Notes under the pieces: generated by a model | Told to the model about the DNA's origin: nothing | What the model saw: the letters and a program-made list of their open reading frames with translations, nothing else | Database searches by the model: none | Assembly (NCBI GenBank): GCA_965221375.1 | Contig: OZ244883.1 | Span: 384,071 to 448,070, forward strand | Direction: 5' to 3' | DNA: 64,000 bases | Source of the DNA: an uncultured candidatus Porisulfidus sp. | GTDB taxonomy: Bacteria; Pseudomonadota; Gammaproteobacteria; Poriferisulfidales; Poriferisulfidaceae | Translations under genes and position numbers: made by a program | Part shown: piece by piece, positions 1 to 64,000 of the stretch | Layout of the letters: each line of letters starts with the position of its first letter | How positions within the stretch are numbered: position 1 is the stretch's first letter

Positions 1-698
<698 letters not shown>

Positions 699-702
<4 letters not shown>

Positions 703-2000
703 CCCTGTCATGTGCTGTTGAGCATGCGCTGGCGCAATTGCCCATTGCGTGCCCGGAGGCGGAGACCTGGACGGTCGCCTACAGCGGTGGATTGGACTCT
801 TCGGTCCTGTTGCACGCTGCCCATAAACAAGCCCAGGCCTGCGGTCGCGAAGTGCGCGCGGTGCATGTCAATCACGGGCTGCAGCCGGCGGCCGCGGATT
901 TCGAACGCCATTGCGTGACGGCTTGCGCGGCCTGGGATATTCCGCTGACCATTGAACGCGGCCCCGCCACAGCGATTTCCCAGGGCAACGTCGAGGCCCA
1001 GGCCCGACAGAGGCGCTACGAGGCCTTGCGGGCCTATACGCAAGCGCGGACCGCAGTGCTGATGGCGCACCACCAGGACGATCAGGCCGAGACCTTATTG
1101 CTGCAGCTGTTTCGGGGTTCGGGCACCAGCGGCACCGCCGGGATGCCGGTTCGGCGGGAGTGGGGAGAGGGGCAACTGGTCCGACCTTTCCTGAATGTAT
1201 CGCGACGCGATATTGAGCAGTACGCGCAGAAGCATGAGGTGCCCTACATTGAGGACCCCAGCAATGCGGACACACGGCTGGAGCGCAATTTTTTGCGTCG
1301 GGAAGCCTGGCCGCTTTTACGGCAACGTTGGCCGGAACTGTCGACCACATTGGCGCGCGCGGCGCGGCATCAGGCGCATGCGGCCCGTCTGTTACGGGAA
1401 CGTGCCGAGGAAGATTTGGGTCCGGCGCGCGAGGTGCCTGTGGCGCGTCTGACGCCCTTGTCGGAGGACCGCCAGATCAATGCGCTACGTTTTTGGATTA
1501 TGCGGGAAGGCTATGCGCCGCCAAGTGAAAAGCGCCTGCGCAACTGGCTGCACATCGTGCACTCCGCCGCAGAGGATCGGTTACCCCAGGATCGTTTTGA
1601 GGATTATGAAATTCGACGCTGGCGGGGCTGTTTGTATTTGACTCCGCGCCAGCCGGAAGTCTCGTCCGATCGTCGCTGGTTATGGCGGCGAGGGGAGACG
1701 TTGGAACTCCCGGAACTGGGCATGACGCTGGACTGGCCCGCCTTGCAGGCGCAAGTATCGGAGCGGGTGGAAACGGATGTGGAAGTGCGTTTGCGCCGCG
1801 GAGGTGAACGCTGTCAACAAAGTGGGCGGCCCCGTCGTCGGGCGCTTAAAAAACTTCTGCAGGAGGCGGGTGTGCCTCCCTGGAACCGCAATCGCATCCC
1901 GCTGATCTACCAGCGCGAGCAACTCCGGCTGGTGTGGCGCCACTTCGAATGTGTGGCGCCACCCGCTGTACCGTTACTTCGTGGACAGGCCGAACAGTGA
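699..2000 (+). CDS. tilS: tRNA(Ile)-lysidine synthetase
   Basis: PP-loop [11 protein letters not shown] near N-terminus. 433 aa. The accA-tilS order with a 4-nt overlap is canonical. Confidence 0.85.
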
Positions 2001-2207
2001 GTAGACCGGGCAGCTTCCCACGGCTCCGGTGGCCAGGGGAATCAATCCCAGCCAACCCCACCAAGCCATATCGAATTCCATGAGTCCGATGTACAGAATT
2101 GCGACGCCTGCCACGATTCGCAGGAGTCGCTCCAGCATATGCACATTGACCGTCATAATTTTCATCCTCCAAAAGTGGATATTAGGCTCGTCTGGTGACG
2201 AAACCAC
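1974..2207 (-). CDS. DUF2892 (YgaP-like) small inner-membrane protein
   Basis: 77 aa, two hydrophobic segments, GxxxxCPxY-like C-terminal motif ([10 protein letters not shown]). Confidence 0.55.
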   Translation of the reverse strand: MVSSPDEPNIHFWRMKIMTVNVHMLERLLRIVAGVAILYIGLMEFDMAWWGWLGLIPLATGAVGSCPVYSLFGLSTK

Positions 2208-2309
2208 ACTCCCTAGAGTGTACCTATTTGGCCTTTAAAGCAAATTAAAAGTTCCCCCGCGGCGCACGTTGTTGACCGGTATGCTATTCTGTAGTCCCGT
2301 CCAGAGCAT

Positions 2310-3935
2310 ATGGGAGCGCCATTCGTGACGCGATTTGTTTTCATTACGGGCGGGGTTGTTTCATCGCTTGGCAAAGGAATTTCAGCCGCCTCGCTGGGGG
2401 CGCTGCTGGAAGCGCGGGGTCTTGAGGTGTCCATGATCAAACTGGACCCCTACATCAACGTGGACCCGGGCACCATGAGCCCGTTTCAGCATGGCGAGGT
2501 GTTTGTCACAGCCGACGGGGCGGAAACCGATTTGGACCTGGGGCATTACGAGCGTTTCGTCAATTTCCGCGCCAGCAAATCAAGCAACTGGACGACCGGT
2601 CAGATCTACGAGCGGGTAATCGCCTGCGAGCGACGCGGCGAATACCTGGGCTCGACCGTACAGGTTATTCCCCATATCACCGACGAAATCAAGAATTGCG
2701 TGCAACTGGGCGCTTCGGATGCGGACATCTGCATCGTCGAAATCGGGGGCACGGTGGGCGACATCGAGTCGCTGCCTTTTATTGAGGCGATTCGGCAGAT
2801 GGGAGGCGAACTGGGCCGCGATTGCGCGGCCTTTATTCATTTGACGCTGGTGCCTTATATCAAAGTGTCGGGCGAGATCAAAACCAAACCGACACAGCAT
2901 TCCGTCAAGGAACTGCGCTCAATCGGTATTCAGCCCGATATCCTGTTGTGCCGCACGGATGCGGAGATTCCCGAAGATCAGCGCCGGAAAATCGCTCTGT
3001 TTACCAATGTGCGGGATGCGGCGGTCATCGAAGTGGTCAACCAGGACGACATTCATGCCATTCCACTGGCCCTGCACGCGCAGGGACTGGACGATCTGGT
3101 GGTGCAGCAATTCCAGTTGTCCGCGCCGACGGCGGATTTATCGGCCTGGCGCGAGGTTGTGACGGCGCGCGAGGCCCAGCGTGGACAGGTCACGGTGGCC
3201 ATGGTGGGCAAATACGTGGAATTGACGGAGTCGTACAAATCGCTCAATGAAGCCCTGCAGCATGCAGGCTTGCACAATCGGGTGCGCGTCGACATTCGTT
3301 ATGTGGATTCCGAGCAGGTCGAGCAGGAAGGCACGAAGGTGCTGGAAGGCGCCCAGGTGATTTTGGTGCCGGGCGGCTTCGGGGAGCGGGGCATTGAAGG
3401 CAAGATCGCGGCGGCGGGTTACGCTCGGGAGCAGGGCATTCCCTATCTCGGCATCTGTTTGGGGATGCAGGTGGCGGTTATTGAATATGCGCGGAATTGT
3501 CTGAATCTCGAAGGAGCCCACAGTACGGAGTTTGACCGTTCAACCCCCCATCCGGTGGTGGCTTTGATCACCGAATGGATGACGCCGGAAGGGGAGCGGG
3601 AATTCCGCGATGCCCATTCCGACCTGGGGGGCACGATGCGCTTGGGCGAGCAGCCTTGCCAACTGTCCGCAAAGAGTCGCCTGCGCGAGATTTACGGAGA
3701 AGACATCGTCCATGAGCGGCACCGGCATCGCTATGAGATCAACAATCACTATTTGGATAAATTGACTGGGGAAAATCTGGCGGTGGTGGGTTTGTCACAT
3801 GACGACCAATTGGTGGAAGCGGTGGAATTGTCGGACCACCCCTGGTTCATCGGCTGCCAGTTTCATCCGGAATTCACCTCTTCGCCGTTGCGAGGTCATC
3901 CCTTGTTCAACAGCCTGATTCGAGCCGCACTGTGA
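2310..3935 (+). CDS. pyrG: CTP synthase
   Basis: [16 protein letters not shown]-terminus; glutamine amidotransferase domain GICLGMQ. Start may be GTG at 2325. Confidence 0.95.
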
Positions 3936-4765
3936 GCGCCCAGGCATTTTGCGATTTTCAGGCAGGCGTGCATCAGCCGCTGTTTCTGATTGCGGGGCCA
4001 TGCGTCATTGAAAGCGAAGCGCGCGTACTGCAGATCGCGGAGCATCTGTCGGAACTGACGCAACGCCTTGAAATACCTTATGTTTTCAAGGCCTCCTATG
4101 ACAAGGCCAACCGCACCAGCGGCGACAGTTTTCGCGGCCCGGGCATTGAGGAGGGGCTGCGTATTCTGGAACGGGTAAAAAGTGATTATGGGGTGCCGGT
4201 ACTGACGGACGTGCATGAAAACACGCCCATTGACGAAGTGGCGGCGGTGGTGGATGTGCTTCAGACTCCGGCGTTTTTGTGTCGGCAGACGGATTTTGTG
4301 GTGCGCGTCGCTTCTGCCGGCAAGCCGGTCAATCTCAAGAAGGGGCAATTTCTGTCACCCTGGGAGATGTCGAAAGTGGTCGACAAGGCGCGGGCTGCGG
4401 GTAACGACAGTTTGATGGTGTGCGAACGCGGAGTCAGTTTCGGTTACAACAACCTGATTTCAGACATGCGTGCGTTGGCCGTATTGCGTGAGACGAATTG
4501 TCCGGTGGTTTTTGACGCGACGCATTCAGTGCAATTACCAGGAGGAGCTGGGGCAGTGTCGGGTGGGCAGCGGGAGTTTGTGCCGACCTTGGCGCGTGCG
4601 GCGGTTGCCGTGGGCGTCGCCGGTCTGTTTATGGAGACGCACCCCGACCCGGATCAAGCGCTTAGCGACGGACCCAACGCCTGGCCGCTGGCGCAAATGG
4701 AAAGTCTGCTGGAAGTGTTGCGGGAACTGGACGCGGTCGCCAAGCAGTCCTTGTCGCCCGCGTAA
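3932..4765 (+). CDS. kdsA: 3-deoxy-8-phosphooctulonate synthase (KDO8P synthase)
   Basis: 277 aa. [12 protein letters not shown]...[12 protein letters not shown]. pyrG-kdsA order with 4-nt overlap. Confidence 0.95.
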
Positions 4766-4779
4766 AAAAAATGTGTGCG

Positions 4780-6141
4780 TTACAGCAGTAGCGCGGTCCC
4801 AATCCCCAAAAAGGCCACAAAGCCCACCACGTCGGTGACCGTGGTCAGAATCACGCCGCCGGCCAAAGCCGGATCGATGCCGAAACGCTGAAGCGCCGTT
4901 GGCAACAACACGCCGCTGAGGGCGGCGACGACCAGATTGGCAATCAACGCCAGGGCGATCACCACGCCAATCATCCAATTGCCGAACCACCAGCTGGCGA
5001 TTAGGGCGACGACGCCACACCAAACCAGACTGTTGATCAGACTGATGCCGACTTCCTTGAAAATCAAGGCGCGCTGGTTGTGGGCGTTGATTTGGCCGAG
5101 GGCGATGCCGCGGATGACCAGAATTAAGGTTTGGCTGCCGGCGATGCCGCCCATGCTGGCGACGATGGGCATCAAGACCGCCAGTGCGACGATGCGCTCA
5201 AGCGTGTCCTGAAACAGCCCGATGGCAGCGGCGGCTGCGAATGCGGTAGCCAGGTTGATTCCCAGCCATACCGCGCGGCGGCGGGCGGCCGGCAGGACCG
5301 AGGCAAACAGGTCCTCATCTTCCCGAAGTCCGACATAGCTGCTCAGTGCGTCCGTGCCTTCGTCGCGGATGACATCGACGATATCGTCGACGGTGATTCG
5401 CCCCAGCAGGCGGCCGTCGTCATCGACGACGGCGGCGGACACCAGATCGCGGTCTTCAAAGATAGCCGCAACATCCCGGTCCGCCATACTGGCCGGAATC
5501 GCTTGCGGTTCGGTTTCCATCACTTCCTCGACACGCTGGTGCGGGTCGCGCACGAACAGTTCCGTCAGCGCAAGCACCCCGCGGTAGCGTTCAAAACGAT
5601 CCACCACCATCAAGGTGTCGGTGTGGCTGGGGATGGCGCCGAGACGACGCAGATAACGCAGCACCACTTCCAGAGTCACGTCGGCGCGTACGGTGATGAC
5701 ATCGGTATCCATCAAGCCGCCGGCGGTGTCCTCGTCGTAGGTAAGGACCGCCTCCAGCCGGGATCGATGATCCCGGTCCATGCCATTGAGGACCTGGGCG
5801 CTGACGGTTTCGGGCAGATCCACCAGCAAGTCGGCCAGATCGTCGATCTCCAGACCGTCGACGGCACGTACCAGGGCGTCTTCGTCCATCTCATCGATCA
5901 GGGAAGCGCGCACCTCGTCACCCACTTCCAAAAGCACATCGCCGTGATGCGCTTCATCCAGCAAGTCCCAGACGATAAAGCGCTGGACGCGGGGGAGGGA
6001 TTCCAGCAACTGCGCCGTTTCCGCCGGATGCAGGGCGTACAGCATCTGCCGCACCGGCTGCAGTGCGCCGGTGTTCAGGGCTTCCGTTAACGCTTGATAA
6101 GCCTCACCAGGAGCGTGGGCGGCGGAAGTTTGAGCGGTCAT
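4780..6141 (-). CDS. mgtE: Magnesium transporter MgtE
   Basis: 453 aa. N-terminal MgtE_N domain, tandem CBS domains, C-terminal 5-TM MgtE channel domain. Confidence 0.9.
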   Translation of the reverse strand: MTAQTSAAHAPGEAYQALTEALNTGALQPVRQMLYALHPAETAQLLESLPRVQRFIVWDLLDEAHHGDVLLEVGDEVRASLIDEMDEDALVRAVDGLEIDDLADLLVDLPETVSAQVLNGMDRDHRSRLEAVLTYDEDTAGGLMDTDVITVRADVTLEVVLRYLRRLGAIPSHTDTLMVVDRFERYRGVLALTELFVRDPHQRVEEVMETEPQAIPASMADRDVAAIFEDRDLVSAAVVDDDGRLLGRITVDDIVDVIRDEGTDALSSYVGLREDEDLFASVLPAARRRAVWLGINLATAFAAAAAIGLFQDTLERIVALAVLMPIVASMGGIAGSQTLILVIRGIALGQINAHNQRALIFKEVGISLINSLVWCGVVALIASWWFGNWMIGVVIALALIANLVVAALSGVLLPTALQRFGIDPALAGGVILTTVTDVVGFVAFLGIGTALLL

Positions 6142-6165
6142 CGTTTGGTGGCTTTATGCTGACGG

Positions 6166-7893
6166 TTACACCCGGTTCATGGTGTCAACCATGCCGCGGA
6201 TTTGCTCGGGATTTTGACACTCGAGGATTTGCTCGGCCTGGGCGCGGACTTCGGCGGCCGATGTATTGAGAATGATGTGTTTGATTTCCAACAGCACATT
6301 TGGATTCATGCTGAATTCGCGCAAGCCCAGGCCCACAAGCAATCGTGCCAACTGGGGATTGCTTGCCATCTCACCACACATGCTGACGGGTGTGTTCGTG
6401 TTTTCGCCTGCCTCGATCGTCCGGCGGATCAACCGCAGAACGGCCGGATGCAAGGGGTCGAACAAATAGTTGACCTGGTCGTCGACCCGATCAATGGCCA
6501 AAGTGTATTGGATCAGGTCATTGGTTCCGATCGACAGGAAATCGAGATGCCGGGCGAACAGTTCCGCCGAAATGGCCGCGGCCGGGACTTCGATCATGCC
6601 GCCGATGCGGGTCTTAGGGTCAAAATCAATCCGGTCGTTTTTCAACTCCTGCTTGCACTGTTCTATCAGCGCAAGGCTTTGCGACAGTTCGGCAATGTTG
6701 GTCAGCATCGGCAGCATGATTTCGACCGGACCATGGGCGGAGGCGCGCAAAATCGCATGCAACTGCGCCATGAAAGTGGGTTTATCCTGCAGCGAGCGGC
6801 GGATCGCCCGCAAACCCAAAGCCGGGTTGGGGGCAATGGCGCCTTCGTAATCGGGATCGAATTCCTTGTCCGCGCCCAGGTCCAACGTGCGAATCGTCAG
6901 CGGCTTGCCTTCCAGAGCCAGCACCAGGTCCCGATAAATTTCATATTGTTCGTCACTGTCGGCGCTATGTTCGCGGTTCAGATAAAAGAATTCCGTGCGG
7001 TACAGCCCGACGCCGTCGGCGTGCACTTCATGCACTTGCGAGACATCTTCGACCAGATCAACGTTGCATTTCAGGGAAACCGCCTGTTCATCGCGTGTGA
7101 TTACCGGTCTTTCGCGAATTTTCTCCAGGCTTTCGACACGTTCCTGTTCCAGGCGCTGGTAGTTGCGGTACTGGTCGATCAACCAGTCGTCGGTGGCGGA
7201 CAAAACGGTGCCGGAGTTGCCGTCCACCAGCAGCAATTCGCCATCCTGGATTAATTCGCTGGAGTTGTGAATGCCGACGATGGCGGGAATGCCGAGGCTG
7301 CGCGCCAGGATGGCGGTGTGCGACATGGGGCTGCCGAATTCGGTGACAAAGGCGGCAATGTTCTGATGCTGCAGCTCGACGGTGTCGGCTGGAGTCAAAT
7401 CATCCGCCAAAACGATACTTCCGGTCAGGTCCGGGGGTCGACCATTCCCTTCTTCGGGACTCAGGTTTTGTTGAATTTTGCGAATCACATGCTGCAGGTC
7501 GTTGCGCCGGGTGCGCAAGTAAGGGTCGTCCATGGCGTCGAAGACGCGCACCAGCTCTTCCAGCGTCTGCTCCAAAGCCCATTCGGCATTGCACTGCTCA
7601 GCACGAATCAGTTGTTCCGGGGTGTCCGTCAGCAAGGCGTCGTCAAGCATCAGCAGGTGGGAGTCGATAAAAGCGCCGATCTCATCGCGCATGGCGGCCG
7701 GGGCGAGTTGCCGGGCACTTTGCATCTGTTCCTTGGATTCTTCCCGTGCTTGATGCAGGCGGGTGATTTCCGACTCCACCTCCTCAGGCTCCAACGTACG
7801 CTTAACGATGTTGGCCTGGCCGTGCTGGAAGACGTACGCGGGCCCTTGTGCGACGCCGCGCGAGACGCCGATGCCATTGACAATCATGGGCAT
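6166..7893 (-). CDS. ptsI: Phosphoenolpyruvate-protein phosphotransferase (PTS enzyme I, no GAF domain)
   Basis: 575 aa. Co-linear with E. coli PtsI (GGRTSHTAILARSLGIPAIVG, CGEMASNPQ). Overlaps the HPr gene by about 10 nt. Confidence 0.9.
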   Translation of the reverse strand: MPMIVNGIGVSRGVAQGPAYVFQHGQANIVKRTLEPEEVESEITRLHQAREESKEQMQSARQLAPAAMRDEIGAFIDSHLLMLDDALLTDTPEQLIRAEQCNAEWALEQTLEELVRVFDAMDDPYLRTRRNDLQHVIRKIQQNLSPEEGNGRPPDLTGSIVLADDLTPADTVELQHQNIAAFVTEFGSPMSHTAILARSLGIPAIVGIHNSSELIQDGELLLVDGNSGTVLSATDDWLIDQYRNYQRLEQERVESLEKIRERPVITRDEQAVSLKCNVDLVEDVSQVHEVHADGVGLYRTEFFYLNREHSADSDEQYEIYRDLVLALEGKPLTIRTLDLGADKEFDPDYEGAIAPNPALGLRAIRRSLQDKPTFMAQLHAILRASAHGPVEIMLPMLTNIAELSQSLALIEQCKQELKNDRIDFDPKTRIGGMIEVPAAAISAELFARHLDFLSIGTNDLIQYTLAIDRVDDQVNYLFDPLHPAVLRLIRRTIEAGENTNTPVSMCGEMASNPQLARLLVGLGLREFSMNPNVLLEIKHIILNTSAAEVRAQAEQILECQNPEQIRGMVDTMNRV

Positions 7894-8165
7894 GGTTCGG
7901 CACCCTCCTCAAAACCACTCCCGAACAAATCCAAGATGGCCTGCATGGCTTCGGCTTCGTCGTCTCCACTGACAAATAATTTCACTTCAGTGCCATGGGT
8001 GGCCGCCAGCATCATGACGCTGATGACACTTTTGGCATTGGCCCGCTGACCGTTTTTTTCGATCTCCACACTGGCCTGATAAGCCCCGGCAGTGCGAACC
8101 AGTTTGGCGGCGGCCCGGGCGTGGATGCCCAGCTTGTTGACGACTTTGGCTTCGGCTTCAATCAC
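7884..8165 (-). CDS. ptsH: HPr-family phosphocarrier protein (NPr-like)
   Basis: 93 aa. Active-site GIHARAA at residues 13-19. Confidence 0.85.
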   Translation of the reverse strand: MIEAEAKVVNKLGIHARAAAKLVRTAGAYQASVEIEKNGQRANAKSVISVMMLAATHGTEVKLFVSGDDEAEAMQAILDLFGSGFEEGAEPCP

Positions 8166-8563
8166 AATACTTCTCCCACTTCAATGACGACGCCGGCCCG
8201 GGCGTTGGAAGCCAGGCTCTCCGCCAGTTGCGAACGGCTTTGGCGGGGCATGTTGAACAATCGGACCACCATCGGCAGATTAATGCCGGAGATCAGGGTC
8301 GTATCCGGATATTCCAAAAGCATGCGACGGGCGAGGTTGTAAGGAGTTGCGCCGTACAAATCGCTAAGAATCAAAAGACCGTCGCGGCAGTCCAAAGAGG
8401 CGCGCAGTTTTTTTAGATCCTCGAAAGCCGCGTCTAAATTGCAGTCTTCAATGACGCCGTAACAGGCCAAGTTTTCCGGCGGCGCCGCAAAAATCACTGT
8501 CGCCATCTCCACCAACTGCCGGCCCAACTCACGGTGGGTCAGCGTGAGAACGCCGATACTCAT
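8162..8563 (-). CDS. PTS EIIA component, mannose/fructose family (soluble, no permease partner)
   Basis: Start re-set to MSIGVLTLTHRELG (the ORF-track upstream extension overlaps rapZ). ManX EIIA-like, with a His at the conserved position. Overlaps the rapZ stop by 4 nt. Confidence 0.75.
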   Translation of the reverse strand: MSIGVLTLTHRELGRQLVEMATVIFAAPPENLACYGVIEDCNLDAAFEDLKKLRASLDCRDGLLILSDLYGATPYNLARRMLLEYPDTTLISGINLPMVVRLFNMPRQSRSQLAESLASNARAGVVIEVGEVL

Positions 8564-9426
8564 CCGGAGGTCTCCAGATCGCGGTGCCGCACCGTCAACT
8601 GCAAGGCGGAGTCTTCCGCCAGGCGCCGGTGCAGTTGCTCGACCAGATAAACGGAACGGTGCTGGCCGCCGGTGCAGCCGATGGAAATATTCAGGTAGTG
8701 GCGGCTGGCGCTGAGAAAAGAAGGAATCCAGCGCTGCAGCAGTTGATGCAGTTCCTCCAGCATGGCGCAGGCTTGAGGTTGTGCGTCCAAATAAGCCTGC
8801 ACATTCGCGTCGACGCCGCTGCTTGAGCGAAGCTCGGGCACCCAATGCGGATTGGGCAGGCAACGCGAATCAAACACAAAATCCGAATCGCTGGGCACGC
8901 CGTTGCGGTAGGCAAACGACTGCAGCTGTACCGACATGGGCGTCTGGTCCAGTTTCAGCAATTCGCGCAAGCGGCTGCGCAATTCGTGGACGTTGGTGCG
9001 GGACGTGTCCAGACGCAGGTCGGCCAAATTAGCGATTGGAGCGAGATATTCGCGCTCCCGCTGTACCGCCAACGCCAGCGTGCGCTCGCCGTTGGCCAGC
9101 GGATGGCGGCGGCGGGTTTCGTTGAAACGACGAATCAAAGTATCTTGATCGGCATCCAGAAACAGGACGGTGACTTTGCACGGCAATTGCTGCAGCTGCG
9201 CCAGAATATCGGGGAAACGTTCCAGGTCCGCAGGCTGGGCGCGGGCATCCATGCTGATCGCCGCCTGCTTGGGATATTGGGAATCCGGGTGCAGCAGCAG
9301 TTGGGCGTATTCCAGCAGCATCGACGCCGGCATGTTGTCGACGCAGTGGGCGCCGTGGTCCTCCAAAGTGTCCAGGGCAACGGATTTCCCGGAGCCGGAC
9401 AGGCCGCTGACAATGAGCAACTGCAT
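8560..9426 (-). CDS. rapZ: RNase adaptor protein RapZ (YhbJ)
   Basis: 288 aa. N-terminal P-loop GLSGSGKS. Canonical position after ptsN. Confidence 0.9.
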   Translation of the reverse strand: MQLLIVSGLSGSGKSVALDTLEDHGAHCVDNMPASMLLEYAQLLLHPDSQYPKQAAISMDARAQPADLERFPDILAQLQQLPCKVTVLFLDADQDTLIRRFNETRRRHPLANGERTLALAVQREREYLAPIANLADLRLDTSRTNVHELRSRLRELLKLDQTPMSVQLQSFAYRNGVPSDSDFVFDSRCLPNPHWVPELRSSSGVDANVQAYLDAQPQACAMLEELHQLLQRWIPSFLSASRHYLNISIGCTGGQHRSVYLVEQLHRRLAEDSALQLTVRHRDLETSG

Positions 9427-9431
9427 GGCGT

Positions 9432-9887
9432 TCAGGCAGCCAATGCGCTCAGCAGTGCTTTCGGATCGGTTTGTTCCCGAAGCGTCCGCACGTGGTCTGG
9501 GTTCTGCAGCAGGGTTGCCAGCTCCCCCAGCAGCTTGACATGCTCATCCGGGGACTGCTCCGTTACGGCCAGGGCCACAAAAATATCGACCGGCTGGCCA
9601 TCCTCGGCATCGAAGTCCACGCCTTCGGTCAGCGTGAGAAGGGCGGCGGCGCTGTGGCCCGCGGATTTGAGCCGACAGTGGGGGATGGCGATGCCGCCTC
9701 CCAGGCCGGTGCTACCGAGTTGTTCGCGTTCGGTCAGGTACTCCAACAGCAGGTCGGAGTCCGTATCATCTTCATGGTAACTGAGGGCCAAAGCATCGCT
9801 GAGCGCTTGCAGGGCGCGCTTTTTGCTGCCAACACGCTGCTGGAGAAGCACGTTGTTGGGCCGCAACAGTTCAAGCACGCCTGGCAT
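9432..9887 (-). CDS. ptsN: PTS IIA-like nitrogen regulatory protein (EIIA-Ntr)
   Basis: 151 aa. EIIA-fructose/Ntr fold (GGGIAIPH active-site His). Confidence 0.85.
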   Translation of the reverse strand: MPGVLELLRPNNVLLQQRVGSKKRALQALSDALALSYHEDDTDSDLLLEYLTEREQLGSTGLGGGIAIPHCRLKSAGHSAAALLTLTEGVDFDAEDGQPVDIFVALAVTEQSPDEHVKLLGELATLLQNPDHVRTLREQTDPKALLSALAA

Positions 9888-9894
9888 GCAGGCC

Positions 9895-10221
9895 TCAGCT
9901 CAGTTGATGATGGGTAATCTGGTCCTGGTGATGATCCTTGCGCTTTTCCTTGTACTTGAGAAGTTGCCGATCCAGTTTGCTGACCATTTGGTCGATCGCG
10001 GCGTACATGTCTTCATGTTTGGCGTGGGCGTGTACTTGTTGCTGCCGCACATGCAAAGTGGCTTCGGCGCAGTGGGTGTCGTGTTCGACCGACAGAGTAA
10101 TTTGGCTGGTGATCACGTCCTCAAAATGGCGGGTGAGGCGTTTGAACTTGGTTTCGATACAGTCGCGAATGGAAGCCGTAATGTCAAGATGATGTCCCGT
10201 GATCTTTAGATTCATAATCAA
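9895..10221 (-). CDS. hpf: Ribosome hibernation promoting factor (sigma-54 modulation protein family)
   Basis: About 106 aa. MNLKITGHHLDIT...; probable start at 10215. Confidence 0.85.
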   Translation of the reverse strand: MIMNLKITGHHLDITASIRDCIETKFKRLTRHFEDVITSQITLSVEHDTHCAEATLHVRQQQVHAHAKHEDMYAAIDQMVSKLDRQLLKYKEKRKDHHQDQITHHQLS

Positions 10222-10290
10222 AACTCCCCAAAAGTTTTCAACCTAATTATATAGGGCGACGATAACCCTTCGATTCCGAAGAATGGCGGT

Positions 10291-11013
10291 TCAGAGTCTG
10301 AAATCGGTGCCCAAATAAGCTTCGCGTACTTGAGAATCCGCAAGAATTTCTTCCGTCTCCCCGGCCGCAATAATGCGGCTGTCGGACAGGATATAGGCGT
10401 GGTCGCAGATGCTGAGCGTCTCGCGCACATTGTGGTCGGTGATGATGATGCCGATGCCCTGAGCGCGCAGGCGCTGAATGATGGCTTTGATGTCGGCGAC
10501 GTGCAGCGGATCAATGCCGGCGAAGGGTTCGTCCAGAAGCATGAACGCGGGTTCCGTCGCCAGCGCCCGGGCGATTTCAACGCGGCGCCGCTCACCTCCG
10601 GAAAGCGAGTAGCCGTAATGATGACGCAAGGCGCCGATGGAGAACTCTTCCAACAATACTTCCAGACGCTCCTGCCGCGCTTTGGGAGCGAGGGAGGTCT
10701 GCTCCAGAGTCGCCAGAATGTTGTGCTCGACCGTCAGGCGGCGGAAAATGGAAGGTTCCTGGGGCAGGTAGCCGATCCCCAAACGGGCGCGGGCGCTCAT
10801 GGAGAGGGACGTCAAATCCTTGCCGTTGAGCAGAATCTGTCCCCGGTCGCACGGCACGAGGCCGGCAATCATATAAAAACAGGTGGTTTTGCCGGCTCCG
10901 TTGGGGCCGAGCAATCCAATCACCTGGTGGTCATGCGCGGTCAGGGTGACGTCGGAGACCACCGAGCGGCTGCGGTAGGATTTGCACAGATCGACCGCCT
11001 GGAGTTCGGCCAT
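10291..11013 (-). CDS. lptB: LPS export ABC transporter ATP-binding protein
   Basis: 240 aa. Walker [13 protein letters not shown] signature [15 protein letters not shown]. Confidence 0.95.
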
Positions 11014-12056
11014 CAGGGCGTGTCCACTTGCAACTGCAGTTTGATGCGATCCTGGGATTCGCCGTCGGCTGCAGTCTCCAGGCGCTCTTCGTCAATCAAA
11101 TAAGTCAAGTGCTCGCCGGTAAATTCGTGGTCGCCGACCCGCATGTGCACATCTTCTTTGAGGATGGCGCGATTCTGCGTCAACTGATAAAGAATATCGC
11201 CGGCGCGCGCCTGCAGGCGCTGCCCGGATTCGAGGGTCTGGTTCCAGACGGCATGACCGACCGCATGCAGCGTCTGGATTCGCTCATCATCCGAATGCGC
11301 GGTCAACTTGTCCGCCTGCAGCACCATGTCGCCGAGAGTGGCGCGGACATTGCCGTGATAAACGTAAATCTTGCGGCGTGTATCCCACTCCATTCGATCG
11401 GCCGAAAGATCCAGGGTATGGGTGGATGCCTCCTCGGCATGGGCGGCATCAAAGACCTGTTCCACTAGGCGCGCCAGGGTTTCATAAGTGGGCGGATGGG
11501 CTCGGTCCGGGAACTGTCGGGCGCGCACGTCGTGGATTAATGTCCCGGCCTCTTCATGCAGGCGATAGTCCAGACCGATTCCCTGCATCACCGCTTCCGG
11601 CTGGCTTAGCTGCACCGGGGCGTCCGTGCGAATGCGCTGTCGTTCGGTGTCCAGCGTCAGGGCGCGACCGCGCATCAGCACAGGCGCGTGATGGTCGCTC
11701 TGCAGCAGCACCTCCACGGCATCGTGCAGGATAATCTCCAGATCACGAATCTCGCCGCGTAGGGAAGCGGCCCAGGAATCGGCGAAGGCCGGCTCCTGCC
11801 ACTGTATGTAGGGCTCCTCCAAAAGGATATGCGAATCCTCGGAATATTGGTCCAGATGCGTGGCGATGACTCGATAAAGCAGTTGTCCCTGCGCGTCCCG
11901 CATCCAGTAGCGCACATCGGTGTAACTGCTTTCGGCCTCAGGGTCGCCAATGGTGGAATAAGAGGCGGTTGGCGCAGGGTTGGATGACCAGGGCTGCCAT
12001 CCCCAGAGGATGCCGGCCACTGCCAGGGCAAAGATCGTGACAAGCAAAGGTTTCAT
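11013..12056 (-). CDS. LptC-like membrane-anchored protein with C-terminal LptA/OstA-like domain (single ORF)
   Basis: Start re-set to [17 protein letters not shown] (N-terminal TM anchor as in LptC). The C-terminal approx 130 aa resemble LptA/OstA_N ([21 protein letters not shown]...). No separate lptA lies between it and lptB. 4-nt overlap with the kdsC stop. Confidence 0.6.
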
Positions 12057-12523
12057 GACGCAAGCAACCAGTCGCACACGTCGCGCACAGCACCCTGTCC
12101 GCCCGCGTGGGGGGTCACCCAATCAGCAACTTCTCGGGCCGGATTGCGCGCATCCGCCACGGCGACTCCCATGCCGGCAGCCTGCAGCAGGGGCACATCC
12201 CCGCGGTCGTCGCCGAGGCAGACGGCCTGCTCCCAACGATAGTCCAAACGTTCCAGCACTTCGCACGCTCGGGCATATTTATCCGAGCAGTCGAGGTGAA
12301 TTTCCTGAATCCCCAGAGCCTGCAGACGGGCATGAGTGGCGGCGCTGGGACGGGAACTGATGACCACGATTTGAATGCCGGCGGCAAGCACGTCGACCAG
12401 TCCCTGGCCGTCATGCACATGAAAGCTTTTGGTTTCGGTGCCATCCTCGGACAAATAAAGGCGGCCATCGGTCAAGACGCCGTCGACATCCAAAATCAGC
12501 ACTTTGACTTGCTCGGGAGTCAT
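12053..12523 (-). CDS. kdsC: 3-deoxy-D-manno-octulosonate 8-phosphate phosphatase
   Basis: 156 aa. HAD motif ILDVDGVLTDG and GDDRGDVPLL. Confidence 0.9.
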   Translation of the reverse strand: MTPEQVKVLILDVDGVLTDGRLYLSEDGTETKSFHVHDGQGLVDVLAAGIQIVVISSRPSAATHARLQALGIQEIHLDCSDKYARACEVLERLDYRWEQAVCLGDDRGDVPLLQAAGMGVAVADARNPAREVADWVTPHAGGQGAVRDVCDWLLAS

Positions 12524-13500
12524 CGAATGCCCGCCGCGATTAAATCATGCATATTGAGCGCCCCCACCAACTCCTTCTTCTGCATGACGGGCACGGCGTT
12601 GAAACGTCGATCGCGCATACGATGCAGCACATCAGCGGCCAGTTCATCCGGAGCAGCGACCTGGAAATCTCGGGTCATGGCCTCTTCGATTGGGGTGCGA
12701 TGAATATCGACGGCTTCCGCCAGACTGCGCCGCAGATCGCCATCGGTGAAAACGCCGATTAATTGCCCGCCGTCATCCAATACGGTGGTCATGCCTAGGC
12801 CCTTCTCGGAAATTTCCGGCAAGGCGTCGCGCAACAGAGTGCCGGCACGGACTTGGGGAATGTCGGCGCCACTGCGCATGATGTCGCCGACGGTGGTCAA
12901 CAGACGCCGGCCCAAGCTGCCACCTGGGTGGTTGTGCGCAAAATCCTCGGCGCGGAATCCGCGAATTTCCATCAACGCAATGGCCAGCGCATCGCCAATC
13001 GCCAAAGTGGCGGTGGTGCTGGAGGTTGGGGCCAGATTCAACGGGCATGCCTCGCGTTCTATCTGCAGCTCCAGGTGCAGATCGGCGGCAGTTGCCAGGG
13101 TTGATTCATGCTCGCCCGTAATCGCAATCAGCGGCGCTCCGATCCGGCGCAAGATCGGTAACAGGCCGATCAGTTCCGGCGTTTCGCCCGAGTTGGACAG
13201 CGCCAGCACCACATCGTCGGTACGGATCATGCCGAGATCGCCGTGACTGGCTTCGGCAGGATGCACAAAAAATGCCGGACTGCCGGTACTGGCGAAAGTG
13301 GCGGCGATTTTTTGTCCGACGTGGCCGGATTTTCCGATACCGATCACAATAATGCGGCCCTTGCAGCTGCCCAACAGGCGACAGCAGTCGGCGAATACAT
13401 GATTCATGTGCTCGGCCTGGGCGCGCACGGTATCGGCTTCCAGATTCAGCACGTCTTGGGCGAGCGCCAGAATGTCCGAAGTGTCAGTTTCGCGATTCAT
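12520..13500 (-). CDS. kdsD: Arabinose-5-phosphate isomerase (SIS + tandem CBS)
   Basis: Start re-set to MNRETDT. SIS motif GIGKSGHVGQKIAATFASTG; C-terminal CBS pair. Confidence 0.9.
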   Translation of the reverse strand: MNRETDTSDILALAQDVLNLEADTVRAQAEHMNHVFADCCRLLGSCKGRIIVIGIGKSGHVGQKIAATFASTGSPAFFVHPAEASHGDLGMIRTDDVVLALSNSGETPELIGLLPILRRIGAPLIAITGEHESTLATAADLHLELQIEREACPLNLAPTSSTTATLAIGDALAIALMEIRGFRAEDFAHNHPGGSLGRRLLTTVGDIMRSGADIPQVRAGTLLRDALPEISEKGLGMTTVLDDGGQLIGVFTDGDLRRSLAEAVDIHRTPIEEAMTRDFQVAAPDELAADVLHRMRDRRFNAVPVMQKKELVGALNMHDLIAAGIR

Positions 13501-14447
13501 ACAGAACTCATCATGCGTTGCGCCACCCAACCCAGATAGGTTATATAGCATAACAACAGGAAAAGAGCGCCGCCCCGCCGAAGTTCAAGCGCTTTGGAAC
13601 GCAGCAGCAGGCCTGCAAGTAAAACCGTCAGTACCAGCATGACGGTCGCATCGCGCCACAGGTCCGGTGAGGTTGAAAAAGGGCGGATCACCGCGGGCAG
13701 GCCCACCACCCCCAAGGTATTGAACAAATTGGAGCCGACGACATTGCCCATAATCAAGTGACTTCCCTGCGCCCGTCGAATGGAGGCCAGGGCTGCGGCC
13801 AGTTCAGGGAGAGATGTGCCAATGGCGACAACCGTCAAACCAATCAGCAATTCGTCAATTCCGGATGCCCGTGCCAGTCCGATCGCGCCCCAAACCAAAA
13901 CCCAGGCGCTGCTCAATAACAAAACCAGCCCAAGCAGTGTGACGGCAAGCGCAATCGGCAGGGTATTCAGTCGGGGGGCCTCCGGGATGTTCGGAGTAGA
14001 GGCGTTTCGGCGTGTGGTCCACAAAATAATGACGATCAGCGCGACCAAAAGCAGACCGCCTTCGAGTCGAGTCAACGCCGAATCCATCAGGGCGACGAAA
14101 ACTCCCGCGGTGCCCAGCAGAATCAACGGGAGGTCGCGGCGCAAGGTCTGGGATTCGGCTCGAAGAGGCGCGAGAAGGGCGGAGATCCCGAGAATCATGG
14201 CGATGTTGGCGATATTGGAGCCGAAGGCGTTCCCGATGGCGATGCCTCCGCTGCCGCGGGCCGCCGCGGTGGCCGAGACCAACAGTTCCGGCAGACTGGT
14301 GCCAAAGCCCAACACAACAACACCGATGGTGAAAGCGGAGACGTGCAGGTGCAGCGCCAGGGCGATGGCGCCGTCGATAAGACGCTGGGCGCTCCAGGCT
14401 AAAGCGGCGAGCCCGCCGGCGATGGCCAGGAGATACAGGGTCAGCAT
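13497..14447 (-). CDS. yrbG: Ca2+/Na+ antiporter family inner-membrane protein (YrbG)
   Basis: 316 aa. Two alpha-repeat GFGTSLPEL / GTSLPELAAAL motifs. Confidence 0.85.
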   Translation of the reverse strand: MLTLYLLAIAGGLAALAWSAQRLIDGAIALALHLHVSAFTIGVVVLGFGTSLPELLVSATAAARGSGGIAIGNAFGSNIANIAMILGISALLAPLRAESQTLRRDLPLILLGTAGVFVALMDSALTRLEGGLLLVALIVIILWTTRRNASTPNIPEAPRLNTLPIALAVTLLGLVLLLSSAWVLVWGAIGLARASGIDELLIGLTVVAIGTSLPELAAALASIRRAQGSHLIMGNVVGSNLFNTLGVVGLPAVIRPFSTSPDLWRDATVMLVLTVLLAGLLLRSKALELRRGGALFLLLCYITYLGWVAQRMMSSV

Positions 14448-14655
14448 CAGAATTTAAGAACGCGGGCCAACAGCAAACAAGAGGCTGTCGGGCCGATATC
14501 AGGCAGGCGCAAAGTTATGAAAGGCAAGGCGATTATATCGCCTCCCCAGACCGAATCCACCTGGGCGGGGCCGACTGTCGGGCTGTATTTCCTGCTCCGA
14601 CTCTTTCGCAGGCAACATAAAATAGGCACCGTTCAATTGGTGTTTTTCTGAATCC

Positions 14656-17139
14656 ATGCTTGATTTTCTGCGGCGCCATTACGACCGCCTGGTGCTGGAT
14701 GTGCCTTGGGTGGCTCTGTTGCTGTTGGCATTGGGCGTGGGTTTCATGGCGACGCAGGCGACCGATTTTCGTTTGGATGCATCCGCCGATTCTCTTTTGT
14801 TGGAAGACGACCAGGACCTGCGTTATTTCCGCACTCTCGCTGATCGCTTCGGCGGCCAGGAGCTGCTGATCGTCACGTATCAGCCGCCCCAACCGATGTT
14901 GGACCCGAAGACGTTGGAGCACTTGGATGCATTGCGCGGGGAATTGCTGGCGCTGCCGGCGGTTCGCGACGTGGTGAGCATTCTGGATGTGCCTTTGTTG
15001 AATTCGCCGCCGATTGATTTCTCCGAACTGGGCTATACCACCCGCACATTGCGGGATGCGGAGACGGACCGGGAACTGGCGCAGCAGGAGTTGATGCGCA
15101 GCCCGTTCTACAGCGAGATGCTCATGAGTCCGGATGGGCGGACCACTGCGCTGGTGGCCATGCTGAAGGAGGATACCGTCGGCGAGGAGTTGTTGGATTC
15201 CCGCACCCAACTGCGAGATGCGCGGCGAGAAGGGCGCTTGGATGCACAGGGGCGACAGCAGCTGGCGGAAGTCACGCGACGTTATGCGGATCATTCTGCC
15301 GTCATGGCGCAACGGCGCGCCGAGAATGTTGCTGCCGTGCGGGCGGTTTTGGACCGCTATCGGGGAGAGGCCAGGATATTTTTAGGTGGCGTTTCCATGA
15401 TTGCCTCCGACATGATCGATTTTATCGATCGGGATTTGCATGTGTTCGGGGCGACGGTTTTCGCCTTTTTGGTGGGCATGCTGGCGGTCATTTTTCGCCG
15501 TTGGCGCTGGATCGCCTTGCCTTTGCTGGGTTGCTCGGCAGCCGTCATCCTGATGATGGGCACATTGGCCCTGGCGCGTTGGCCGGTGACGGTGATTTCT
15601 TCGAATTTTGTGTCGCTGCTGCTGATCATCACCATGTCCATGACGATTCATTTGATTGTGCGGTTTCGCGAGCTTCAAGCAAACGAATCCCAGGCGGAAC
15701 TGCGCGATTTGATCCGTCGCGCCGTCCATTTCATGTTCATTCCGATCTTGTATTCAGCCTTGACCACGATGGTGGCCTTTACGTCGCTGCTGGTCAGCGG
15801 CATCCGTCCGGTCATTGATTTTGGCTACATGATGACGGCGGGTGTGGCCATGGCGCTGGGCGTGATTTTCCTGTTGTTTCCGGCAGCATTGTCGTTGTTG
15901 CCTCGGGTACATGGCGAAGAGCGCGATTTCACGCGGGGCGTGACTTTGGCGTTCGCACGTCTGACCGAACGTCATCGGCGACCCATTCTGGCGATTGCCG
16001 TCGTGTTGGCGGTGGTCAGCGCTTTTGGGGTGGCGCGTCTGGATGTGGAGAATCGCTTTATCGATTACTTTGACACGGAAACGGAAATCTACCAGGGCAT
16101 GCTGGAGATTGACCGGCACCTGGGGGGAACCACGACGCTGGACATCATTTTGGAAGCCGACCCCGAGGCCCAGGTGGTTGTGGAGGATGACGAGGATTTT
16201 TATGCGGAATTCGGTGAGGATCAGGGAGCGCCCGTCGGCTACTGGTTCAATCCCCTGCGCCTGCGGGAACTGCGCCGGGTGCATGACTGGCTGGATGCCC
16301 AGCCGGAAATTGGCAAGGTGCTGTCCTTGGATACCATCGTGCGGATGGCGGAAAGCGTCAATGACGGCGAACCCCTGGATGACCTGAAAATCAGCGTGCT
16401 GCGCGAAGGGCTTTCGCATTTGCCCGAGGACATGCAGGATGTATTGGTGCGCCCGTATAAATCCGAAGACGGCGACACCTTGCGGATTCAGTTGCGCGTA
16501 ATCGATTCCGATCCGAACCTGCGTCGGGCGGAATTGCTGGAACGGGTGGATCGTTTCCTACGCACAGAAATGGACTACGACGATGAACGCTTCCGCCAAA
16601 GCGGTCTGCTGGTGCTCTACAACAACATGCTGCAGAGCCTGTTCGCGTCACAGATTCAGACCATTGGATTTGTGTTCTTGGCGATATTGGGCATGTTTTT
16701 GGTCTTGTTTCGCTCGCTGCGGTTGGCTTTAATTGCCATCCTGCCCAATATGCTGCCGGCGCTTCTGGTGTTGGGGGCGATGGGTTGGCTGGGTATTTCT
16801 TTGGATTTGATGACGATTACGATTGCTGCAATCAGCGTCGGTATTGCGGTCGACAATACGATTCACTACATTGTTCGGTTTCGCCGAGAGTTTGCGGCCG
16901 ACCAGGACTATCTGGCCACCATGTGGCGCTGCCACGGCAGTATCGGACGGGCCATGTACTACACCTCACTCACCATCATTGTGGGGTTTTCCATTTTGAT
17001 GCTGTCGCAGTTCACGCCGACGTTTTACTTTGGTCTGTTTACCGGACTGGCGATGTTGACTGCGTTGCTGGCCTCGCTGACACTGTTGCCGGCCATGTTG
17101 CTCGCGCTACGGCCACTGGGACAGGGTCGGCGCCGTTAG
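14656..17139 (+). CDS. RND-superfamily exporter (MMPL/HpnN-like, two SSD-type 6-TM bundles)
   Basis: 827 aa. Two hydrophobic 6-TM blocks separated by a large soluble domain. Confidence 0.75.
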   Translation: MLDFLRRHYDRLVLDVPWVALLLLALGVGFMATQATDFRLDASADSLLLEDDQDLRYFRTLADRFGGQELLIVTYQPPQPMLDPKTLEHLDALRGELLALPAVRDVVSILDVPLLNSPPIDFSELGYTTRTLRDAETDRELAQQELMRSPFYSEMLMSPDGRTTALVAMLKEDTVGEELLDSRTQLRDARREGRLDAQGRQQLAEVTRRYADHSAVMAQRRAENVAAVRAVLDRYRGEARIFLGGVSMIASDMIDFIDRDLHVFGATVFAFLVGMLAVIFRRWRWIALPLLGCSAAVILMMGTLALARWPVTVISSNFVSLLLIITMSMTIHLIVRFRELQANESQAELRDLIRRAVHFMFIPILYSALTTMVAFTSLLVSGIRPVIDFGYMMTAGVAMALGVIFLLFPAALSLLPRVHGEERDFTRGVTLAFARLTERHRRPILAIAVVLAVVSAFGVARLDVENRFIDYFDTETEIYQGMLEIDRHLGGTTTLDIILEADPEAQVVVEDDEDFYAEFGEDQGAPVGYWFNPLRLRELRRVHDWLDAQPEIGKVLSLDTIVRMAESVNDGEPLDDLKISVLREGLSHLPEDMQDVLVRPYKSEDGDTLRIQLRVIDSDPNLRRAELLERVDRFLRTEMDYDDERFRQSGLLVLYNNMLQSLFASQIQTIGFVFLAILGMFLVLFRSLRLALIAILPNMLPALLVLGAMGWLGISLDLMTITIAAISVGIAVDNTIHYIVRFRREFAADQDYLATMWRCHGSIGRAMYYTSLTIIVGFSILMLSQFTPTFYFGLFTGLAMLTALLASLTLLPAMLLALRPLGQGRRR

Positions 17140-17169
17140 GATAAAACCGGGGACTATCTAGTGTTGTGT

Positions 17170-17272
17170 CCCGGGAATAGTAAGCAAAGTTGCTCAATTC
17201 CGTCCATCTTTGCATAATTAAATCAACAGCTTACTATTTTTTGCCCGAGGTTTTGGTGAGGGTGGACTCGGC
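17170..17272. repeat. Repeat copy A: cccgggaatagtaagcaaagt ... (58-nt insertion) ... ggttttggtgagggtggactcggc, immediately 3' of the DUF1640-like gene
   Basis: Direct comparison with copy B at 18037..18088. Confidence 0.7.
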
Positions 17273-17328
17273 GGTGGCGCCGCCGAGCACCCAAATCTTC
17301 CAGATGATTGCCGAAATTAAGCCAAGTT

Positions 17329-17751
17329 TTACTGGAGCTGTGTAATAAATGTCAGCGCCGCAATCACCAAACTCGCGGAAATGAAAGAGTACCACATAAT
17401 CAAAGCTTGCATTTTCGAACTCACCGCGTCAATCTTCGTATCCATACTTTGGATTTTTCCAGTCATGTCTGCGCGCAACGTCTGGATTTCTCCTCGCAGC
17501 TCTTTATGCGCACCGTCCATATCCGAGCGTAATGTCTGGATTTCCCCAGTCATGTCCGAGCGCAACGCTTCAATTTTGCCATCCAAGTGGCGAAAATTTT
17601 CTTTGGTGGCCAGATGCGGAATCTGCGCCTCAATACTCGTCAAGCGTTCCGAGATATTGATCACCGCGGCCGATTCAGCCACCAGCTCGGGCACCGGTTC
17701 TTGCGAAGACATTGAGGGATTGGTGGGTTGGGGTTGTGAGGTCATGACCAT
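17329..17751 (-). CDS. DUF1640-like coiled-coil protein with C-terminal membrane helix
   Basis: LATKENFRHLDGKIEALRSDM..., 11-residue-type repeats EIQTLRSDM / EIQTLRADM, C-terminal MWYSFISASLVIAALTFI. Start taken at ATG preceded by GGAG (MVMTSQ...). Confidence 0.55.
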   Translation of the reverse strand: MVMTSQPQPTNPSMSSQEPVPELVAESAAVINISERLTSIEAQIPHLATKENFRHLDGKIEALRSDMTGEIQTLRSDMDGAHKELRGEIQTLRADMTGKIQSMDTKIDAVSSKMQALIMWYSFISASLVIAALTFITQLQ

Positions 17752-18008
17752 TTTCTCCATAGGCAAGGCCAAAGTCAAGAGAAGCGCATGGCTGTGGATC
17801 TGAGTCTCGCCACTGGGGCGCTTCCGATTATAACCCGCCGCACGAAGCGAATCTTCGGCGAGGGGGAGGATTCCTCATCCTATGCCAGTGATAACCCGAA
17901 GTCCAGAAAAAATGGTCAGACCAACCTGCACATTTTTTTTTCACATGTAAATCAATAGATTAACCTTGTTTTTAAGGTTCTGTAGAGACAGATTTTGGCA
18001 AGAATGGG

Positions 18009-18028
18009 CGCGAAAATGCGCTTTTTTC
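18009..18028 (+). terminator. Orphan intrinsic terminator-like hairpin on plus strand (GCGC-gaaaat-GCGC + TTTTTT)
   Basis: Stem-loop followed by a T6 run. No plus-strand ORF upstream. Confidence 0.4.
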
Positions 18029-18036
18029 AGAGTATT

Positions 18037-18088
18037 CCGGGAATTATGTAAGCAAAGTCAGGCGGTTTTGGTGAGGGTGGAGTCGGCT
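18037..18088. repeat. Repeat copy B: tccgggaattatgtaagcaaagt ... ggttttggtgagggtggagtcggc
   Basis: About 20/24 and 23/24 identity with the two blocks of copy A. Lacks the 58-nt insert. Confidence 0.7.
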
Positions 18089-18205
18089 ACTGCTTCACTG
18101 GACCAGTGCCATAGAATTTTTTGGCGCTAAAAATTAAGTATAATTTCCTAGAAGTACCAATGTTAGGCACTCACAAGTCATCAATCATTTCCGGGGGAAG
18201 TTTAA

Positions 18206-20974
18206 ATGACGCAGCAAAAACATTTTGGCGCAGTTGGGTATTGGGTCGCGGCCGGAGTCGCGATGACCCTGCTCGTAAATCCGGCTTTGGCGGAAGAAGA
18301 AAAAGAAGTCCTCAGTGTGGTGGGCTCGCGCAGTCTGGACCGTTCCGCGGCTGATTTGGCGGTGCCGGTCGATGTGATTGATGCAGACAATCTTCGATCA
18401 CAGGGAGCGACCCGCATGGACTCCATGCTGTCGACGCTGGTGCCGTCTTACAACGTCGGCCAACAACCGATCAGTGATGCGGCCACCTTAGTCCGTCCGG
18501 CAAACATGCGGGGACTGCCGCCGGATTCAACCCTGGTGCTGGTCAATGGCAAACGCCGCCACCGGTCTTCCGTGATTGCCTTTTTGGGTGCCGGCATAGC
18601 GGACGGGTCGCATGGGGCGGATATCTCCGCAATCCCTGCCATCGCCTTGGACCGCGTCGACGTGTTGCGTGATGGCGCGGCAGCCCAGTATGGCTCGGAT
18701 GCAATCGCCGGTATTTTAAATTTTGTGCTCAAGGATGACAACGAAGGAGGCTCGTTGGAGGCCCGTTGGGGACAGTACTACCAAGGGGATGGTGAAAACT
18801 TTACGGTTGCCGCCAATGTCGGCCTGCCGCTCACGGATCGGGGTTTTCTGAACCTGAGCGCGGAATACAATGAAGCGGATCCCACCAGTCGCAGCGTGCA
18901 GCGGGCGGATGCGCAGGGACTGATTGACGGTGGAAATTCGGATGTGCGCACACCGGCGGCCCAGATTTGGGGCGCGCCCGAGATTGAGGACGACTACAAA
19001 CTGTTTGCCAATGCCGGAATCGATATCGGCGACAACTCCGAACTGTATTCGTTTGCCAGTTACGCGGAACGTACCGTGGAAGGCGGCTTTTTCTTCCGCA
19101 ATCCGCATACGCGATCAGGTGTTTTTCAACATCCCGACGATGAGACGAAGTTACTGGTTATCGATTTGGACGCCTCGGACGGAATCCGCTGCGGAGATAT
19201 TACTCGCGACCAGGCATCGAATTTGGAGGAATTGAATGCGACCATTGCCGCTTTACAGGCCAATCGCCAGTGGAATGACAACTGTTGGACATTCATGCAG
19301 CGTTTCCCCGGAGGTTTTACCCCGCAATTTGGCGCCGACATTGAAGACACCAGTTTTGCTTTGGGATTTCGCGGAGAGACGGATGGGGGGTTGACCTATG
19401 ATCTCAGCGCGGTTTGGGGTGAGCATGAAAGCAGGTTCTACATGGAAAACACCATCAACCCCCAGTTGGTTGCACAGAAGTTTGACATTCCAACCTCGTA
19501 CAACCCGGGCACCTATATCGAGACCGACTACACCATCAATTTGGATTTCACCAAGCAATTCGACATTGCGTCGTTCCACTCGCCTCTAAATGTCGGTTTT
19601 GGTTTGGAGTATCGGGAAGAGGAGTTTGAAATTAAAGCCGGGGATGAGAATTCGACGTTTATTGCCTTGGACGAGAACGGGGAATCTCTTCATCCTTCTT
19701 TAGGTGTTGGCTCCAACGGCTTCCCCGGATTTCGCCCGGGAGATGCGGGTAAGTATGATCGTGCGTCTGCGGCAGCCTATGTGGATTTTGAGGCGGATGT
19801 GACAGAGGATCTGTTGTTGAATCTTGCCGTGCGCCATGAGGATCCTGAGGAATTCAGTTCAACCACCGACGGCAAGTTGGCGGCCCGTTTTCAGGCGACC
19901 GACCAGGTGGCACTGCGCGGCTCGTTCAGCACTGGCTTTCGAGTGCCCACTGTGGGACAGGCCAACGTTCGCAACACTACAACGGAAATCACCAACGGAG
20001 TGCTGTCAGATGCCTTGACCCTTCCTCCGGCGCATTCAACCTTGGCCACCTTGGGTCTTGGGGGAGCGCTGGAGGCAGAGGAGTCCGAAAACTTCGGGCT
20101 GGGTGCCGTGATTGAAGTGGGTGGACTGTCGGTGACGATTGATTACTATCATATTGAGGTGGATGATCGGATCGGGCAATCCTCCAACCATCATCTGTCG
20201 TGCGTTCTTTTGAATCGGCTGGATTTCACCATTCAAACGAGTAGAGGTGTGACGGTGAATGAAACCAACTGCGCATCAAACAAGGAATATGGTACTTACG
20301 TCGTGATAGAAGACGGCATGGAAAAGGATATCTCGCTGACCGCGGACGAGATAAGGGCAAAGACGGTAAATAACAGCAACAAGTTGTTGACAGTAGCCAT
20401 CGACGAGGAAAAAGACAAGCTCCAGTCAAGTATCGAAGATATCGAGAGTATTACCACGATGAAGTTCTTCACCAACGGTTTTGATACGACCACCGAGGGT
20501 GTCGACATCGTGGCGACGTATCCGATGGATATGTTCGGGGGCCTGACCAACTGGACGCTGGCGGCCAACTGGAATCGCACGGAAGTGACGAGTCGTGATA
20601 AAAGTGTGATTGACAACAAAAAAGTGCACCAGATTGAAGAAGCGCTCCCGAAGACGCGCCTGACCCTCACCGCCGATCACGCGAACGGGCCATGGCAGGT
20701 GCTTTTCCGGGCTCGCTATTATGGTCCTCACATTGAATATCATGCGAATTCGGAAAATCGTCTGTTTCGTTCCGACGCCCGCTGGTTGCATGATCTGGAA
20801 GTTTCGTACAACTTTTCGGATCAACTGGCCGTCACTGTGGGTGCGGAAAACATTCTGGATGAAGAGCCCACCAATAATCCTTTCGCGACCGATTACGGTT
20901 CCGAATTTGCGGAGAATCCGCCTTTCAACTACAACGGCGGCTTCTACTACCTCAAGGCCCGCTGGAACTTCTAA
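18206..20974 (+). CDS. TonB-dependent outer-membrane receptor
   Basis: 922 aa. Signal peptide, plug domain (DSTLVLVNGKR, LDRVDVLRDGAAAQYGSDAIAGILNFVLKD), C-terminal beta-barrel ending RWNF. Confidence 0.9.
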   Translation: MTQQKHFGAVGYWVAAGVAMTLLVNPALAEEEKEVLSVVGSRSLDRSAADLAVPVDVIDADNLRSQGATRMDSMLSTLVPSYNVGQQPISDAATLVRPANMRGLPPDSTLVLVNGKRRHRSSVIAFLGAGIADGSHGADISAIPAIALDRVDVLRDGAAAQYGSDAIAGILNFVLKDDNEGGSLEARWGQYYQGDGENFTVAANVGLPLTDRGFLNLSAEYNEADPTSRSVQRADAQGLIDGGNSDVRTPAAQIWGAPEIEDDYKLFANAGIDIGDNSELYSFASYAERTVEGGFFFRNPHTRSGVFQHPDDETKLLVIDLDASDGIRCGDITRDQASNLEELNATIAALQANRQWNDNCWTFMQRFPGGFTPQFGADIEDTSFALGFRGETDGGLTYDLSAVWGEHESRFYMENTINPQLVAQKFDIPTSYNPGTYIETDYTINLDFTKQFDIASFHSPLNVGFGLEYREEEFEIKAGDENSTFIALDENGESLHPSLGVGSNGFPGFRPGDAGKYDRASAAAYVDFEADVTEDLLLNLAVRHEDPEEFSSTTDGKLAARFQATDQVALRGSFSTGFRVPTVGQANVRNTTTEITNGVLSDALTLPPAHSTLATLGLGGALEAEESENFGLGAVIEVGGLSVTIDYYHIEVDDRIGQSSNHHLSCVLLNRLDFTIQTSRGVTVNETNCASNKEYGTYVVIEDGMEKDISLTADEIRAKTVNNSNKLLTVAIDEEKDKLQSSIEDIESITTMKFFTNGFDTTTEGVDIVATYPMDMFGGLTNWTLAANWNRTEVTSRDKSVIDNKKVHQIEEALPKTRLTLTADHANGPWQVLFRARYYGPHIEYHANSENRLFRSDARWLHDLEVSYNFSDQLAVTVGAENILDEEPTNNPFATDYGSEFAENPPFNYNGGFYYLKARWNF

Positions 20975-20985
20975 GACCTGACAGC

Positions 20986-21050
20986 AAGCCTCCTTCGCGC
21001 GTCCGACGCGGGGGAGGCTTGTCATTCCCGCATGACTGCGGGAATGAATT
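20986..21050. terminator. Bidirectional terminator region between convergent genes
   Basis: Two hairpins (AAGCCTCC..GGAGGCTT and TTCCCGCA-tgac-TGCGGGAA) followed by a T-rich run. Confidence 0.5.
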
Positions 21051-21364
21051 TATTCGTTTTGATCGAACCGGTAATAGCGGCGGCTGAGATATTCCTGCAT
21101 CATCCGGACCTGTTCAGCGGTCCAGTCCAATCCGGCCCCCCGCTGGCAATGATCGATACGGTCGCGTAACTGAGATGCGTTGGCGACCAGCCCATCCTGC
21201 CGCCCATAAAGAAGGTGACCGTCTCCACCGGTAATACGGGCATGGCAGGCCACACAATGCTGCTGGTGTACACTTTCCGCATCAAATGCCTGAACACTTT
21301 GTCCTGCCAGCATCCAGCCGCCCAGTGCCACCAGTATCACGCGATGTCCTAGCCTTATGCCCAA
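21050..21364 (-). CDS. Mono-haem class I cytochrome c (periplasmic)
   Basis: CVACH haem-binding motif, downstream Met ligand candidates. Start uncertain (TTG at 21364 gives a signal peptide; the ORF track extends to 21442 and would overlap orn). Confidence 0.55.
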
Positions 21365-21905
21365 AGAAACAAATCTGATTTGGCTTGATTTGGAGATGAC
21401 CGGTCTGAACCCGGACACCGATCGAATTCTGGAACTAGCCACTGCGATTACCGATTCAAATTTGAACGTACTGGCCGTCGGTCCGGAACTGGTGATTCAC
21501 CAGTCCGAGTCCCAACTGGCGGCGATGGACTCGTGGAACACCTCGCATCATGGCGCCTCCGGTCTGACCGAGGCGGTGCGTCGCTCGACTTGTGATGAAG
21601 CCGAGGCCGAGCGCCAGACGTTGGAGTTCTTGGCCGCTCAAGTAAGGCCCGGATGCTCGCCCATGTGCGGGAACAGTATTGGCCAGGACCGTCGCTTCCT
21701 GGTGCGCTGGATGCCGGAACTGGAGCGTTTTTTTCATTATCGGAATCTGGATGTCAGTACTCTCAAGGAACTGGTCAACCGCTGGCTGCCTCAGCAGGCG
21801 TATGCGGAGAAAGATTCGGAACATCGCGCATTGGCCGATGTGCTGGAGTCCATTGAGGAGTTGCGCTATTATCGCAAATTGCTGTTTCAGCCCCGCGAGG
21901 AGTAA
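21357..21905 (+). CDS. orn: Oligoribonuclease
   Basis: 182 aa. DEDDh exonuclease motifs [11 protein letters not shown]... Confidence 0.95.
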
Positions 21906-21909
21906 TCGA

Positions 21910-23529
21910 TCAGGTATCGCCCGCTTCGGCGGGATTTAAAATCGTATCGGAAGCCAACTTCGGATCAGGCTCGGGGTGATCCAAGGTGTAGTGCAGGCCT
22001 CGACTTTCCTTGCGTCGCAGTGCGCAGTCGATAATCAATTCCGCCACTTGCGCGAGATTGCGCAGTTCCACCAGATCGCGCGTGATTCGAAAATCCCGAT
22101 AGTATTCGTTAATTTCCTCATGCAGCAGCGAGCAGCGTCGTCGCGCCCGTTCCAGTCGTTTGGTTGAGCGCACGATGCCGACATAATCCCACATAAAACG
22201 GCGCAGCTCATCCCAATTGTGGGCGACCACTACTTCTTCGTCTGAATCACAGACGCGACTTTCATCCCAGGGCTCCACTTCGGGCAGCGGGGCTTCGACC
22301 GACAAGGTCTGGTTGATGTGTTGGCTGGCGGCATGAGCAAATACCAGACACTCCAACAAGGAGTTGCTGGCCATGCGATTGGCGCCGTGCAGACCTGTGT
22401 GGGCCACTTCGCCCACCGCATACAAGCCTTCAATATCGGTGTGGCCATGCAGATCGGTCATCACCCCGCCGCACGTGTAATGTGCGGCCGGTACGACCGG
22501 AATGGGCTGGCACGTAATGTCGATGTTGTACTCAAGGCAACGGGCATAGGTGTTGGGGAATTCCGCACGCACTTGGTCAGAGTCCTTGTGGCTGATGTCC
22601 AGATGCACAAAGTCTGCACCGATGCGTTTCATTTCATGGTCGATCGCGCGGGCGACGATGTCCCGCGGCGCCAATTCTCCCCGCTCATCAAAGCGGTGCA
22701 TGAATTCTTCATTGTTGTGAGGCAGCCGCAACCGGGCCCCTTCGCCGCGCAGGGCTTCGGTGATTAGAAAGGAACGGGCGCGGGGATCGTACAGACAAGT
22801 GGGATGAAACTGAATGAATTCCATATTGGCGATACGACAGCCTGCGCGCCAGGCCATCGCCAGGCCATCGCCTGAGGAAGTATCCGGGTTGGAGGTGTAG
22901 AGATACACTTTGCTGGCGCCTCCCGTCGCCAGCAGAATACAGCGCGCCCGCAAGGCATGGATACGCCCGCTACGGGTATCCTGGGCATAAAGGCCGACAC
23001 ATCGGCGTTCATTTCCGTGCGAGTGGATAATCAGATCCACCGCAATCCAATAATCGCACCAGGTGATGTTTTGGCGTTGCCGTGTCTGTTCCATCAACGT
23101 GGTTTGGATGGCGCGTCCCGTGTGGTCCGCCACATGCGCGACGCGACGACGGCTGTGCCCGCCTTCGCGCGTCAAATGCAGTTCTCCGGAAGGAGGGTAG
23201 GGCGTGAAATCCACCCCTTGGCCCTGCAGCCAGTGGATCATCGCACCGCCTTGCTGGGCGACATGCTGGACGACTTCCTCATGGCACAAGCCATCGCCGA
23301 CGGCCATCGTGTCGCCGACATGGAGGGCGACGGAGTCCGAATCATCCAAAACGGCTGACACGCCGCCCTGGGCATAGGCGGTGGCGCTGTCGAAAGGCCC
23401 TTCCTTGCACATGACCATCACGCGCAAGTTCGGGTCCAGTTCCAGCGCTGCACACAGGCCGGCGGCTCCGCCGCCAAGAATGAGGACATCCGTGTCGTTT
23501 GTCACAATTTCCTTTGAATTCAAAAGCAT
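21910..23529 (-). CDS. nadB: L-aspartate oxidase
   Basis: 539 aa. FAD-binding DVLILGGGAAGL. Divergent from rpoE as in E. coli. Confidence 0.95.
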   Translation of the reverse strand: MLLNSKEIVTNDTDVLILGGGAAGLCAALELDPNLRVMVMCKEGPFDSATAYAQGGVSAVLDDSDSVALHVGDTMAVGDGLCHEEVVQHVAQQGGAMIHWLQGQGVDFTPYPPSGELHLTREGGHSRRRVAHVADHTGRAIQTTLMEQTRQRQNITWCDYWIAVDLIIHSHGNERRCVGLYAQDTRSGRIHALRARCILLATGGASKVYLYTSNPDTSSGDGLAMAWRAGCRIANMEFIQFHPTCLYDPRARSFLITEALRGEGARLRLPHNNEEFMHRFDERGELAPRDIVARAIDHEMKRIGADFVHLDISHKDSDQVRAEFPNTYARCLEYNIDITCQPIPVVPAAHYTCGGVMTDLHGHTDIEGLYAVGEVAHTGLHGANRMASNSLLECLVFAHAASQHINQTLSVEAPLPEVEPWDESRVCDSDEEVVVAHNWDELRRFMWDYVGIVRSTKRLERARRRCSLLHEEINEYYRDFRITRDLVELRNLAQVAELIIDCALRRKESRGLHYTLDHPEPDPKLASDTILNPAEAGDT

Positions 23530-23609
23530 CGATTGGCTTTAAGCAGGGAGATTATAATGTGAGGCCAAGCTGGGATTGAACTTCTAATGTACGCGCGTGT
23601 CATATTCGC

Positions 23610-24215
23610 ATGCCTGACAGCAGATGGGCTGCAGGGGCTGCTGTGAGTGATCGAAATGACCGAATGCTGGTACGTCGCGTGAAAGCAGGGGAAGCAGATG
23701 CGTTTGATATCCTGGTTGAAAAATATCAATATCGAATTCTGCATCTCATTGGGCGCTACGTGTCGGATCGAGGGGCCGTACATGATGTCGCACAAGAGAC
23801 TTTCCTAAAAGCATGGCGTGGAATCGGACGCTTTCGGGGCGACAGTCAATTTTATACCTGGCTGTTTCGTATTGCGGTCAACACGGCCAAAAATTATTTA
23901 ACTGTGGAGCGTCGCCGGGCGGACAAATTGATGCCGAACCACCAGGAAGACAACTCAATTATGGACAGCCTGCCCGCCGATTCCGGCACGCCCGAGCAAG
24001 AAGCGCAGGCTTCGGAGATCGAGGCGGTCGTGAACCAAGCGATTTCCGAGTTGTCGGAAGAATTGCGGGTGGCCATCACTTTGCGCGAGCTGGAAAACAT
24101 GAGTTACGATGAAATCGCCTATGTGATGAAGTGTCCGGTGGGCACGGTGCGCTCGCGGATTTTTCGCGCCCGCGAAGCCATTGATGAGAAATTGCGTCCT
24201 CTGTTGAACGAGTGA
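23610..24215 (+). CDS. rpoE: ECF sigma factor sigma-E (sigma-24)
   Basis: Co-linear with E. coli RpoE (FRGDSQFYTWLFRIAVNTAKNYL, CPVGTVRSRIFRAREAIDEKL). Confidence 0.9.
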   Translation: MPDSRWAAGAAVSDRNDRMLVRRVKAGEADAFDILVEKYQYRILHLIGRYVSDRGAVHDVAQETFLKAWRGIGRFRGDSQFYTWLFRIAVNTAKNYLTVERRRADKLMPNHQEDNSIMDSLPADSGTPEQEAQASEIEAVVNQAISELSEELRVAITLRELENMSYDEIAYVMKCPVGTVRSRIFRAREAIDEKLRPLLNE

Positions 24216-24223
24216 GGTTTGGT

Positions 24224-24784
24224 ATGACATCGGAAAAATCCTCTTCAAAGACCGTGGAAAGTAAAACCCACGAGTGGGTTTCCGCGTATCTGGATGATGA
24301 AAACAGCGCCATGGAGCGTCATCGCAACACGCGCGCCCTGTGCCAGGATGCGCATGCGCGCAAGCGCCTGGGGCGTTACCAGTTAGTTGGCGATGCCATT
24401 CGCGGAGACCTGCCTGAGCATTATGACGCGAGTTTCGCCGATGAAGTTCTGCAGAGCATTAAACAGGAGCAGGTCGAGCGCACTCCCACGCACTGGAGCT
24501 GGCGTGAGATCGGGTATTGGTTGTGGCATCCGGCTCCTTCGGTGGCGTTGAGCGGAGCGCTGGGCATCGTTGCGATTGTCGGAATTTGGTTCTATGTGGA
24601 CCGGACCGCGCAAGAGGTAGCGCCCATGGAAGCGGCCGTACAGATGGCGCCGACTGCCGAGACCACGCTTGCGGAAATGCAGGCGCAGCAGCGGACGCTG
24701 CAGAGTTATTTGGGTGCGCACGCGCAGTATGCGGCGCCCCAGGCGATGCTTCCTTACCGACATTTGATCCGATATGAAGAGTAA
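24224..24784 (+). CDS. rseA: Anti-sigma-E factor RseA (MucA)
   Basis: N-terminal anti-sigma domain (SAYLDDE..., YQLVGDAIRGDLPE). ATG at 24224 with GAGG SD. Central TM. Confidence 0.75.
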   Translation: MTSEKSSSKTVESKTHEWVSAYLDDENSAMERHRNTRALCQDAHARKRLGRYQLVGDAIRGDLPEHYDASFADEVLQSIKQEQVERTPTHWSWREIGYWLWHPAPSVALSGALGIVAIVGIWFYVDRTAQEVAPMEAAVQMAPTAETTLAEMQAQQRTLQSYLGAHAQYAAPQAMLPYRHLIRYEE

Positions 24785-25757
24785 GGGCGTACTTTGGGGA
24801 TTGATGGCGCTGCTGCTGGGTGTCCCGCAGGCCGGCGTCGCGGAAGATATTCTGGCGTGGCTGCACCGTGCCGGGCAAGCGGCCGCGAGCGCCAATTTTG
24901 AGGGCACGTTTGCGTCTATGAACGGATCGCAACTTCAGGTGATGCACATTCGGCAGGGTCGGAATCGACAGGGTCTGCATCAGCGTCTGGTGACGTTGTC
25001 GGGGGAGCGTTGTGAAATCGTGCGCAATGCCCAAGGGTCGGCGGTGGTCTATCCGAACCTCAAACTGATGCTTCGTGGGCGGCCTCATGTGCCCCATGAT
25101 TTCATGCCCCACCTGAGTACGGCCACGCCGGAGATTCACGAGCATTACCATGCCGAGTTGGTTGGACATGACCGGGTGGCGGATCGAAACTGTCGGGTGA
25201 TTCGTTTTCGTCCGCGCGACCAGTATCGCTATGGATGTGAATTGTGTCTGGATACGTCCACCGGCCTGCCTCTGCGGTTTCTGACGATGACGCAGACGGG
25301 AGAGACCCTGCAGAAGTATGAATTTACGGCGCTGCAGATGATCGATTCAATGCAGCAGTTTCCGTCGGACAGTTTCCGGGTGCAGACCAACACTCAGGGT
25401 TTTGAGATGGTGGGTATGCCGTACAATGCCTTGCCGCCCACCCGAAATTGGGTTGCCCGCGAATTGCCGCCGGGGTTTCAGGTACGCAAGTTGGTACGCC
25501 GCTATCACACGCAACACGATCAAGAACTGCACCATCTCGTGGTGACCGACCCCTTGTCCAGTGTGTCCGTGTTTATTGAATCTCGATCACGCCTGACAGG
25601 GGGCATCCTCAAGCGTAAAATGCGCCATGCGTACACGACCCAGCGCGACGGTTACGGGATTACGGTGATTGGCGATGTTCCGGAGGAGACGATCCGCATG
25701 ATCGGGGAATCCTTGTATTTGCTATCAGCCCGTTCCATTTCGACGGAAGGAGATTAA
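24774..25757 (+). CDS. rseB: Sigma-E regulatory protein RseB (MucB)
   Basis: 327 aa. Signal peptide. Overlaps rseA end. Confidence 0.85.
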   Translation: MKSKGVLWGLMALLLGVPQAGVAEDILAWLHRAGQAAASANFEGTFASMNGSQLQVMHIRQGRNRQGLHQRLVTLSGERCEIVRNAQGSAVVYPNLKLMLRGRPHVPHDFMPHLSTATPEIHEHYHAELVGHDRVADRNCRVIRFRPRDQYRYGCELCLDTSTGLPLRFLTMTQTGETLQKYEFTALQMIDSMQQFPSDSFRVQTNTQGFEMVGMPYNALPPTRNWVARELPPGFQVRKLVRRYHTQHDQELHHLVVTDPLSSVSVFIESRSRLTGGILKRKMRHAYTTQRDGYGITVIGDVPEETIRMIGESLYLLSARSISTEGD

Positions 25758-25759
25758 TT

Positions 25760-27181
25760 TTGGGAATTCAAAACTTGTGTGCCCCCCGCGGGAGGGCGAT
25801 TGTTGTGCTGGCGGGGCTGGCTTTCCTCAGTACTTCGCTGGAAGCTCGCGAACTTCCGGACTTCACCGAACTGGTGCAGGCCAATGCCCCGGTGGTGGTC
25901 AACATCAGCACCACGCGCAAATCGAAATCGCGAGACACCAGCAGCAATCAGCAAGAGTTGCCTGAAGGCATGCCGGATTTCTTCTATCGCTTTTTCGAGC
26001 AGAGCCCAAAGACTCCAAATAAGCCTCCCCGCCGACGGCAATCAACGGGTTCCGGAATGATCTATTCCTCGGACGGCTATATCGTGACGAACCATCATGT
26101 GGTGCAAAACGCTGATGAGATTATCGTCAAATTAAATGACAAGCGGGAGTTTGTGGCCGAGCGGGTGGGATCGGATCCGCGCAGTGATTTGGCATTGCTC
26201 AAGATTGACGCCGACAATCTACCGACGGCGACGCTGGGTGATTCGGACGACCTGAAGGTCGGGCAGTGGGTGTTGGCGATCGGGTCTCCTTTTGGTTTTG
26301 AATATTCCGCGACAGCCGGAATCGTCAGCGCCAAAGGCCGCAGTCTGCCGAACGAAAGTTATATTCCCTTCATTCAGACCGATGTCGCGATCAATCCCGG
26401 TAATTCCGGCGGTCCACTCTTTGACCTGGATGGCAAGGTAGTCGGGATCAACGCGCAGATTTACACGCGCACCGGCGGTTTTATGGGACTGTCGTTTGCC
26501 ATTCCCATTGACATGGTGTCCGAAGTCATCGCGCAAATTCAAAAAGACGGGCGAGTGGTACGCGGATGGTTGGGGGTGTACATCCAGGAAGTGACCCGAA
26601 ATCTGGCTGAATCCTTCGGCCTGGATCGTCCGAAAGGAGCCATTATTACTGCCATCGCCGAGGACAGTCCTGCGGACAAATCCGATTTGGAGGTGGGAGA
26701 CATTATTTTGAAGTTCGACGGACGCGAAGTGGAAGAATCCTCCATGTTGCCGCCGATTGTCGGACAGACCGCTCCGGGCCGTGAAATCGATGTGGAAGTG
26801 TTGCGCGATGGAGAGCGCAAGAGCATCGAGGTCACATTGGGCGAATTGCCGAGCAAAGAGGAAGACGCTCAGTCCGAAGAGGGTGATGAGGACAAGGAAG
26901 GCGCCAATCTGTTGGGGATGAAATTGGATACGATCACCGAGGAAGAGCGTGACAAGCTGGGACTGGAAGAAGAAGGCATCTGGGTGGAGGAGATCACCGG
27001 TGAGCCGGCCCGCTCTGCCGGGTTACAGAAAGGCGATGTGATTCGCATGTTCGCCGGGCAAAAGATTCTGACGCTTGAGGACTTCCAAGAGGCGGCGGAA
27101 GATTTGGAGGCCGGTCGCCCGTATCCGGTTTTGGTACAGCGCCGTCGAGGTTCGCGCTGGCTGGCCTTGACGCCCGACTAA
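25760..27181 (+). CDS. degP: Periplasmic serine endoprotease DegP/MucD (HtrA family, 2 PDZ)
   Basis: Catalytic triad context HHVV...DLALLK...GNSGGPL. Two PDZ domains. Confidence 0.9.
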   Translation: MGIQNLCAPRGRAIVVLAGLAFLSTSLEARELPDFTELVQANAPVVVNISTTRKSKSRDTSSNQQELPEGMPDFFYRFFEQSPKTPNKPPRRRQSTGSGMIYSSDGYIVTNHHVVQNADEIIVKLNDKREFVAERVGSDPRSDLALLKIDADNLPTATLGDSDDLKVGQWVLAIGSPFGFEYSATAGIVSAKGRSLPNESYIPFIQTDVAINPGNSGGPLFDLDGKVVGINAQIYTRTGGFMGLSFAIPIDMVSEVIAQIQKDGRVVRGWLGVYIQEVTRNLAESFGLDRPKGAIITAIAEDSPADKSDLEVGDIILKFDGREVEESSMLPPIVGQTAPGREIDVEVLRDGERKSIEVTLGELPSKEEDAQSEEGDEDKEGANLLGMKLDTITEEERDKLGLEEEGIWVEEITGEPARSAGLQKGDVIRMFAGQKILTLEDFQEAAEDLEAGRPYPVLVQRRRGSRWLALTPD

Positions 27182-27184
27182 ACA

Positions 27185-28990
27185 GTGGGTGACAGGTTCC
27201 CGATCGAACGGGTCCGCAATTTCGCCATCATTGCGCACATCGACCACGGGAAATCCACGCTAGCAGATCGCTTCATCGAATTGTGCGGCGCATTGAGCGA
27301 CCGCGAAATGAGCAGCCAGGTCCTGGACAACATGGACCTGGAACGTGAACGGGGAATCACCATCAAGGCGCGCAGCGTGACGCTGCATTATCAGGCCCAG
27401 GACGGCGAAACCTATCGCTTGAACCTGATCGACACACCGGGACATGTGGACTTCTCGTATGAAGTGTCCCGCTCGTTGGCGGCTTGTGAAGGCGGCCTGT
27501 TGGTGGTGGATGCATCGCAAGGCGTGGAAGCTCAGACCGTCGCCAACTGCTACAACGCAATCGAACAGGATTTACTGTTGTTGCCGGTGCTGAACAAGAT
27601 GGATCTTCCACAGGCGGATGCGACTCGCGCCAGCGAGGAGATTGAGGACATCATCGGTCTGGATGCCGCGGAGGCTTTGAGAATCAGTGCGAAAACAGGG
27701 GCCAATGTGCCGGATGTACTGGAGCGTGTGGTCCGCGATATTCCTGCTCCCGGAGGCGATCCCGAAGGGTCGCTTCAGGCCTTGATTATCGATTCGTGGT
27801 TCGACAGTTACGTGGGGGTGGTGTCGCTGGTTCGCATTTTCTCCGGCACTCTGCAACGGGGAGACCGCATCCAGGTGTTTTCTACAGGCCAGACCTATCG
27901 GGTGGAGTCGCTGGGCTGGTACGACCCGCATCCTCATGCCCGTGAAGAGCTGGCGTGCGGACAGGTGGGCTTTTTGGTTGCAGGGATTCGTGATATTGAA
28001 GGCGCGCCGGTCGGGGATACTATCACGCATGTAGGGGAGAGGACTTCCGAGGCATTGCCTGGTTTTCAGGCGGTACAGCCGAAAGTGTTTGCCGGTCTTT
28101 TCCCGGTGGATGCGGATGACTACGAGCAGTTGCGCGACGCGCTTGGCAAACTCCGTTTGAATGATGCGTCGTTCAATTACGAACCGGAGACTTCCAAGGC
28201 GTTGGGCTTTGGGTTTCGCTGCGGATTTTTGGGCCTGCTGCACATGGAAATCGTGCAGGAGCGCCTGGAACGGGAATATAACCTCAATTTATTGTCGACC
28301 GCGCCCACGGTTGCGTGTCAGGTATATCTGAATTCGGGAGAAGTTCTGGAGACGGGCAATCCCAGCCAGTTGCCCGAGCCGCACAAAATCGCCGAGATCC
28401 GCGAGCCCTATATTGAAGCCAATATTCTGGTGCCGCAGGATCATATCGGCGCGGTCATCACCCTGTGCGAAGAACGACGCGGGCGGCAGAAGCGCCTGCA
28501 GTACTCACGCAATCAGGTGAGCCTGACGTATCACTTGCCCCTGGCCGAGACGGTGACGGATTTTTACGACCGTCTGAAATCAGTCAGCCGCGGCTATGCG
28601 TCACTGGATTATCAGTTGTCGCATTTCGAAGCGGCGCCTTTGGTGAAATTGGATGTGTTAATCAATGGCGATCGGGTGGATGCGTTGTCGGTGATTGTGC
28701 ATCAGTCGCGTGCGATGGCATTGGGCCGTGACTTGACCACTCGCATGAAGGATTTAATTCCCCGGCAAATGTTTGATGTGGCGATTCAGGCGGCGATTGG
28801 ATCGCGGATCATTGCGCGCACCACAACCAAGGCGCTGCGCAAAAACGTCACAGCCAAATGTTACGGAGGCGATGTGACGCGCAAGCGCAAATTGCTGGAG
28901 AAGCAAAAAGCGGGTAAGAAGCGCATGAAGCGGGTCGGGAATGTCGATATTCCGCAGGAGGCGTTTATGGCCATCCTGAAAATCGAATGA
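27185..28990 (+). CDS. lepA: Elongation factor 4
   Basis: 601 aa. GTG start. G-domain AHIDHGKST and LepA C-terminal domain. Confidence 0.95.
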
Positions 28991-29898
28991 AGACCGCGTG
29001 CCTGATTGGACTGTTGCTGATCCTCGGCACCGGATCGGCCGTGGCCCAAGTCATGACGGTGACCCTGCTCGGCACCGGCACGCCGCGACCGGATAGCGAA
29101 CGTTTCAGTCAGGCGATTTTGGTGGAGACGCCCGAGGGCGACCGCCTATTGTTTGATGCAGGCCGGGGGGCGGCAATGCGACTGCATCAGATCGGTGTCA
29201 GCAGCGACCAGATTGATGCGATCTTCGTGACGCATCTGCATTACGATCATATTGTGGGTCTGGATGACGTGTGGTTGACAGCGCGGTTGTGGCAACGGTC
29301 CACACCCCTTACCGTGTATGGGCCGCAAGGAACTGCATCGTTTGTGGAGCACATCACAAATGCCTATGCGGTAGACCAGAAAGTGCGGCATCGGCAAAGC
29401 GGCTTGCCGGAGCAGGGGGGTACTCTGCAAGCGGTGGAAATTGCATCGGGCCAGGTGTATGCGTCCCAAGTCTTGAAAGTGACCGCCTTCCCGGTGGCGC
29501 ATGGCGCAGTCAAGCCGGCGTTTGGTTACCGGGTCGACTATGGGGAGCGTAGCGTGGTGATTTCGGGGGATACGACGTATTCAAAGACTTTGGTCGAACA
29601 CGCCCAAGGCGCCCAGGTCATCATTCATGAGGTGATGATGGCGAGTGAGGCGTTGCTGACCGGCAATGCCCGCTTGCGCAAGGTTCAGGCCTACCACTCC
29701 ACCCCGGAGCAGGTTGGCAAAGTGTTGACCGAGACCGGGGCGCAACTGGGGGTGCTGGTGCATCAGTTGCGATTCGGTGTATCGGAGGCGCAATTACTGG
29801 AGGCGGTACAAGCCCATTACGCCGGCGAAGTGCGCTTGGGCGAAGATTTGATGGCGATTGACATTGGCGAATCAACGTTTGTGTATCAGCGGCACTAA
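28987..29898 (+). CDS. Secreted MBL-fold metallo-hydrolase
   Basis: Signal peptide [20 protein letters not shown]. Metal-binding THLHYDH. Confidence 0.75.
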
Positions 29899-30026
29899 TG
29901 ACGTCGCCGAAACCGGAGGGTGTGTCAATTCCGTTTGCGCGCTTTGTGTGTCGAAATCTGCGGACTACAATGCACGGTATCGCATGATTTTGTATTGGCC
30001 CGGCAGTCATTTTTGGAGAAGGTGGT

Positions 30027-30857
30027 TTGATGGTTCCGCAGTTTGATACGCCCCAGGTTATGGGCATTCTCAATGTCACGCCTGACAGTTTCTCCGATGG
30101 CGGTGCATATCCTTCGACCAGCCGCGCGGTCGCCCGAGCCGTGGAAATGGTCGAAGAAGGGGCCCGATTCATTGATGTGGGGGGCGAATCTACGCGGCCG
30201 GGTTCGGATCGCGTCAGTGCGGAAGAGCAGAAGCGTCGCATTCTGGATGTTGTCGAGCAAGTCCGAAAAGAAGTGCCTTCCGAAATTGTGATTAGTGTCG
30301 ACACCACATTGAGCGAGGTGGCACAGGCGGCCTTGGATGTGGGGGCGGGGATGATCAACGACGTGTCGGCGGGTCGGGACGATCCGAAAATGTTTGAACT
30401 GGTGGCCGCGCAGGGTGTGCCGTATTGCCTGATGCATATGCAGGGGACGCCCAAGACCATGCAGGACGATCCGCAGTACACGGACGTGACGGTGGAAGTG
30501 CGAGATTTTCTGCAGGAACGTGCCAATCTGGCACAGCAGGCAGGAGTGGGGGCACAACAGATTGTCTTGGACCCCGGCATCGGTTTTGGCAAACGCACCG
30601 AGCACAACCTGCAGTTGATTGCGCGGTTGTCGGAAATTGTCGCGCTGGGCTATCCCGTATTGCTGGGCACGTCGCGCAAGCGTTTTATGGGGGAAGTTGC
30701 GGATGTCAAGGAGCCGGCACTGCGTATGCCGGCGACAGTGGTGACGACGGGATGGGGGGTGTGCGCGGGAGCCCGCATCTTTCGGGTGCATGATGTTTGG
30801 CAGAATTGCCAAGCCTTGGAGGTTGCGCAGGCGATTCTGCGCGAGGAACGCAACTGA
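30027..30857 (+). CDS. folP: Dihydropteroate synthase
   Basis: VMGILNVTPDSFSDGG ... DVGGESTRPG ... co-linear with E. coli FolP. Confidence 0.9.
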   Translation: MMVPQFDTPQVMGILNVTPDSFSDGGAYPSTSRAVARAVEMVEEGARFIDVGGESTRPGSDRVSAEEQKRRILDVVEQVRKEVPSEIVISVDTTLSEVAQAALDVGAGMINDVSAGRDDPKMFELVAAQGVPYCLMHMQGTPKTMQDDPQYTDVTVEVRDFLQERANLAQQAGVGAQQIVLDPGIGFGKRTEHNLQLIARLSEIVALGYPVLLGTSRKRFMGEVADVKEPALRMPATVVTTGWGVCAGARIFRVHDVWQNCQALEVAQAILREERN

Positions 30858-33569
30858 TTAAACCGCCTCCAGTCTCAAGGCGCAGAATTTAAATTCCGGA
30901 ATCTTCCCGAACGGGTCCAACGCTTCGTTGGTCAGCACGTTGGCGGCCGCTTCGTAAAAGCAAAAGGGCGCGAAGACTTGCCCAGGCATCAGTCCGTCAT
31001 CAATATAAGCCGCGCATTCAATCTGCCCGCGACGCGAACGCAGGCGGATTTGGTGACCGTCCTGAATCTGTAGCGTGGCGGCATCTTGCGGAGCGATGAA
31101 AGCGGCCGCCTCGGGTTCCAGTTCATTGAGAGTGGAGGCGCGACGAGTTAGGGCGCCGGTGTGCCAGTGCTCCAGAAGGCGTCCGGTAATCAAGATGTGC
31201 GGGTATTCGGGGTCGGGCATTTCGGCAGCGTGACGAAATGCAGCCGGCACCAGGCGGGCCTTGCCGCTGGCGGTGGGAAACGTCGTCTCAAATAAAACTT
31301 CCTGACCCGGATCCTGCGGGGTGTCGCAAGGGTAGGTGACAGAGTGTTCCTGCTCCAGCCGGTCCCAGCGAATGCCCTGGATGCTGGCCATGCATTGGCG
31401 CATTTCTTCGAACACGTCGCGTGCCTCCATGGCGGGCCAGTCAAGGCCCATGCGCTGAGCGATTTGCTGGATGATCCACAGGTCTTGCCGGGCATCCCCC
31501 GGCGGCGGGTGCGCGGGTCTACCCAGTTGCACCCGACGGTCGGTGTTGGTGTAAGTGCCCCATTTTTCCATGGCGGCGGAAGCGGGAAGAACGACATGCG
31601 CGTAGGCCGCCGTCTCGGTCAGAAACAGATCCTGGACGACCAGATGCTCCAGCTTTGCCAGTGCCGCCCGGGCATGGTTCAGATTCGGGTCGGACATGGC
31701 CGGGTTTTCTCCCATGATGTACATGCCCCGGATTTCTCCCGCATGGGCCGCCTGCATGATTTCAACCACGGTGCGTCCGGGTTGGGGGTCCAGAGACGTG
31801 TTCCAGAGTTTTTCAAAGCGGGCTCGCGCCTCGGCATCATCGACCCGCTGGTAGTCCGGGTAGACCATGGGAATAAGGCCGACATCGGAGGCGCCCTGGA
31901 CATTGTTTTGACCGCGCAGGGGATGCAGGCCGGTGCCGCGTCGTCCGATCTGACCGGTAATGAGTGCCAGGGCGATTAGGCAGCGGGCATTGTCGGTGCC
32001 GTGGATATGCTGGGAGATGCCCATGCCCCAGAAAATCATGGCGTTGTCTGCCGTCGCATAGCGACGGGCGGCCTCTCGAATGTCGGCGGCATCGATGCCG
32101 CACAAAGACTGCACACGCTCCGGTGAATAGTCCTGGACGTGTCGGACCAGAGCTTCGTAACCGTCCGTACGGGTTTGGATGAATTCAGGATCGGTCCAAC
32201 CCTGTTCGATGATGGTATAAAGCAAAGCATTGAGAAGTGCGACATCCGTATCCGGATGAAACTGCAGAAACACGTCGGCATGGCGGGCCAGATCGGTCCG
32301 CCGCGGGTCGAGGACCATCAGGGTTTTGCCGCTGCGGGCCGCATTTTTCATAAAGGTGGCGGCGACCGGATGATTGACGGTGGGGTTGGCGCCGATGATT
32401 AGAAGAGTGTCGGCATCGGCGACATCGCGAACCGGGTTGGAGACGGCAGCGGAGCCGATGCCTTCAAGCAGTGCGGCGACAGAGGAGGCGTGACACAGAC
32501 GGGTGCAGTGGTCGACTTGGTTGCTGCCGAATGCGCAACGCACCAGTTTTTGAAATAAATAGGCCTCTTCGTTACTGCCTTTGGCGCAGCCGAAGCCTGC
32601 CAAGGCCAGCGGTCCGTGCGTGTCGCGCAATTGGACCAATGGCGTGGCGGCGGCATCCAAAGCCTCTTCCCACGAAGCCGGTCGAAACCAGGAGCGCATG
32701 TCGGAGGCCGAAAGTTGCTCCAGATCGAAATCACGGGGAGCATCCGCCTTGCGAATCAGAGGTTCGGTCAAGCGGTCAGGATGGTAGACGTAATCGTAGC
32801 CGTAGCGGCCCTTCACGCACAGCCGGGAATGGTTGGAGGGACCGTCGCGACCCTGAACCTCAATAATGCGGTTGTTCTGGACTTTCCAGGTCAGCAGGCA
32901 GCCGACACCGCAATAAGGACAGACCGAATCGACTTCACGAGGAGTTTGTTCGGCATGGGATAGGGATTGCAGGGCGCCCGTTGGGCAGGCGTGGACACAC
33001 TCCCCGCAGCCGACACAGGAACTGTCGCCCATCGGGTCGTCCAGATCAAACACAATGGCCGAGTCGCTGCCGCGCTGGGCATAACCGATGACATCATTGT
33101 TCTGGACCTCGCGACAGGCGCGTACGCATCGAGTGCACTGAATACATGCGTCGAGTTGCACACGGATGGCCGGATGCGATGCATCTGCATCCGGTTGTCG
33201 GCGCATGGCGAAGCGGGATTGCTTGATGTCGAACTGGGCGGCCCAGGCGTGAAGTTCGCAGTCGTCGTCGCGTTGTTGCTGCATGTCCGAAAGCAGTAAC
33301 TCCAACACCATTTTTTGGGCGGCACGAGCACGCGGGTGGGTGGAGTGGACCTGCATACCGGCTTGAGGTTTGCGCACGCAGGCGGGCTGCAGGGCGCGTT
33401 CCCCTTCAATTTCGACCATACAGGCCCGGCAGTTGCCGTCGGCACGCAAGCCTTCGGTATAGCACAGATGGGGGATGTCGATGCCTTCGCGACGAGCCGC
33501 CTGCAGAATGCTTTCGTCCGGAAGCGCTTCTATGGCTTGCCCATTCAATGAAAAAGGAATGCGACTCAT
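30858..33569 (-). CDS. fdsA: NAD-dependent formate dehydrogenase alpha subunit (Mo-bisMGD, Cys-type)
   Basis: Start re-set to MSRIPFSLNGQ. N-terminal 2Fe-2S and 4Fe-4S NuoG-like cysteine clusters. Molybdopterin domain with Cys (CTRLCHASSVAAL) at the Sec/Cys position. Confidence 0.85.
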   Translation of the reverse strand: MSRIPFSLNGQAIEALPDESILQAARREGIDIPHLCYTEGLRADGNCRACMVEIEGERALQPACVRKPQAGMQVHSTHPRARAAQKMVLELLLSDMQQQRDDDCELHAWAAQFDIKQSRFAMRRQPDADASHPAIRVQLDACIQCTRCVRACREVQNNDVIGYAQRGSDSAIVFDLDDPMGDSSCVGCGECVHACPTGALQSLSHAEQTPREVDSVCPYCGVGCLLTWKVQNNRIIEVQGRDGPSNHSRLCVKGRYGYDYVYHPDRLTEPLIRKADAPRDFDLEQLSASDMRSWFRPASWEEALDAAATPLVQLRDTHGPLALAGFGCAKGSNEEAYLFQKLVRCAFGSNQVDHCTRLCHASSVAALLEGIGSAAVSNPVRDVADADTLLIIGANPTVNHPVAATFMKNAARSGKTLMVLDPRRTDLARHADVFLQFHPDTDVALLNALLYTIIEQGWTDPEFIQTRTDGYEALVRHVQDYSPERVQSLCGIDAADIREAARRYATADNAMIFWGMGISQHIHGTDNARCLIALALITGQIGRRGTGLHPLRGQNNVQGASDVGLIPMVYPDYQRVDDAEARARFEKLWNTSLDPQPGRTVVEIMQAAHAGEIRGMYIMGENPAMSDPNLNHARAALAKLEHLVVQDLFLTETAAYAHVVLPASAAMEKWGTYTNTDRRVQLGRPAHPPPGDARQDLWIIQQIAQRMGLDWPAMEARDVFEEMRQCMASIQGIRWDRLEQEHSVTYPCDTPQDPGQEVLFETTFPTASGKARLVPAAFRHAAEMPDPEYPHILITGRLLEHWHTGALTRRASTLNELEPEAAAFIAPQDAATLQIQDGHQIRLRSRRGQIECAAYIDDGLMPGQVFAPFCFYEAAANVLTNEALDPFGKIPEFKFCALRLEAV

Positions 33570-35230
33570 GGACCGACTTCCTTGGGGAAATAGCGCAGGA
33601 TGGATTGGGCCGGGTTGGGAGCGGCCTGGCCCAGACCGCAAATCGAGGCGTCGCGCATCGTATCCGACAGCTCATTCAACAGGTCCGCATCCCACTGGGG
33701 CTCGCGCATGAGGGTGACCGCCTTGGCCGTGCCGACCCGACAGGGGGTGCATTTGCCGCAGGATTCATGGGCGAAGAACTGCATGGCGTTGAGGGCCGCA
33801 TCGCGGGCCTGATCATGTTGGGACAATACGATAATGGCCCCGGAGCCCAGGAAACAGCCGTATTCTTCTAAAGTGCCGAAGTCCAGAGGCACATCGGCCA
33901 GTTCCGCCGGCAACATGCCGCCCGAAGCGCCGCCTGGGAAATAGCCGTACAACTCATGTCCGGGGCTCATCCCGCCGCCGTACTCTTCGATCAGTTCACG
34001 CACGGTGATGCCCGCGGGTGCCAGATAGACGCCCGGTTTGCGAACGCGGCCACTGAGCGAATAGGAGCGCAAGCCTTGTCGCCCATGACGGCCTTGGCTG
34101 CAGTACCAGTCGGCACCCTGCTCAAGAATTTTGGGGACCCACAGCAAGGTTTCCAGGTTATGTTCGAGCGTGGGTCGACCAAACAGGCCGCATTCGGCAA
34201 TATAGGGAGGACGCAAGCGCGGCATGCCGCGCTTGCCTTCAATGGATTCAATCATGGCTGATTCTTCGCCGCAGACGTAAGCTCCCGCGCCACGGCGCAA
34301 CTCCAGGGTCGGCAGAGGGTGCGGAAAGTTTTCCTGCAAATCCTGCAGTGCCCCCGCCAGCATGGCGCGGGCACCCGCATACTCGTCACGAATATACAAA
34401 TAAACCTCCTCGGCTTCGATGACGTGGGCGGCGATCAGCACCCCCTCAAGAAAGGGGTGCAACTGGTGCTCCAGGTAATACCGGTCTTTGAAGGTGCCGG
34501 GTTCACCTTCGTCGATATTGACGGCCAGCAGACGGGGTTTGGGGTAATCGCGCACGATGCGCCATTTGCGGGCAACCGGAAAACCGGCGCCCCCCAAGCC
34601 ACGCAGGTCGGCCTGTTCAATGACTTGAAGAAGGTCGTCCGTACCAAGTGCGCCATCCAACAGGCGCTGCAGTTGGGTATAGGCCCCCTGATTGCAGGCT
34701 TCCGTGTAAGTGGGGGCGGCAGGCTCCAAGTCTTCCAGATGGGCCTGTTCCACTGCCGCGCAGACCGTCTCGGCGGTGGCCTGTTCGACGGGATAGCGAC
34801 GCACAACGGCAACCGGAGCGTCCGCGCAACGGCCGATACAGGAGACTTTTTGAATACGTGCCTCAGGCAAGCGTTCGGTCAATTCTGCGGCCAGTGCCTC
34901 GGCTCCAAATAGGGCACAGGTAATGGATTCGCAGACACGGATGGTCAATTCCGGCGGCGGTTCGGCGCCGTCGGGCACGACATCGAAGTGGTGGTAGAAC
35001 GAAGCGACTTCGTAGACTTCGGCAACGGACAATTTCAACCGCTCCGCCAAAGCGGCCAAATGTGCCGCCGAAAGGCTTCCGTAGAAATCCTGGATGGCGT
35101 GAAGAGACTCCAGCAGTTGATCACGCCGCGTAGGTCGACCGTCCAGCAATTGCGCGACTTCGGCGCGGGCTTCGGGAGTGACCGTGTGACCGCGTCGCCG
35201 GCGGTGAGGGGTCGATCCGTCGGCAGACAT
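33566..35230 (-). CDS. fdsB: Formate dehydrogenase beta subunit with fused N-terminal gamma (NuoE-like + NuoF-like)
   Basis: 554 aa. N-terminal NuoE-type 2Fe-2S thioredoxin-like domain (CESITCALFG...CIGRCADAP). Then a NuoF-like FMN/NAD/4Fe-4S domain (GLGGAGFPVARKW, ESCGKCTPCRVG). 4-nt overlap with fdsA. Confidence 0.8.
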   Translation of the reverse strand: MSADGSTPHRRRRGHTVTPEARAEVAQLLDGRPTRRDQLLESLHAIQDFYGSLSAAHLAALAERLKLSVAEVYEVASFYHHFDVVPDGAEPPPELTIRVCESITCALFGAEALAAELTERLPEARIQKVSCIGRCADAPVAVVRRYPVEQATAETVCAAVEQAHLEDLEPAAPTYTEACNQGAYTQLQRLLDGALGTDDLLQVIEQADLRGLGGAGFPVARKWRIVRDYPKPRLLAVNIDEGEPGTFKDRYYLEHQLHPFLEGVLIAAHVIEAEEVYLYIRDEYAGARAMLAGALQDLQENFPHPLPTLELRRGAGAYVCGEESAMIESIEGKRGMPRLRPPYIAECGLFGRPTLEHNLETLLWVPKILEQGADWYCSQGRHGRQGLRSYSLSGRVRKPGVYLAPAGITVRELIEEYGGGMSPGHELYGYFPGGASGGMLPAELADVPLDFGTLEEYGCFLGSGAIIVLSQHDQARDAALNAMQFFAHESCGKCTPCRVGTAKAVTLMREPQWDADLLNELSDTMRDASICGLGQAAPNPAQSILRYFPKEVGP

Positions 35231-35239
35231 GGGCGGCCG

Positions 35240-35752
35240 TCAGGATAGAAGGTTGTTAAAAAACTCCAAGGCTTGCGAGGAGTCCCACTCGCGCTCGCCG
35301 ATGGCCCAGTAACGGGCATGCCCTTGTGCGTCAATCAGAAAAGTGGAGGGAAGCGCACGAACACCCCATCCGTCCAGCTGCAGGTCCTCGTCCATCAGAA
35401 TCGGAAAACTGACGGGGGTCTCTTCAAGAAACTTTTCGATATCGGCGCTGGGGCCGACATGGACGCCAATCACTTCAAAGGCGGTTCCGCCCAACTGTTG
35501 GTTGAGGCGGTCCAGCGCGGGCATTTCTCGGCGACAAGGCGCACACCAGGTGGCCCAAAAGTTAATCAACAGCACGCGACCTCGCTGCTGGTTCAGGCGC
35601 CAGTGTTGACCATCCAGAGTTGGCAGTACGAAATCAGGGGCGAGGTCTCCAGAGGCCGGATTCATGAGTTCCGGTTCCTCTGAGCACCCGGCCAATGCCA
35701 GAGTGCAGGCCAGCAGCAGGATCTGCCGGCTAAGGGAGGAGCGACGGTTCAT
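35240..35752 (-). CDS. TlpA/ResA-like thiol-disulfide oxidoreductase lipoprotein
   Basis: Lipobox LALAGC. Thioredoxin motif WATWCAPC. Confidence 0.75.
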   Translation of the reverse strand: MNRRSSLSRQILLLACTLALAGCSEEPELMNPASGDLAPDFVLPTLDGQHWRLNQQRGRVLLINFWATWCAPCRREMPALDRLNQQLGGTAFEVIGVHVGPSADIEKFLEETPVSFPILMDEDLQLDGWGVRALPSTFLIDAQGHARYWAIGEREWDSSQALEFFNNLLS

Positions 35753-37097
35753 GGGCCCAGTTGGGGTCGGTCAAACTCAAGTCTCCGATCGGGGCGGCGA
35801 AGGCATCGGCGACAATTTCAGTCACGGTATCGCCGGTCAAAGCCCGTAGAAAGGCCTCCAAATCCTGTTTTTCCGTCTCCGTCAGATTGAGCGGCGTAAT
35901 CAGGGGTGACAGCAACTCATTAGGAATGCCGCCGCGGTCGTAAAAATCGATTACTTCCCGCAAGGTATCAAATTGACCGTTGTGCATGTAGGGAGCGGTC
36001 AGGGTGACGTTACGCAAGCTCTGGGTGCGGAATTTCCAGCGATCGTTCGGGTTTTCCGTGACCCGATACAGTCCGAGATCGTTGGGCATCCGTTGTTGGG
36101 TGACGCTGTCGATCTTTTCATTGGGGACATCCGCAAAGACCCCGGGTGCCAGTTGGACGCGGGTTGTGCCGGGCTTCGTCGACTCCAGCGGCTTGTCGAA
36201 CGTCACGGCATAACCGAGACCGGTGTTGTGGAATTGCTGGTCGGTAAACAATGCATGATCTTTCGCAATGGTATGGCAGGCGAAGCAGCGGGCTTTGCCT
36301 GAAAACAAGGTGAATCCGCGTTTGACATCTTCCTCCACCGCATCCGGCTGGTTACCAAAATGCCAGCGGTCGAAAGGGGAATCGCCGGCCAGCAGGGTGC
36401 GCTGGTAGCTGGCCAGCGCCTGGCCCACCGTCAGAATGTTGGGCCCCGCGCCGTCGAAAGTCCGTTCAAACAAGCCGTCGTAGTCCTGCATGCGGCTGAT
36501 CTTGTGGACCAGCCAGCCAATGGAAGGCGCTGCCATTTCGTTGTGCGCGGTGAGAGGCTGCCAGACCTGGTTTTCAAGGCTGTGTTCGCGACCGTCCAGA
36601 AACAGTCGAGTCAGGTAGGCGATGTTGTAGAGGCTGGGCGAGTTACGTAATACGGAACGGCCTTCGATGCCGACCGCGGTACGCATTTCATTGTTGGTGA
36701 AGCCTTGTTCCGGAATATGGCAGGTGGCACAGGAGAACGTGTCGTTGAAAGACAGCCGGCGGTCAAAAAAAAGTTTCCGCCCCAGGTCAATTTTCGGCCG
36801 CGTCAGCGGGTTGTCGGCCGGGATGGGTACGGCGGGCAGACCCAACGGCGGATTTTGCGCGAAGCGGATCAGGTCCTTTTTGATGCCTCGCCGCTGCAGC
36901 AGGCTTTTGGAGCGGGTTTCGTAATCCGCACTTTCATAGCCTTCCTTGACATCGCCGGGGCCTTGGGTTTGGGTGGCATCAAACGCCTGGGGCGAGTCGA
37001 CTTCGCCACTGGTTTCAGCACCCGCCGATGCAATCAGACTGAAACCGATGCCAATGGCGAGGCACGTGCGGAGGCGAGGCCAGGCCATCGGAAGCAT
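35730..37097 (-). CDS. Dihaem cytochrome c peroxidase family protein (CCP/MauG family)
   Basis: 455 aa. Signal peptide. Two CxxCH motifs (CATCH, CFACH) in the CCP/MauG arrangement. Confidence 0.85.
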   Translation of the reverse strand: MLPMAWPRLRTCLAIGIGFSLIASAGAETSGEVDSPQAFDATQTQGPGDVKEGYESADYETRSKSLLQRRGIKKDLIRFAQNPPLGLPAVPIPADNPLTRPKIDLGRKLFFDRRLSFNDTFSCATCHIPEQGFTNNEMRTAVGIEGRSVLRNSPSLYNIAYLTRLFLDGREHSLENQVWQPLTAHNEMAAPSIGWLVHKISRMQDYDGLFERTFDGAGPNILTVGQALASYQRTLLAGDSPFDRWHFGNQPDAVEEDVKRGFTLFSGKARCFACHTIAKDHALFTDQQFHNTGLGYAVTFDKPLESTKPGTTRVQLAPGVFADVPNEKIDSVTQQRMPNDLGLYRVTENPNDRWKFRTQSLRNVTLTAPYMHNGQFDTLREVIDFYDRGGIPNELLSPLITPLNLTETEKQDLEAFLRALTGDTVTEIVADAFAAPIGDLSLTDPNWAHEPSLLP

Positions 37098-37105
37098 GGA
37101 AGTTT

Positions 37106-37804
37106 TCAGAGCGTCGATTCTTCCATGAGCAACGTTTCAAGATCGCTCAGTAACAGGTCGGGATGGAGAAAGGAGACACTGTAAATATTGCGAATCCGAC
37201 GCTCACGGTCGATCAAATACACCCGCAGCATGTGGGCGTAGTCGCCCGTGTAACGTCCCTCTTCATCGTATTCGGCAATGGTGTATTGGCCATAGTCATC
37301 CAGAATCGGCTCCAGGGCGGCTCGGTCGGGAGCCGTCAAAAACTGCCAGTCGACGCCTTTTTCACCCAGCCCACGCCCGAACTCACGCATCACTTCGGGC
37401 GAGTCGTGGTCCGGATCGAAGGACATGGAAAGCAGCCGCGTGGCCGCCGCCAGATCCGGTCGCGTTTCCATTTTTTTCTGCAGTTTGTGAAAGACCGCAT
37501 TGGCGAGGGGACAACCATTGATGTCCGAGCAGCGCGTATAGATGAAACTGAACAGCACCAAGCGGTCTCCCATGAGATCGAGCAACTGCGCCGGTTGGCC
37601 ATCTTCGAGCAACACGTTTCCATTGGCGGCCTGCATAATCGGGGGCAACTTGTAAGTGCCTGGGGCCGGAGGCGGGTAATCCAAAGCCCGCCAGCCGGGG
37701 GCGAGCACCTCTGGCTGTGAAGAAGCAAACGTGGGAAGGACACAGGTCGCAACCAGCAGACCTATGGCCAAGCGTACGGGAGTCACCAAGTTCAAAAGCA
37801 TCAA
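37106..37804 (-). CDS. SCO1/SenC family copper chaperone
   Basis: 232 aa. FIYTRCSDINGCP, SFDPDHDSPE, HMLRVYLIDRE motifs. AAGGAGG SD upstream. Confidence 0.8.
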   Translation of the reverse strand: MMLLNLVTPVRLAIGLLVATCVLPTFASSQPEVLAPGWRALDYPPPAPGTYKLPPIMQAANGNVLLEDGQPAQLLDLMGDRLVLFSFIYTRCSDINGCPLANAVFHKLQKKMETRPDLAAATRLLSMSFDPDHDSPEVMREFGRGLGEKGVDWQFLTAPDRAALEPILDDYGQYTIAEYDEEGRYTGDYAHMLRVYLIDRERRIRNIYSVSFLHPDLLLSDLETLLMEESTL

Positions 37805-37865
37805 GAAAACCTCCTTTGAGGAAATATTGTATTAGTCTTTTGTCACAAGTTCAGGGTTCCCGTTG

Positions 37866-37900
37866 CAAGAAAAAGCCGCCCCGGCAAAACGGGGCGGCTT
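37866..37900 (-). terminator. Intrinsic terminator after the SBP56 gene (minus strand)
   Basis: 11-bp perfect stem AAGCCGCCCCG/CGGGGCGGCTT, loop gcaaaa, followed on the minus strand by TTTTTCT. Confidence 0.7.
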
Positions 37901-37937
37901 CAGGCTTATCGTGGCGGGAGACCCGCCTTCGATTTAA

Positions 37938-39281
37938 TTACTCAGCCGCGGCAACTCTGGCACGCGATGCGGATTTGCCTCCGTAGAGCGAATAGGCGCC
38001 GAAGCGCATCTGGTGCGAACGCCCCAGCTTGTGCTCATAGAAGTCAATGGTCCACTGGTGCTTCAGCTCATTGCCGTCCCAGTGATACAGCTTGACATAC
38101 TGCTCATCGGCTTCGCCGGTCTTATCCCAGTTGCCCAGCAGCGAACTGGAGTAATAGAGGCGCGCGCCGTCCCAGCTTTGCGACACCATGTTGACCTGAC
38201 TGCCAATCGCTGCCTCAAGAACCTGGTGGGGATTGTGCGGGTCACTGATATCGAAGTAGCGGGTCATGCCATCCAAAAACGTGTTAATCCACAGGCCGGT
38301 GTCGTCCGCAGTAATGGAAATGTCTACCGGCAACGGTATTTTGGAGGGATCGCCAACGTCCGCAACTGCTTTGCCGTGCCATTCACCGGCTTCATCTTCA
38401 TACAGCAACCAGAGTTGCGAGGTCAGTGCCGTGGTGGTGAAGCAATAGCGGTGATTGGGGTCCCAGGCGCAACGAATTTCCAGCGGCGCTCCAGGCACGT
38501 CCAGCACCTTGAGCGGTTTGCGCTCATGCATGTTCCAGACCACCATGGTGTTGCCGAAGCGCTGCATGGCAGCTTGGTCTTTGAGCATCTGGCCGAAATC
38601 CATCATGTAATTGGACCATCCGGTGAAGGAGGACGTGAGCATGACGTTGCTCTCGGCCTTCACGCGCACGTCGTATCCATACCCGTCGGCATGCTGGCCG
38701 GTTTTGACTGCATCACGCAGATCGGCATCGGTCGGCATCCAGTGGGTAGCCACAAACTCGCCCTGGTTGTTGTACTCGGCAAGACCGGTACGACCACCGT
38801 GATCGACGTTGTTGGATAGCGCCGAAATCATCATGCGTCCCGGCAGTGCGTAGAACGTGTGCGGACCGACCAGACCACCGGTTTTTTCCACATAATCAGT
38901 GATGACTTTGTGCAGAGCCGGCTGGCGCGGATTGGAATAGATGTCGAAGATAAAAATCTTGTTGGAGTCCAAACCGCCGGCCCAAAGATATTTGCGGTCG
39001 TCGCTGAGACCCGAATGATGGGCTTCGTTGCGTCCGCCTACAGAAAGCACGCTGACGATCTGGGCATAGGTTTGGGATTCGGGGTTGACGTCGATCGTGA
39101 CCAGTTTGTCCTGCTCGTCACCAAGGCCCTCGACCCCCAGAGTCCAGACATAGACGTAATCTTCTTGACCTTGAATTTTCGCCATATACGGCGACATGCA
39201 GGTTTCATCGGCCTGCGCCGGCATGGCCCACGCAAACATGGCCGCCATCGCCAGGCCTGTTCCAAAAATCTTGTGTTTCAT
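37938..39281 (-). CDS. mtoX: SBP56 (selenium-binding protein) family periplasmic protein, methanethiol oxidase-like
   Basis: Start re-set to MKHKIFGTGLAMAAMFAWAMPAQA (signal peptide, GAGGA SD). SBP56 family throughout. The SCO1 + MauG-like neighbourhood is as described for MtoX. Confidence 0.8.
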   Translation of the reverse strand: MKHKIFGTGLAMAAMFAWAMPAQADETCMSPYMAKIQGQEDYVYVWTLGVEGLGDEQDKLVTIDVNPESQTYAQIVSVLSVGGRNEAHHSGLSDDRKYLWAGGLDSNKIFIFDIYSNPRQPALHKVITDYVEKTGGLVGPHTFYALPGRMMISALSNNVDHGGRTGLAEYNNQGEFVATHWMPTDADLRDAVKTGQHADGYGYDVRVKAESNVMLTSSFTGWSNYMMDFGQMLKDQAAMQRFGNTMVVWNMHERKPLKVLDVPGAPLEIRCAWDPNHRYCFTTTALTSQLWLLYEDEAGEWHGKAVADVGDPSKIPLPVDISITADDTGLWINTFLDGMTRYFDISDPHNPHQVLEAAIGSQVNMVSQSWDGARLYYSSSLLGNWDKTGEADEQYVKLYHWDGNELKHQWTIDFYEHKLGRSHQMRFGAYSLYGGKSASRARVAAAE

Positions 39282-39545
39282 AAATTCCTCAATGGCTAAG
39301 TTTTCAATAATTCCCGGCTTCAGCAGCCGACACACCCCCTACGGGCGCATCCGACTCGGTATCGCCTGCCTCAATTATGGACGAATCTGGCGGTGCGTCA
39401 AGTTGCAGGGCAGCCGAAAAAGTGCGTCTCATCCGGTTTGCCCCCGAATAGGGGCGATGCAAGCAGCGTCGAGGAGCATTGCCGAGCGAAGGATATTGAG
39501 CGTTTAAAGTATGATAAGAAATTCAAAATATCGCCTCCAATAGGG

Positions 39546-39875
39546 ATGTCCAAGGATTTTGTCACGTTGACCGAGCGCGCGGCGGTTCGCATTCAAGAGC
39601 AACTGCCCAAGGACGAGGAAGGGGTCGCCTTGCGTCTGGCTGCACGGCGGCTGGAGGACGGAAGTTTCCATTACGCCATGGGGTTTGATGATCAACATCG
39701 CGAAGGGGATCAGCGTTTCAGTGTTCAAAAGATACCGTTGGTGATCGGAGCCGACAGCCTCGCATTGATACGAGGGATGACTGTCGATTTTGCCGAACTG
39801 GAGCCGGGCGAGACCCGCTTTGTTTTTCTCAACCCCAATGATCCCGCCTACAAACCTCCGACCGAACCGTTGTGA
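39546..39875 (+). CDS. HesB/IscA-fold protein lacking all conserved cysteines
   Basis: Aligns with the IscA core (VTLTERAAVRIQEQL ~ ITLSDSAAARVNTFL; LRLAARRLEDGSFHY ~ LRLGVRTSGCSGMAY). No Cys anywhere. Stop overlaps the kinase start. Confidence 0.55.
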   Translation: MSKDFVTLTERAAVRIQEQLPKDEEGVALRLAARRLEDGSFHYAMGFDDQHREGDQRFSVQKIPLVIGADSLALIRGMTVDFAELEPGETRFVFLNPNDPAYKPPTEPL

Positions 39876-40783
39876 CGCTTGAACTGCCCGATGTTTCCGC
39901 GTGGTGGGTGCTGATCCCGTTGGCGGGGGCGGCGGGTTTCATTCTGTGGGTCTATTGGCGACGAGTTCTGCCGTATGCGGTGATCCGGCAGTGGGCGTTT
40001 CGGATGCGCGGCGGGGACTTGTCCGCGCGCATGCATCCTCCACGCGCGGGCAATTTCGCTGAGCTGGCGGTAGACCTGAATGTGTTGGCGGAAATGATTC
40101 AGACGTTGTCCCGGGACACCGAAGAGCAGCTGCAGGGGTTTCGCGAATACACGGCGATGAAAGAGCGGGCGCACATGTCCGGCGAACTGCACGACTCGCT
40201 GGCGCAGACTTTGGCGGGCATCAAAATCCAGGTGCGGGTATTGGATGAGACCCTGCACCAGGGCGATGAAGCGCAAGCCTGGCAGGAGTTGGAGCGTATC
40301 GAGGGCAATCTGGAACAGGCGAACCATGAGTTGCGTGAACTCATCGCTCATTTGCGGGCACCCATTGAAGGGTCCGGACTATTGCCGAAGGTGGAGCAAG
40401 TGGTGGAGCGCTTCCGTCACGATTGTCCTGAGACGCAAATTTTCGTGCAGTCGCAGTGGGAGGATTTGCTGCTGCCTGCCGAGCAGGAACTGCAGATTGT
40501 GCGCATCATTCAGGAGGCGTTGGCGAATGTGCGCAAGCATGCGCAAGCCAGTACGGTACGCATCATGATTGCCGGCGATGCGCAAAGCCGACAGTGCCGA
40601 GTGCTTGTGGAAGATGACGGAGTGGGTTTGAAAAAGGTCCCGCAGGAAAATGTTGCCGGTCGTCACATTGGTTTGAATTTGTTGCGCGAGCGGGCGCGAC
40701 GCCTGGGGGGCGAATTACGGGTGGAGAGCGAGCCGGGGGAGGGTGTGCAAGTGGCGCTCAACTTCAAGGCCATGCAGGAATGA
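39872..40783 (+). CDS. Sensor histidine kinase, NarX/DegS type (1 TM + HAMP + HisKA_3 + HATPase), no periplasmic domain
   Basis: 303 aa. HisKA_3 ELHDSLAQTLAGIKIQ. HATPase G-boxes. Confidence 0.85.
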   Translation: MTLELPDVSAWWVLIPLAGAAGFILWVYWRRVLPYAVIRQWAFRMRGGDLSARMHPPRAGNFAELAVDLNVLAEMIQTLSRDTEEQLQGFREYTAMKERAHMSGELHDSLAQTLAGIKIQVRVLDETLHQGDEAQAWQELERIEGNLEQANHELRELIAHLRAPIEGSGLLPKVEQVVERFRHDCPETQIFVQSQWEDLLLPAEQELQIVRIIQEALANVRKHAQASTVRIMIAGDAQSRQCRVLVEDDGVGLKKVPQENVAGRHIGLNLLRERARRLGGELRVESEPGEGVQVALNFKAMQE

Positions 40784-41469
40784 AAGCTCTCAAGGTCACC
40801 ATCATTGATGACCACACGTTGTTTCGTGATGGTTTGCGGGGATTGCTGGAGCGTCACGGGCTGAAGGTGCTGGATTCGGTGGGCGATGCGCAGGCCGGCT
40901 ATGCGGCGTTAGATCGACAAAGTCCCGATGTGGTGTTGCTGGATTTGCGCTTGCCAGGCACGGGCGGTTTGGAGATTTTGCGGGAATTGCGCAAGGATGC
41001 AAATTGCCCGCCCGTGGTGATGTTGACCACCAGCGATCAGGAAGCGGATCTGGTGGAGGCGTTACGGACGGGGGCAAGCGGTTATTTACTCAAAGACATG
41101 GAACCGGACGATCTGGTGGTTGCGTTGCGTGCGATCGTGTCGGGTGAGACCGTAGTGGCGCCCAGTCTGGCCCCGGCTTTGGCGCGGGTGGTCCAAGGTC
41201 ACGAGCCGCAAGCTTCAAAGGAGGACGAAACCCCCTTTGATGTTTTGACGCCGCGCGAGCGGGAAATTCTGGCGCTGTTGGCGGAGGGGTTGAGTAACCG
41301 GGGAATTGCGAATAGTTTGGGAATTTCCGAAGGCACCGTCAAGGTGCATGTCAAGGCCATTTTGCGAAAACTGCAACTGACATCAAGGGTGATGGCGGCC
41401 GTGTTGGCGGTCGAGCATGGGTTGGGGGGCAAGAAATTTCCGGCTCAACCCGACACGGAATCGGACTAG
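40780..41469 (+). CDS. NarL/FixJ-family response regulator (REC + LuxR HTH)
   Basis: 229 aa. D-D-K receiver residues; C-terminal LTPREREILALLAEGLSNRGIA. Confidence 0.9.
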   Translation: MKALKVTIIDDHTLFRDGLRGLLERHGLKVLDSVGDAQAGYAALDRQSPDVVLLDLRLPGTGGLEILRELRKDANCPPVVMLTTSDQEADLVEALRTGASGYLLKDMEPDDLVVALRAIVSGETVVAPSLAPALARVVQGHEPQASKEDETPFDVLTPREREILALLAEGLSNRGIANSLGISEGTVKVHVKAILRKLQLTSRVMAAVLAVEHGLGGKKFPAQPDTESD

Positions 41470-41681
41470 TCAGAGATAGATAAAGGTACAATAAGAGTTC
41501 GATAGAGGTCTGAAGAAAAACAAGGAAGTTTTTCGTGAGCCGCCTGTGGTATATGCAGGGAGCGGAACGGTAGTTGAACGGAGAATTAAACTCCCAACAA
41601 CGTAATCATCTTGTAACTTTTTCTCTATATTATTGTCCGAATAAATAACCCACTTTTTAGAACAAGGAGGTTCATACGAAC

Positions 41682-43202
41682 ATGTGGTTCCGATACATCC
41701 CGACGTCTGTTGCACTGGCATTGGCAATGACCTTGCCGTCTGTGACTGTGGCATCTCCCTCAGAAATTGAGCATCTGAAGCAGGAAAATGCGCAGATGAA
41801 GGAAATGCTTATGCAGATGCAGGAGCAACTGCAGGAAGTCATCATGAAAACCAAGGCCATGGAGCAGGCTGCGAAGGAAGGCAAAGACAAGAAAGGCGTG
41901 GTCAAATCCCAGAAGGAGAACATCACCATCTCCACGACCGGCGGGGGCATTCAGGTCAAATCCAACACGGGCAGCCAGTTCAAGATTGGTGCTCGTTTAA
42001 TGTTCGATCACTATTCTTACGATGAATTTTGGAATAGTACGGCCGATGATGAGGCGGAAGAAAATGAAATTCGTCGCGCCCGTTTCACGCTAAGTGGCAA
42101 CACGGGCAAGCATTGGTCGTACAAGTTCACCACCGATATTAATCACGAGGGTGGACGCGCCAGTGTGGATACCGGTTTTGTGCAATACGCTAGCAAGCCG
42201 ATGTACGTCAGATTTGGCAAATTCAAACGTCCGGCCATGGTGGAAGAGCGTACCAGTTCCAAGTGGCTTTCTACGATGGAACGTTCAATCGTGAGCGAAT
42301 TGTCGGGGACTTTCACCGGCAAGCCTTCTTTCGGCGGTGTTGGAGTCGGGTTCGCCACCAAAGGCGATATGCCGATGAGTGGTGCGCTGGGCATCTTCGA
42401 TGATGAAGTCGATGAAGATGATGGAGCGGATATCTATGGCTTGGGTGCGCGCTTCTCAATCTCCCCGAAATTCGATGACCATTCCTTCATGCATGCAGGC
42501 CTGTCGTACTACAACGTCGACTACAAGGGTAAAGACTTCCGTATGCGTTCACGCCTGGGCGTACGTAGCGATGGCAAAGTCCACCCGTTTGAAACCGATC
42601 AGATGAAAACCGATGATATTGATCAGATAGGTGTGGAACTTGCCTATGTGCGTGGTCCCTTCTCTCTGCAGGGCGAATTCATGAATGTGGAGTCCGATGG
42701 TACCAATGACGAGGGTTGTGGTGCTGTGACGCACAACGGTCGAAGCGGAGACAATCTCCTGTTTACTCGGGAAGGTGAAAATACCTGCGATATTGAAATG
42801 GATGGCCTTTATGCGCAGGCCGCTTACACGCTTACGGGCGAGACGCGCGGCTATTCGGCATCCTCGGGCGCATTCAAGTCCATCAAGCCGAAAGATGAAA
42901 TGGGAGCCTGGGAAGTGGTGCTTCGTTATGAAGATGCCGAAGTCGATATTCCGGGGCGCAACATCAGTGCTGATTTGGAGCGTCTGGTGGTCGGCTTGAA
43001 CTGGTATGTCAACAAGAACGTCAAGTTCATGTTGAACTATGTGGATTCGGAGATTGACGATTGCTCCAGCAGCGGTGTGACTGCCACAGATTCGAACGGT
43101 GAGAATCCAATTTCATACACGGGTTGGTCGCACAAGAAATGTGGCAATAACAACGAAGATAGTGGCAATGCACTCACATTGCGAGGCCAGTACGTGTTCT
43201 GA
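41682..43202 (+). CDS. Phosphate-selective porin O/P (OprO/OprP) family outer-membrane porin
   Basis: 506 aa. Signal peptide, N-terminal coiled coil, beta-barrel ending QYVF. Confidence 0.75.
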   Translation: MWFRYIPTSVALALAMTLPSVTVASPSEIEHLKQENAQMKEMLMQMQEQLQEVIMKTKAMEQAAKEGKDKKGVVKSQKENITISTTGGGIQVKSNTGSQFKIGARLMFDHYSYDEFWNSTADDEAEENEIRRARFTLSGNTGKHWSYKFTTDINHEGGRASVDTGFVQYASKPMYVRFGKFKRPAMVEERTSSKWLSTMERSIVSELSGTFTGKPSFGGVGVGFATKGDMPMSGALGIFDDEVDEDDGADIYGLGARFSISPKFDDHSFMHAGLSYYNVDYKGKDFRMRSRLGVRSDGKVHPFETDQMKTDDIDQIGVELAYVRGPFSLQGEFMNVESDGTNDEGCGAVTHNGRSGDNLLFTREGENTCDIEMDGLYAQAAYTLTGETRGYSASSGAFKSIKPKDEMGAWEVVLRYEDAEVDIPGRNISADLERLVVGLNWYVNKNVKFMLNYVDSEIDDCSSSGVTATDSNGENPISYTGWSHKKCGNNNEDSGNALTLRGQYVF

Positions 43203-43261
43203 TTCGGGTTTAGGGTCAGGCGTGCTGCCGGAAGTCGTCGTTTGATCCACCTGTTCCTAAT

Positions 43262-43289
43262 CCGCCGCCTTCTGGGCGGCGGATTTTTT
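43262..43289 (+). terminator. Intrinsic terminator after porin gene 1
   Basis: CCGCCGCC-ttctg-GGCGGCGG followed by ATTTTTT. Confidence 0.8.
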
Positions 43290-43346
43290 GCACGTCAGGT
43301 TTCGGGCGGATTTTTCAAAGTCGCGCAATGTGCTACACTCAAACCT

Positions 43347-44495
43347 ATGAAATGGGGGCGATTTTATTTGAATAGGGTACGGTGCGCAGAGTCGGGTGCG
43401 GTTCGGTTTAATAGATTTTTAATAACCCCATTCGCAAACAGAAAAATAGTACGTGGGGCATGGGCAGGATGTTTGTGCTTCAGTTTGAGTCTGTTGTCTC
43501 CCGCCTACGCTCTCTCGGACAACGATCTGGATCAGTTGGCCGACGAAAGTACGCAGATGCGCGAATTGATGACGCGCATGCAAACCCGTCTACAGGCTCC
43601 CGCCCGCGCGGCGCTGCCGGTAGAGACGTTTGATCAGACTTCGGGTTTTGATTTGAGTTTAGGTCAAACCTCGGCGTGGGCACCGGCGTCGGCGATGTTG
43701 GGAGGGTCTTTGCAAGCGCGTTGGGCCCGCATGATTGAACAGGGTGTTCTGGGACGCTTCGCTGACAGCGAGGCGGATACGCAGCGAGTCGTATCAACGC
43801 CTCCCACCGTGCGGTTTGTGGCGGGTGAGGAGTTACCGTGGTACGGCTCCGTACGGCTGCGCGGTCCGGCCGAGCAAGTTGCGCTGAACCCGGTTGAGGT
43901 GCAGGCGCAATTGATGGTGGTGCCGCGTTTTGATGACGGCAGTTTCCTGCACGTGGGGATTTCGTACCACGCCTTGGACATGTCTCGCGAAACGACCGCG
44001 ACACAGAAGTTTGCGGATGATCAGAACTGGGGTCAAGGCGACTGGCGGCGTTTGGGAATGGATTTGGGTTATATCCAGGATTCCTATTCGGTACAGGCGC
44101 GCTATATGAAACTTCGCGGCGAAGTATCCGACATCGGGCTGCAGTACCCGCATGAAACGCTGCGCGGCAGCGAGCGTGTGGATGTCGAGGGTTTTTACAT
44201 TCAAGGGGCCTGGCGCATCGCCGGAGAGCCCCTGGAGAGCTATTACGCTCCGGGACTGCTTGCCCACATTGAGCCGCGCGACGAAGAAGGGATTTGGGAA
44301 GTGGTGGTGCGCTACGCCAATTTGGGCGGGACATCACGGGATCAGTCGAATGTGTCCGACTCCATGTTGCTGGGCGTGCACTGGCGCGCCGGATCGTCGT
44401 TCAAGCTGCAGCTGGACTACATTGAAGGCAGCGACGAAGCGTCATCTATTTCCGGTGACGGCGGTTTGAGCTTGCGAGGCACTTTGTCATTCTGA
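43347..44495 (+). CDS. Porin O/P family paralogue
   Basis: Shares Porin_O_P C-terminal blocks with the upstream paralogue (WEVVVRYANL; ...LRGTLSF). Start set at ATG 43347, downstream of the terminator (the ORF-track start at 43242 lies inside it). Start uncertain. Confidence 0.6.
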   Translation: MKWGRFYLNRVRCAESGAVRFNRFLITPFANRKIVRGAWAGCLCFSLSLLSPAYALSDNDLDQLADESTQMRELMTRMQTRLQAPARAALPVETFDQTSGFDLSLGQTSAWAPASAMLGGSLQARWARMIEQGVLGRFADSEADTQRVVSTPPTVRFVAGEELPWYGSVRLRGPAEQVALNPVEVQAQLMVVPRFDDGSFLHVGISYHALDMSRETTATQKFADDQNWGQGDWRRLGMDLGYIQDSYSVQARYMKLRGEVSDIGLQYPHETLRGSERVDVEGFYIQGAWRIAGEPLESYYAPGLLAHIEPRDEEGIWEVVVRYANLGGTSRDQSNVSDSMLLGVHWRAGSSFKLQLDYIEGSDEASSISGDGGLSLRGTLSF

Positions 44496-44655
44496 TGACA
44501 TAGTGCTGCGGTAAAAAATTTCCTGGTTTTTGTTTGTTGAGCCCATCCGGTGCTCAGAGGGGATTTGTTGATGCAGTCATCGCAGTACATTTTTGCGATG
44601 TGCAACAGACGCTAAAAGGTCTCTGCCGTGTTGGGCTTCTTGCTGGCCAAAATCA

Positions 44656-44700
44656 TAAAAAAGCCCGACTCTGTGGCTGGGAAAGCGGTAGAGTCGGGCT
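44656..44700 (-). terminator. Intrinsic terminator on minus strand
   Basis: 11-bp stem AGCCCGACTCT/AGAGTCGGGCT followed on the minus strand by TTTTTTAT. Confidence 0.65.
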
Positions 44701-44783
44701 GAAGAGGTGGCCGACGTCCGTGTCGGCCGGAAAGCCGGACATCCAGTCCGACATAAACCTCAACGCTCTTATAGGAGAAGTGT

Positions 44784-44855
44784 TTAGTCGAGGTAACCTA
44801 GGCGCATCACAGTAAAGACGGTCGCCCAGATGACGATAGTAGTGATGATTTCCAT
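44784..44855 (-). CDS. Candidate 23-aa hydrophobic peptide (MEIITTIVIWATVFTVMRLGYLD)
   Basis: ATG preceded by GAGGA at -9..-5. Sigma70-like -35/-10 about 50 nt upstream. Intrinsic terminator about 85 nt downstream. Below the ORF-track size cut-off. Confidence 0.3.
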   Translation of the reverse strand: MEIITTIVIWATVFTVMRLGYLD

Positions 44856-44912
44856 TGTTTCCTCATCAAATGGGGTGGCAGAACAAGGCCCCGCGCCTTA
44901 TTCAGTAATTCA

Positions 44913-44941
44913 TAATATAAGGATATTTTGATATAAATCAA
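44913..44941 (-). promoter_or_regulatory. Sigma70-like promoter (TTGATT-18-TATTAT) with palindrome TTGATttatATCAA over the -35
   Basis: Read directly on the minus strand. AT-rich 570-bp intergenic region. Confidence 0.3.
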
Positions 44942-45066
44942 GTCTACACAATCCGATTTTAGTAGGACACGCCTATTTCATTGATTAATATAAGATTATC
45001 TAATAATGCCACAAAACTCTGCCCAGGCGCGCTGCGGCAGAAGATGTGCAGATGTCTGAAAAATAA

Positions 45067-45684
45067 CTAACTATTTGATTCCCGCACATGGCGGGACAGA
45101 TACACAATCTGTATCAGCAAAAAGACCAGCGGAAGCCCCAAAGCCAGACCGAACAGCTTGAACTGCACCCAGAATTCTTCCGAGTATGCGTATGCCACAT
45201 ACAAATTCAGTGCCCCACACAGAGTAAAAAAACCAATCCACGCGAGGTTCAGACGCTGCCAGATGCGAGGATCCGTCAAGGGCAGGCTGTGCGCCAGCAT
45301 GCGTTCGACCAACGTGCGGGGGCTAAACAGGCTGACCCCCACAAATGCAAGCGCCATCGCCCAATAGAAAACCGTCGGCTTCCAGATGATGAACATGGGA
45401 TCCTTCAGCAGCAGTGTGAGGCTGCCGGCAATCCAGACCACGACCAGGGCAGCAAGGTGAATGGGGCGCAATTGCTGCATCACCTGCATAGCGCCACATT
45501 GGATCAACATGGCGACCATGAGGACAATCGTCGCAAAATAGATCCGATCTCCCGACGCATGGGCCTGAAGCTCCAGGTCCAACGGGTCGCTGACGAAAGC
45601 GATCCATTCCTCCGGCATATCCGGGTAGAAAAAATAGGCCAGCACGAACAGTGCGACGGCCAGCGTTTCGACAAAGAACTTCAT
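45067..45684 (-). CDS. ispZ: Intracellular septation protein A (YciB)
   Basis: Start re-set to MKFFVETLAVALF. Co-linear with E. coli YciB (KLNLAWIGFFTLCGALNLYVAY). Confidence 0.8.
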   Translation of the reverse strand: MKFFVETLAVALFVLAYFFYPDMPEEWIAFVSDPLDLELQAHASGDRIYFATIVLMVAMLIQCGAMQVMQQLRPIHLAALVVVWIAGSLTLLLKDPMFIIWKPTVFYWAMALAFVGVSLFSPRTLVERMLAHSLPLTDPRIWQRLNLAWIGFFTLCGALNLYVAYAYSEEFWVQFKLFGLALGLPLVFLLIQIVYLSRHVRESNS

Positions 45685-45706
45685 AGATGTGCGATTATAA
45701 GAGGCC

Positions 45707-46324
45707 ATGACCGAGCATCTCGTCGTCCACCCCGATAATCCGCAAGTCCGGCTGATAGGTCGGGCGGCGCAATTGTTGCGCGACGGCGGGCTGTTGGTGT
45801 ACCCCACGGACTCCGGCTATGCCTTTGGTTGTGCAGTTGGGAACAAGGCCGCGGTGGATGACATTCGACGTCTGCGGCACTTGAGTCCCAGCCGTCCGTT
45901 TACCCTGGTCTGTCGGGATCTGTCCGATTTGTCCACTTATGCGCGGGTCGACAACGCTTCGTACCGCATTCTGAAAGCGCACACCCCGGGTCCGTATACG
46001 TTTTTGCTGGAGGCGACGCGGGAGGTGCCGCGCCGTCTGATGGAGCCCAAACGGCGCACCATTGGTCTGCGCATTCCGGACCATCCGGTGGTGTCTCTTC
46101 TGCTCGATGAATATGGAGAGCCGCTGATGAACAGCACCTTGATGTTGCCGGAGTTGGAAGACTCTCCGGTGGAGGCCAGCGATTTTCTGGATCGCCTCAA
46201 ACAGCGCGTTGGCGCAATTGTCGATTGCGGCTTCTGTCGCAGTGTGCCGACGACGGTAGTGGATCTGACAGGGGGCGTCCCTCAGGTCGTGCGCCAAGGT
46301 GGGGGCGCGTTCCCGTTGCTATAA
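45707..46324 (+). CDS. yciO: L-threonylcarbamoyladenylate synthase family protein (YrdC/YciO type)
   Basis: 205 aa. YrdC-domain motifs LLVYPTDSGYAFGC, PGPYTFLL. Confidence 0.85.
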   Translation: MTEHLVVHPDNPQVRLIGRAAQLLRDGGLLVYPTDSGYAFGCAVGNKAAVDDIRRLRHLSPSRPFTLVCRDLSDLSTYARVDNASYRILKAHTPGPYTFLLEATREVPRRLMEPKRRTIGLRIPDHPVVSLLLDEYGEPLMNSTLMLPELEDSPVEASDFLDRLKQRVGAIVDCGFCRSVPTTVVDLTGGVPQVVRQGGGAFPLL

Positions 46325-46363
46325 TTTCCGTGTTGTGTCGAGCCTTTTGTTTGCAGTCGATTT

Positions 46364-47092
46364 TTGTCGTCTGCCCCTTCCATGTCGATAGTGCAAATGG
46401 TGGCCTTGTGGGCCGTTCCAATTCTGTTGGCGATTACCGTTCACGAAGTGGCACACGGTTGGGTGGCTCGGCTTCTCGGAGATCCGACCGCTTATGAAGC
46501 GGGACGTCTGACCCTCAACCCCATCCCTCACATGCACTGGTTCGGAACCTTTGTGTTACCGCTGTCGATGGCGGCCGTGGCAGGCATTGCCGTCGGCTGG
46601 GCCAAGCCGGTGCCGGTCAATTACGCGCGCCTGCATCGCCCGCGGCAGGACATGGCCTGGGTCGCGTTCGCCGGTCCGGCTTCCAATGGTCTGATGTTGG
46701 TTGGGTGGGCAGTGCTGGCACGTTTCAGCATGGAGTGGCAAGGAGAGGCAGCTTCGGCGCTGTTTCTGATGAGCCAGGCGGGCATTATCATTAACGCGGC
46801 CTTGATGCTGCTCAATTTGCTGCCGATCCCGCCATTGGATGGTTCGGTCATCTTGGGAAGCTGGCTGCCGAAAGAGTTGAGCGCCAAATGGTTTACCTTC
46901 GGCCGTTACGGCATGTTTTTCGCGTTGGCGGTATTGTTTTTCGGGCTGTGGCAGGGATTTCTTCTTGTGCCTCTCATCGCGTTTATTGAAATGATTCATG
47001 GAGCCTTTGGGCTGTCTGCAGGATACGGTCAAGCAGCCATAAGCCAGACCTTGGAGATTGCGAGTGTTTACGGCGGGGTCGCGCATGGCTAA
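46364..47092 (+). CDS. Site-2 protease family (peptidase M50) membrane metalloprotease
   Basis: HEVAHG HExxH motif in a TM helix. LLPIPPLDG motif. Polytopic. Confidence 0.75.
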   Translation: MSSAPSMSIVQMVALWAVPILLAITVHEVAHGWVARLLGDPTAYEAGRLTLNPIPHMHWFGTFVLPLSMAAVAGIAVGWAKPVPVNYARLHRPRQDMAWVAFAGPASNGLMLVGWAVLARFSMEWQGEAASALFLMSQAGIIINAALMLLNLLPIPPLDGSVILGSWLPKELSAKWFTFGRYGMFFALAVLFFGLWQGFLLVPLIAFIEMIHGAFGLSAGYGQAAISQTLEIASVYGGVAHG

Positions 47093-48299
47093 GGATTTAC
47101 CTCCGGGTCAGCGGGTCGTATCGGGCATGCGCCCAACGGGGCGTCTGCATCTGGGTCACTATCACGGTGTGATTAAAACCTGGGCGGAGCTTCAGCATGT
47201 GCATGCTTGCTTCTTTTTTGTGGCCGATTGGCACGCACTCACGACGCATTACGATGAGACCGACGAACTCCAGGATCATGTCTGGGAGATGGTGGTGGAT
47301 TGGTTGGCTTGTGGCATCAGCCCAGGGGCGGCGACCCTGTTTGTGCAGTCGGAAGTGCCGGAGCATGCGGAGTTACATTTGCTGTTGTCGATGGTGACTC
47401 CCTTGAGTTGGTTGGAGCGGGTGCCAAGTTATAAGGATATGCAGGAGCAGACCTCACGGGATCTGGCAACGTACGGCTTTTTAGGTTATCCGCTTCTGCA
47501 GGCGGCGGACATCCTGATGTACAAGGCGCAGCTGGTGCCGGTGGGAGAAGACCAGGCCGCGCACGTGGAATTTACCCGTGAAGTCGCGCGTCGTTTCAAT
47601 CATCTGTACGGACAGGAGCCGGATTTTGCTGAACGTGTCGATAGTTTGATTGAGCGCTTGGGGCGCAATGAAGCACGCCTGTATCGAAAATGCCGCAAGC
47701 AATTTCAGGAAGAAGGAGACGAGACCTCCCTGGAGGTCGCCCGAGAAATGCTGCGCGGCCAGCAGAGTATTTCAATCGGAGATCTGCAGCGTCTGGACGG
47801 TTATCTGGAAGGCGAATGTCGTGTCATTCTTCCCGAGCCGCAGGAACTTCTGGCGCAAGCCCCGAAAATGCCGGGTCTGGACGGGCGCAAGATGTCCAAG
47901 TCCTACAGCAATACGATTGGTTTGCGGGATGAACCGGACGTGGTTGGCAAAAAACTGATGGGCATGATGACGGATCCGGCACGTCAACGTCGCAGCGACC
48001 CGGGAGATCCGGAGAAGTGTCCGGTCTGGGATCTGCATAGAATCTATTCGGATGCCGAGGCTCAACAATGGGTCCAGGAGGGCTGCACCACGGCCGGCAT
48101 CGGCTGCACCGATTGCAAGCGCCGGTTGCTGGATGTCATGCTGGCCGACCTTCAACCGATTCGGGAGAGTGCGGCCGATTATCTCAGTGATCGGCCAGGT
48201 GTGACCGCGATGATTCGCGACAACTGTGAAGCGGCCCGCGAGGTGGCCCGCAGCACGCTTGAGGATGTACGCGAGGCCATGGGGCTGGACTATGACTGA
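47085..48299 (+). CDS. trpS: Tryptophan--tRNA ligase with internal insertion and C-x21-C-x6-C-x2-C motif
   Basis: HIGH (TGRLHLGHYHG) and KMSKS present. About 65-aa insertion between FNHLYG and KMSKS relative to E. coli. Four-Cys motif CPVW...GCTTAGIGCTDC. Confidence 0.9.
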   Translation: MAKDLPPGQRVVSGMRPTGRLHLGHYHGVIKTWAELQHVHACFFFVADWHALTTHYDETDELQDHVWEMVVDWLACGISPGAATLFVQSEVPEHAELHLLLSMVTPLSWLERVPSYKDMQEQTSRDLATYGFLGYPLLQAADILMYKAQLVPVGEDQAAHVEFTREVARRFNHLYGQEPDFAERVDSLIERLGRNEARLYRKCRKQFQEEGDETSLEVAREMLRGQQSISIGDLQRLDGYLEGECRVILPEPQELLAQAPKMPGLDGRKMSKSYSNTIGLRDEPDVVGKKLMGMMTDPARQRRSDPGDPEKCPVWDLHRIYSDAEAQQWVQEGCTTAGIGCTDCKRRLLDVMLADLQPIRESAADYLSDRPGVTAMIRDNCEAAREVARSTLEDVREAMGLDYD

Positions 48300-49110
48300 A
48301 ACCCAAGAAAAGATGGCCGCCCAGCAGGAAATGCCGTTTGCCATCGTGCATGGCGAGCAGGTCACGGAGTTGCCGGATGGTTTGTACATCCCGCCCAATG
48401 CACTGGAAGTGTTTTTGGATGCCTTCGAAGGGCCGTTGGATTTGCTGCTGCATCTGATTCGCCGCCAGAATCTGGATATTCTCGATCTTCCCGTCGCGGA
48501 AATTACCGATCAATACCTCCAATACATCGCCTTGATGGAAGAGATGAAATTGGAGTTGGCGTCGGAATATCTGGTGATGGCGGCGCTGTTGGCGGAGATC
48601 AAGTCGCGAATGTTGTTGCCGACGCCGGATTCCGAAGAGCCGGATGAGGACCCGCGCGCCGAGCTAATCCGCCGGCTGCAGGAGTATGAGCGCTACAAGA
48701 CGGCGGCGGAAAACCTGGATGAGTTGCCGCGATTGGAGCGCGACGCTTTTGCGTTTGCCATGGAGACGCGCAATCTGTCGGTGCCGCGCCCCTTGCCCCG
48801 GGTTACTCTTGAGGATTTGCAGATGGCGCTGCACGCCATGTTGCTGCGGGCGCAATTCAATGCGGCGCACCAGATTGAGATGGAGCAATTGTCGGTGCAG
48901 GAGCGCATGACCAATGTGCTCGAACACATTGGTGCTCAGGGAGAATGTGAGTTCACCCGTCTGTTCAATCCCGAGGAAGGGCGTTTGGGCTTGGCCGTGA
49001 CTTTCCTGGCAATTTTGGAATTGCTGCGCCTGGACCTTGTCGAGTGCCGACAGGAACAAGCCTACGGCCCCATTCTGATCGCTCCAAACCGTAAGGTTGC
49101 AAATGCCTGA
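48292..49110 (+). CDS. scpA: Segregation and condensation protein A
   Basis: ALEVFLDAFEGPLDLLLHLIRRQNLDILDLPVAEIT. Start ATG overlaps the trpS stop. Confidence 0.85.
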   Translation: MTETQEKMAAQQEMPFAIVHGEQVTELPDGLYIPPNALEVFLDAFEGPLDLLLHLIRRQNLDILDLPVAEITDQYLQYIALMEEMKLELASEYLVMAALLAEIKSRMLLPTPDSEEPDEDPRAELIRRLQEYERYKTAAENLDELPRLERDAFAFAMETRNLSVPRPLPRVTLEDLQMALHAMLLRAQFNAAHQIEMEQLSVQERMTNVLEHIGAQGECEFTRLFNPEEGRLGLAVTFLAILELLRLDLVECRQEQAYGPILIAPNRKVANA

Positions 49111-49744
49111 GCAGTCGGCCAAGGGCACGGTGCAGGCGGCTTTGTTGGCGGCGGATGGGCCGCTGTCGATTGAAGATTTGCTGAAATTGTTCCGAGCCGA
49201 AGAGCGGCCGGAGCGCAAGGAAGTGACGTTGATTTTGGAGCAATTGGCCGAAGAGTGCGCGGAGCAGAGTTTTTCGCTGGTGCGCGTGGCCAGCGGCTGG
49301 CGTTACCAGGTGGATTCGCACTACGCGCAAGCGATCGGACGACTTTGGGAGCAGCGGCCGCCACGGTATTCGCAGGCATTGTTGGAGACACTTGCCCTGA
49401 TTGCCTATCGACAACCGATTACGCGCGGTGAAATCGAAAGTGTCCGGGGAGTCGCCCCCAGCACCAACATCATGCAGACGCTGACCGAACGAAACTGGGT
49501 GCGCACCGTCGGCTATAAACAATCCCCCGGGCGTCCCGCCTTGTATGGAACGACGCGAGAATTTCTGGATTATTTTGGTTTGCGCACTCTGAAAGAGTTG
49601 CCACCGCTTCCCGAGCCTCGCAGCGGGGAAGAGGTGGACCCGCAATTGCCGATCCAGGGCATTCCTCGCTCGACGCCCGAGGCGGAGGATACGCCGGCAT
49701 CCGCGGAGGAGGCTTCTTCGGATTCCGACGATGATGCCTCCTGA
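49097..49744 (+). CDS. scpB: Segregation and condensation protein B
   Basis: 215 aa. Tandem winged-helix domains (LEALLFA-type, PITRGEIE). Confidence 0.85.
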   Translation: MQMPEQSAKGTVQAALLAADGPLSIEDLLKLFRAEERPERKEVTLILEQLAEECAEQSFSLVRVASGWRYQVDSHYAQAIGRLWEQRPPRYSQALLETLALIAYRQPITRGEIESVRGVAPSTNIMQTLTERNWVRTVGYKQSPGRPALYGTTREFLDYFGLRTLKELPPLPEPRSGEEVDPQLPIQGIPRSTPEAEDTPASAEEASSDSDDDAS

Positions 49745-50522
49745 GATTCCGACGAATTCTCTCCAGCGTCTACAAAAACTGATCGCCCAAGCGGGCCTCG
49801 CTTCTCGCCGGCAAGCGGAGGCCTGGATTGCCGAGGGACGGGTGCGAGTCAATGGGCGCATTGCCAAACTCGGCGATCGGGCTGGCGAGCAAGATACCGT
49901 CACCGTCGATGGGCAGGCGATTTTGTCCGTTGCGGATGCTCATGAACCCCCACAAGTGCTGGCGTATCACAAACCGGTAGGACAAATCACCAGCCGCTCG
50001 GACGAGCGCGGGCGTCCGACGATTTTTGAGGCATTGCCGGAGCCTTCAGCGGGACGCTGGATCGCGGTGGGGCGTTTGGATTTTCAGACCTCGGGGTTGT
50101 TGTTGCTGACAACAGATGGGGCATTGGCGAATGATTTGATGCATCCCAGAGGACAGTTGCAACGCCGCTATCAGGTCCGGGTGCGCGGAGTGCCGGATGT
50201 CACGCAGTTGAAGCAACTGAAACAGGGGGTGGAGCTGGAGGATGGGCCGGCGGCATTTGAATACATTCGAGCCGGTCGGGGCCGGGGTGCGAACCGCTGG
50301 TATGAAGTGGCTTTGCGCGAGGGTCGCAACCGAGAAGTGCGACGCCTGTGGGCGGCGGTGGGGTTGGACGTCAGCCGCCTAATCCGCATCGGCTACGGTC
50401 CCATCGCGTTGGCGCCGGACCATCCGGCGGGAGTCGCGCGGGCCCTTTCAGCGAAAGAAATCCGAGCGTTGCGAAATGCCGTGCAGCGCAATCACCCTAA
50501 GATGACTGAAGCCGGCTCCTGA
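49731..50522 (+). CDS. rluB: 23S rRNA pseudouridine synthase (RsuA/RluB family, S4 + PseudoU synthase)
   Basis: S4 domain LQKLIAQAGLASRRQAE; catalytic GRLDFQTSGLLLLTTDG. Confidence 0.85.
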   Translation: MMPPEIPTNSLQRLQKLIAQAGLASRRQAEAWIAEGRVRVNGRIAKLGDRAGEQDTVTVDGQAILSVADAHEPPQVLAYHKPVGQITSRSDERGRPTIFEALPEPSAGRWIAVGRLDFQTSGLLLLTTDGALANDLMHPRGQLQRRYQVRVRGVPDVTQLKQLKQGVELEDGPAAFEYIRAGRGRGANRWYEVALREGRNREVRRLWAAVGLDVSRLIRIGYGPIALAPDHPAGVARALSAKEIRALRNAVQRNHPKMTEAGS

Positions 50523-50529
50523 CATAGAA

Positions 50530-51138
50530 TCAGGTCATTCCTTCGACTTGCTGGTAGCAAGGTCGAGGGTCGGGAGCGACGGCCTGCGGGTCATGAATCA
50601 GTTTCAGGAGCGTCTCCACAGTCATGTCGAAATCGTCATTGATTACGCAGTGATCAAAATGCTCGCAGTGCATGATGTCGGCGCGCGCCTGGGCCAGCCG
50701 TTGCGCGATGACGTCCTCAGCATCCGTATTGCGTTCGCGCAGACGCGCTTCCAGTGCTTCGAGAGAGGGCGGCAGAATGAAAATGCTGATGGCTTCCGGC
50801 ACTTTTTGGCGCACTTGTTCCGCTCCCTGCCAGTCAATTTCCAAAATCACGGTGCGCCCTTGTTGTTGGAGGCGTGAAATTTCTTTTCGTGAAGTCCCGT
50901 AACAATTCCCGAAGACTTCGGCACGTTCCAAAAACTGTCCCGCATCCTCCATTTCCGCGAATGTCTCCAACGTAGTGAAGTAGTAGTCTTTGCCTTCTTC
51001 CTCACCGGGGCGTTGAGTACGGGTCGTGTGCGAAATACCTACCGCGAGGCTGGCATCCCGGCGCAGCAGTTCGCGCACCAAAGAAGTCTTGCCGGCCCCG
51101 GAGGGTGCGGAAATAATTAACAGGCGCCCCTCAGTCAC
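50530..51138 (-). CDS. gmk: Guanylate kinase
   Basis: GTG start chosen to avoid the 77-nt overlap with tatC. P-loop SAPSGAGKTSL. Confidence 0.85.
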   Translation of the reverse strand: MTEGRLLIISAPSGAGKTSLVRELLRRDASLAVGISHTTRTQRPGEEEGKDYYFTTLETFAEMEDAGQFLERAEVFGNCYGTSRKEISRLQQQGRTVILEIDWQGAEQVRQKVPEAISIFILPPSLEALEARLRERNTDAEDVIAQRLAQARADIMHCEHFDHCVINDDFDMTVETLLKLIHDPQAVAPDPRPCYQQVEGMT

Positions 51139-52012
51139 GCCCTTTCTCCTCGTCCTCGGGAGACGGTTCGGGGGAATCTGCAGCCTCTTGGGCGTCCAGT
51201 TCGGCATCCATTTCCTGCTCCGTCATCGGGCGAAAGCGCTCCTCCTCTTCAGAAACATCAGGATCTTTGGCCTCCGGAGACACAAACATTTTCGAAAACA
51301 AAATGCCAACCTCATACAGCAGCCATACCGGAATGGCGAGCAAGGTCTGGGAGATCACATCCGGAGGCGTCAGAAGCATGCCGATAACAAAAGCGCCGAC
51401 AATCACATAGGGACGGATTTGGCGCAGTCGTGCCGGCGTGGTCATGCCGACGGCGACCAAAGCAACCGTCACGATGGGCACTTCAAAGGCAACCCCGAAG
51501 GCAATGAAAATCTTGACCACAAAATCCAGGAAGCGGTTGATGTCGGTCATCACGGCGACGCCTTCGGGAGCCGTGCTGACGAAAAAGCCAAAAACCAGCG
51601 GGAAGACCACGTAATAGGCGAATGCCATGCCGGCGTAAAACAGCACGACACTGGACAGTAGCACGGGGGTGGCCAAGCGTTTTTCATGCCGGTACAAACC
51701 TGGGGCGACGAATGCCCAGAATTGATACAGGGTGTAGGGTATGGTGACCGCCACGGCGATCAGCAAAGCCAGCTTGAACGGGGCTAAAAATGGTGAGGCC
51801 ACATCAATGGCGACCATCGAATGTCCTTCGGGCAGACTGTCCAGCAGCGGGGTGGCCAGCCAGGAATACAAATCGTTGGCAAACGGCATCAAAGCCAGCA
51901 ACACGACGCCGACGACCACCAGCGTGCGCAGCAGTCGGTCGCGCAATTCGACCAGATGACTGATGAAAGTGCTTTTGAGCTCAGTCCCGTTCTTGTCGTT
52001 CGGGGGGCTCAT
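51131..52012 (-). CDS. tatC: Twin-arginine translocase subunit TatC
   Basis: 293 aa. Six TM segments, TatC motifs; acidic C-terminal tail. Confidence 0.95.
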   Translation of the reverse strand: MSPPNDKNGTELKSTFISHLVELRDRLLRTLVVVGVVLLALMPFANDLYSWLATPLLDSLPEGHSMVAIDVASPFLAPFKLALLIAVAVTIPYTLYQFWAFVAPGLYRHEKRLATPVLLSSVVLFYAGMAFAYYVVFPLVFGFFVSTAPEGVAVMTDINRFLDFVVKIFIAFGVAFEVPIVTVALVAVGMTTPARLRQIRPYVIVGAFVIGMLLTPPDVISQTLLAIPVWLLYEVGILFSKMFVSPEAKDPDVSEEEERFRPMTEQEMDAELDAQEAADSPEPSPEDEEKGRD

Positions 52013-52334
52013 GCTCAGAGGAATCCGAAGCGGGAGTGGGGTTTGATTTCAGGGCGTCTTCGACGGCGCGGAGGGCCGGCGTGCCGGGGCTTTTCTGGTC
52101 CTGGACGAGGTCGCGAAGTTCCTGGATTTCATTTTGCTGCTGACGCATGGCTTCGCGCAATTCTTCCGTTTGCAGTTCCTGTTGGACGTTGTGCTTGAAC
52201 TGGTTAACCAGTCGGCGCATACGCCCAATCCATTCACCAATCTGGGCGGCCAATTTCGGCAGGCGTTGGGGACCGACGACGACCAAGGCGACGAGCATGA
52301 CCAGCAGGAGTTCCCAGAAGCCAAAATCAAACAT
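51981..52334 (-). CDS. tatB: Twin-arginine translocase subunit TatB
   Basis: MFDFGFWELLLVMLVALVVVGPQRLP. Confidence 0.85.
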   Translation of the reverse strand: MFDFGFWELLLVMLVALVVVGPQRLPKLAAQIGEWIGRMRRLVNQFKHNVQQELQTEELREAMRQQQNEIQELRDLVQDQKSPGTPALRAVEDALKSNPTPASDSSEHEPPERQERD

Positions 52335-52357
52335 GGCTGCGGGTTATGACGGGGTGT

Positions 52358-52567
52358 TTAGCGATCGGTCGTGTCTTGCGAGGATTTTGCGTCCGCATCC
52401 GAGTCGATTTTTTCGGCATCGTCGGATTTTTCGGAACGTTTCATCGCATGTTTGAAATCCTTGATGGCGCCGCCTAGATCGCCGCCCAGGTTCCGCAGAC
52501 GCTTGCCGCTGAACAGCAGCAATGCGATAACGACGATGATAAGAATTTGCCAGATGCTGATGCCCAT
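52358..52567 (-). CDS. tatA: Twin-arginine translocase subunit TatA
   Basis: [24 protein letters not shown]. Confidence 0.9.
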
Positions 52568-52600
52568 GGCGCTAACTCCTCAGGGGCGCGGTCGACCCAA

Positions 52601-52936
52601 TCATTGTACCGCAGGCGGTTTTTTGCGGTGCGCCTTTTCTTCCAGCCCGGATTGTCCGAAGCGCCGCTGCAATTCTTCCAATACGTCTTGCGCATCCAAA
52701 TCGCGCAAAGCGAGCAGTACCAGCGTGTGAAACCACAAGTCGGCGACTTCGTGAACCAGATGCGGCGCATCGCCGTCCGCCGCCTCAACGGTCTCCTGGG
52801 CCTCCTCGCTGATTTTGGCCACAATCGCCGGCAGGCCGTCGCGGTAAAGGGACGCCACGTAGGAATCCTGCGGATCAGCCTCGCGGCGTTGCCGCAGCGT
52901 CTCCATCAATTGCGCCAGAATGTCTGTTTTATCCAT
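52601..52936 (-). CDS. hisE: Phosphoribosyl-ATP pyrophosphatase (stand-alone HisE)
   Basis: 111 aa. HisE motif EEAQETVEAA...EVADLWFH. Confidence 0.9.
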   Translation of the reverse strand: MDKTDILAQLMETLRQRREADPQDSYVASLYRDGLPAIVAKISEEAQETVEAADGDAPHLVHEVADLWFHTLVLLALRDLDAQDVLEELQRRFGQSGLEEKAHRKKPPAVQ

Positions 52937-52942
52937 ATCCGA

Positions 52943-53716
52943 TTACAGGCGGACCTCAATCCCTTTCTCATGCATAAAGCGTTTGGCCTCGCCAATGGTA
53001 CATTCCTGGAAATGAAAAATGCTGGCCGCGAGCACCGCATCGGCCCCTCCCTCCAGCACGCCGTCGACCAAATGCTGCAGGTTGCCGACGCCTCCGGAAG
53101 CAATCACCGGCACTTCCACTGCATCACTTAAGGTGCGGGTCAGCTCCAGATCAAAGCCGTCCCGGGTGCCGTCGCGGTCCATGCTGGTCAGCAGGATTTC
53201 GCCGGCCCCGTAGTCGGTCATTTTTTGCGCCCATTCCAGCGCATCAATCCCGGTGTCACGGCGTCCTCCGTGCGTAAAGATATCCCATCGCGGGGGCTCC
53301 CCGGGGGCGCTGACACGTTTGGCATCGATTGCAACGACGATACATTGATTGCCGATTGCATCGCTGGCCTCGCGCACAAAGTCGGGATTGGAAACCGCCG
53401 CGGTATTGATGCCGACCTTGTCGGCGCCGGCGCGAAGTAGGTTGCGGATATCCTCGACGGTGCGAACCCCACCGCCCACGGTTAATGGGATAAAGACTTG
53501 TTCGGCGACCGCTTCGACCACATGTAGGATCGTGTCGCGGTCATGGTGACTGGCGGTGATGTCCAGAAACGTCAACTCATCGGCGCCTTCGGCATCGTAG
53601 CGTCGGGCGGCCTCTACCGGATCGCCGGCATCCCGGATGTTGACAAATTGGACTCCTTTGACAACCCGGCCATCGTCCACATCCAAGCACGGAATAATCC
53701 GTTTTGCCAGACCCAT
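52943..53716 (-). CDS. hisF: Imidazole glycerol phosphate synthase cyclase subunit
   Basis: 257 aa. (beta/alpha)8. [14 protein letters not shown]. Confidence 0.95.
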
Positions 53717-54444
53717 CAGCGATTGGCCAAGGCCAGGGCCTCGGGAAGATGAATCTGTTCTTCGTATAGGGCGCGACCAATAATCACGCCGTCGACGCCG
53801 TCGTCTTCGACGGCCAGTAGCGCTTCGATATCCTGCATGTTGGTCACACCGCCGGAAGCAATTACCGGCACCGGCAGGGCCCGCGCCAGGGCGGCGGTGG
53901 CCTCGACATTGAGGCCCTGCATCATGCCGTCGCGGCTGATGTCCGTGAAAATGATGGCCGTGACGCCTTCCTGGGCAAAATGCTGCGCCAGATCCGTCAC
54001 ATCATGGTGGGACAGTTTCGACCAGCCGTCGGTGGCGACTTTGCCGTCTTTGGCATCCAACCCGACGATGATGTGGCCGGGAAATTCCAGGCACAATTCC
54101 TGGACGAAATGAGGCTCGCGCACGGCCCGAGTGCCGATGACCGTATAGCGCACGCCGGCGTCCAGGTAGGTCTGAATGGTGTCTTCGTTGCGAATCCCGC
54201 CGCCGACTTGGAGCGGGACCTCCGGGTGTTGCCGGGCGATGCGTTCGATAATCGGGGCATTGTGGGGTTGACCGTCGCGGGCGCCGTCCAGATCGACGAT
54301 ATGCAGACGCTGGGCGCCTTGCTCGATCCAGCGGGCCGCCATACTGAGGGGGTCGTCAGAGAAAATGGTCTCGTCTTGCATACGCCCCTGCCGCAGGCGC
54401 ACACAGCGGCCCTCCTTCAAGTCGATGGCAGGAATAATCAGCAT
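53716..54444 (-). CDS. hisA: ProFAR isomerase
   Basis: 242 aa. [17 protein letters not shown]. Confidence 0.95.
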
Positions 54445-54463
54445 GAATGGGGAGTGTTTGCGG

Positions 54464-55105
54464 TCAGAGTTGCCCGTCCCAACGCAGGAAATTACGCAAT
54501 AAAGTCAGGCCGGGCTGTCCGCTTTTTTCCGGATGGCACTGCATGGCAAAGATAAAGTCTTGGGCAATCGCGGAGGCGAACGGCGCGGGGTACAGCGTGT
54601 GTCCGGCCACCGTCTCGGCATAATCCGGTTCGACGTAGTAGCTGTGTACAAAATAAAAGCGGCTCTGGTCGGGAATGTTCTCCCACAAGGGATGGGGCTG
54701 CTGCTGGTGGATGGTATTCCAGCCCATGTGCGGGATTTTCAGTCCGTCGCTGCGCAGCAGCACGCGGGCGAAGGGCTGGACCGTGCCGTGAATCAACTCC
54801 AGGCCCAGGGTGCCGCCATTTTCTTCGCTGTGTTCCATTAAGACTTGCATCCCCATGCAAATCCCCAGAAAAGGGCGGTCCTGGGCGACTTGGAGGATGG
54901 CATCGATTAGGTTTTTTCGGCGCAGACCCAGCATGCAGTGCCGGGCTGCCCCTTGGCCCGGGAAAATCACCCGGTCTGCTTCCAGAATTTGTTCGGGCCG
55001 GTCGGCGATTACGATTCGGGTGCGCGGGCCCACCATGCCGAGCAGGGCATTGTGCACGGAGCGCAGGTTGCCGAAACTGAAGTCGACAATGGCGATGGTC
55101 TGCAT
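54464..55105 (-). CDS. hisH: Imidazole glycerol phosphate synthase glutaminase subunit
   Basis: 213 aa. GICMGMQ catalytic Cys. Confidence 0.95.
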
Positions 55106-55117
55106 GAACGCATCCGG

Positions 55118-55708
55118 TTACAGTGTGCCTTTGGTGGAAGGCGTGCCGGTTTCGCGCGGGTCGCGTTCGACCGCCATGCGCAGGGCGCGGCCAAATGCCT
55201 TGAAGATGGTTTCGGCAATATGGTGCGCATTGCTGCCGCGCATACCGTCGATGTGCAGAGTCGCCATGGCATGGTTGGAAAAGCCTTGGAAAAACTCGTG
55301 CACCAGGTCTACGTCGAAGTCCTGAATCCGCGCGCGCGGATATTCCACGTGGTACTCCAGGCCCGGGCGGCCCGAGAAATCGATGACCACGCGGGACAAG
55401 GCTTCGTCCAAAGGCACATAGGCGTGGCCATAGCGGCGAATGGAGTGTTTGTCGCCCAGCGCCTGCAAGGTGGCCTGGCCCAGCACAATCCCGATGTCCT
55501 CGACCGTGTGGTGGGCGTCTACGGACAAGTCGCCTTGGGCTTTGACGGACAGGTCCACCAGCCCGTGGCGGGCGACTTGCTCGAGCATGTGCTCAAGAAA
55601 GGGCAGACCGGTTTTAAGTTCGGCGCGGCCCTGGCCGTCGAGGTCGATTTCGACTTCTACCTGGGTTTCGCGGGTGTCGCGCTGAATGCGGGCGGTGCGG
55701 GCGTTCAT
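55118..55708 (-). CDS. hisB: Imidazoleglycerol-phosphate dehydratase (monofunctional)
   Basis: 196 aa. IGPD motifs [28 protein letters not shown]. Confidence 0.95.
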
Positions 55709-55751
55709 GGAGGACAGGCCTCGTTTAAAAGCTATTCTAGCAAGGGGGCGA

Positions 55752-56189
55752 TTACGGCTGCAGAATAAACGTCACGGGTCCGTCGTTAATCAGATGCACC
55801 TGCATGTCGGCTCCGAACACGCCCGAAGCAACGGAATCATGTTCCTGCTGGCAACAGGCGAGTAATTGCTGGAATAAATCTTCGGCATAATCGGGGGCGG
55901 CGGCGGTACTGAAGCTGGCGCGTCGGCCGCGTCCGGTATCCGCGGCCAGGGTGAACTGGGGCACCAGCAGCAACGCGCGTCCCGTATCGCGAAGAGAGAG
56001 ATTCATTTTGCCGTCGGCGTCGGCGAACATGCGCCAATTCAAGATACGTTCGGCCAGGCGGATGATCTGAGGGCTTTGGTCAGCTTGATGAAAGCCCACG
56101 AAGGCCAGGGCACCGGGGCCAATCGTCGCCACGGGGGCGTCGGCCACTTCCACTTGCGCTTGCGAGACGCGCTGCAACAGGGCGATCAT
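55752..56189 (-). CDS. dtd: D-aminoacyl-tRNA deacylase
   Basis: 145 aa. [15 protein letters not shown] ... SNDGPVTF-type C-terminus. Confidence 0.9.
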
Positions 56190-56224
56190 GGAGCGGACGG
56201 CTATAATCTCTAATCTCTATTGAC

Positions 56225-56300
56225 GCGCCCGTGGCTCAGTGGATAGAGCACTGGCCTCCGGAGCCAGGGGTCGCAGGTTCGAATCCTGCCGGGCGCGCCA
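56225..56300 (+). tRNA. tRNA-Arg (anticodon CCG)
   Basis: 76 nt. Cloverleaf with anticodon loop CU-CCG-GA, T-loop TTCGAATC, 3' CCA encoded. Near-identical to E. coli tRNA-Arg(CCG). Confidence 0.9.
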
Positions 56301-57191
56301 TCAGCGACGGGCCAGCATCTGATGCATGATCGGTTTCAGGTGCGTGGCACACGGCGGGGTGTCTTCACAGACACTGTCGGTTTGCATACTGCGGTAGTTG
56401 TCCAGGGTGAAGGGTTTTCCAGGCACCATACCGAGCACACGCGCCTGCAGGCGTGACCATCCCGGCGACAGCCCGATGACTTTGCGACGCAGTCCGGCCA
56501 TTTGCGCCGTCATTTCCACCAATTCTTTCAAAGTGTAGATATCAGGACCGCACAAGGACAGGGTTTGTCGGTACGTATGGCGGTCATCGAGGCTGTCACA
56601 CAGGCGGTCGACGACATCGTGGACATAGACCGGGGCAAAACGAGTGTCGGGACAGGCGAGCGGGAAATAGTAGGGCGCCAGACGCAGCAGAGTTGCAAAC
56701 CGGTTGATGAAGTGGTCCCGTGGCCCAAAAATCACCGAGGGTCGGAAACAGGTTACGTGGGTTGAACCGGTCAACGTAAACAAGGTCGTCTCCGCTTCCG
56801 CCTTGCTGCGCAGGTAGTGACTGAGGGCATTGCGGTTTGCGCCGAGAGCGCTCACCTGGAGCAGTCGGGGAATGTGATGGGTCCGGCACACGCCCACCAA
56901 CGATGCCGCCAACTCCACGTGGGCGGTACGAAACGTTTGCTGGCGCCGCCGGGATTCATTGAGGATACCCACCAGATTGATGATGACATCCATGCCTTCG
57001 GTATGCCGAAGCAGCGCGTGCTTGTCGTGTATATCTGCCTGCACCAGCTCCAGAGTCGGCAAGACCAAAAGGGAGCGGTGGCGGGAATGCTGACGTGTCA
57101 GGACACGTAGTTGGTGTCCGCGTTCCACCAAGGCACACGACAACACCTGACCGACGAATCCCGTGCCGCCCAAGATGCAGATACGGGCCAT
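56301..57191 (-). CDS. NAD(P)-binding Rossmann-fold protein, NDUFA9/NmrA-like epimerase-dehydratase family
   Basis: N-terminal ICILGGTGFVG. 296 aa. Stop abuts the tRNA 3' end. Confidence 0.7.
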   Translation of the reverse strand: MARICILGGTGFVGQVLSCALVERGHQLRVLTRQHSRHRSLLVLPTLELVQADIHDKHALLRHTEGMDVIINLVGILNESRRRQQTFRTAHVELAASLVGVCRTHHIPRLLQVSALGANRNALSHYLRSKAEAETTLFTLTGSTHVTCFRPSVIFGPRDHFINRFATLLRLAPYYFPLACPDTRFAPVYVHDVVDRLCDSLDDRHTYRQTLSLCGPDIYTLKELVEMTAQMAGLRRKVIGLSPGWSRLQARVLGMVPGKPFTLDNYRSMQTDSVCEDTPPCATHLKPIMHQMLARR

Positions 57192-57225
57192 GCCGTCATT
57201 ATAATGAGGTCAAATCTCAAAGCCT

Positions 57226-57894
57226 ATGTTGTTTCATGTGCCTGGTGTCTTGACGGCTGCGGAGGCGGTCAAGATTCGCGATGTGTTATCCGCCGGCGAT
57301 TTGATTGAAGGAGCCAAAAGCGCCGGTCAGTTGGCGGCCACAGTCAAGCATAACGAAGAATTTGCAGAGAGTAACGCCCAGCGGCAACAACTGGAACGTC
57401 AGGTAGCCGAAGCGGTGCAGCGCCACCCTCTGGTGCAGCGCCATGCGTTGCCGTTGCGCATCAGTCATCCGATCTTCGCACGTTATCTGCCGGGGATGCA
57501 TTACGGGCGGCATACCGACGATGCGGTGATGGGTTTGGGCGGTTATCGCTCCGATTTGGCGATGACCGTTTTTCTCAGCGACCCCGAGGACTACCAGGGG
57601 GGCTCGCTCGTTGTGGAGTTTCCCGAAGGTGAACAGGCGGCGCGTCACTCCTGTGGCGATGCAGTGCTGTATCCGGCGGATCGCCTGCATCGCGTTGAAG
57701 AGGTCACGCAGGGCGAGCGCTGGGTGGCCGTCCTTTGGATTCAAAGCCAGGTACGCGATGCCCAGCACCGGGAAATTCTAAGTACTTTGGATGCGCTCCG
57801 CACTCAAGGGATGGCGACTTCAATGGACGCGGAGGCGTTGCTGCAGTTGGACTGGTTGTACGCGCGGCTGTTGCGGATGTGGGCGGATGTCTGA
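57226..57894 (+). CDS. Fe(II)/2-oxoglutarate-dependent PKHD-type hydroxylase
   Basis: HxD...H iron-binding triad (HTDDAV...H). About 222 aa, typical for the family. Confidence 0.8.
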   Translation: MLFHVPGVLTAAEAVKIRDVLSAGDLIEGAKSAGQLAATVKHNEEFAESNAQRQQLERQVAEAVQRHPLVQRHALPLRISHPIFARYLPGMHYGRHTDDAVMGLGGYRSDLAMTVFLSDPEDYQGGSLVVEFPEGEQAARHSCGDAVLYPADRLHRVEEVTQGERWVAVLWIQSQVRDAQHREILSTLDALRTQGMATSMDAEALLQLDWLYARLLRMWADV

Positions 57895-58684
57895 GCCGAA
57901 GGTGGTGGATGCGCAAGGCTATCGCCGTGAATTGCGAAGCCTTCAAATTGAGTTGGTCAAATTACAGTACTGGATTCAAACGCAAAACTTGCGCGTCGTC
58001 ATTATTTTTGAAGGACGCGATGCGGCAGGCAAGGGCGGCGTCATTCGTCGCATTACTCGTCATACCAATCCCCGCATCGTGCGGGTGGCAGCCTTGCCGA
58101 AGCCGACCGAGCGGGAACGGGGTCAGTGGTATTTTCAGCGTTACGTGACGCATCTCCCGCGTCCGGGCGAGATGGTGCTGTTTGATCGCAGTTGGTACAA
58201 CCGCGCCGGTGTGGAGCCGGTCATGGGCCTGTGCACGGAAGCGGAACTGCAGGAATTTCTGATTAGCTGTCCGCAATTTGAAAACATGCTGATCCGCTCC
58301 GGTATTCGACTCATCAAATACTGGTTTTTCATCAATGGGGAGGAACAGGCGAAGCGGCTTCAGGCGCGTCTGGACGATCCGCTCAAACGCTGGAAATTAA
58401 GTCCCATGGACATGGAAGCGCATGCGCACTGGGAAGACTATACGCAGGCGCGGGATCGCATGTTCGAACATTGCCACACCCCGGAATCGCCGTGGTATGT
58501 AATCGACGGCAATCGGAAGGAAGAAGCGCGCCTGAACTGCATTCATCACCTGCTTTCACAGTTTGAATACAAGGATATGACGCCGCCCCATATGATTTTG
58601 CCGAAGCATGAAGGGGCAAAAGAGCCGGCCGAATTGACGGGACTGCCTTATTGTCCGATTGCCTATCGCTACGAAGGCGACTGA
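57887..58684 (+). CDS. ppk2: Polyphosphate kinase 2
   Basis: Start re-set to MSEPKVV (8-nt overlap with upstream stop). Walker A FEGRDAAGKGG. PPK2 lid motifs. Confidence 0.9.
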   Translation: MSEPKVVDAQGYRRELRSLQIELVKLQYWIQTQNLRVVIIFEGRDAAGKGGVIRRITRHTNPRIVRVAALPKPTERERGQWYFQRYVTHLPRPGEMVLFDRSWYNRAGVEPVMGLCTEAELQEFLISCPQFENMLIRSGIRLIKYWFFINGEEQAKRLQARLDDPLKRWKLSPMDMEAHAHWEDYTQARDRMFEHCHTPESPWYVIDGNRKEEARLNCIHHLLSQFEYKDMTPPHMILPKHEGAKEPAELTGLPYCPIAYRYEGD

Positions 58685-58774
58685 CCGCGTGCGGCGGGCA
58701 CACGGAATGCGGGAAAGGTTTTATCTGATTGTCGACCCTCTTGCCACATGAAGAAGGGCGGGATATTTTAGACT

Positions 58775-58984
58775 TTAGCGCCGAGAGCCTTTTTCTTCGT
58801 GCGCCAGATCGACGATTTCCATGGCGCAAGACATGTAGTCCTGCCGGTAATTATGCAGATCCGAGTCTTCGTCAGGGACGAAATACTCGCTCATATCGAC
58901 CCCATGCTCACGGTCCAGATCGATAAAGCGGCGCTGCATTTCCAGCAGTTTCTGAATTTTTTCCTGTTTGTCACTCATAACCAA
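58775..58984 (-). CDS. Small acidic hypothetical protein
   Basis: 69 aa. No recognised motif. Coding-like composition. Confidence 0.4.
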   Translation of the reverse strand: MVMSDKQEKIQKLLEMQRRFIDLDREHGVDMSEYFVPDEDSDLHNYRQDYMSCAMEIVDLAHEEKGSRR

Positions 58985-59013
58985 ACTTCCATCGCCGACG
59001 GAAATGCTATTGT

Positions 59014-59316
59014 ATGCGAAGGGGCGTAAAATTTCTATGCCCGCTTGAGGTCACAATGGGATCGCAGATGTACTTTCGGAATCCATACACATCATGGCGA
59101 AGGATACTGGTGTTACTGGGCTTGGCCTGGTGTGCCAGCATGGGCTTGTTTTTAACGGGGAAGATATCCTATCCCTGGGGCTGGCTTGTTTTGCTGGTCC
59201 TGATGGGTTGGAGCTGGTATCAGATGCGCTCCGGCCGTCGATATCTGCTTACGGATCAGGATGACGACGAGCCGCTTAGGGATCAGGATGACGACGAGCC
59301 GCCCACTCCCGAATAG
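59014..59316 (+). CDS. Small 2-TM membrane protein with tandemly duplicated acidic C-terminal tail
   Basis: Two hydrophobic helices. C-terminal DQDDDEPLR-DQDDDEPPT encoded by a perfect 22-nt tandem duplication. Probable start at MGSQMYF (59056). Confidence 0.4.
   Translation: MRRGVKFLCPLEVTMGSQMYFRNPYTSWRRILVLLGLAWCASMGLFLTGKISYPWGWLVLLVLMGWSWYQMRSGRRYLLTDQDDDEPLRDQDDDEPPTPE
59254..59307 (+). repeat. Tandem direct repeat, 2 x 27 nt (gatcaggatgacgacgagccgc identical in both units)
   Basis: Read directly: 59254..59275 = 59281..59302. Confidence 0.85.
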
Positions 59317-59959
59317 AGTGCTCGAGGCGCTGACCGCGCTTTTCGAAATGAGTTTCCGTTCGTTGCGGACAATCCGCCTCAATCTGCCACTGCGGTAACT
59401 GTTCCAGAGTTTGTTGGATCTGATCGGCGTATTCTTCCCAGTCGGTCGCCACATGCAGAACACCTTGCGGTGCGACGCAACGCGCACATTCGCGCAAAAA
59501 GTCATCCTGGAGCAGGCGGCGTTTGCGGTGTCGTTTTTTCGGCCACGGGTCCGGAAACAAAATGCGGATCTGCTGCAGGCTTGCTGTTTCAAATCGCGGC
59601 AACAGCAGACTTGCGTCTCCCTGAGCCACGCGAATGTTGCGAAGTTCCAGCCGCTGTGCTTCGCGCATCACACACATCAGAGAAGGGGGATGCACTTCAA
59701 TTCCCAGCACATTGTGCTGCGGATGCTCCGAGGCTTCCTGCAGTAGCACTTCGCCGCGACCAAAACCAATCTCCAGCGTCACCGGTCCCGACTGGTCAAA
59801 CAGGGTCTGCGGGTCGCAAGGCGAGGGTGAGATTTCACAGCCGAAGTGTTGCCACAATCGGTCGTATTTTTGTTGCTGGCGAGGAGTGCGTCCGCGCGCG
59901 CGACGGGCAAAAGAGCGAATTGTCCGCCGCGGGGGAGAGGAATCAGGTATCGAGGTCAT
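59276..59959 (-). CDS. trmB: tRNA (guanine46-N7)-methyltransferase
   Basis: 227 aa. SAM motif VTLEIGFGRGE. LFPDPWPKKRHRKRR. Confidence 0.9.
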   Translation of the reverse strand: MTSIPDSSPPRRTIRSFARRARGRTPRQQQKYDRLWQHFGCEISPSPCDPQTLFDQSGPVTLEIGFGRGEVLLQEASEHPQHNVLGIEVHPPSLMCVMREAQRLELRNIRVAQGDASLLLPRFETASLQQIRILFPDPWPKKRHRKRRLLQDDFLRECARCVAPQGVLHVATDWEEYADQIQQTLEQLPQWQIEADCPQRTETHFEKRGQRLEHSIREWAARRHPDP

Positions 59960-59991
59960 TGCCGATGGCGCAAGACCGCCTCGGGAGAGCG

Positions 59992-61455
59992 TCAGGAGTG
60001 GTCTAGGCGGGCCTGCAGTTGCTTCGCTTTTTCCTGCTCATCCGCCGTGCCGGTCTCCAGAATGCGGTCAATGAGCGGTTTCGCCATGTCCGGATTGCCA
60101 ATCTCGATGTATGCGGCGGCCAGGTCGAGCGTAGATTCCGCTTCCGTATTGGGATCTTCGCCGGTATCGGCAAGGTCTTCCGTATCCGATGCCTCCAAAT
60201 CCAGGCTTCGGATAATCTGCCTTTGATGATAACGCCGCAGCCCCAGAATCAGCAGGTACAAAAGGATGAGGACGGCGATTCCTATCAGGACAGGGCGCCA
60301 GGCAAACTCGAAGTCTTCCGTTTGGGGAGACTCGGATTGGGCCAAGTCCTGCAGGGGAGAGTCGGCAAGGGCGATGCGGTCTTCATCCGCAGCCGCCGTG
60401 TCACTTCCAATAATGACGTCGTTCTGTGCCGACGGGGCGGGCGCTTCGGGTGCGGGCTCAGGAGTTGCTTCCGCCTCCATGGAGTCTGCCTCGACCGAGG
60501 AGAGGTTTGTCGGAGTGGTCTCCTGAGGTTGAGCGTCTTCGGCCTCGTCGGGGGTGGGTGTCGCGAGCATGTCCTGCTCTGCCGGCGGGGGCGTTGAGGC
60601 CTCCACTTCAGGTTCTTCCGGCGTAGCTGATTCTTCGATTTGCAGATCTGTCTCAGAGAGTATCAGCGCCGGCTTTTCGGCGGCCGGTTCCGAGGCAGGC
60701 GGAGCTGGCTCAGGTTCAGGCTGCGGGGAAGGCTCTTCCAGGGGTTCAAGACGCAATGGCGCGGAGGCGGTGGATTGCTTGCGGGCTCGCTGCGCTCGCC
60801 ACTGCTGCATCTGCCGGGCGACTTCCGCAGCCGCCTCGCCGGGTGCTAGGTTGAGTTCGGTAATCTCGCCCTGCGTCGGGATGGTCAACAAGGCATCGCC
60901 GCGCAGCAAATTAATGTTCTGATTAATAAACGCTTCGGGGTTGTGCAGCTGCAACGCGATCATCATCGTGTTGGCAGACACCTGGAGGGGATCCCCATAG
61001 GTTTGCGCGATGACGTACAGCGTATCGCCCCGCTGGACCTGGTGAATCTGAGGTTGCACCACCCGGACGATGCGTTCACAGGGAGGGATGGGCAGCACAT
61101 GAAACTGCAGCGGTTGTCCGGCGATGTGTGCGGTCAGAACCAATTCGCTGGATTCATTCGGCAAGGCGTCCGCACTGCGTACGCGGATTCGGTACTCTCC
61201 CGCCTGCATGAATCGGTCCAAATGCGCACTCGGAATCCATACCGGGTAGGTTTTGTCGAGTTTCAGATAAGCGCCGGGCTCGGCAATTCTTATTACCGCG
61301 GCAGTGGGGTCGACATTTTCGGCCTGGATGCGCGCCGTCACATGCACAGCGCAATCGTCGTCGAAATGGATCTCCGGTTGGTCAATGCGCAAGGCGTGGG
61401 CCGTGGAACCGACCCCTGCCAGCAGCAAGATAAAAACGCGCAGTCTAGGGTGCAT
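59992..61455 (-). CDS. fimV: FimV/HubP-like protein (signal peptide, LysM, acidic Pro-rich linker, TM, C-terminal FimV TPR-like motif)
   Basis: Start re-set to [21 protein letters not shown]. LysM QVQRGDTLYVIAQTYG. C-terminal LDLAAAYIEIGNPDMAKPLI. Lies after asd as in Pseudomonas. Confidence 0.7.
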   Translation of the reverse strand: MHPRLRVFILLLAGVGSTAHALRIDQPEIHFDDDCAVHVTARIQAENVDPTAAVIRIAEPGAYLKLDKTYPVWIPSAHLDRFMQAGEYRIRVRSADALPNESSELVLTAHIAGQPLQFHVLPIPPCERIVRVVQPQIHQVQRGDTLYVIAQTYGDPLQVSANTMMIALQLHNPEAFINQNINLLRGDALLTIPTQGEITELNLAPGEAAAEVARQMQQWRAQRARKQSTASAPLRLEPLEEPSPQPEPEPAPPASEPAAEKPALILSETDLQIEESATPEEPEVEASTPPPAEQDMLATPTPDEAEDAQPQETTPTNLSSVEADSMEAEATPEPAPEAPAPSAQNDVIIGSDTAAADEDRIALADSPLQDLAQSESPQTEDFEFAWRPVLIGIAVLILLYLLILGLRRYHQRQIIRSLDLEASDTEDLADTGEDPNTEAESTLDLAAAYIEIGNPDMAKPLIDRILETGTADEQEKAKQLQARLDHS

Positions 61456-62467
61456 ATTGCTGGAGCCAATGTTCAGCGATTTGGATGCTGTTGCTGGCGG
61501 CGCCTTTATACAAATTGTCGCTGACGATCCACAGGTTGAGCCCCTTGGGGTGAGACACATCCTTACGGATTCGCCCGACGAATACGTGGGAGTTTCCGGC
61601 CGCATCCCGTGCCGCCGTCGGATAGCCGCCGTCGCTGGCTGAGTCGATTACCGTCACCCCCGGGGCCTGCTCCAGCAAGGCCCGCGCCTGAGCGGCGTCA
61701 AGGGGCTCACGGGTTTCTATATGTACCGCTTCCGAATGTCCGTAATACACGGGGATACGCACTGCAGTGGGGTTCACGCCAATCTGTTCGTCCTCAAGAA
61801 TTTTTTGCGTCTCCCAAATCATTTTCATTTCTTCGCGAGTGTAGCCGTTGTCCTGAAAGGCATCAATGTGCGGCAGCGCGTTGAAGGCAATTTGCACCGG
61901 AAAAACCTGGCTGTGCAAATCGTGCCCGGCGAGTGCGTCGCCGGTCTGCTGGCGTAATTCTTCCACCGCCGACTGCCCGGCTCCCGAGACCGCCTGGTAG
62001 GTGGCGACATTGATGCGGGTGATGCCGACGGCTGCATGAATCGGCTTCAGGGCGACGACCATTTGAATGGTCGAGCAGTTCGGGTTGGCAATGATGCCGC
62101 GGTTCTTCCAATCGGCAATGCGGTGCGGGTTGCATTCCGGCACGACCAAAGGAATCTCCGGTTCGTAGCGAAAGCAAGAAGTATTGTCGATAACGACGCA
62201 GCCATGGGCGGCAGCTTCGGGCGCGTAGCGACGCGACGGCTCACTGCCTGCAGAAAACAGGGCGATGTGGACTTGGCTGAAATCAAACTCTTCCAGCGCC
62301 TGGACTTCCAATTCGTTGCCGCAAAAAGGCAAGCGCTTGCCCTTGGATCGGGGACTGGCGAGCAGATGCAGGTTCTCGACCGGAAAGCGGCGCTCTTCGA
62401 GTTCGCGGCGCATAACCTCGCCGACCGCCCCGGTGGCTCCGACAATGGCGACGTTGACTTTTTTCAC
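61445..62467 (-). CDS. asd: Aspartate-semialdehyde dehydrogenase
   Basis: 340 aa. [11 protein letters not shown]. Active-site Cys context NPNCST. Confidence 0.95.
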
Positions 62468-63537
62468 GAGCCGCTGCGCGCCGCAAGTGTCGCGCAGACG
62501 GCATCCCCGATTTGTGCGGTGCTGTGATCGCCACCCAAATCGACGGTGCGATAGCCCTGCTCCAAAACCTCTCGTACCGCGTCCTCCACGGCATCTGCAG
62601 CGTCTGTGTGTTTGAGGGAATAGCGCAACATCATGCCGACTGACAAAATCATCGCAAGAGGATTGGCGCTGCCACTGCCGGCCAACTCCGGCGCCGAACC
62701 GTGTACCGGTTCATACAGTCCTTGCCCTTCAGCGTTGAGAGAGGCCGAGGGCAGCAGGCCGATGGAACCGGTTAATTGCGCAGAGACATCCGACAGGATG
62801 TCGCCAAACAGGTTGCCGGTGACGATGACGTCAAACTGGGAAGGGTTGGCGACCAGCTGCATGGCTGCGTTATCGACATACATGTGCGACAAGGTAATTT
62901 CCGGGTACTGTTGCGCCACTTCGCACACGACGGTGCGCCACAGTTCCGAGACTTCCAAAACATTGGCTTTGTCGACAGAGCAGACACGGCGCTGGCGCAC
63001 TTGGGCTGCCTGAAAGGCGCTGTGGGCGATACGGGCAATTTCCTCTTCGTCATACACCATGGTATTGAAGGCGCGGCGTTTTCCGTTCACTTCTTCCATG
63101 GCGCGCGGCTTGCCGAAATATATGCCACCGGTTAATTCCCGCACAATCAGAAGATCCAGGCCTTCCAGCACTTCCGGTTTCAAGCTGGACGCTTGTGCCA
63201 CACCGGGCATCAATGTCGCAGGTCGAAGGTTGGCATAGAGGCCCATTCCGTGACGCAAGGCCAGCAAACCCGTCTCAGGGCGCAGGGCGCGTTCGGGAGT
63301 ATCGTATTGGGGAGCTCCGACGGCACCGAAAAGCACGGCCTCCGACGCGCGGGCGGCCTCCAGGGTTGCATCCGGCAGAGGAGTGCCGTGTGCATCCACT
63401 GCAGCCCCTCCGACCAAAGCTTCCGAAATTTCGAAAGACAATCCATGATGTTGCGCGAGGCAGTCCAATACCTTGCGCGCCTCCGCCATGATCTCCGGAC
63501 CGATGCCGTCACCGGGCAATAAAAGGATGCGGGTCAC
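62464..63537 (-). CDS. leuB: 3-isopropylmalate dehydrogenase
   Basis: 357 aa. [22 protein letters not shown]. Confidence 0.95.
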
Positions 63538-64000
63538 GAGGAAGCCCCGAAGCGATCAAAAAGCCAAGGCTCCTGTTGGCGCCGAAGCGCCTCGAATGCA
63601 CGAATTTCGTCAGCGTGCTGCAGCGTCATCGAGATATCGTCCAAACCTTCGAGCAGGCAATGTTTGCGTTGCGGGTCGATCTCGAAAGAAAAAGTCTCGC
63701 CGGCATCGCTGGTGACGGTTTGCGCAGACAGGTCAACCGTCAGTTGGCAGCCTTCGGTTTGTTCGATTTCTTGTCGAAGCGACTGAACCGCTTTTTCATC
63801 GAGTGTGACGGTGAGCAGACCGTTTTTGGCGGCGTTGGTGTCGAAAATATCTGCAAAACTGGACGCGATCACCACCCGAAAACCGGCATCCAGGAATGCC
63901 CATACCGCGTGCTCGCGTGAAGAGCCGCAACCGAAATTGGCGCCGGCGACCAGGATGGAGGCATCGCGATAACGGGGCTGATTGAGAACAAAATCCGGAT
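63534..64000 (-). CDS. leuD: 3-isopropylmalate dehydratase small subunit (5' end outside window)
   Basis: Frame open to the window edge. ...[40 protein letters not shown] matches LeuD. Confidence 0.9.

Follow-up and report, generated by a model that had tools for sequence, protein, structure and literature searches.

A methanethiol oxidase gene cluster with FDH1-type formate dehydrogenase genes at its 3' end in an uncultured Porisulfidus-like bacterium

Clusters of the type mtoX-SCO1-mauG have been described in bacteria, and in some genomes they adjoin GSH-formaldehyde, formate dehydrogenase, sqr or sox genes (PMC5739008). In both Hyphomicrobium sp. VS and Ruegeria pomeroyi, the gene order is mtoX, SCO1-like, MauG-like, with LysR or IclR proteins as upstream regulator candidates (Eyice et al. 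2017, PMC5739008). In Methylophaga thiooxydans, clusters 1 and 2 have the order mtoX-sco1/mauG-tlpA-pdo-sqrB-sulP, in which SCO1 and MauG are fused and a sulfide branch (pdo, sqrB, sulP) is attached (PMC6548844). The neighbours of mtoX given in Supplementary Table S7, which consist of table remarks only, include S-(hydroxymethyl)glutathione dehydrogenase and S-formylglutathione hydrolase in Leucothrix, gfa in Magnetospira, a 'formate DH subunit upstream' in Methylocapsa, and sqr or sox in others (PMC5739008). Among formate dehydrogenases, the NAD-linked tungsten enzyme FDH1 of Methylobacterium extorquens AM1 (PDB 7E5Z, 7VW6) consists of two subunits, of which beta is a NuoE+NuoF fusion. The FdsGBACD type of Rhodobacter capsulatus (6TG9/6TGA) and Cupriavidus necator has separate gamma and beta subunits, as well as fdsC (fdhD-like) and fdsD.

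The locus considered here lies in a window of 64,000 nucleotides (the whole stretch of DNA that was analysed) from an uncultured candidatus Porisulfidus sp., the genome of which is small (~1.64 Mb). It holds an mto cluster of the known kind, mtoX-SCO1-mauG(-tlpA), with genes for a cytoplasmic formate dehydrogenase of the FDH1 type at its 3' end, and is probably linked to the oxidation of methanethiol carbon. The array of this sponge-symbiont-like sulfur bacterium represents a variation on a known theme rather than a new system. Its first three genes follow the order found in Hyphomicrobium and R. pomeroyi, but tlpA and fdh1BA are added downstream and the upstream regulator candidates are a two-component pair of the NarL type. 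As in M. thiooxydans, a tlpA-like gene follows SCO1 and MauG and genes acting on MtoX products are attached downstream in the same direction; here, however, SCO1 and MauG are encoded separately and the attached branch is that of C1 metabolism (fdh1BA). None of the neighbours in Table S7 is described as an FDH1-type pair at the tlpA end, nor as an fhc-fdh1 block beside mtoX.

Gene order and transcript structure

The array and its flanks comprise the following features, with positions counted from the first letter of the window.

30030-30857, plus strand: folP, dihydropteroate synthase (TIGR01496 at 322 bits)
30858-33569, minus strand: fdh1A, formate dehydrogenase alpha subunit (TIGR01591)
33566-35230, minus strand: fdh1B, NuoE+NuoF fusion (PF01257 + PF01512 + PF10589)
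35240-35752, minus strand: tlpA-like gene, AhpC-TSA/Redoxin domains
35730-37097, minus strand: MauG-like dihaem gene (PF03150)
37106-37801, minus strand: SCO1-like gene (PF02630)
37866-37900, minus strand: terminator- or attenuator-like hairpin with T tract in the mtoX-sco1 spacer (12-bp GC-rich stem, 6-nt loop)
37912-37926, minus strand: second small hairpin in the same spacer
37938-39281, minus strand: mtoX, 447 aa, with a GAGGAA ribosome-binding site 6 nt before the ATG
39374-39401, minus strand: promoter-like TTGACG-16 nt-CATAAT (10/12 matches), ~90 nt ahead of the mtoX start
39546-41469, plus strand: divergent genes upstream of mtoX for a Cys-less IscA-fold protein, a HisKA_3 histidine kinase and a NarL-type response regulator (profile matches, gene calls)

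The six mto/fdh genes, from 30858 onward, are co-directional on the minus strand, as an earlier note on this DNA had read them; the open reading frames and the gene calls on a public contig with identical proteins concur. The gaps of 9 bp or less, or overlaps, that it reported from SCO1 onward are exact: 8 nt separate sco1 from mauG, mauG and tlpA overlap by 23 nt, tlpA and fdh1B lie 9 nt apart, and fdh1B and fdh1A overlap by 4 nt. The mtoX/sco1 gap is 136 nt, and fdh1B lacks an evident ribosome-binding site of its own. The likely start of mtoX is the ATG at 39281, with 39335 merely the GTG of the longest open reading frame. Plus-strand open reading frames within the array are antisense to the six genes and are uncalled as genes on the public contig. 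At the 3' end, folP is convergent with fdh1A and the two stop codons abut, 0 nt apart, providing both the array boundary and a synteny marker.

A conserved terminator-like hairpin splits mtoX from the other five genes. The single operon proposed earlier is therefore doubtful, and it cannot be taken for granted that mtoX and fdh1BA share a transcript. The hairpin at 37866-37900 has a z of -3.09, with an equally good fold in 0 of 200 shuffles; it is kept between mtoX and sco1 in relatives with compensatory changes, and a hairpin with a T tract stands 3' of mtoX in 63 of 82 loci. Such conservation is what would be expected if mtoX were monocistronic with its own terminator and sco1-mauG-tlpA-fdh1B-fdh1A formed a separate operon with its own promoter, possibly under a different regulator. 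An A/T-rich -10-like stretch before sco1, present in the window and in relatives, and the good AAGGAGG ribosome-binding site of sco1 would also suit this division, which is nonetheless judged quite improbable. A promoter scan and inspection of the relatives' spacers revealed no convincing, normally spaced sigma-70 -35/-10 pair in the stretch from the hairpin to sco1, and a predicted R. pomeroyi operon with mtoX, SCO1 and mauG-like genes was wholly induced by growth on DMSP in microarrays (PMC5739008). The division also concerns transcript structure only and is compatible with functional coupling. Under the preferred reading, an mto cluster linked to formate oxidation, mtoX would be strongly transcribed from its own promoter, and partial read-through or restart past the hairpin would yield less of the five downstream genes. 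The promoter-like site at 39374-39401 is weak evidence in this respect, since such sites are no commoner in the region than in shuffles.

The methanethiol oxidase and its periplasmic partners

All sequence tests that could be run support the SBP56 protein as a predicted periplasmic copper-dependent methanethiol oxidase, MtoX, and so agree with its earlier description as MtoX-like. It scores 744.9 bits against the equivalog model NF052453 (cut-off 650; profile positions 1-406 of 408), contains the SBP56 domain PF05694 (164.5 bits) and is 54% identical to the enzyme purified from Hyphomicrobium sp. VS. Active-site alignment with characterised MtoX, a check named in the earlier note, matches His88, His89, His141 and His423 to Hyphomicrobium His89, His90, His140 and His412, the proposed copper ligands; all four are therefore present, and they are invariant among the 82 sequences aligned. 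The signal peptide ends in AMPAQA and the mature protein begins DETCMSPY, compared with DETXNSPF for the purified enzyme (signal peptides and the lipobox of the array proteins were read by eye from the sequence). SCO1/SenC-like and MauG-domain genes stand directly downstream of mtoX, an arrangement kept in most of 80 loci.

The protein encoded at 37106-37801 is better named SCO1-like and is a putative copper chaperone. Its N terminus is a signal peptide or membrane anchor, and it matches PF02630 weakly (45.3 bits vs a cut-off of 22.8), with canonical SCO1 in related loci reaching 159.6 bits. Its motif is C-x5-C (CSDINGC) and not CxxxC, with the NG insertion invariant in 79 of 79 sequences; it thus departs in spacing from the SCO1/SenC pattern of CxxxC plus distal His, though Cys91, Cys97 and His190 align with the Cys-Cys-His triad of canonical SCO1. 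Similarly, the 35240-35752 product appears to be TlpA-like only. This lipoprotein has the lipobox LAGC, the active site WCAPC and a thioredoxin fold, and CxxC occurs in all 77 homologues; its best NCBIfam matches are ResA and TlpA, each below cut-off (TlpA NF047696, 90 vs 230 bits; ResA NF002854, 103.2 vs 170 bits).

The dihaem protein, by its profile scores and motifs, is placed in a separate subfamily of the MauG/MbnH superfamily. It has a signal peptide and matches CCP_MauG PF03150 at 159.5 bits; among NCBIfam models, MbnH and MauG fit it best, though each scores under its equivalog cut-off (MauG TIGR03791, 209.4 vs 443.85 bits; MbnH TIGR04039, 241.9 vs 362.85 bits), and its best solved structure match is 6E1C. 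The two CxxCH motifs, CATCH and CFACH, do not vary. In an ungapped match (22-63 to 255-296), Tyr386 falls at residue 294 of the 3L4M chain; the Tyr is invariant in 77 of 77 sequences, and the position is Met in 2C1U, 1NML and 1ZZH. MauG Tyr294 and the peroxidase Met serve as haem ligands. Identification as a His-Met-ligated cytochrome c peroxidase was rejected, as Tyr sits where peroxidases have Met. The same residue favours maturation over H2O2 removal; of the two roles that had been suggested for this protein, maturation therefore gains from its MauG/MbnH-type Tyr and H2O2 handling becomes less favoured. The dihaem protein is likely a maturation enzyme for MtoX.

Comparable partnerships exist elsewhere. 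MbnH-MbnP and MauG-methylamine dehydrogenase are maturation pairs with which the dihaem protein shares the signature of a Tyr-ligated haem; here, the substrate protein would be MtoX. Bradyrhizobium TlpA-ScoI likewise pairs a thioredoxin-like reductant with an SCO1-type chaperone, whereas the spacing here is C-x5-C. With their conserved Cys-Cys-His, Tyr and CxxC, the SCO1-like, dihaem and TlpA-like partners fit the periplasmic maturation envisaged earlier: TlpA would keep the SCO1-like cysteines reduced, the SCO1-like protein would hand copper over, and the dihaem enzyme would modify MtoX post-translationally.

It is conceivable, if very improbable indeed, that the SBP56 protein is a selenium- or metal-binding protein and not a methanethiol oxidase, and that the dihaem protein removes H2O2 as an ordinary cytochrome c peroxidase. 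Homologues are labelled 'selenium-binding protein' in public sources, and the dihaem scores fall short of the MauG and MbnH cut-offs. However, the protein passes the MtoX equivalog model and shares 54% identity, the four His and the mature N-terminus with a purified enzyme that contained no selenium (PMC5739008). In addition, mtoX has the SCO1 and mauG neighbours that define such clusters, and the dihaem protein carries Tyr at the peroxidase Met position.

The formate dehydrogenase and the fate of methanethiol carbon

From its sequence matches, the dehydrogenase is of the two-subunit FDH1 type of M. extorquens, encoded by fdh1B and then fdh1A. It had been described as fused fdsGB plus fdsA; the fused NuoE/NuoF subunit stands, but the type is FDH1 and not FdsGBA. 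Fdh1A scores 1202 bits to 7VW6_A vs 585 bits to R. capsulatus FdsA (6TG9_A), and residues 13-550 of Fdh1B match 7E5Z_B ('tungsten-containing formate dehydrogenase beta subunit') at 663 bits vs 227 bits for the Fds-type beta subunit, although the Fds enzymes belong to the same superfamily and have the same cofactor chain. Fdh1A, a predicted Mo/W-bis-PGD catalytic subunit with no Tat signal, exceeds the TIGR01591 Fdh-alpha cut-off (736.4 vs 666.25 bits). Its active site retains RLCHAS (Cys type) and LRGQNNVQG in the 7VW6_A alignment, with the Cys-His and catalytic Arg present. The 554-aa Fdh1B is a natural NuoE-like/NuoF-like fusion (2Fe-2S_thioredx + Complex1_51K + NADH_4Fe-4S) that carries 2Fe-2S, FMN/NAD and 4Fe-4S motifs but lacks an export signal. 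In contrast to the tungsten enzyme of M. extorquens, a free-living alphaproteobacterial methylotroph, the sequence here is compatible with either W or Mo, and the pair lies downstream of a periplasmic maturation operon, the beta gene first.

No fdhD/fdsC-like gene was detected within the 64-kb window by gene calls, profile scans and inspection of ORFs >=150 aa, a size above that of FdsD, at positions 1-27000, and fdh1A abuts the convergent folP directly. No tupABC or modABC genes stood out in these general scans either. The dehydrogenase is predicted to be functional because its open reading frames are all intact and dN/dS is 0.06-0.15 (fdh1B 0.07-0.15, fdh1A 0.06-0.13), similar to that of mtoX (0.07-0.085).

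In the proposed pathway, MtoX would catalyse CH3SH + O2 + H2O -> HCHO + H2S + H2O2, with the H2S feeding the symbiont's sulfur oxidation. The HCHO would enter the cell and be converted to formate via a route for which the window has no genes, and Fdh1AB would then oxidize formate to CO2 with reduction of NAD+. A search for formaldehyde-oxidation genes, also named as a check in the earlier note, found none of fae, mtdB, mch, fhc, frmA/B, gfa, folD or purU in the 64-kb window, the remainder of which is housekeeping. The suggested path from methanethiol to CO2 thus lacks its central step, formaldehyde to formate, among the genes of the window. The mtoX-FDH link kept by relatives nevertheless suggests that methanethiol carbon may be burnt to CO2.

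Distribution and history of the mtoX-fdh1 neighbourhood

The mtoX-to-fdh1A array is also found in at least four other genomes of the symbiont clade, designated L003, L084, L085 and L086. L084 and L085 possess all six genes in the same array, and L003 carries it up to a contig end inside fdh1B. In L086, where the stretch examined includes only the 3' end of mtoX, a 4.9-kb insertion with a gene for a 1634-aa restriction enzyme lies between tlpA and fdh1B; fdh1BA is under purifying selection despite the broken junction. The tlpA-fdh1B gap measures 9 nt in the window, 8 nt in L084, 4 nt in L085 and 3 nt in L003; among these genomes, synonymous sites are largely saturated. The 0-nt folP/fdh1A junction recurs in L084.

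Beyond this clade, fdh1BA adjoins mtoX divergently in 22 further, more distant gammaproteobacterial species, 18 of which also have fhc genes, which mediate H4MPT-linked formaldehyde oxidation. Within the stretch examined around mtoX, fdh1 is present in 23 of 80 species-level loci and is accompanied by fhc in 18. The genes between mtoX and fdh1 in the divergent-type loci are fhcB, fhcA, fhcD and fhcC, and some of these loci also have fwd-like genes. Linkage to C1 oxidation is thus a conserved feature, and the arrangement noted earlier, with a formate dehydrogenase physically joined to the MtoX module, recurs in the four symbiont genomes (with the insertion in L086) and in these 22 species.

Eleven close relatives keep mtoX-sco1-mauG-tlpA, with the dehydrogenase gone. 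In the MtoX tree, dehydrogenase-bearing genomes are basal and paraphyletic and the 11 loci that lack the enzyme group as a single derived clade; none of the best 120 matches to the FdsA homologue came from the five complete chromosomes of this subclade. These patterns point to a single loss of the dehydrogenase, in the derived subclade, which has retained the mtoX module. The enzyme is thus accessory and dispensable for MtoX, and, with the L086 insertion, the losses imply that tight mtoX-fdh1 coupling is not needed. The symbiont clade is not adjacent to the divergent-type clade in the FdsA tree, so the argument for a single ancestral linkage is one of synteny only. The neighbourhood would be old, with fdh1BA divergent beside mtoX, and often in line with fhcBADC, in other marine Gammaproteobacteria. 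In the symbiont clade, the mtoX-to-tlpA block has the opposite orientation and is thereby co-directional with fdh1BA; the derived subclade would then have cleanly deleted fdh1BA.

The array could instead be a relic of synteny, in which an old folP-fdh1-mtoX neighbourhood was compressed by inversion and deletions as the symbiont genome shrank, and the dehydrogenase serves general formate oxidation with no particular connection to methanethiol. This is unlikely, though it accounts for several observations: folP and fdh1A converge at this locus as they do in the divergent-type loci, a third group of loci has folP-PCD-SCO1-mtoX with no dehydrogenase, the crown subclade lost the dehydrogenase and kept mtoX, the L086 insertion is tolerated and the window genome is small. 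Against it, the adjacency of mtoX and fdh1 has outlived at least three arrangements (co-directional; divergent at ~3 kb; divergent behind fhcBADC), the relatives' gene set (fhc, some fwd-like) is specifically C1-oxidizing, and the tlpA-fdh1B junction is held at 3-9 nt across four diverged genomes.

Returning to the preferred link with methanethiol carbon oxidation, a broader reading, possible rather than probable, is that methanethiol is a dual electron donor (sulfur and C1 carbon) in uncultured marine and sponge-associated sulfur-oxidizing Gammaproteobacteria, with mtoX entering a dedicated C1-oxidation island. This island would consist of fhcBADC, an fwdDBA-ftr-fwdC-like set and fdh1BA, and reduced Porisulfidus-like symbionts would have pared it until only an mtoX maturation operon wired directly to FDH1 was left. 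Expression of the formate dehydrogenase would in that case track the methanethiol supplied by the host or its microbiome. The IscA-fold, kinase and NarL-type trio encoded opposite mtoX provides regulator candidates only; it is absent at the L084 mtoX locus and is kept in the divergent position in L002, L004-L009, L011-L013 and L085.

Layout of the array and its periplasmic proteins

Six genes, all on the minus strand, form a compact array extending from mtoX to fdh1A. Open reading frames and independent gene calls agree on their limits, confirming the six closely packed, co-directional genes described in the earlier note, and the identities of the parts are assigned with high confidence.

Genes of the array, from mtoX to fdh1A (window coordinates of open reading frames, each in agreement with the gene call on a public metagenome contig carrying identical proteins)
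37938-39281, minus strand, methanethiol oxidase gene (mtoX)
37106-37801, minus strand, SCO1-like gene (sco1)
35730-37097, minus strand, dihaem MauG-like gene (mauG)
35240-35752, minus strand, tlpA-like gene
33566-35230, minus strand, fused NuoE+NuoF subunit gene (fdh1B)
30858-33569, minus strand, formate dehydrogenase alpha subunit gene (fdh1A)

A 136-nt gap separates mtoX from sco1 and an 8-nt gap separates sco1 from mauG; mauG and tlpA overlap by 23 nt, tlpA and fdh1B are 9 nt apart, and fdh1B and fdh1A overlap by 4 nt. The coordinates first proposed for the array were accurate overall, except that mtoX had been started at a GTG (39335); a likelier start is the ATG at 39281, which has GAGGAA in front of it. 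At the other end, the stop codon of fdh1A directly adjoins that of the convergent folP (0 nt apart; window 30855-30860), leaving no terminator space on either strand; the same abutting stop junction is found at 12718-12719 of L084, a locus from a related genome. The closest relatives of the array proteins are encoded by Candidatus Porisulfidus-like metagenome-assembled genomes, and a public 1.64-Mb contig carries an identical MtoX.

The SBP56 protein had been proposed to be a methanethiol oxidase, and this assignment holds. It scores above the cut-off of the NCBI MtoX equivalog model (744.9 bits vs 650) and shares 54% identity over 434 aligned residues with the purified enzyme of Hyphomicrobium sp. 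VS (reference sequence: supplement to Eyice et al., PMC5739008). In the active-site alignment, all four histidines proposed as copper ligands in the Hyphomicrobium enzyme (PMC5739008) are kept, as His88, His89, His141 and His423, with no variation at these positions across 82 related sequences. The signal peptide is predicted to end in AQA, and the mature protein starts with DETC; the N-terminus of the purified enzyme is DETXNSPF (PMC5739008). A search of a PDB copy for a solved MtoX or SELENBP1 structure yielded nothing closer than the distant archaeal 2ECE. Two further residues, Cys271 and Cys280, are invariant in 82/82 gammaproteobacterial sequences, at positions occupied by Trp and Ala in the Hyphomicrobium enzyme, and may form a clade-specific disulfide.

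N-terminal signal or lipoprotein sequences are present in all four products of mtoX, sco1, mauG and tlpA. The SCO1-like protein is a weak match to the SCO1-SenC model (45 bits vs 160 bits for canonical SCO1 in related loci); in the alignment, Cys91, Cys97 and His190 are its counterparts of the canonical Cys-x3-Cys and His. Through an invariant Asn-Gly insertion, 79 of 79 mtoX-linked SCO1-like homologues (loci L002-L086 around mtoX in relatives) have a C-x5-C motif (C-[STN]-D-x-N-G-C), with the distal His kept; canonical SCO1 neighbours, present near mtoX in many of the same loci, have CPDIC or CPDVC (39/39). The TlpA-like protein carries a LAGC lipobox and a WCAPC active site. As TlpA reportedly reduces the ScoI chaperone in Bradyrhizobium, the pair formed by the TlpA-like and SCO1-like proteins would, by analogy, fit a role in copper delivery.

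The dihaem protein contains two invariant CxxCH motifs, has MbnH and MauG as its best NCBIfam models (each under its cut-off), and has 6E1C as its best solved relative. Its Tyr386, invariant in 77/77 homologues, aligns ungapped with residue 294 of MauG (3L4M), the tyrosine haem ligand by which MauG differs from peroxidases; three bacterial cytochrome c peroxidases have at this position the Met of the motif E-A-V-x-x-M. The earlier note suggested that the haem protein could handle H2O2 or mature the enzyme. The peroxidase reading was dropped given the Tyr at the peroxidase Met position, and the alignment favours a protein-modifying role over H2O2 removal. Together, the C-x5-C SCO1-like variant and the Tyr-type dihaem partner offer handles on copper-enzyme maturation.

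An FDH1-type formate dehydrogenase and its transcription

The alpha subunit exceeds the Fdh-alpha equivalog cut-off (736 bits vs 666) and scores 1202 bits against the tungsten-containing FDH1 of Methylobacterium extorquens (7VW6_A), compared with 585 bits against R. capsulatus FdsA (6TG9_A); the catalytic Arg and Cys-His pair (RLCHAS) are kept in the alignment to FDH1 alpha. Residues 13-550 of its 554-aa partner align to FDH1 beta (7E5Z_B; 663 bits), which in M. extorquens is likewise a NuoE-NuoF fusion. The matches of both subunits identify the pair as fdh1B-fdh1A, not as the fused fdsGB and fdsA previously proposed, and the fused fdsGB label was dropped for Fdh1B. Neither subunit has an export signal, indicating that the dehydrogenase is cytoplasmic. 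Both reading frames are intact, and their dN/dS values of 0.06-0.15 indicate purifying selection (vs 0.07-0.085 for mtoX). The 64-kb window yielded no FdhD/FdsC-like gene; FdsD lies below the size reach of the ORF scans. In L065, a related locus, the interval between folP and fdh1A contains a 112-aa ORF that matches no family (3462-3800, minus strand). It has counterparts in L055, L062-L064 and L068 (40-69% identity) and might encode a small dehydrogenase-associated protein.

A promoter-like site (TTGACG-16-CATAAT) lies ~90 nt 5' of mtoX, such sites being no commoner in the region than in shuffles. Within the 136-nt mtoX-sco1 spacer, a 12-bp GC-rich hairpin is followed by a T tract (37866-37900; z = -3.09; 0/200 shuffles fold as well), and this hairpin is kept via compensatory changes in all close relatives. 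A similar hairpin and T tract occur 3' of mtoX in 63 of 82 loci, with a stem sequence that differs by clade. Between the hairpin and sco1, a search for a sigma-70 promoter revealed only -10-like A/T-rich hexamers at odd spacing, and none is claimed. No space is left for signals from sco1 to fdh1A, and the 9-nt spacer before fdh1B has no evident ribosome-binding site. Most likely, mtoX would be strongly expressed, with attenuated read-through or re-initiation into a five-gene unit.

A trio of genes for an IscA-like protein, a histidine kinase and a NarL-type regulator is divergent from mtoX in most Porisulfidus-like loci. The IscA/HesB-fold protein (window 39546-39875, plus strand), encoded 5' of mtoX, has zero cysteines, making the usual Fe-S cluster binding impossible, and its gene shares 4 nt with the start of the kinase gene. 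Two tandem Porin_O_P family porin genes (window 41682-44495, plus strand) follow the response regulator gene.

The formaldehyde step and known mto clusters

The proposed conversion of methanethiol to CO2, and with it the earlier interpretation overall, is supported in part: a formate dehydrogenase is encoded beside the MtoX module, whereas genes for the oxidation of formaldehyde to formate are absent from the 64-kb window. The rest of the window, annotated at 7-27 kb by two Pfam scans, is housekeeping (accA, tilS, pyrG, kdsA, mgtE and ptsP, with lpt genes, a TonB-dependent receptor gene, nadB, rpoE-rseAB-degP, lepA, two porin genes, and his, tat and leu genes), and Fhc proteins had no tblastn match in the 64 kb; the formaldehyde-to-formate step is thus unaccounted for in the window.

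The mtoX-SCO1-mauG core and its copper dependence were described by Eyice et al. (PMC5739008), whose Supplementary Table S7 lists product-handling neighbours of mtoX in a few genomes. These include glutathione-dependent formaldehyde oxidation genes in Leucothrix and Magnetospira, sqr or sox genes elsewhere, and a 'formate DH subunit upstream' in Methylocapsa (PMC5739008). The mto clusters of Methylophaga thiooxydans include a tlpA-like gene, but there it is followed by sulfide-handling genes (PMC6548844), whereas fdh1BA follows tlpA in the window. Two recent symbiosis preprints report mtoX clusters from symbionts whose genomes encode the H4MPT pathway at another site. Literature searches on mtoX-fdh or mtoX-fhc clusters, MtoX cofactor structure and SBP56 in sponge sulfur oxidisers returned only the Eyice Table S7 remark and the Methylophaga clusters; no paper found describes an FDH1-type pair attached to an mto cluster or an fhc-fdh1 block next to mtoX. 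An mto cluster with an FDH1 pair is logical more than surprising, and is well supported by conservation. Based on gene neighbourhood, it is moderately probable that the dehydrogenase is functionally coupled to methanethiol oxidation.

Linkage of mtoX to C1-oxidation genes in relatives

All array genes were mapped onto 80 fetched species-level loci around MtoX relatives; L084, L085 and L086 were found separately, through the closest FdsA homologues. The same array is present in L003 (to the contig limit), L084 and L085, and with an insertion in L086, bearing out the claim that a formate dehydrogenase is physically tied to the MtoX module. The tlpA-fdh1B gap is 9 nt in the window, 8 nt in L084, 4 nt in L085 and 3 nt in L003. 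At exactly this junction, L086 has an inserted type ISP restriction-modification gene (1634 aa; 3185-8089); fdh1B is called shorter (506 aa), and both dehydrogenase genes are still under purifying selection. In eleven other loci of the clade, mtoX-sco1-mauG-tlpA runs straight up to the convergent folP, and neither a dehydrogenase nor a remnant of one is present. The dehydrogenase-bearing genomes are basal and paraphyletic in a neighbour-joining MtoX tree and the eleven fall together in a single derived clade, suggesting that the dehydrogenase was lost once within the symbiont clade. Among the best 120 matches, there was no FdsA homologue from the five complete chromosomes without the dehydrogenase. 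Genomes with the dehydrogenase, genomes without it and one with an interrupted junction provide a natural gain-and-loss series for its contribution.

Outside the symbiont clade, fdh1B-fdh1A is divergent from mtoX in 22 of the 80 loci. In one subtype, fhcB, fhcA, fhcD and fhcC, encoding the formate-releasing formyltransferase/hydrolase complex of the H4MPT pathway, lie between mtoX and fdh1BA, and downstream of the mtoX module there is a second, fwdD-fwdB-fwdA-ftr-fwdC-like set. In the other, fdh1BA is directly divergent from mtoX, folP converges on fdh1A as it does in the window, and most such loci have fhc 6-10 kb downstream. The dehydrogenase is missing from a third group, with folP-PCD-SCO1-mtoX, and Arenicellales loci have mtoX-sco1-mauG only.

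The simplest reading is an old folP-fdh1-mtoX neighbourhood, from which the dehydrogenase would have been lost repeatedly; the block from mtoX to tlpA would have been inverted in the symbiont clade, and small intervening genes would have been lost. An FdsA tree, built to weigh one ancestral linkage against two recruitments, sets the symbiont clade outside every other sequence, on a long branch. Whether the linkage has a single or double origin, mtoX stays with C1-oxidation genes through several rearrangements. A conserved link of mtoX to formate/formaldehyde oxidation genes, found in one sponge-symbiont-like clade and, arranged differently, in 22 further species, would mark lineages gaining reducing power from both methyl carbon and sulfur, and would aid the reading of metagenomes from sponge and other chemosynthetic symbioses.

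Several further features of these loci were observed. In L070, fhcB-fhcA-fhcD-fhcC-fdh1B-fdh1A lies on one side of mtoX and the paralogous fwd-like set on the other (1827-8301 and 15781-21105), and similar double flanking occurs in L042, L050, L051, L067, L071, L074 and L081. This fwd-like set resembles true formylmethanofuran dehydrogenase, with an FwdB-like protein above its equivalog cut-off accompanied by FwdD-like, FwdA, Ftr and FwdC proteins. Many non-symbiont loci (L065 8613-9572 and equivalents; L017 8200-9800) have, between mtoX and folP or fdh1B, genes for pterin-4a-carbinolamine dehydratase and a canonical SCO1 that are both absent from the window. A second mtoX copy was also observed, in a mauG-mtoX context without the dehydrogenase (genome encoding P0086); in L082 (8609-11380; genome OZ245760.1), the second copy is preceded by a mauG-like gene, has no SCO1 gene, and adjoins dsrC, rhodanese-domain regulator, globin and prophage-like genes.

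Follow-up and report, generated by a model that had tools for sequence, protein, structure and literature searches.

Why should a cysteine-less protein of the A-type-carrier fold be encoded together with a two-component system, beside a gene for methanethiol oxidase and a pair of porin genes? This question is raised by positions 39546–44495 of the window, by which we mean the whole stretch of 64,000 nt analysed here (contig OZ244883.1 of assembly GCA_965221375.1, from an uncultured Candidatus Porisulfidus species). All five genes that an earlier note had placed there were confirmed (Table 1), and the translational coupling it described is seen in the first three, which overlap stop-to-start. 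The stop codon of the DsrR-like gene overlaps the kinase start within GTGA, as is visible in the sequence, and this overlap is kept in 12 of the 13 loci of the mtoX-linked type; the kinase stop overlaps the regulator start in turn. The DsrR-like, kinase and regulator genes are one translationally coupled unit.

Table 1. Genes and predicted elements of the locus; positions are those of the window.
Feature	Position	Strand	Evidence
mtoX, periplasmic Cu-dependent methanethiol oxidase	37938..39281	-	NCBIfam MtoX equivalog model
mtoX-operon promoter, TTGACG / 16-nt spacer / CATAAT	39374..39401	-	scan, 10/12 positions
-10-like element AGTATGAT	39508..39515	+	conserved upstream block, 12 loci
DsrR homologue, 109 aa	39546..39875	+	PDB and Pfam matches, AF2 fold, family alignment
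histidine kinase, 303 aa	39872..40783	+	Pfam/NCBIfam matches, hydropathy, alignment to dsr-linked kinases
NarL/FixJ-family response regulator, 229 aa	40780..41469	+	Pfam Response_reg and GerE
porin 1, OprO/OprP family, 506 aa	41682..43202	+	Pfam Porin_O_P, PDB matches
terminator-like hairpin with T-run, 3' of porin 1	43262..43290	+	consensus scan, pattern match only
porin 2, divergent Porin_O_P relative, 382 aa	43347..44495	+	Pfam match, second half

The 109-aa product of the first gene has no cysteine at all. It was matched by Pfam Fe-S_biosyn with 31.4 bits (cut-off 26.3), and the NCBIfam models IscA, SufA, ErpA and TIGR00049 all stayed under their cut-offs. Its best PDB sequence match was 2K4Z, the DsrR protein of Allochromatium vinosum (E 1.7e-21), and chains of the IscA type gave E values of 5e-06 or weaker. 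For the AF2 model (pLDDT 90.2), Foldseek placed 2K4Z on top with a TM score of 0.75, ahead of IscA and SufA. Where IscA carries its CGCG motif, the protein has a C-terminal NPNDPxYxPP, and the family alignment contains invariant YAMGFD and NPNDP motifs and no cysteine column. The protein is cytoplasmic and has no signal peptide. Since 2K4Z is the best match by sequence as well as by predicted fold, and the two agree, we assign the 109-aa protein as a DsrR homologue. The A-type-carrier fold lacking three cysteines, which had been recognised from the sequence, is thus supported by structure prediction; the family had been missed, and the protein is a member of it rather than an orphan oddity. 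The DsrR family is already known, and DsrR has been connected with the control of sulfur oxidation (Grimm, Cort and Dahl 2010, J Bacteriol 192:1652, cited in PMC11406059 and PMC13469137). DsrR is a poorly understood regulator of bacterial sulfur oxidation. Its effect in A. vinosum is reportedly post-transcriptional, which a transcriptional two-component system does not obviously explain.

The kinase comprises about seven external residues, one transmembrane helix, HAMP, HisKA_3 and HATPase_c, with ELHDSLAQ as the H-box (His107). A single hydrophobic helix at about residues 8–26 of the hydropathy profile agrees with the one transmembrane segment described before; the HAMP domain was not called in a Pfam search of this kinase and is assigned by homology (residues 24–87, 41% identical to a relative's HAMP as annotated by Pfam). 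The designation NarX-type applies to the transmitter half and not to the rest, as the NarQ and NarX models match residues 85–302 only (NarQ 142 bits, cut-off 553; NarX 115 bits, cut-off 578). In agreement with the missing periplasmic sensing domain of the earlier note, the kinase has no recognisable input domain, whether periplasmic or of another kind. It aligns end to end with kinases linked to dsr, the genes for reverse dissimilatory sulfite reductase, except for clean deletions of TM1 and GAF (54% identity over DHp+CA, 41% over HAMP), and has lost this helix and input domain. Most dsr-linked kinases have a GAF input domain of their own. As the window kinase has neither TM1 nor GAF, the DsrR-like protein is the obvious cytoplasmic input for it, with Cys185 (in RFRHDCP) as an alternative. 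In the clade alignment this cysteine is invariant in the GAF-less kinases and specific to them, and it could itself be the sensor of the kinase. The regulator was matched by Pfam Response_reg (97.7 bits) and GerE (75.8 bits), reached 200.9 bits with the NCBIfam NarL model (under the cut-off of 250), and has 62% identity to its counterpart in the dsr-linked module at locus L003.

Co-occurrence of the genes was counted in both directions. The forward count comprised the 80 closest DsrR loci in genomes, 48 of them linked to dsrN and with at least 2.5 kb of downstream sequence. A HisKA_3 kinase lay directly downstream on the same strand in 44 of these 48 loci; a NarL/FixJ-type regulator (42 of 48) and a rhodanese (35 of 48) were likewise found downstream on the same strand. 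The kinase was present at all nine mtoX-linked loci with enough downstream sequence. For the reverse count we took the 80 closest kinase relatives in metagenomes; 57 had at least 450 nt of upstream sequence, and 49 of these carried dsrR directly upstream (48 found by script, and L131, whose dsrR ORF came from the ORF list). Roughly 100 loci have the gene pair. In the DsrR, kinase and regulator trees alike, the 13 mtoX-type loci form one clade, and dsrR outside the dsr operon goes with the kinase, not with dsrN. At L130 the kinase-regulator-rhodanese set is divergent from dsrAB-like genes, and short kinases lacking GAF also stand at some dsr operon ends (L107, L134, L136, L149).

A DsrR-kinase-regulator(-rhodanese) module closes the dsr operon in many marine gammaproteobacterial sulfur oxidisers, and the trio in the window is a relocated, trimmed copy of it, an origin that the earlier note had not seen. 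The relocated trio is typical of Candidatus Porisulfidus-like sponge symbionts; in the Porisulfidus lineage it is flanked by the mtoX operon on one side and by two OprO/P-family porin genes on the other. The idea of a unit of accessory protein and kinase gains strong comparative support from the number of loci, the single clade for three genes and the conserved overlap. The DsrR-kinase link is restricted to a clade, since two distant DsrR representatives have no kinase beside dsrR (one has dsrN-dsrR alone, the other dsrPN-dsrC-dsrR-cobA). The recurrence of the trio at dsr operon ends suggests that DsrR may act through a kinase. The comparative DsrR-kinase association is the new element here; our literature search found neither a paper linking DsrR to a kinase nor a published description of the dsr-linked module of DsrR, kinase, regulator and rhodanese.

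In the mechanism that we propose, the inner membrane anchors the kinase, which would itself lack a sensor. Its cytoplasmic part would be bound, at HAMP or the dimerisation helices, by the DsrR-like protein, likewise cytoplasmic, and this binding would set the kinase/phosphatase balance by the sulfur-oxidation state of the cell. Small partners are known to tune HisKA_3 kinases; NreA does so with NreB, and LiaF with LiaS. Once phosphorylated, the regulator would act on envelope genes nearby; the porins downstream are its most plausible targets, and the divergent mtoX operon is a possible one. Porin 1 would be an OprO/P-type anion channel with a re-modelled central site. Taken as a whole, with a relocated unit, a DsrR-gated kinase, control of envelope genes and a sulfur-oxyanion porin, we consider this reading probable, if only moderately so.

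The alternative that survives best is that DsrR and the two-component system stand side by side with independent functions, in a gene order that is inherited synteny. DsrR would then act in the way proposed for A. vinosum, either as a post-transcriptional factor or as a chaperone-like helper of sulfur-oxidation proteins, and the kinase would sense alone, via GAF in the dsr-linked form and via Cys185 or the membrane in the window form. This is consistent with the GAF domains and the invariant Cys185 described above, with the lack of an adjacent kinase in distant DsrR members, in the gmk-linked dsrR clade and in 4 of the 48 close dsrN-linked loci, and with the finding that no natural DsrR-kinase fusion occurs among the best 150 of 264 family clusters. 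However, dsrR left the dsr operon with the kinase and regulator instead of staying with dsrN, the stop/start overlap was kept, and all three proteins yield the same clade. The reverse association (49 of 57) and a kinase that lost GAF yet kept DsrR also argue against mere neighbours, and we regard this alternative as rather unlikely.

The mtoX product was matched by the NCBIfam MtoX equivalog model with 744.9 bits (cut-off 650); the family is described in PMC5739008. Instead of the mtoX array proposed before, a single mtoX heads the order mtoX-SCO1-mauG-ahpC/TSA-fdsB-fdsA, in which the last two are FdsB/FdsA-like formate dehydrogenase genes. The directly divergent position of the unit holds for the window, but insertions split it from mtoX in about half of the related genomes. 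At some loci IS or defence genes stand in between and dsrR stays joined to the kinase; at L011 dsrR is found with the kinase, and no mtoX lies within 8 kb. The promoter of mtoX is of the sigma-70 type and close to consensus, and its block is nearly invariant in 10 related genomes, whatever stands further upstream; upstream of its −35 no conserved sequence was found in these genomes. Across 12 loci, some of them with different upstream neighbours, a single block ahead of the DsrR-like gene is conserved. This block, a −10-like element (window, AGTATGAT; relatives, GTATCATG) at about 30 nt before the start, is likely the unit's own promoter.

No NarL heptamers, conserved operator or shared motif were found in the mtoX, dsrR-like and porin promoter regions, and no E. 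coli-type Pho box with up to three mismatches occurs upstream of either porin. The targets of the regulator are therefore putative, and membership of the porins, as suggested earlier, or of mtoX in its regulon found no support in these scans. The view that PhoB does not control the porins agrees with the Pho-box result. As several relatives have insertions between mtoX and the unit, regulation of mtoX is the weakest link in the proposed chain.

The DsrR-like protein might also be a maturation or targeting helper for metalloproteins of the mtoX operon, either Cu-MtoX or the Fe-S/Mo formate dehydrogenase. It adjoins mtoX, SCO1, mauG and fdsBA in most Porisulfidus loci, and NfuA, in which a cysteine-less A-type-carrier domain binds client apoproteins, offers a precedent for such protein-protein contact. 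However, its gene lies on the opposite strand from mtoX with its own promoter-like element, and it stays with the kinase where IS or defence genes intervene and at the locus that has no mtoX nearby. Moreover, MtoX, SCO1 and MauG are periplasmic (PMC5739008) whereas the DsrR-like protein has no signal peptide, and its relatives are found in dsr operons that lack mtoX. A role as such a helper is very improbable.

Porin 1 was matched by Pfam Porin_O_P with 164.6 bits and, in the PDB, by OprO (4RJW, E 7e-36) and OprP (2O4V, E 7e-32); it has a signal peptide and an N-terminal coiled-coil-like stretch. In OprP numbering, the arginine ladder (R59, R60, R218, R220, R222, R226) is kept, as are D94, S124, S125, K126 and R133. 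The changes are K121→E, A122→R, Y62→R and Y114→K, and the periplasmic lysine cluster is mostly lost. Porin 1 is a true OprO/OprP homologue with an altered central site. In two genomes soxYZAXB is headed by a homologue with 53–55% identity, another with 40% identity adjoins a PstS-like gene, and a more distant genome has one in this same mtoX locus. Of 11 Porisulfidus loci, 10 have the order of regulator and then porin, as does the more distant L171. Because its closest relatives head sox operons, the substrate that porin 1 lets into the periplasm is most likely thiosulfate or another sulfur oxyanion and not phosphate, as neighbourhood and residue pattern suggest, and this favours the sulfur-related anion that had been proposed.

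The description of two paralogous anion-selective porins fits porin 1 and fails for porin 2. The latter gave a weak Porin_O_P match (46.1 bits, C-terminal half only) and no PDB sequence match, aligns with porin 1 at 28% identity over about 210 aa, and has neither an alignable N-terminal half nor the arginine ladder. Its family is narrow (53 proteins, all with PF07396), and its AF2 model was unusable (pLDDT 39.5). A start at 43347 is more likely than the TTG at 43242 chosen before, because the hairpin falls inside the longer ORF and the public gene call agrees.

That this is an ordinary phosphate-starvation porin locus, with phosphate or pyrophosphate channels and a local phosphate/anion regulator unrelated to sulfur, is scarcely probable: the full-length OprO/OprP homology of porin 1 with its kept residues and the homologue beside the PstS-like gene would fit, but both porins lack a Pho box, the regulator is of the NarL/FixJ and not the PhoB/OmpR type, K121, the key phosphate ligand, is replaced along with Y62 and Y114, the closest porin relatives head sox operons or share the mtoX locus, and the kinase and regulator belong to the dsr-operon-linked clade.

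The proposed DsrR-kinase unit can be compared with several known systems. Like A. vinosum DsrR, the window protein has the A-type-carrier fold, lacks all three cluster-binding cysteines and ends in an NPNDP tail; unlike it, the window copy lies outside the dsr operon, not after dsrN, is coupled to a histidine kinase and adjoins mtoX and porin genes. For A. vinosum we take the operon order to be dsrN-dsrR-dsrS, with no kinase after dsrR. The dsr-linked module (Thiohalophilus, Thiohalobacter, Ectothiorhodospiraceae and Thiotrichales genomes and metagenome-assembled genomes) has the same order and strand, with identities to the window of 43–57% for DsrR, about 54% for the kinase core and about 62% for the regulator. 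It differs in that the window has no rhodanese, its kinase lacks TM1 and GAF, and its neighbours are mtoX and porins instead of dsrMKJOPN. NarX/NarQ-NarL, the best NCBIfam matches, share the HAMP/HisKA_3/HATPase_c transmitter and the regulator family, whereas the window kinase lacks both the periplasmic nitrate-binding domain and a second transmembrane helix, the scores fall far short of the equivalog cut-offs, and the local promoters have no NarL heptamers. In Ruegeria pomeroyi and other Roseobacters, an IclR-type regulator is encoded upstream of mtoX (PMC5739008), so that a regulator gene likewise stands directly upstream of the conserved mtoX-SCO1-mauG operon, but its family is entirely different from the NarL/FixJ type of the window. 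Porin 1 is homologous over the whole barrel to OprP and OprO of Pseudomonas aeruginosa; it differs in the four residue changes given above, the largely lost lysine cluster, the coiled-coil-like N-terminal extension, the absence of a Pho box and of pst genes nearby, and the location of its close relatives in sox operons. In NreABC of Staphylococcus, LiaFSR of Bacillus and UhpABC of E. coli, a partner from the same operon sets the output of a HisKA_3 kinase, the regulators are of the NarL/FixJ type, and LiaS-type kinases also lack an extracytoplasmic sensor. The partners in those systems are a GAF protein, a membrane protein and a transporter-like sensor, whereas here the putative partner has the A-type-carrier fold.

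The five same-strand genes that the earlier note had described, a small HesB/IscA-like gene followed by genes for a sensor-less kinase, a NarL-type regulator and two porins, were all recovered in the ORF list and by domain scans. The HesB/IscA-like gene and the kinase gene overlap in the sequence GTGA, which contains the stop codon of the former and the GTG start of the latter, and the start of the regulator gene overlaps the stop of the kinase gene. Because a terminator-like hairpin with a T-run lies between the porin genes and the public gene call for porin 2 starts at 43347, this position is probably the start of porin 2, rather than a TTG at 43242. No dsr genes are present in the 64-kb window, and an Rfam scan of positions 35000-46000 with E values up to 1 gave chance-level matches only.

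Positions of genes and other features in the window
Feature	Position	Strand	Description
mtoX operon	30858-39281	-	apparent extent
mtoX leader	39282-39373	-	conserved in related loci
DsrR-like gene	39546-39875	+	109 aa; Pfam Fe-S_biosyn; no cysteine
Kinase gene	39872-40783	+	303 aa; HisKA_3 + HATPase_c
Codon of kinase Cys185	40424-40426		RFRHDCP
Regulator gene	40780-41469	+	229 aa; Response_reg + GerE
Porin 1	41682-43202	+	506 aa; Porin_O_P 164.6 bits
Heptad-like stretch, porin 1	41730-41850		EIEHLKQENAQMKEMLMQMQEQLQEV
Terminator-like hairpin	43262-43290		followed by T-run
Porin 2	43347-44495	+	382 aa; Porin_O_P 46.1 bits, C-terminal half only
Heptad-like stretch, porin 2	43510-43590		DLDQLADESTQMRELMTRMQTRLQ

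Among solved structures, the 109-aa protein matched best to DsrR of Allochromatium vinosum (2K4Z; 79.7 bits, E 1.7e-21), while IscA-type chains reached at most 30 bits (E 5e-06 or weaker). An AlphaFold2 model based on an alignment of 25 homologues had a pLDDT of 90.2, and Foldseek ranked 2K4Z first for this model (TM 0.75), followed by IscA (1R94) and SufA (2D2A). The Cys-X(n)-Cys-Gly-Cys cluster ligands are missing from the protein, and the family alignment (25 members) has no cysteine column; the motifs YAMGFD and NPNDP are invariant in it, and a proline-rich tail, DPAYKPP in the window, stands at the position of the IscA CGCG ligands. Model, structural search and sequence agree on an A-type-carrier fold without the three cluster-ligating cysteines, as had been claimed. 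The interpretation built on this fold stands in part, and its label has to be changed: considering the match to 2K4Z, we assign the protein by sequence and model to the DsrR family. An Fe-S carrier of the IscA/HesB/SufA/ErpA kind can be dismissed, as the cysteines are missing and the scores fall under the curated cut-offs (TIGR00049, 47 versus 58.8; IscA, 37 versus 150.6; ErpA, 37 versus 117; SufA, 36 versus 136), leaving the broad Pfam domain as the sole model of this type that the protein passes. The window gene lies between mtoX (methanethiol oxidase) and the kinase gene and not after dsrN in a dsr operon, while relatives with 43-57% identity do follow dsrN. Among the 120 homologous proteins listed there is no second DsrR homologue from the same chromosome, a weak hint that the chromosome carries a single copy. 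Papers of 2024 and 2026 still list DsrR only as an "IscA-like" regulator that binds neither iron nor Fe-S clusters and is involved in regulating sulfur oxidation, the A. vinosum protein being cited as affecting the rate of this process (PMC11406059, PMC13469137).

With one genome scanned per species, at least 541 DsrR loci were found, and neighbouring genes were tabulated for the best 80. Within these 80, 48 dsrN-linked loci had at least 2.5 kb of downstream sequence, and a kinase gene was found on the same strand in 44, a regulator gene in 42 and a rhodanese gene in 35 of them. The hosts of dsrN-linked loci belong to Thiohalophilus, Thiohalobacter, Ectothiorhodospiraceae, Thiotrichales and Acidiferrobacterales, and the cultured Thiohalophilus thiocyanatoxydans DSM 16326 (locus L069; L-numbers denote homologous loci in other genomes or metagenome contigs) is thereby identified as a carrier of the trio. 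Relatives with 46-50% identity close dsrMKLJOPN and are followed by genes for a HisKA_3 kinase with HAMP and GAF domains, a GerE-type regulator and a rhodanese (the dsr-linked module). In the reverse test, with the kinase as query against metagenome contigs, dsrR was immediately upstream of the kinase gene in 49 of the 57 loci with enough upstream sequence (in one of these, L131, dsrR was picked out by visual inspection of the listed ORFs). At L130, one of the exceptions, the set of kinase, regulator and rhodanese genes diverges from dsrAB-like genes. In loci of the window's kind (mtoX-type loci), dsrR stop and kinase start overlap in 12 of 13 cases. This supports the view that accessory protein and kinase form a unit, as the earlier note had proposed. 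Our data establish the family identity of each component and the unit structure of the trio. That dsrR is tightly linked to a dedicated pair of kinase and regulator genes across the clade appears to be undescribed; our literature search on DsrR, mtoX or Porisulfidus in connection with kinases or two-component systems found no relevant link.

The window kinase begins with about 7 residues ahead of its only hydrophobic helix; behind the helix come a HAMP-like segment, assigned by 41% identity to the annotated HAMP of a relative, and the HisKA_3 (53.2 bits) and HATPase_c (48.6 bits) domains. With one helix and no input domain in the domain scans, it does lack a periplasmic sensing domain, as had been stated. 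The designation "NarX-type" is appropriate for the transmitter half, which shows the NarX/NarQ layout (HAMP, HisKA_3 and HATPase_c); the NarQ and NarX models cover residues 85-302 only. It does not apply to the sensor half: NarX and NarQ have two transmembrane helices around a periplasmic ligand-binding domain, whereas the window kinase does not have this arrangement. The regulator, with visible phospho-acceptor motifs (DD, D55 and K), shares the REC and GerE layout of NarL but falls under the cut-off of the NarL equivalog model (200.9 versus 250 bits).

Compared to dsr-linked kinases, the window kinase is 41% identical in HAMP and 54% identical in DHp and CA, while TM1 and the entire GAF domain are cleanly absent. 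The regulator is 62% identical to that of the dsr-linked module at L003. In neighbour-joining trees of DsrR, kinase core and regulator, the 13 mtoX-type loci form a single clade. We conclude that the window trio derives from the dsr-linked module and that the kinase has lost its own input domain. Short GAF-less kinases also occur at the ends of some dsr operons (L107, L108, L134, L136, L149). Redeployment of the trio beside mtoX, with the kinase reduced to a bare transmitter, likewise appears not to have been described. Cys185 (clade motif RFRxxCP), placed after the DHp helices and before the ATPase domain, is invariant in 13 of 13 GAF-less mtoX-type kinases (L011-L021, L171) and missing in the three dsr-linked kinases aligned; it could serve as a thiol switch in place of the lost GAF input.

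The dsr-linked modules themselves vary. Nine loci (L009 9788-13540; L067, L068, L081, L122, L124, L132, L135, L141) have a gene for a 2Fe-2S ferredoxin-domain (Fer2) protein of about 487 aa between kinase and regulator genes and no rhodanese gene. The GAF domain carries the motif CLCG in 22 of 56 long dsr-linked kinases (CFCG in one), for example at L003 (8396-10048), L006 (8314-10014) and L069; in some of these another cysteine follows about 25 residues further on, and a rhodanese gene usually follows the regulator gene. As this motif occurs in only 22 of the 56, we rejected it as a general thiol sensor of dsr-linked kinases; the subset that bears it may sense sulfane sulfur.

We consider it likely that DsrR and kinase are functionally coupled. 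In the proposed mechanism, the DsrR-like protein would act on the cytoplasmic part of the kinase and set its output by the state of sulfur oxidation, and the regulator would then control neighbouring envelope genes, the porins being likelier targets than mtoX. As the combined best explanation, DsrR-like input to the kinase together with regulator action on neighbouring envelope genes is the view towards which we lean. The main alternative regards DsrR and kinase as neighbours that work independently, with Cys185 or the membrane serving the kinase for sensing. In its favour, dsrR is not linked to a kinase gene everywhere. No kinase accompanies two distant DsrR representatives, encoded in the contexts dsrN-dsrR and dsrPN-dsrC-dsrR-cobA, and genes of a third DsrR-like clade (112-118 aa, 45-48% identical) overlap gmk at its 3' end (L028, L036 and L045 at 8001-8340; L042 at 1570-1926) with neither kinase nor dsr genes nearby. 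Hosts of this clade are other sponge-associated genomes, namely Oxydemutatoraceae and "Porisulfidus"-labelled assemblies of 2.2-2.9 Mb. With a profile, 264 DsrR clusters at E 1e-10 or better were obtained from 1.84 billion representative proteins; the best 150 consist of short stand-alone proteins, with no Rosetta-stone fusion of DsrR to a kinase, which also favours independence. Grimm, Cort and Dahl in 2010 reportedly observed slower sulfur oxidation and reduced amounts of DsrE and DsrL on deletion of dsrR, and are said to have judged DsrR control in A. vinosum post-transcriptional, a further point for independent neighbours. Coupling of DsrR and kinase, for its part, agrees with one hallmark of three-component kinase systems: the input domain is missing from the kinase, and a co-encoded partner recurs.

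The closest relatives of the trio (70-80% identity) are found in metagenome-assembled genomes of sponge Candidatus Porisulfidus. The opposite strand carries mtoX (745 bits with the NCBIfam methanethiol oxidase model, cut-off 650) and genes for SCO1 and a MauG-like di-haem peroxidase, followed by genes for an AhpC/TSA protein and an FdsB/FdsA-like formate dehydrogenase. The operon appears to run on into these NAD-linked formate dehydrogenase genes, FdsB-like and then FdsA-like; judged by gene content, its continuation would handle the peroxide from methanethiol oxidation and the formate derived from the formaldehyde product. The mtoX-SCO1-mauG genes are upstream and divergent in 9 of 11 Porisulfidus loci, at about 220 nt to 3.3 kb from the trio, and the porin pair follows the regulator gene in 10 of 11. 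Mobile and defence-type insertions surround the trio in relatives and never split it. In L002/L021, genes for an IS110 transposase and a TIR/SEFIR-domain protein separate mtoX from the dsrR-like gene (L002 5846-7728); in L011, the flanks (3067-7857, 10249-15205) hold DUF4007, cysteine desulfurase, HipA and UvrD-like helicase genes, with no mtoX within 8 kb of the trio. The more distant L171 (porin 51% identical) combines mtoX operon, trio, a single porin gene and a gene for a choice-of-anchor-I beta-propeller protein. Such choice-of-anchor-I/WD40-like proteins of 463-484 aa are encoded after the porins in most related loci (L002 13220-14611; L171 8529-9983; L012, L015, L016, L019, L020, L021). 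The window lacks this gene, and 44496-45066 holds no remnant of it.

The description of the two porins as paralogous OprO/P-family anion porins applies to porin 1, which is homologous to OprO and OprP across the whole barrel (PDB matches with E 7e-36 and 7e-32). Mapped onto OprP numbering through a multiple alignment, it keeps the arginine ladder (R59, R60, R218, R220, R222, R226) as well as R34, D94, S124, S125, K126 and R133, and has lost most of the periplasmic lysine cluster. K121 is important for phosphate binding in OprP. The central site, K121 and Y62/Y114 in OprP and F62/D114 in OprO, is changed in porin 1 by the pair K121E/A122R and by Y62R and Y114K. In two genomes, soxYZAXB opens with a homologue of 53-55% identity, and a 40% homologue, with R at position 121, adjoins a PstS-like gene. 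These findings support an anion channel with a preferred substrate other than phosphate, and by guilt by association thiosulfate or a related sulfur oxyanion is a natural candidate. This sulfur-linked OprO/P clade, too, appears to be new to the literature. The sox-linked clusters (L173 7001-12237; L174 6001-11225) have the order soxY-soxZ-soxA-(soxX)-soxB and are adjoined by carbonic anhydrase and c-type cytochrome genes. For porin 2 the description fails: the protein belongs to a narrow family with 53 members and can be aligned to porin 1 and the Pfam model over the C-terminal half only, with no arginine ladder alignable or kept, and its AF2 model (pLDDT 39.5) was set aside. Both porins carry a heptad-like, Gln- and Met-rich helical stretch right after the signal peptide, which has no counterpart in the aligned parts of OprP and OprO.

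Phylogenetic footprinting of three intergenic regions revealed the mtoX promoter, a conserved -10-like box of the dsrR-like gene's own and, ahead of porin 1, an AT-rich block in a region where the window has diverged too far from its relatives for footprinting; an operator common to the three was not found. The mtoX promoter (TTGACG, 16-nt spacer, CATAAT) and a leader of about 80-90 nt are nearly invariant in 10 genomes, with no conservation upstream of the -35 region. For this leader, conserved at the same place in L012-L019 and L021, RNAalifold gave a 20-pair hairpin with double changes at 4 pairs and a small covariation term (-0.75 kcal/mol), and no Rfam family matched. The porin leaders of sox-linked and L171 loci have no common motif. 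With the E. coli Pho box consensus CTGTCATNNNNCTGTCAY, from which that of the host may differ, and up to 3 mismatches, the whole window contains 7 matches versus 7.7 expected, none of them upstream of either porin, and no pst genes lie near the porins; this agrees with the earlier suggestion of a control other than by PhoB. The NarL-type heptamers named there as the counterpart did not appear: neither TACYYMT nor 7-2-7 pairs are conserved upstream of the dsrR-like gene, porin 1 or mtoX in 10 genomes, a further difference from NarL. Because Pho box, NarL heptamers and a shared promoter motif are all missing, the targets of the regulator are proposed from position only, and within the best explanation we regard these targets and the porin substrate as tentative. 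Somewhat short of an even chance is also what we give the joint reading, in which DsrR is a putative direct co-sensor of a dedicated HisKA_3 kinase and the system was redeployed for envelope genes; the specificity of the OprO/P-like porin clade for thiosulfate or a related anion, which this reading includes, is put forward just as cautiously.

DsrR, kinase, regulator and porin families are each already known. Since 2010, DsrR has been known as a protein that resembles IscA without its cysteines and reportedly promotes sulfur oxidation in some way. Our data tie dsrR to a kinase-regulator pair in many marine sulfur oxidisers and show that the trio was kept on leaving the dsr operon; together, these observations offer a concrete mechanism for DsrR that can be tested, and the old question of how it regulates becomes directly accessible to experiment. 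If the co-sensor reading is true, the Cys-less A-type-carrier fold would represent a class of kinase accessory proteins not recognised before, the regulatory phenotype of the dsrR mutant, lacking a mechanism since 2010, would be explained, and a three-component system for sensing sulfur status would be defined, which sponge symbionts would have redeployed for envelope genes of organosulfur and sulfur-oxyanion use. For sponge-symbiont biology, this points to regulated use of methanethiol and reduced sulfur. To our knowledge, models of periplasmic sulfur oxidation seldom include the entry of sulfur oxyanions through the outer membrane, and the sox- and mtoX-linked OprO/P-like porins are candidate entry routes.

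Among known systems, NreABC and LiaFSR are HisKA_3 systems that depend on a partner protein. The mechanism proposed for the trio would follow the same partner-dependent logic, but the fold of its partner is unrelated to theirs.
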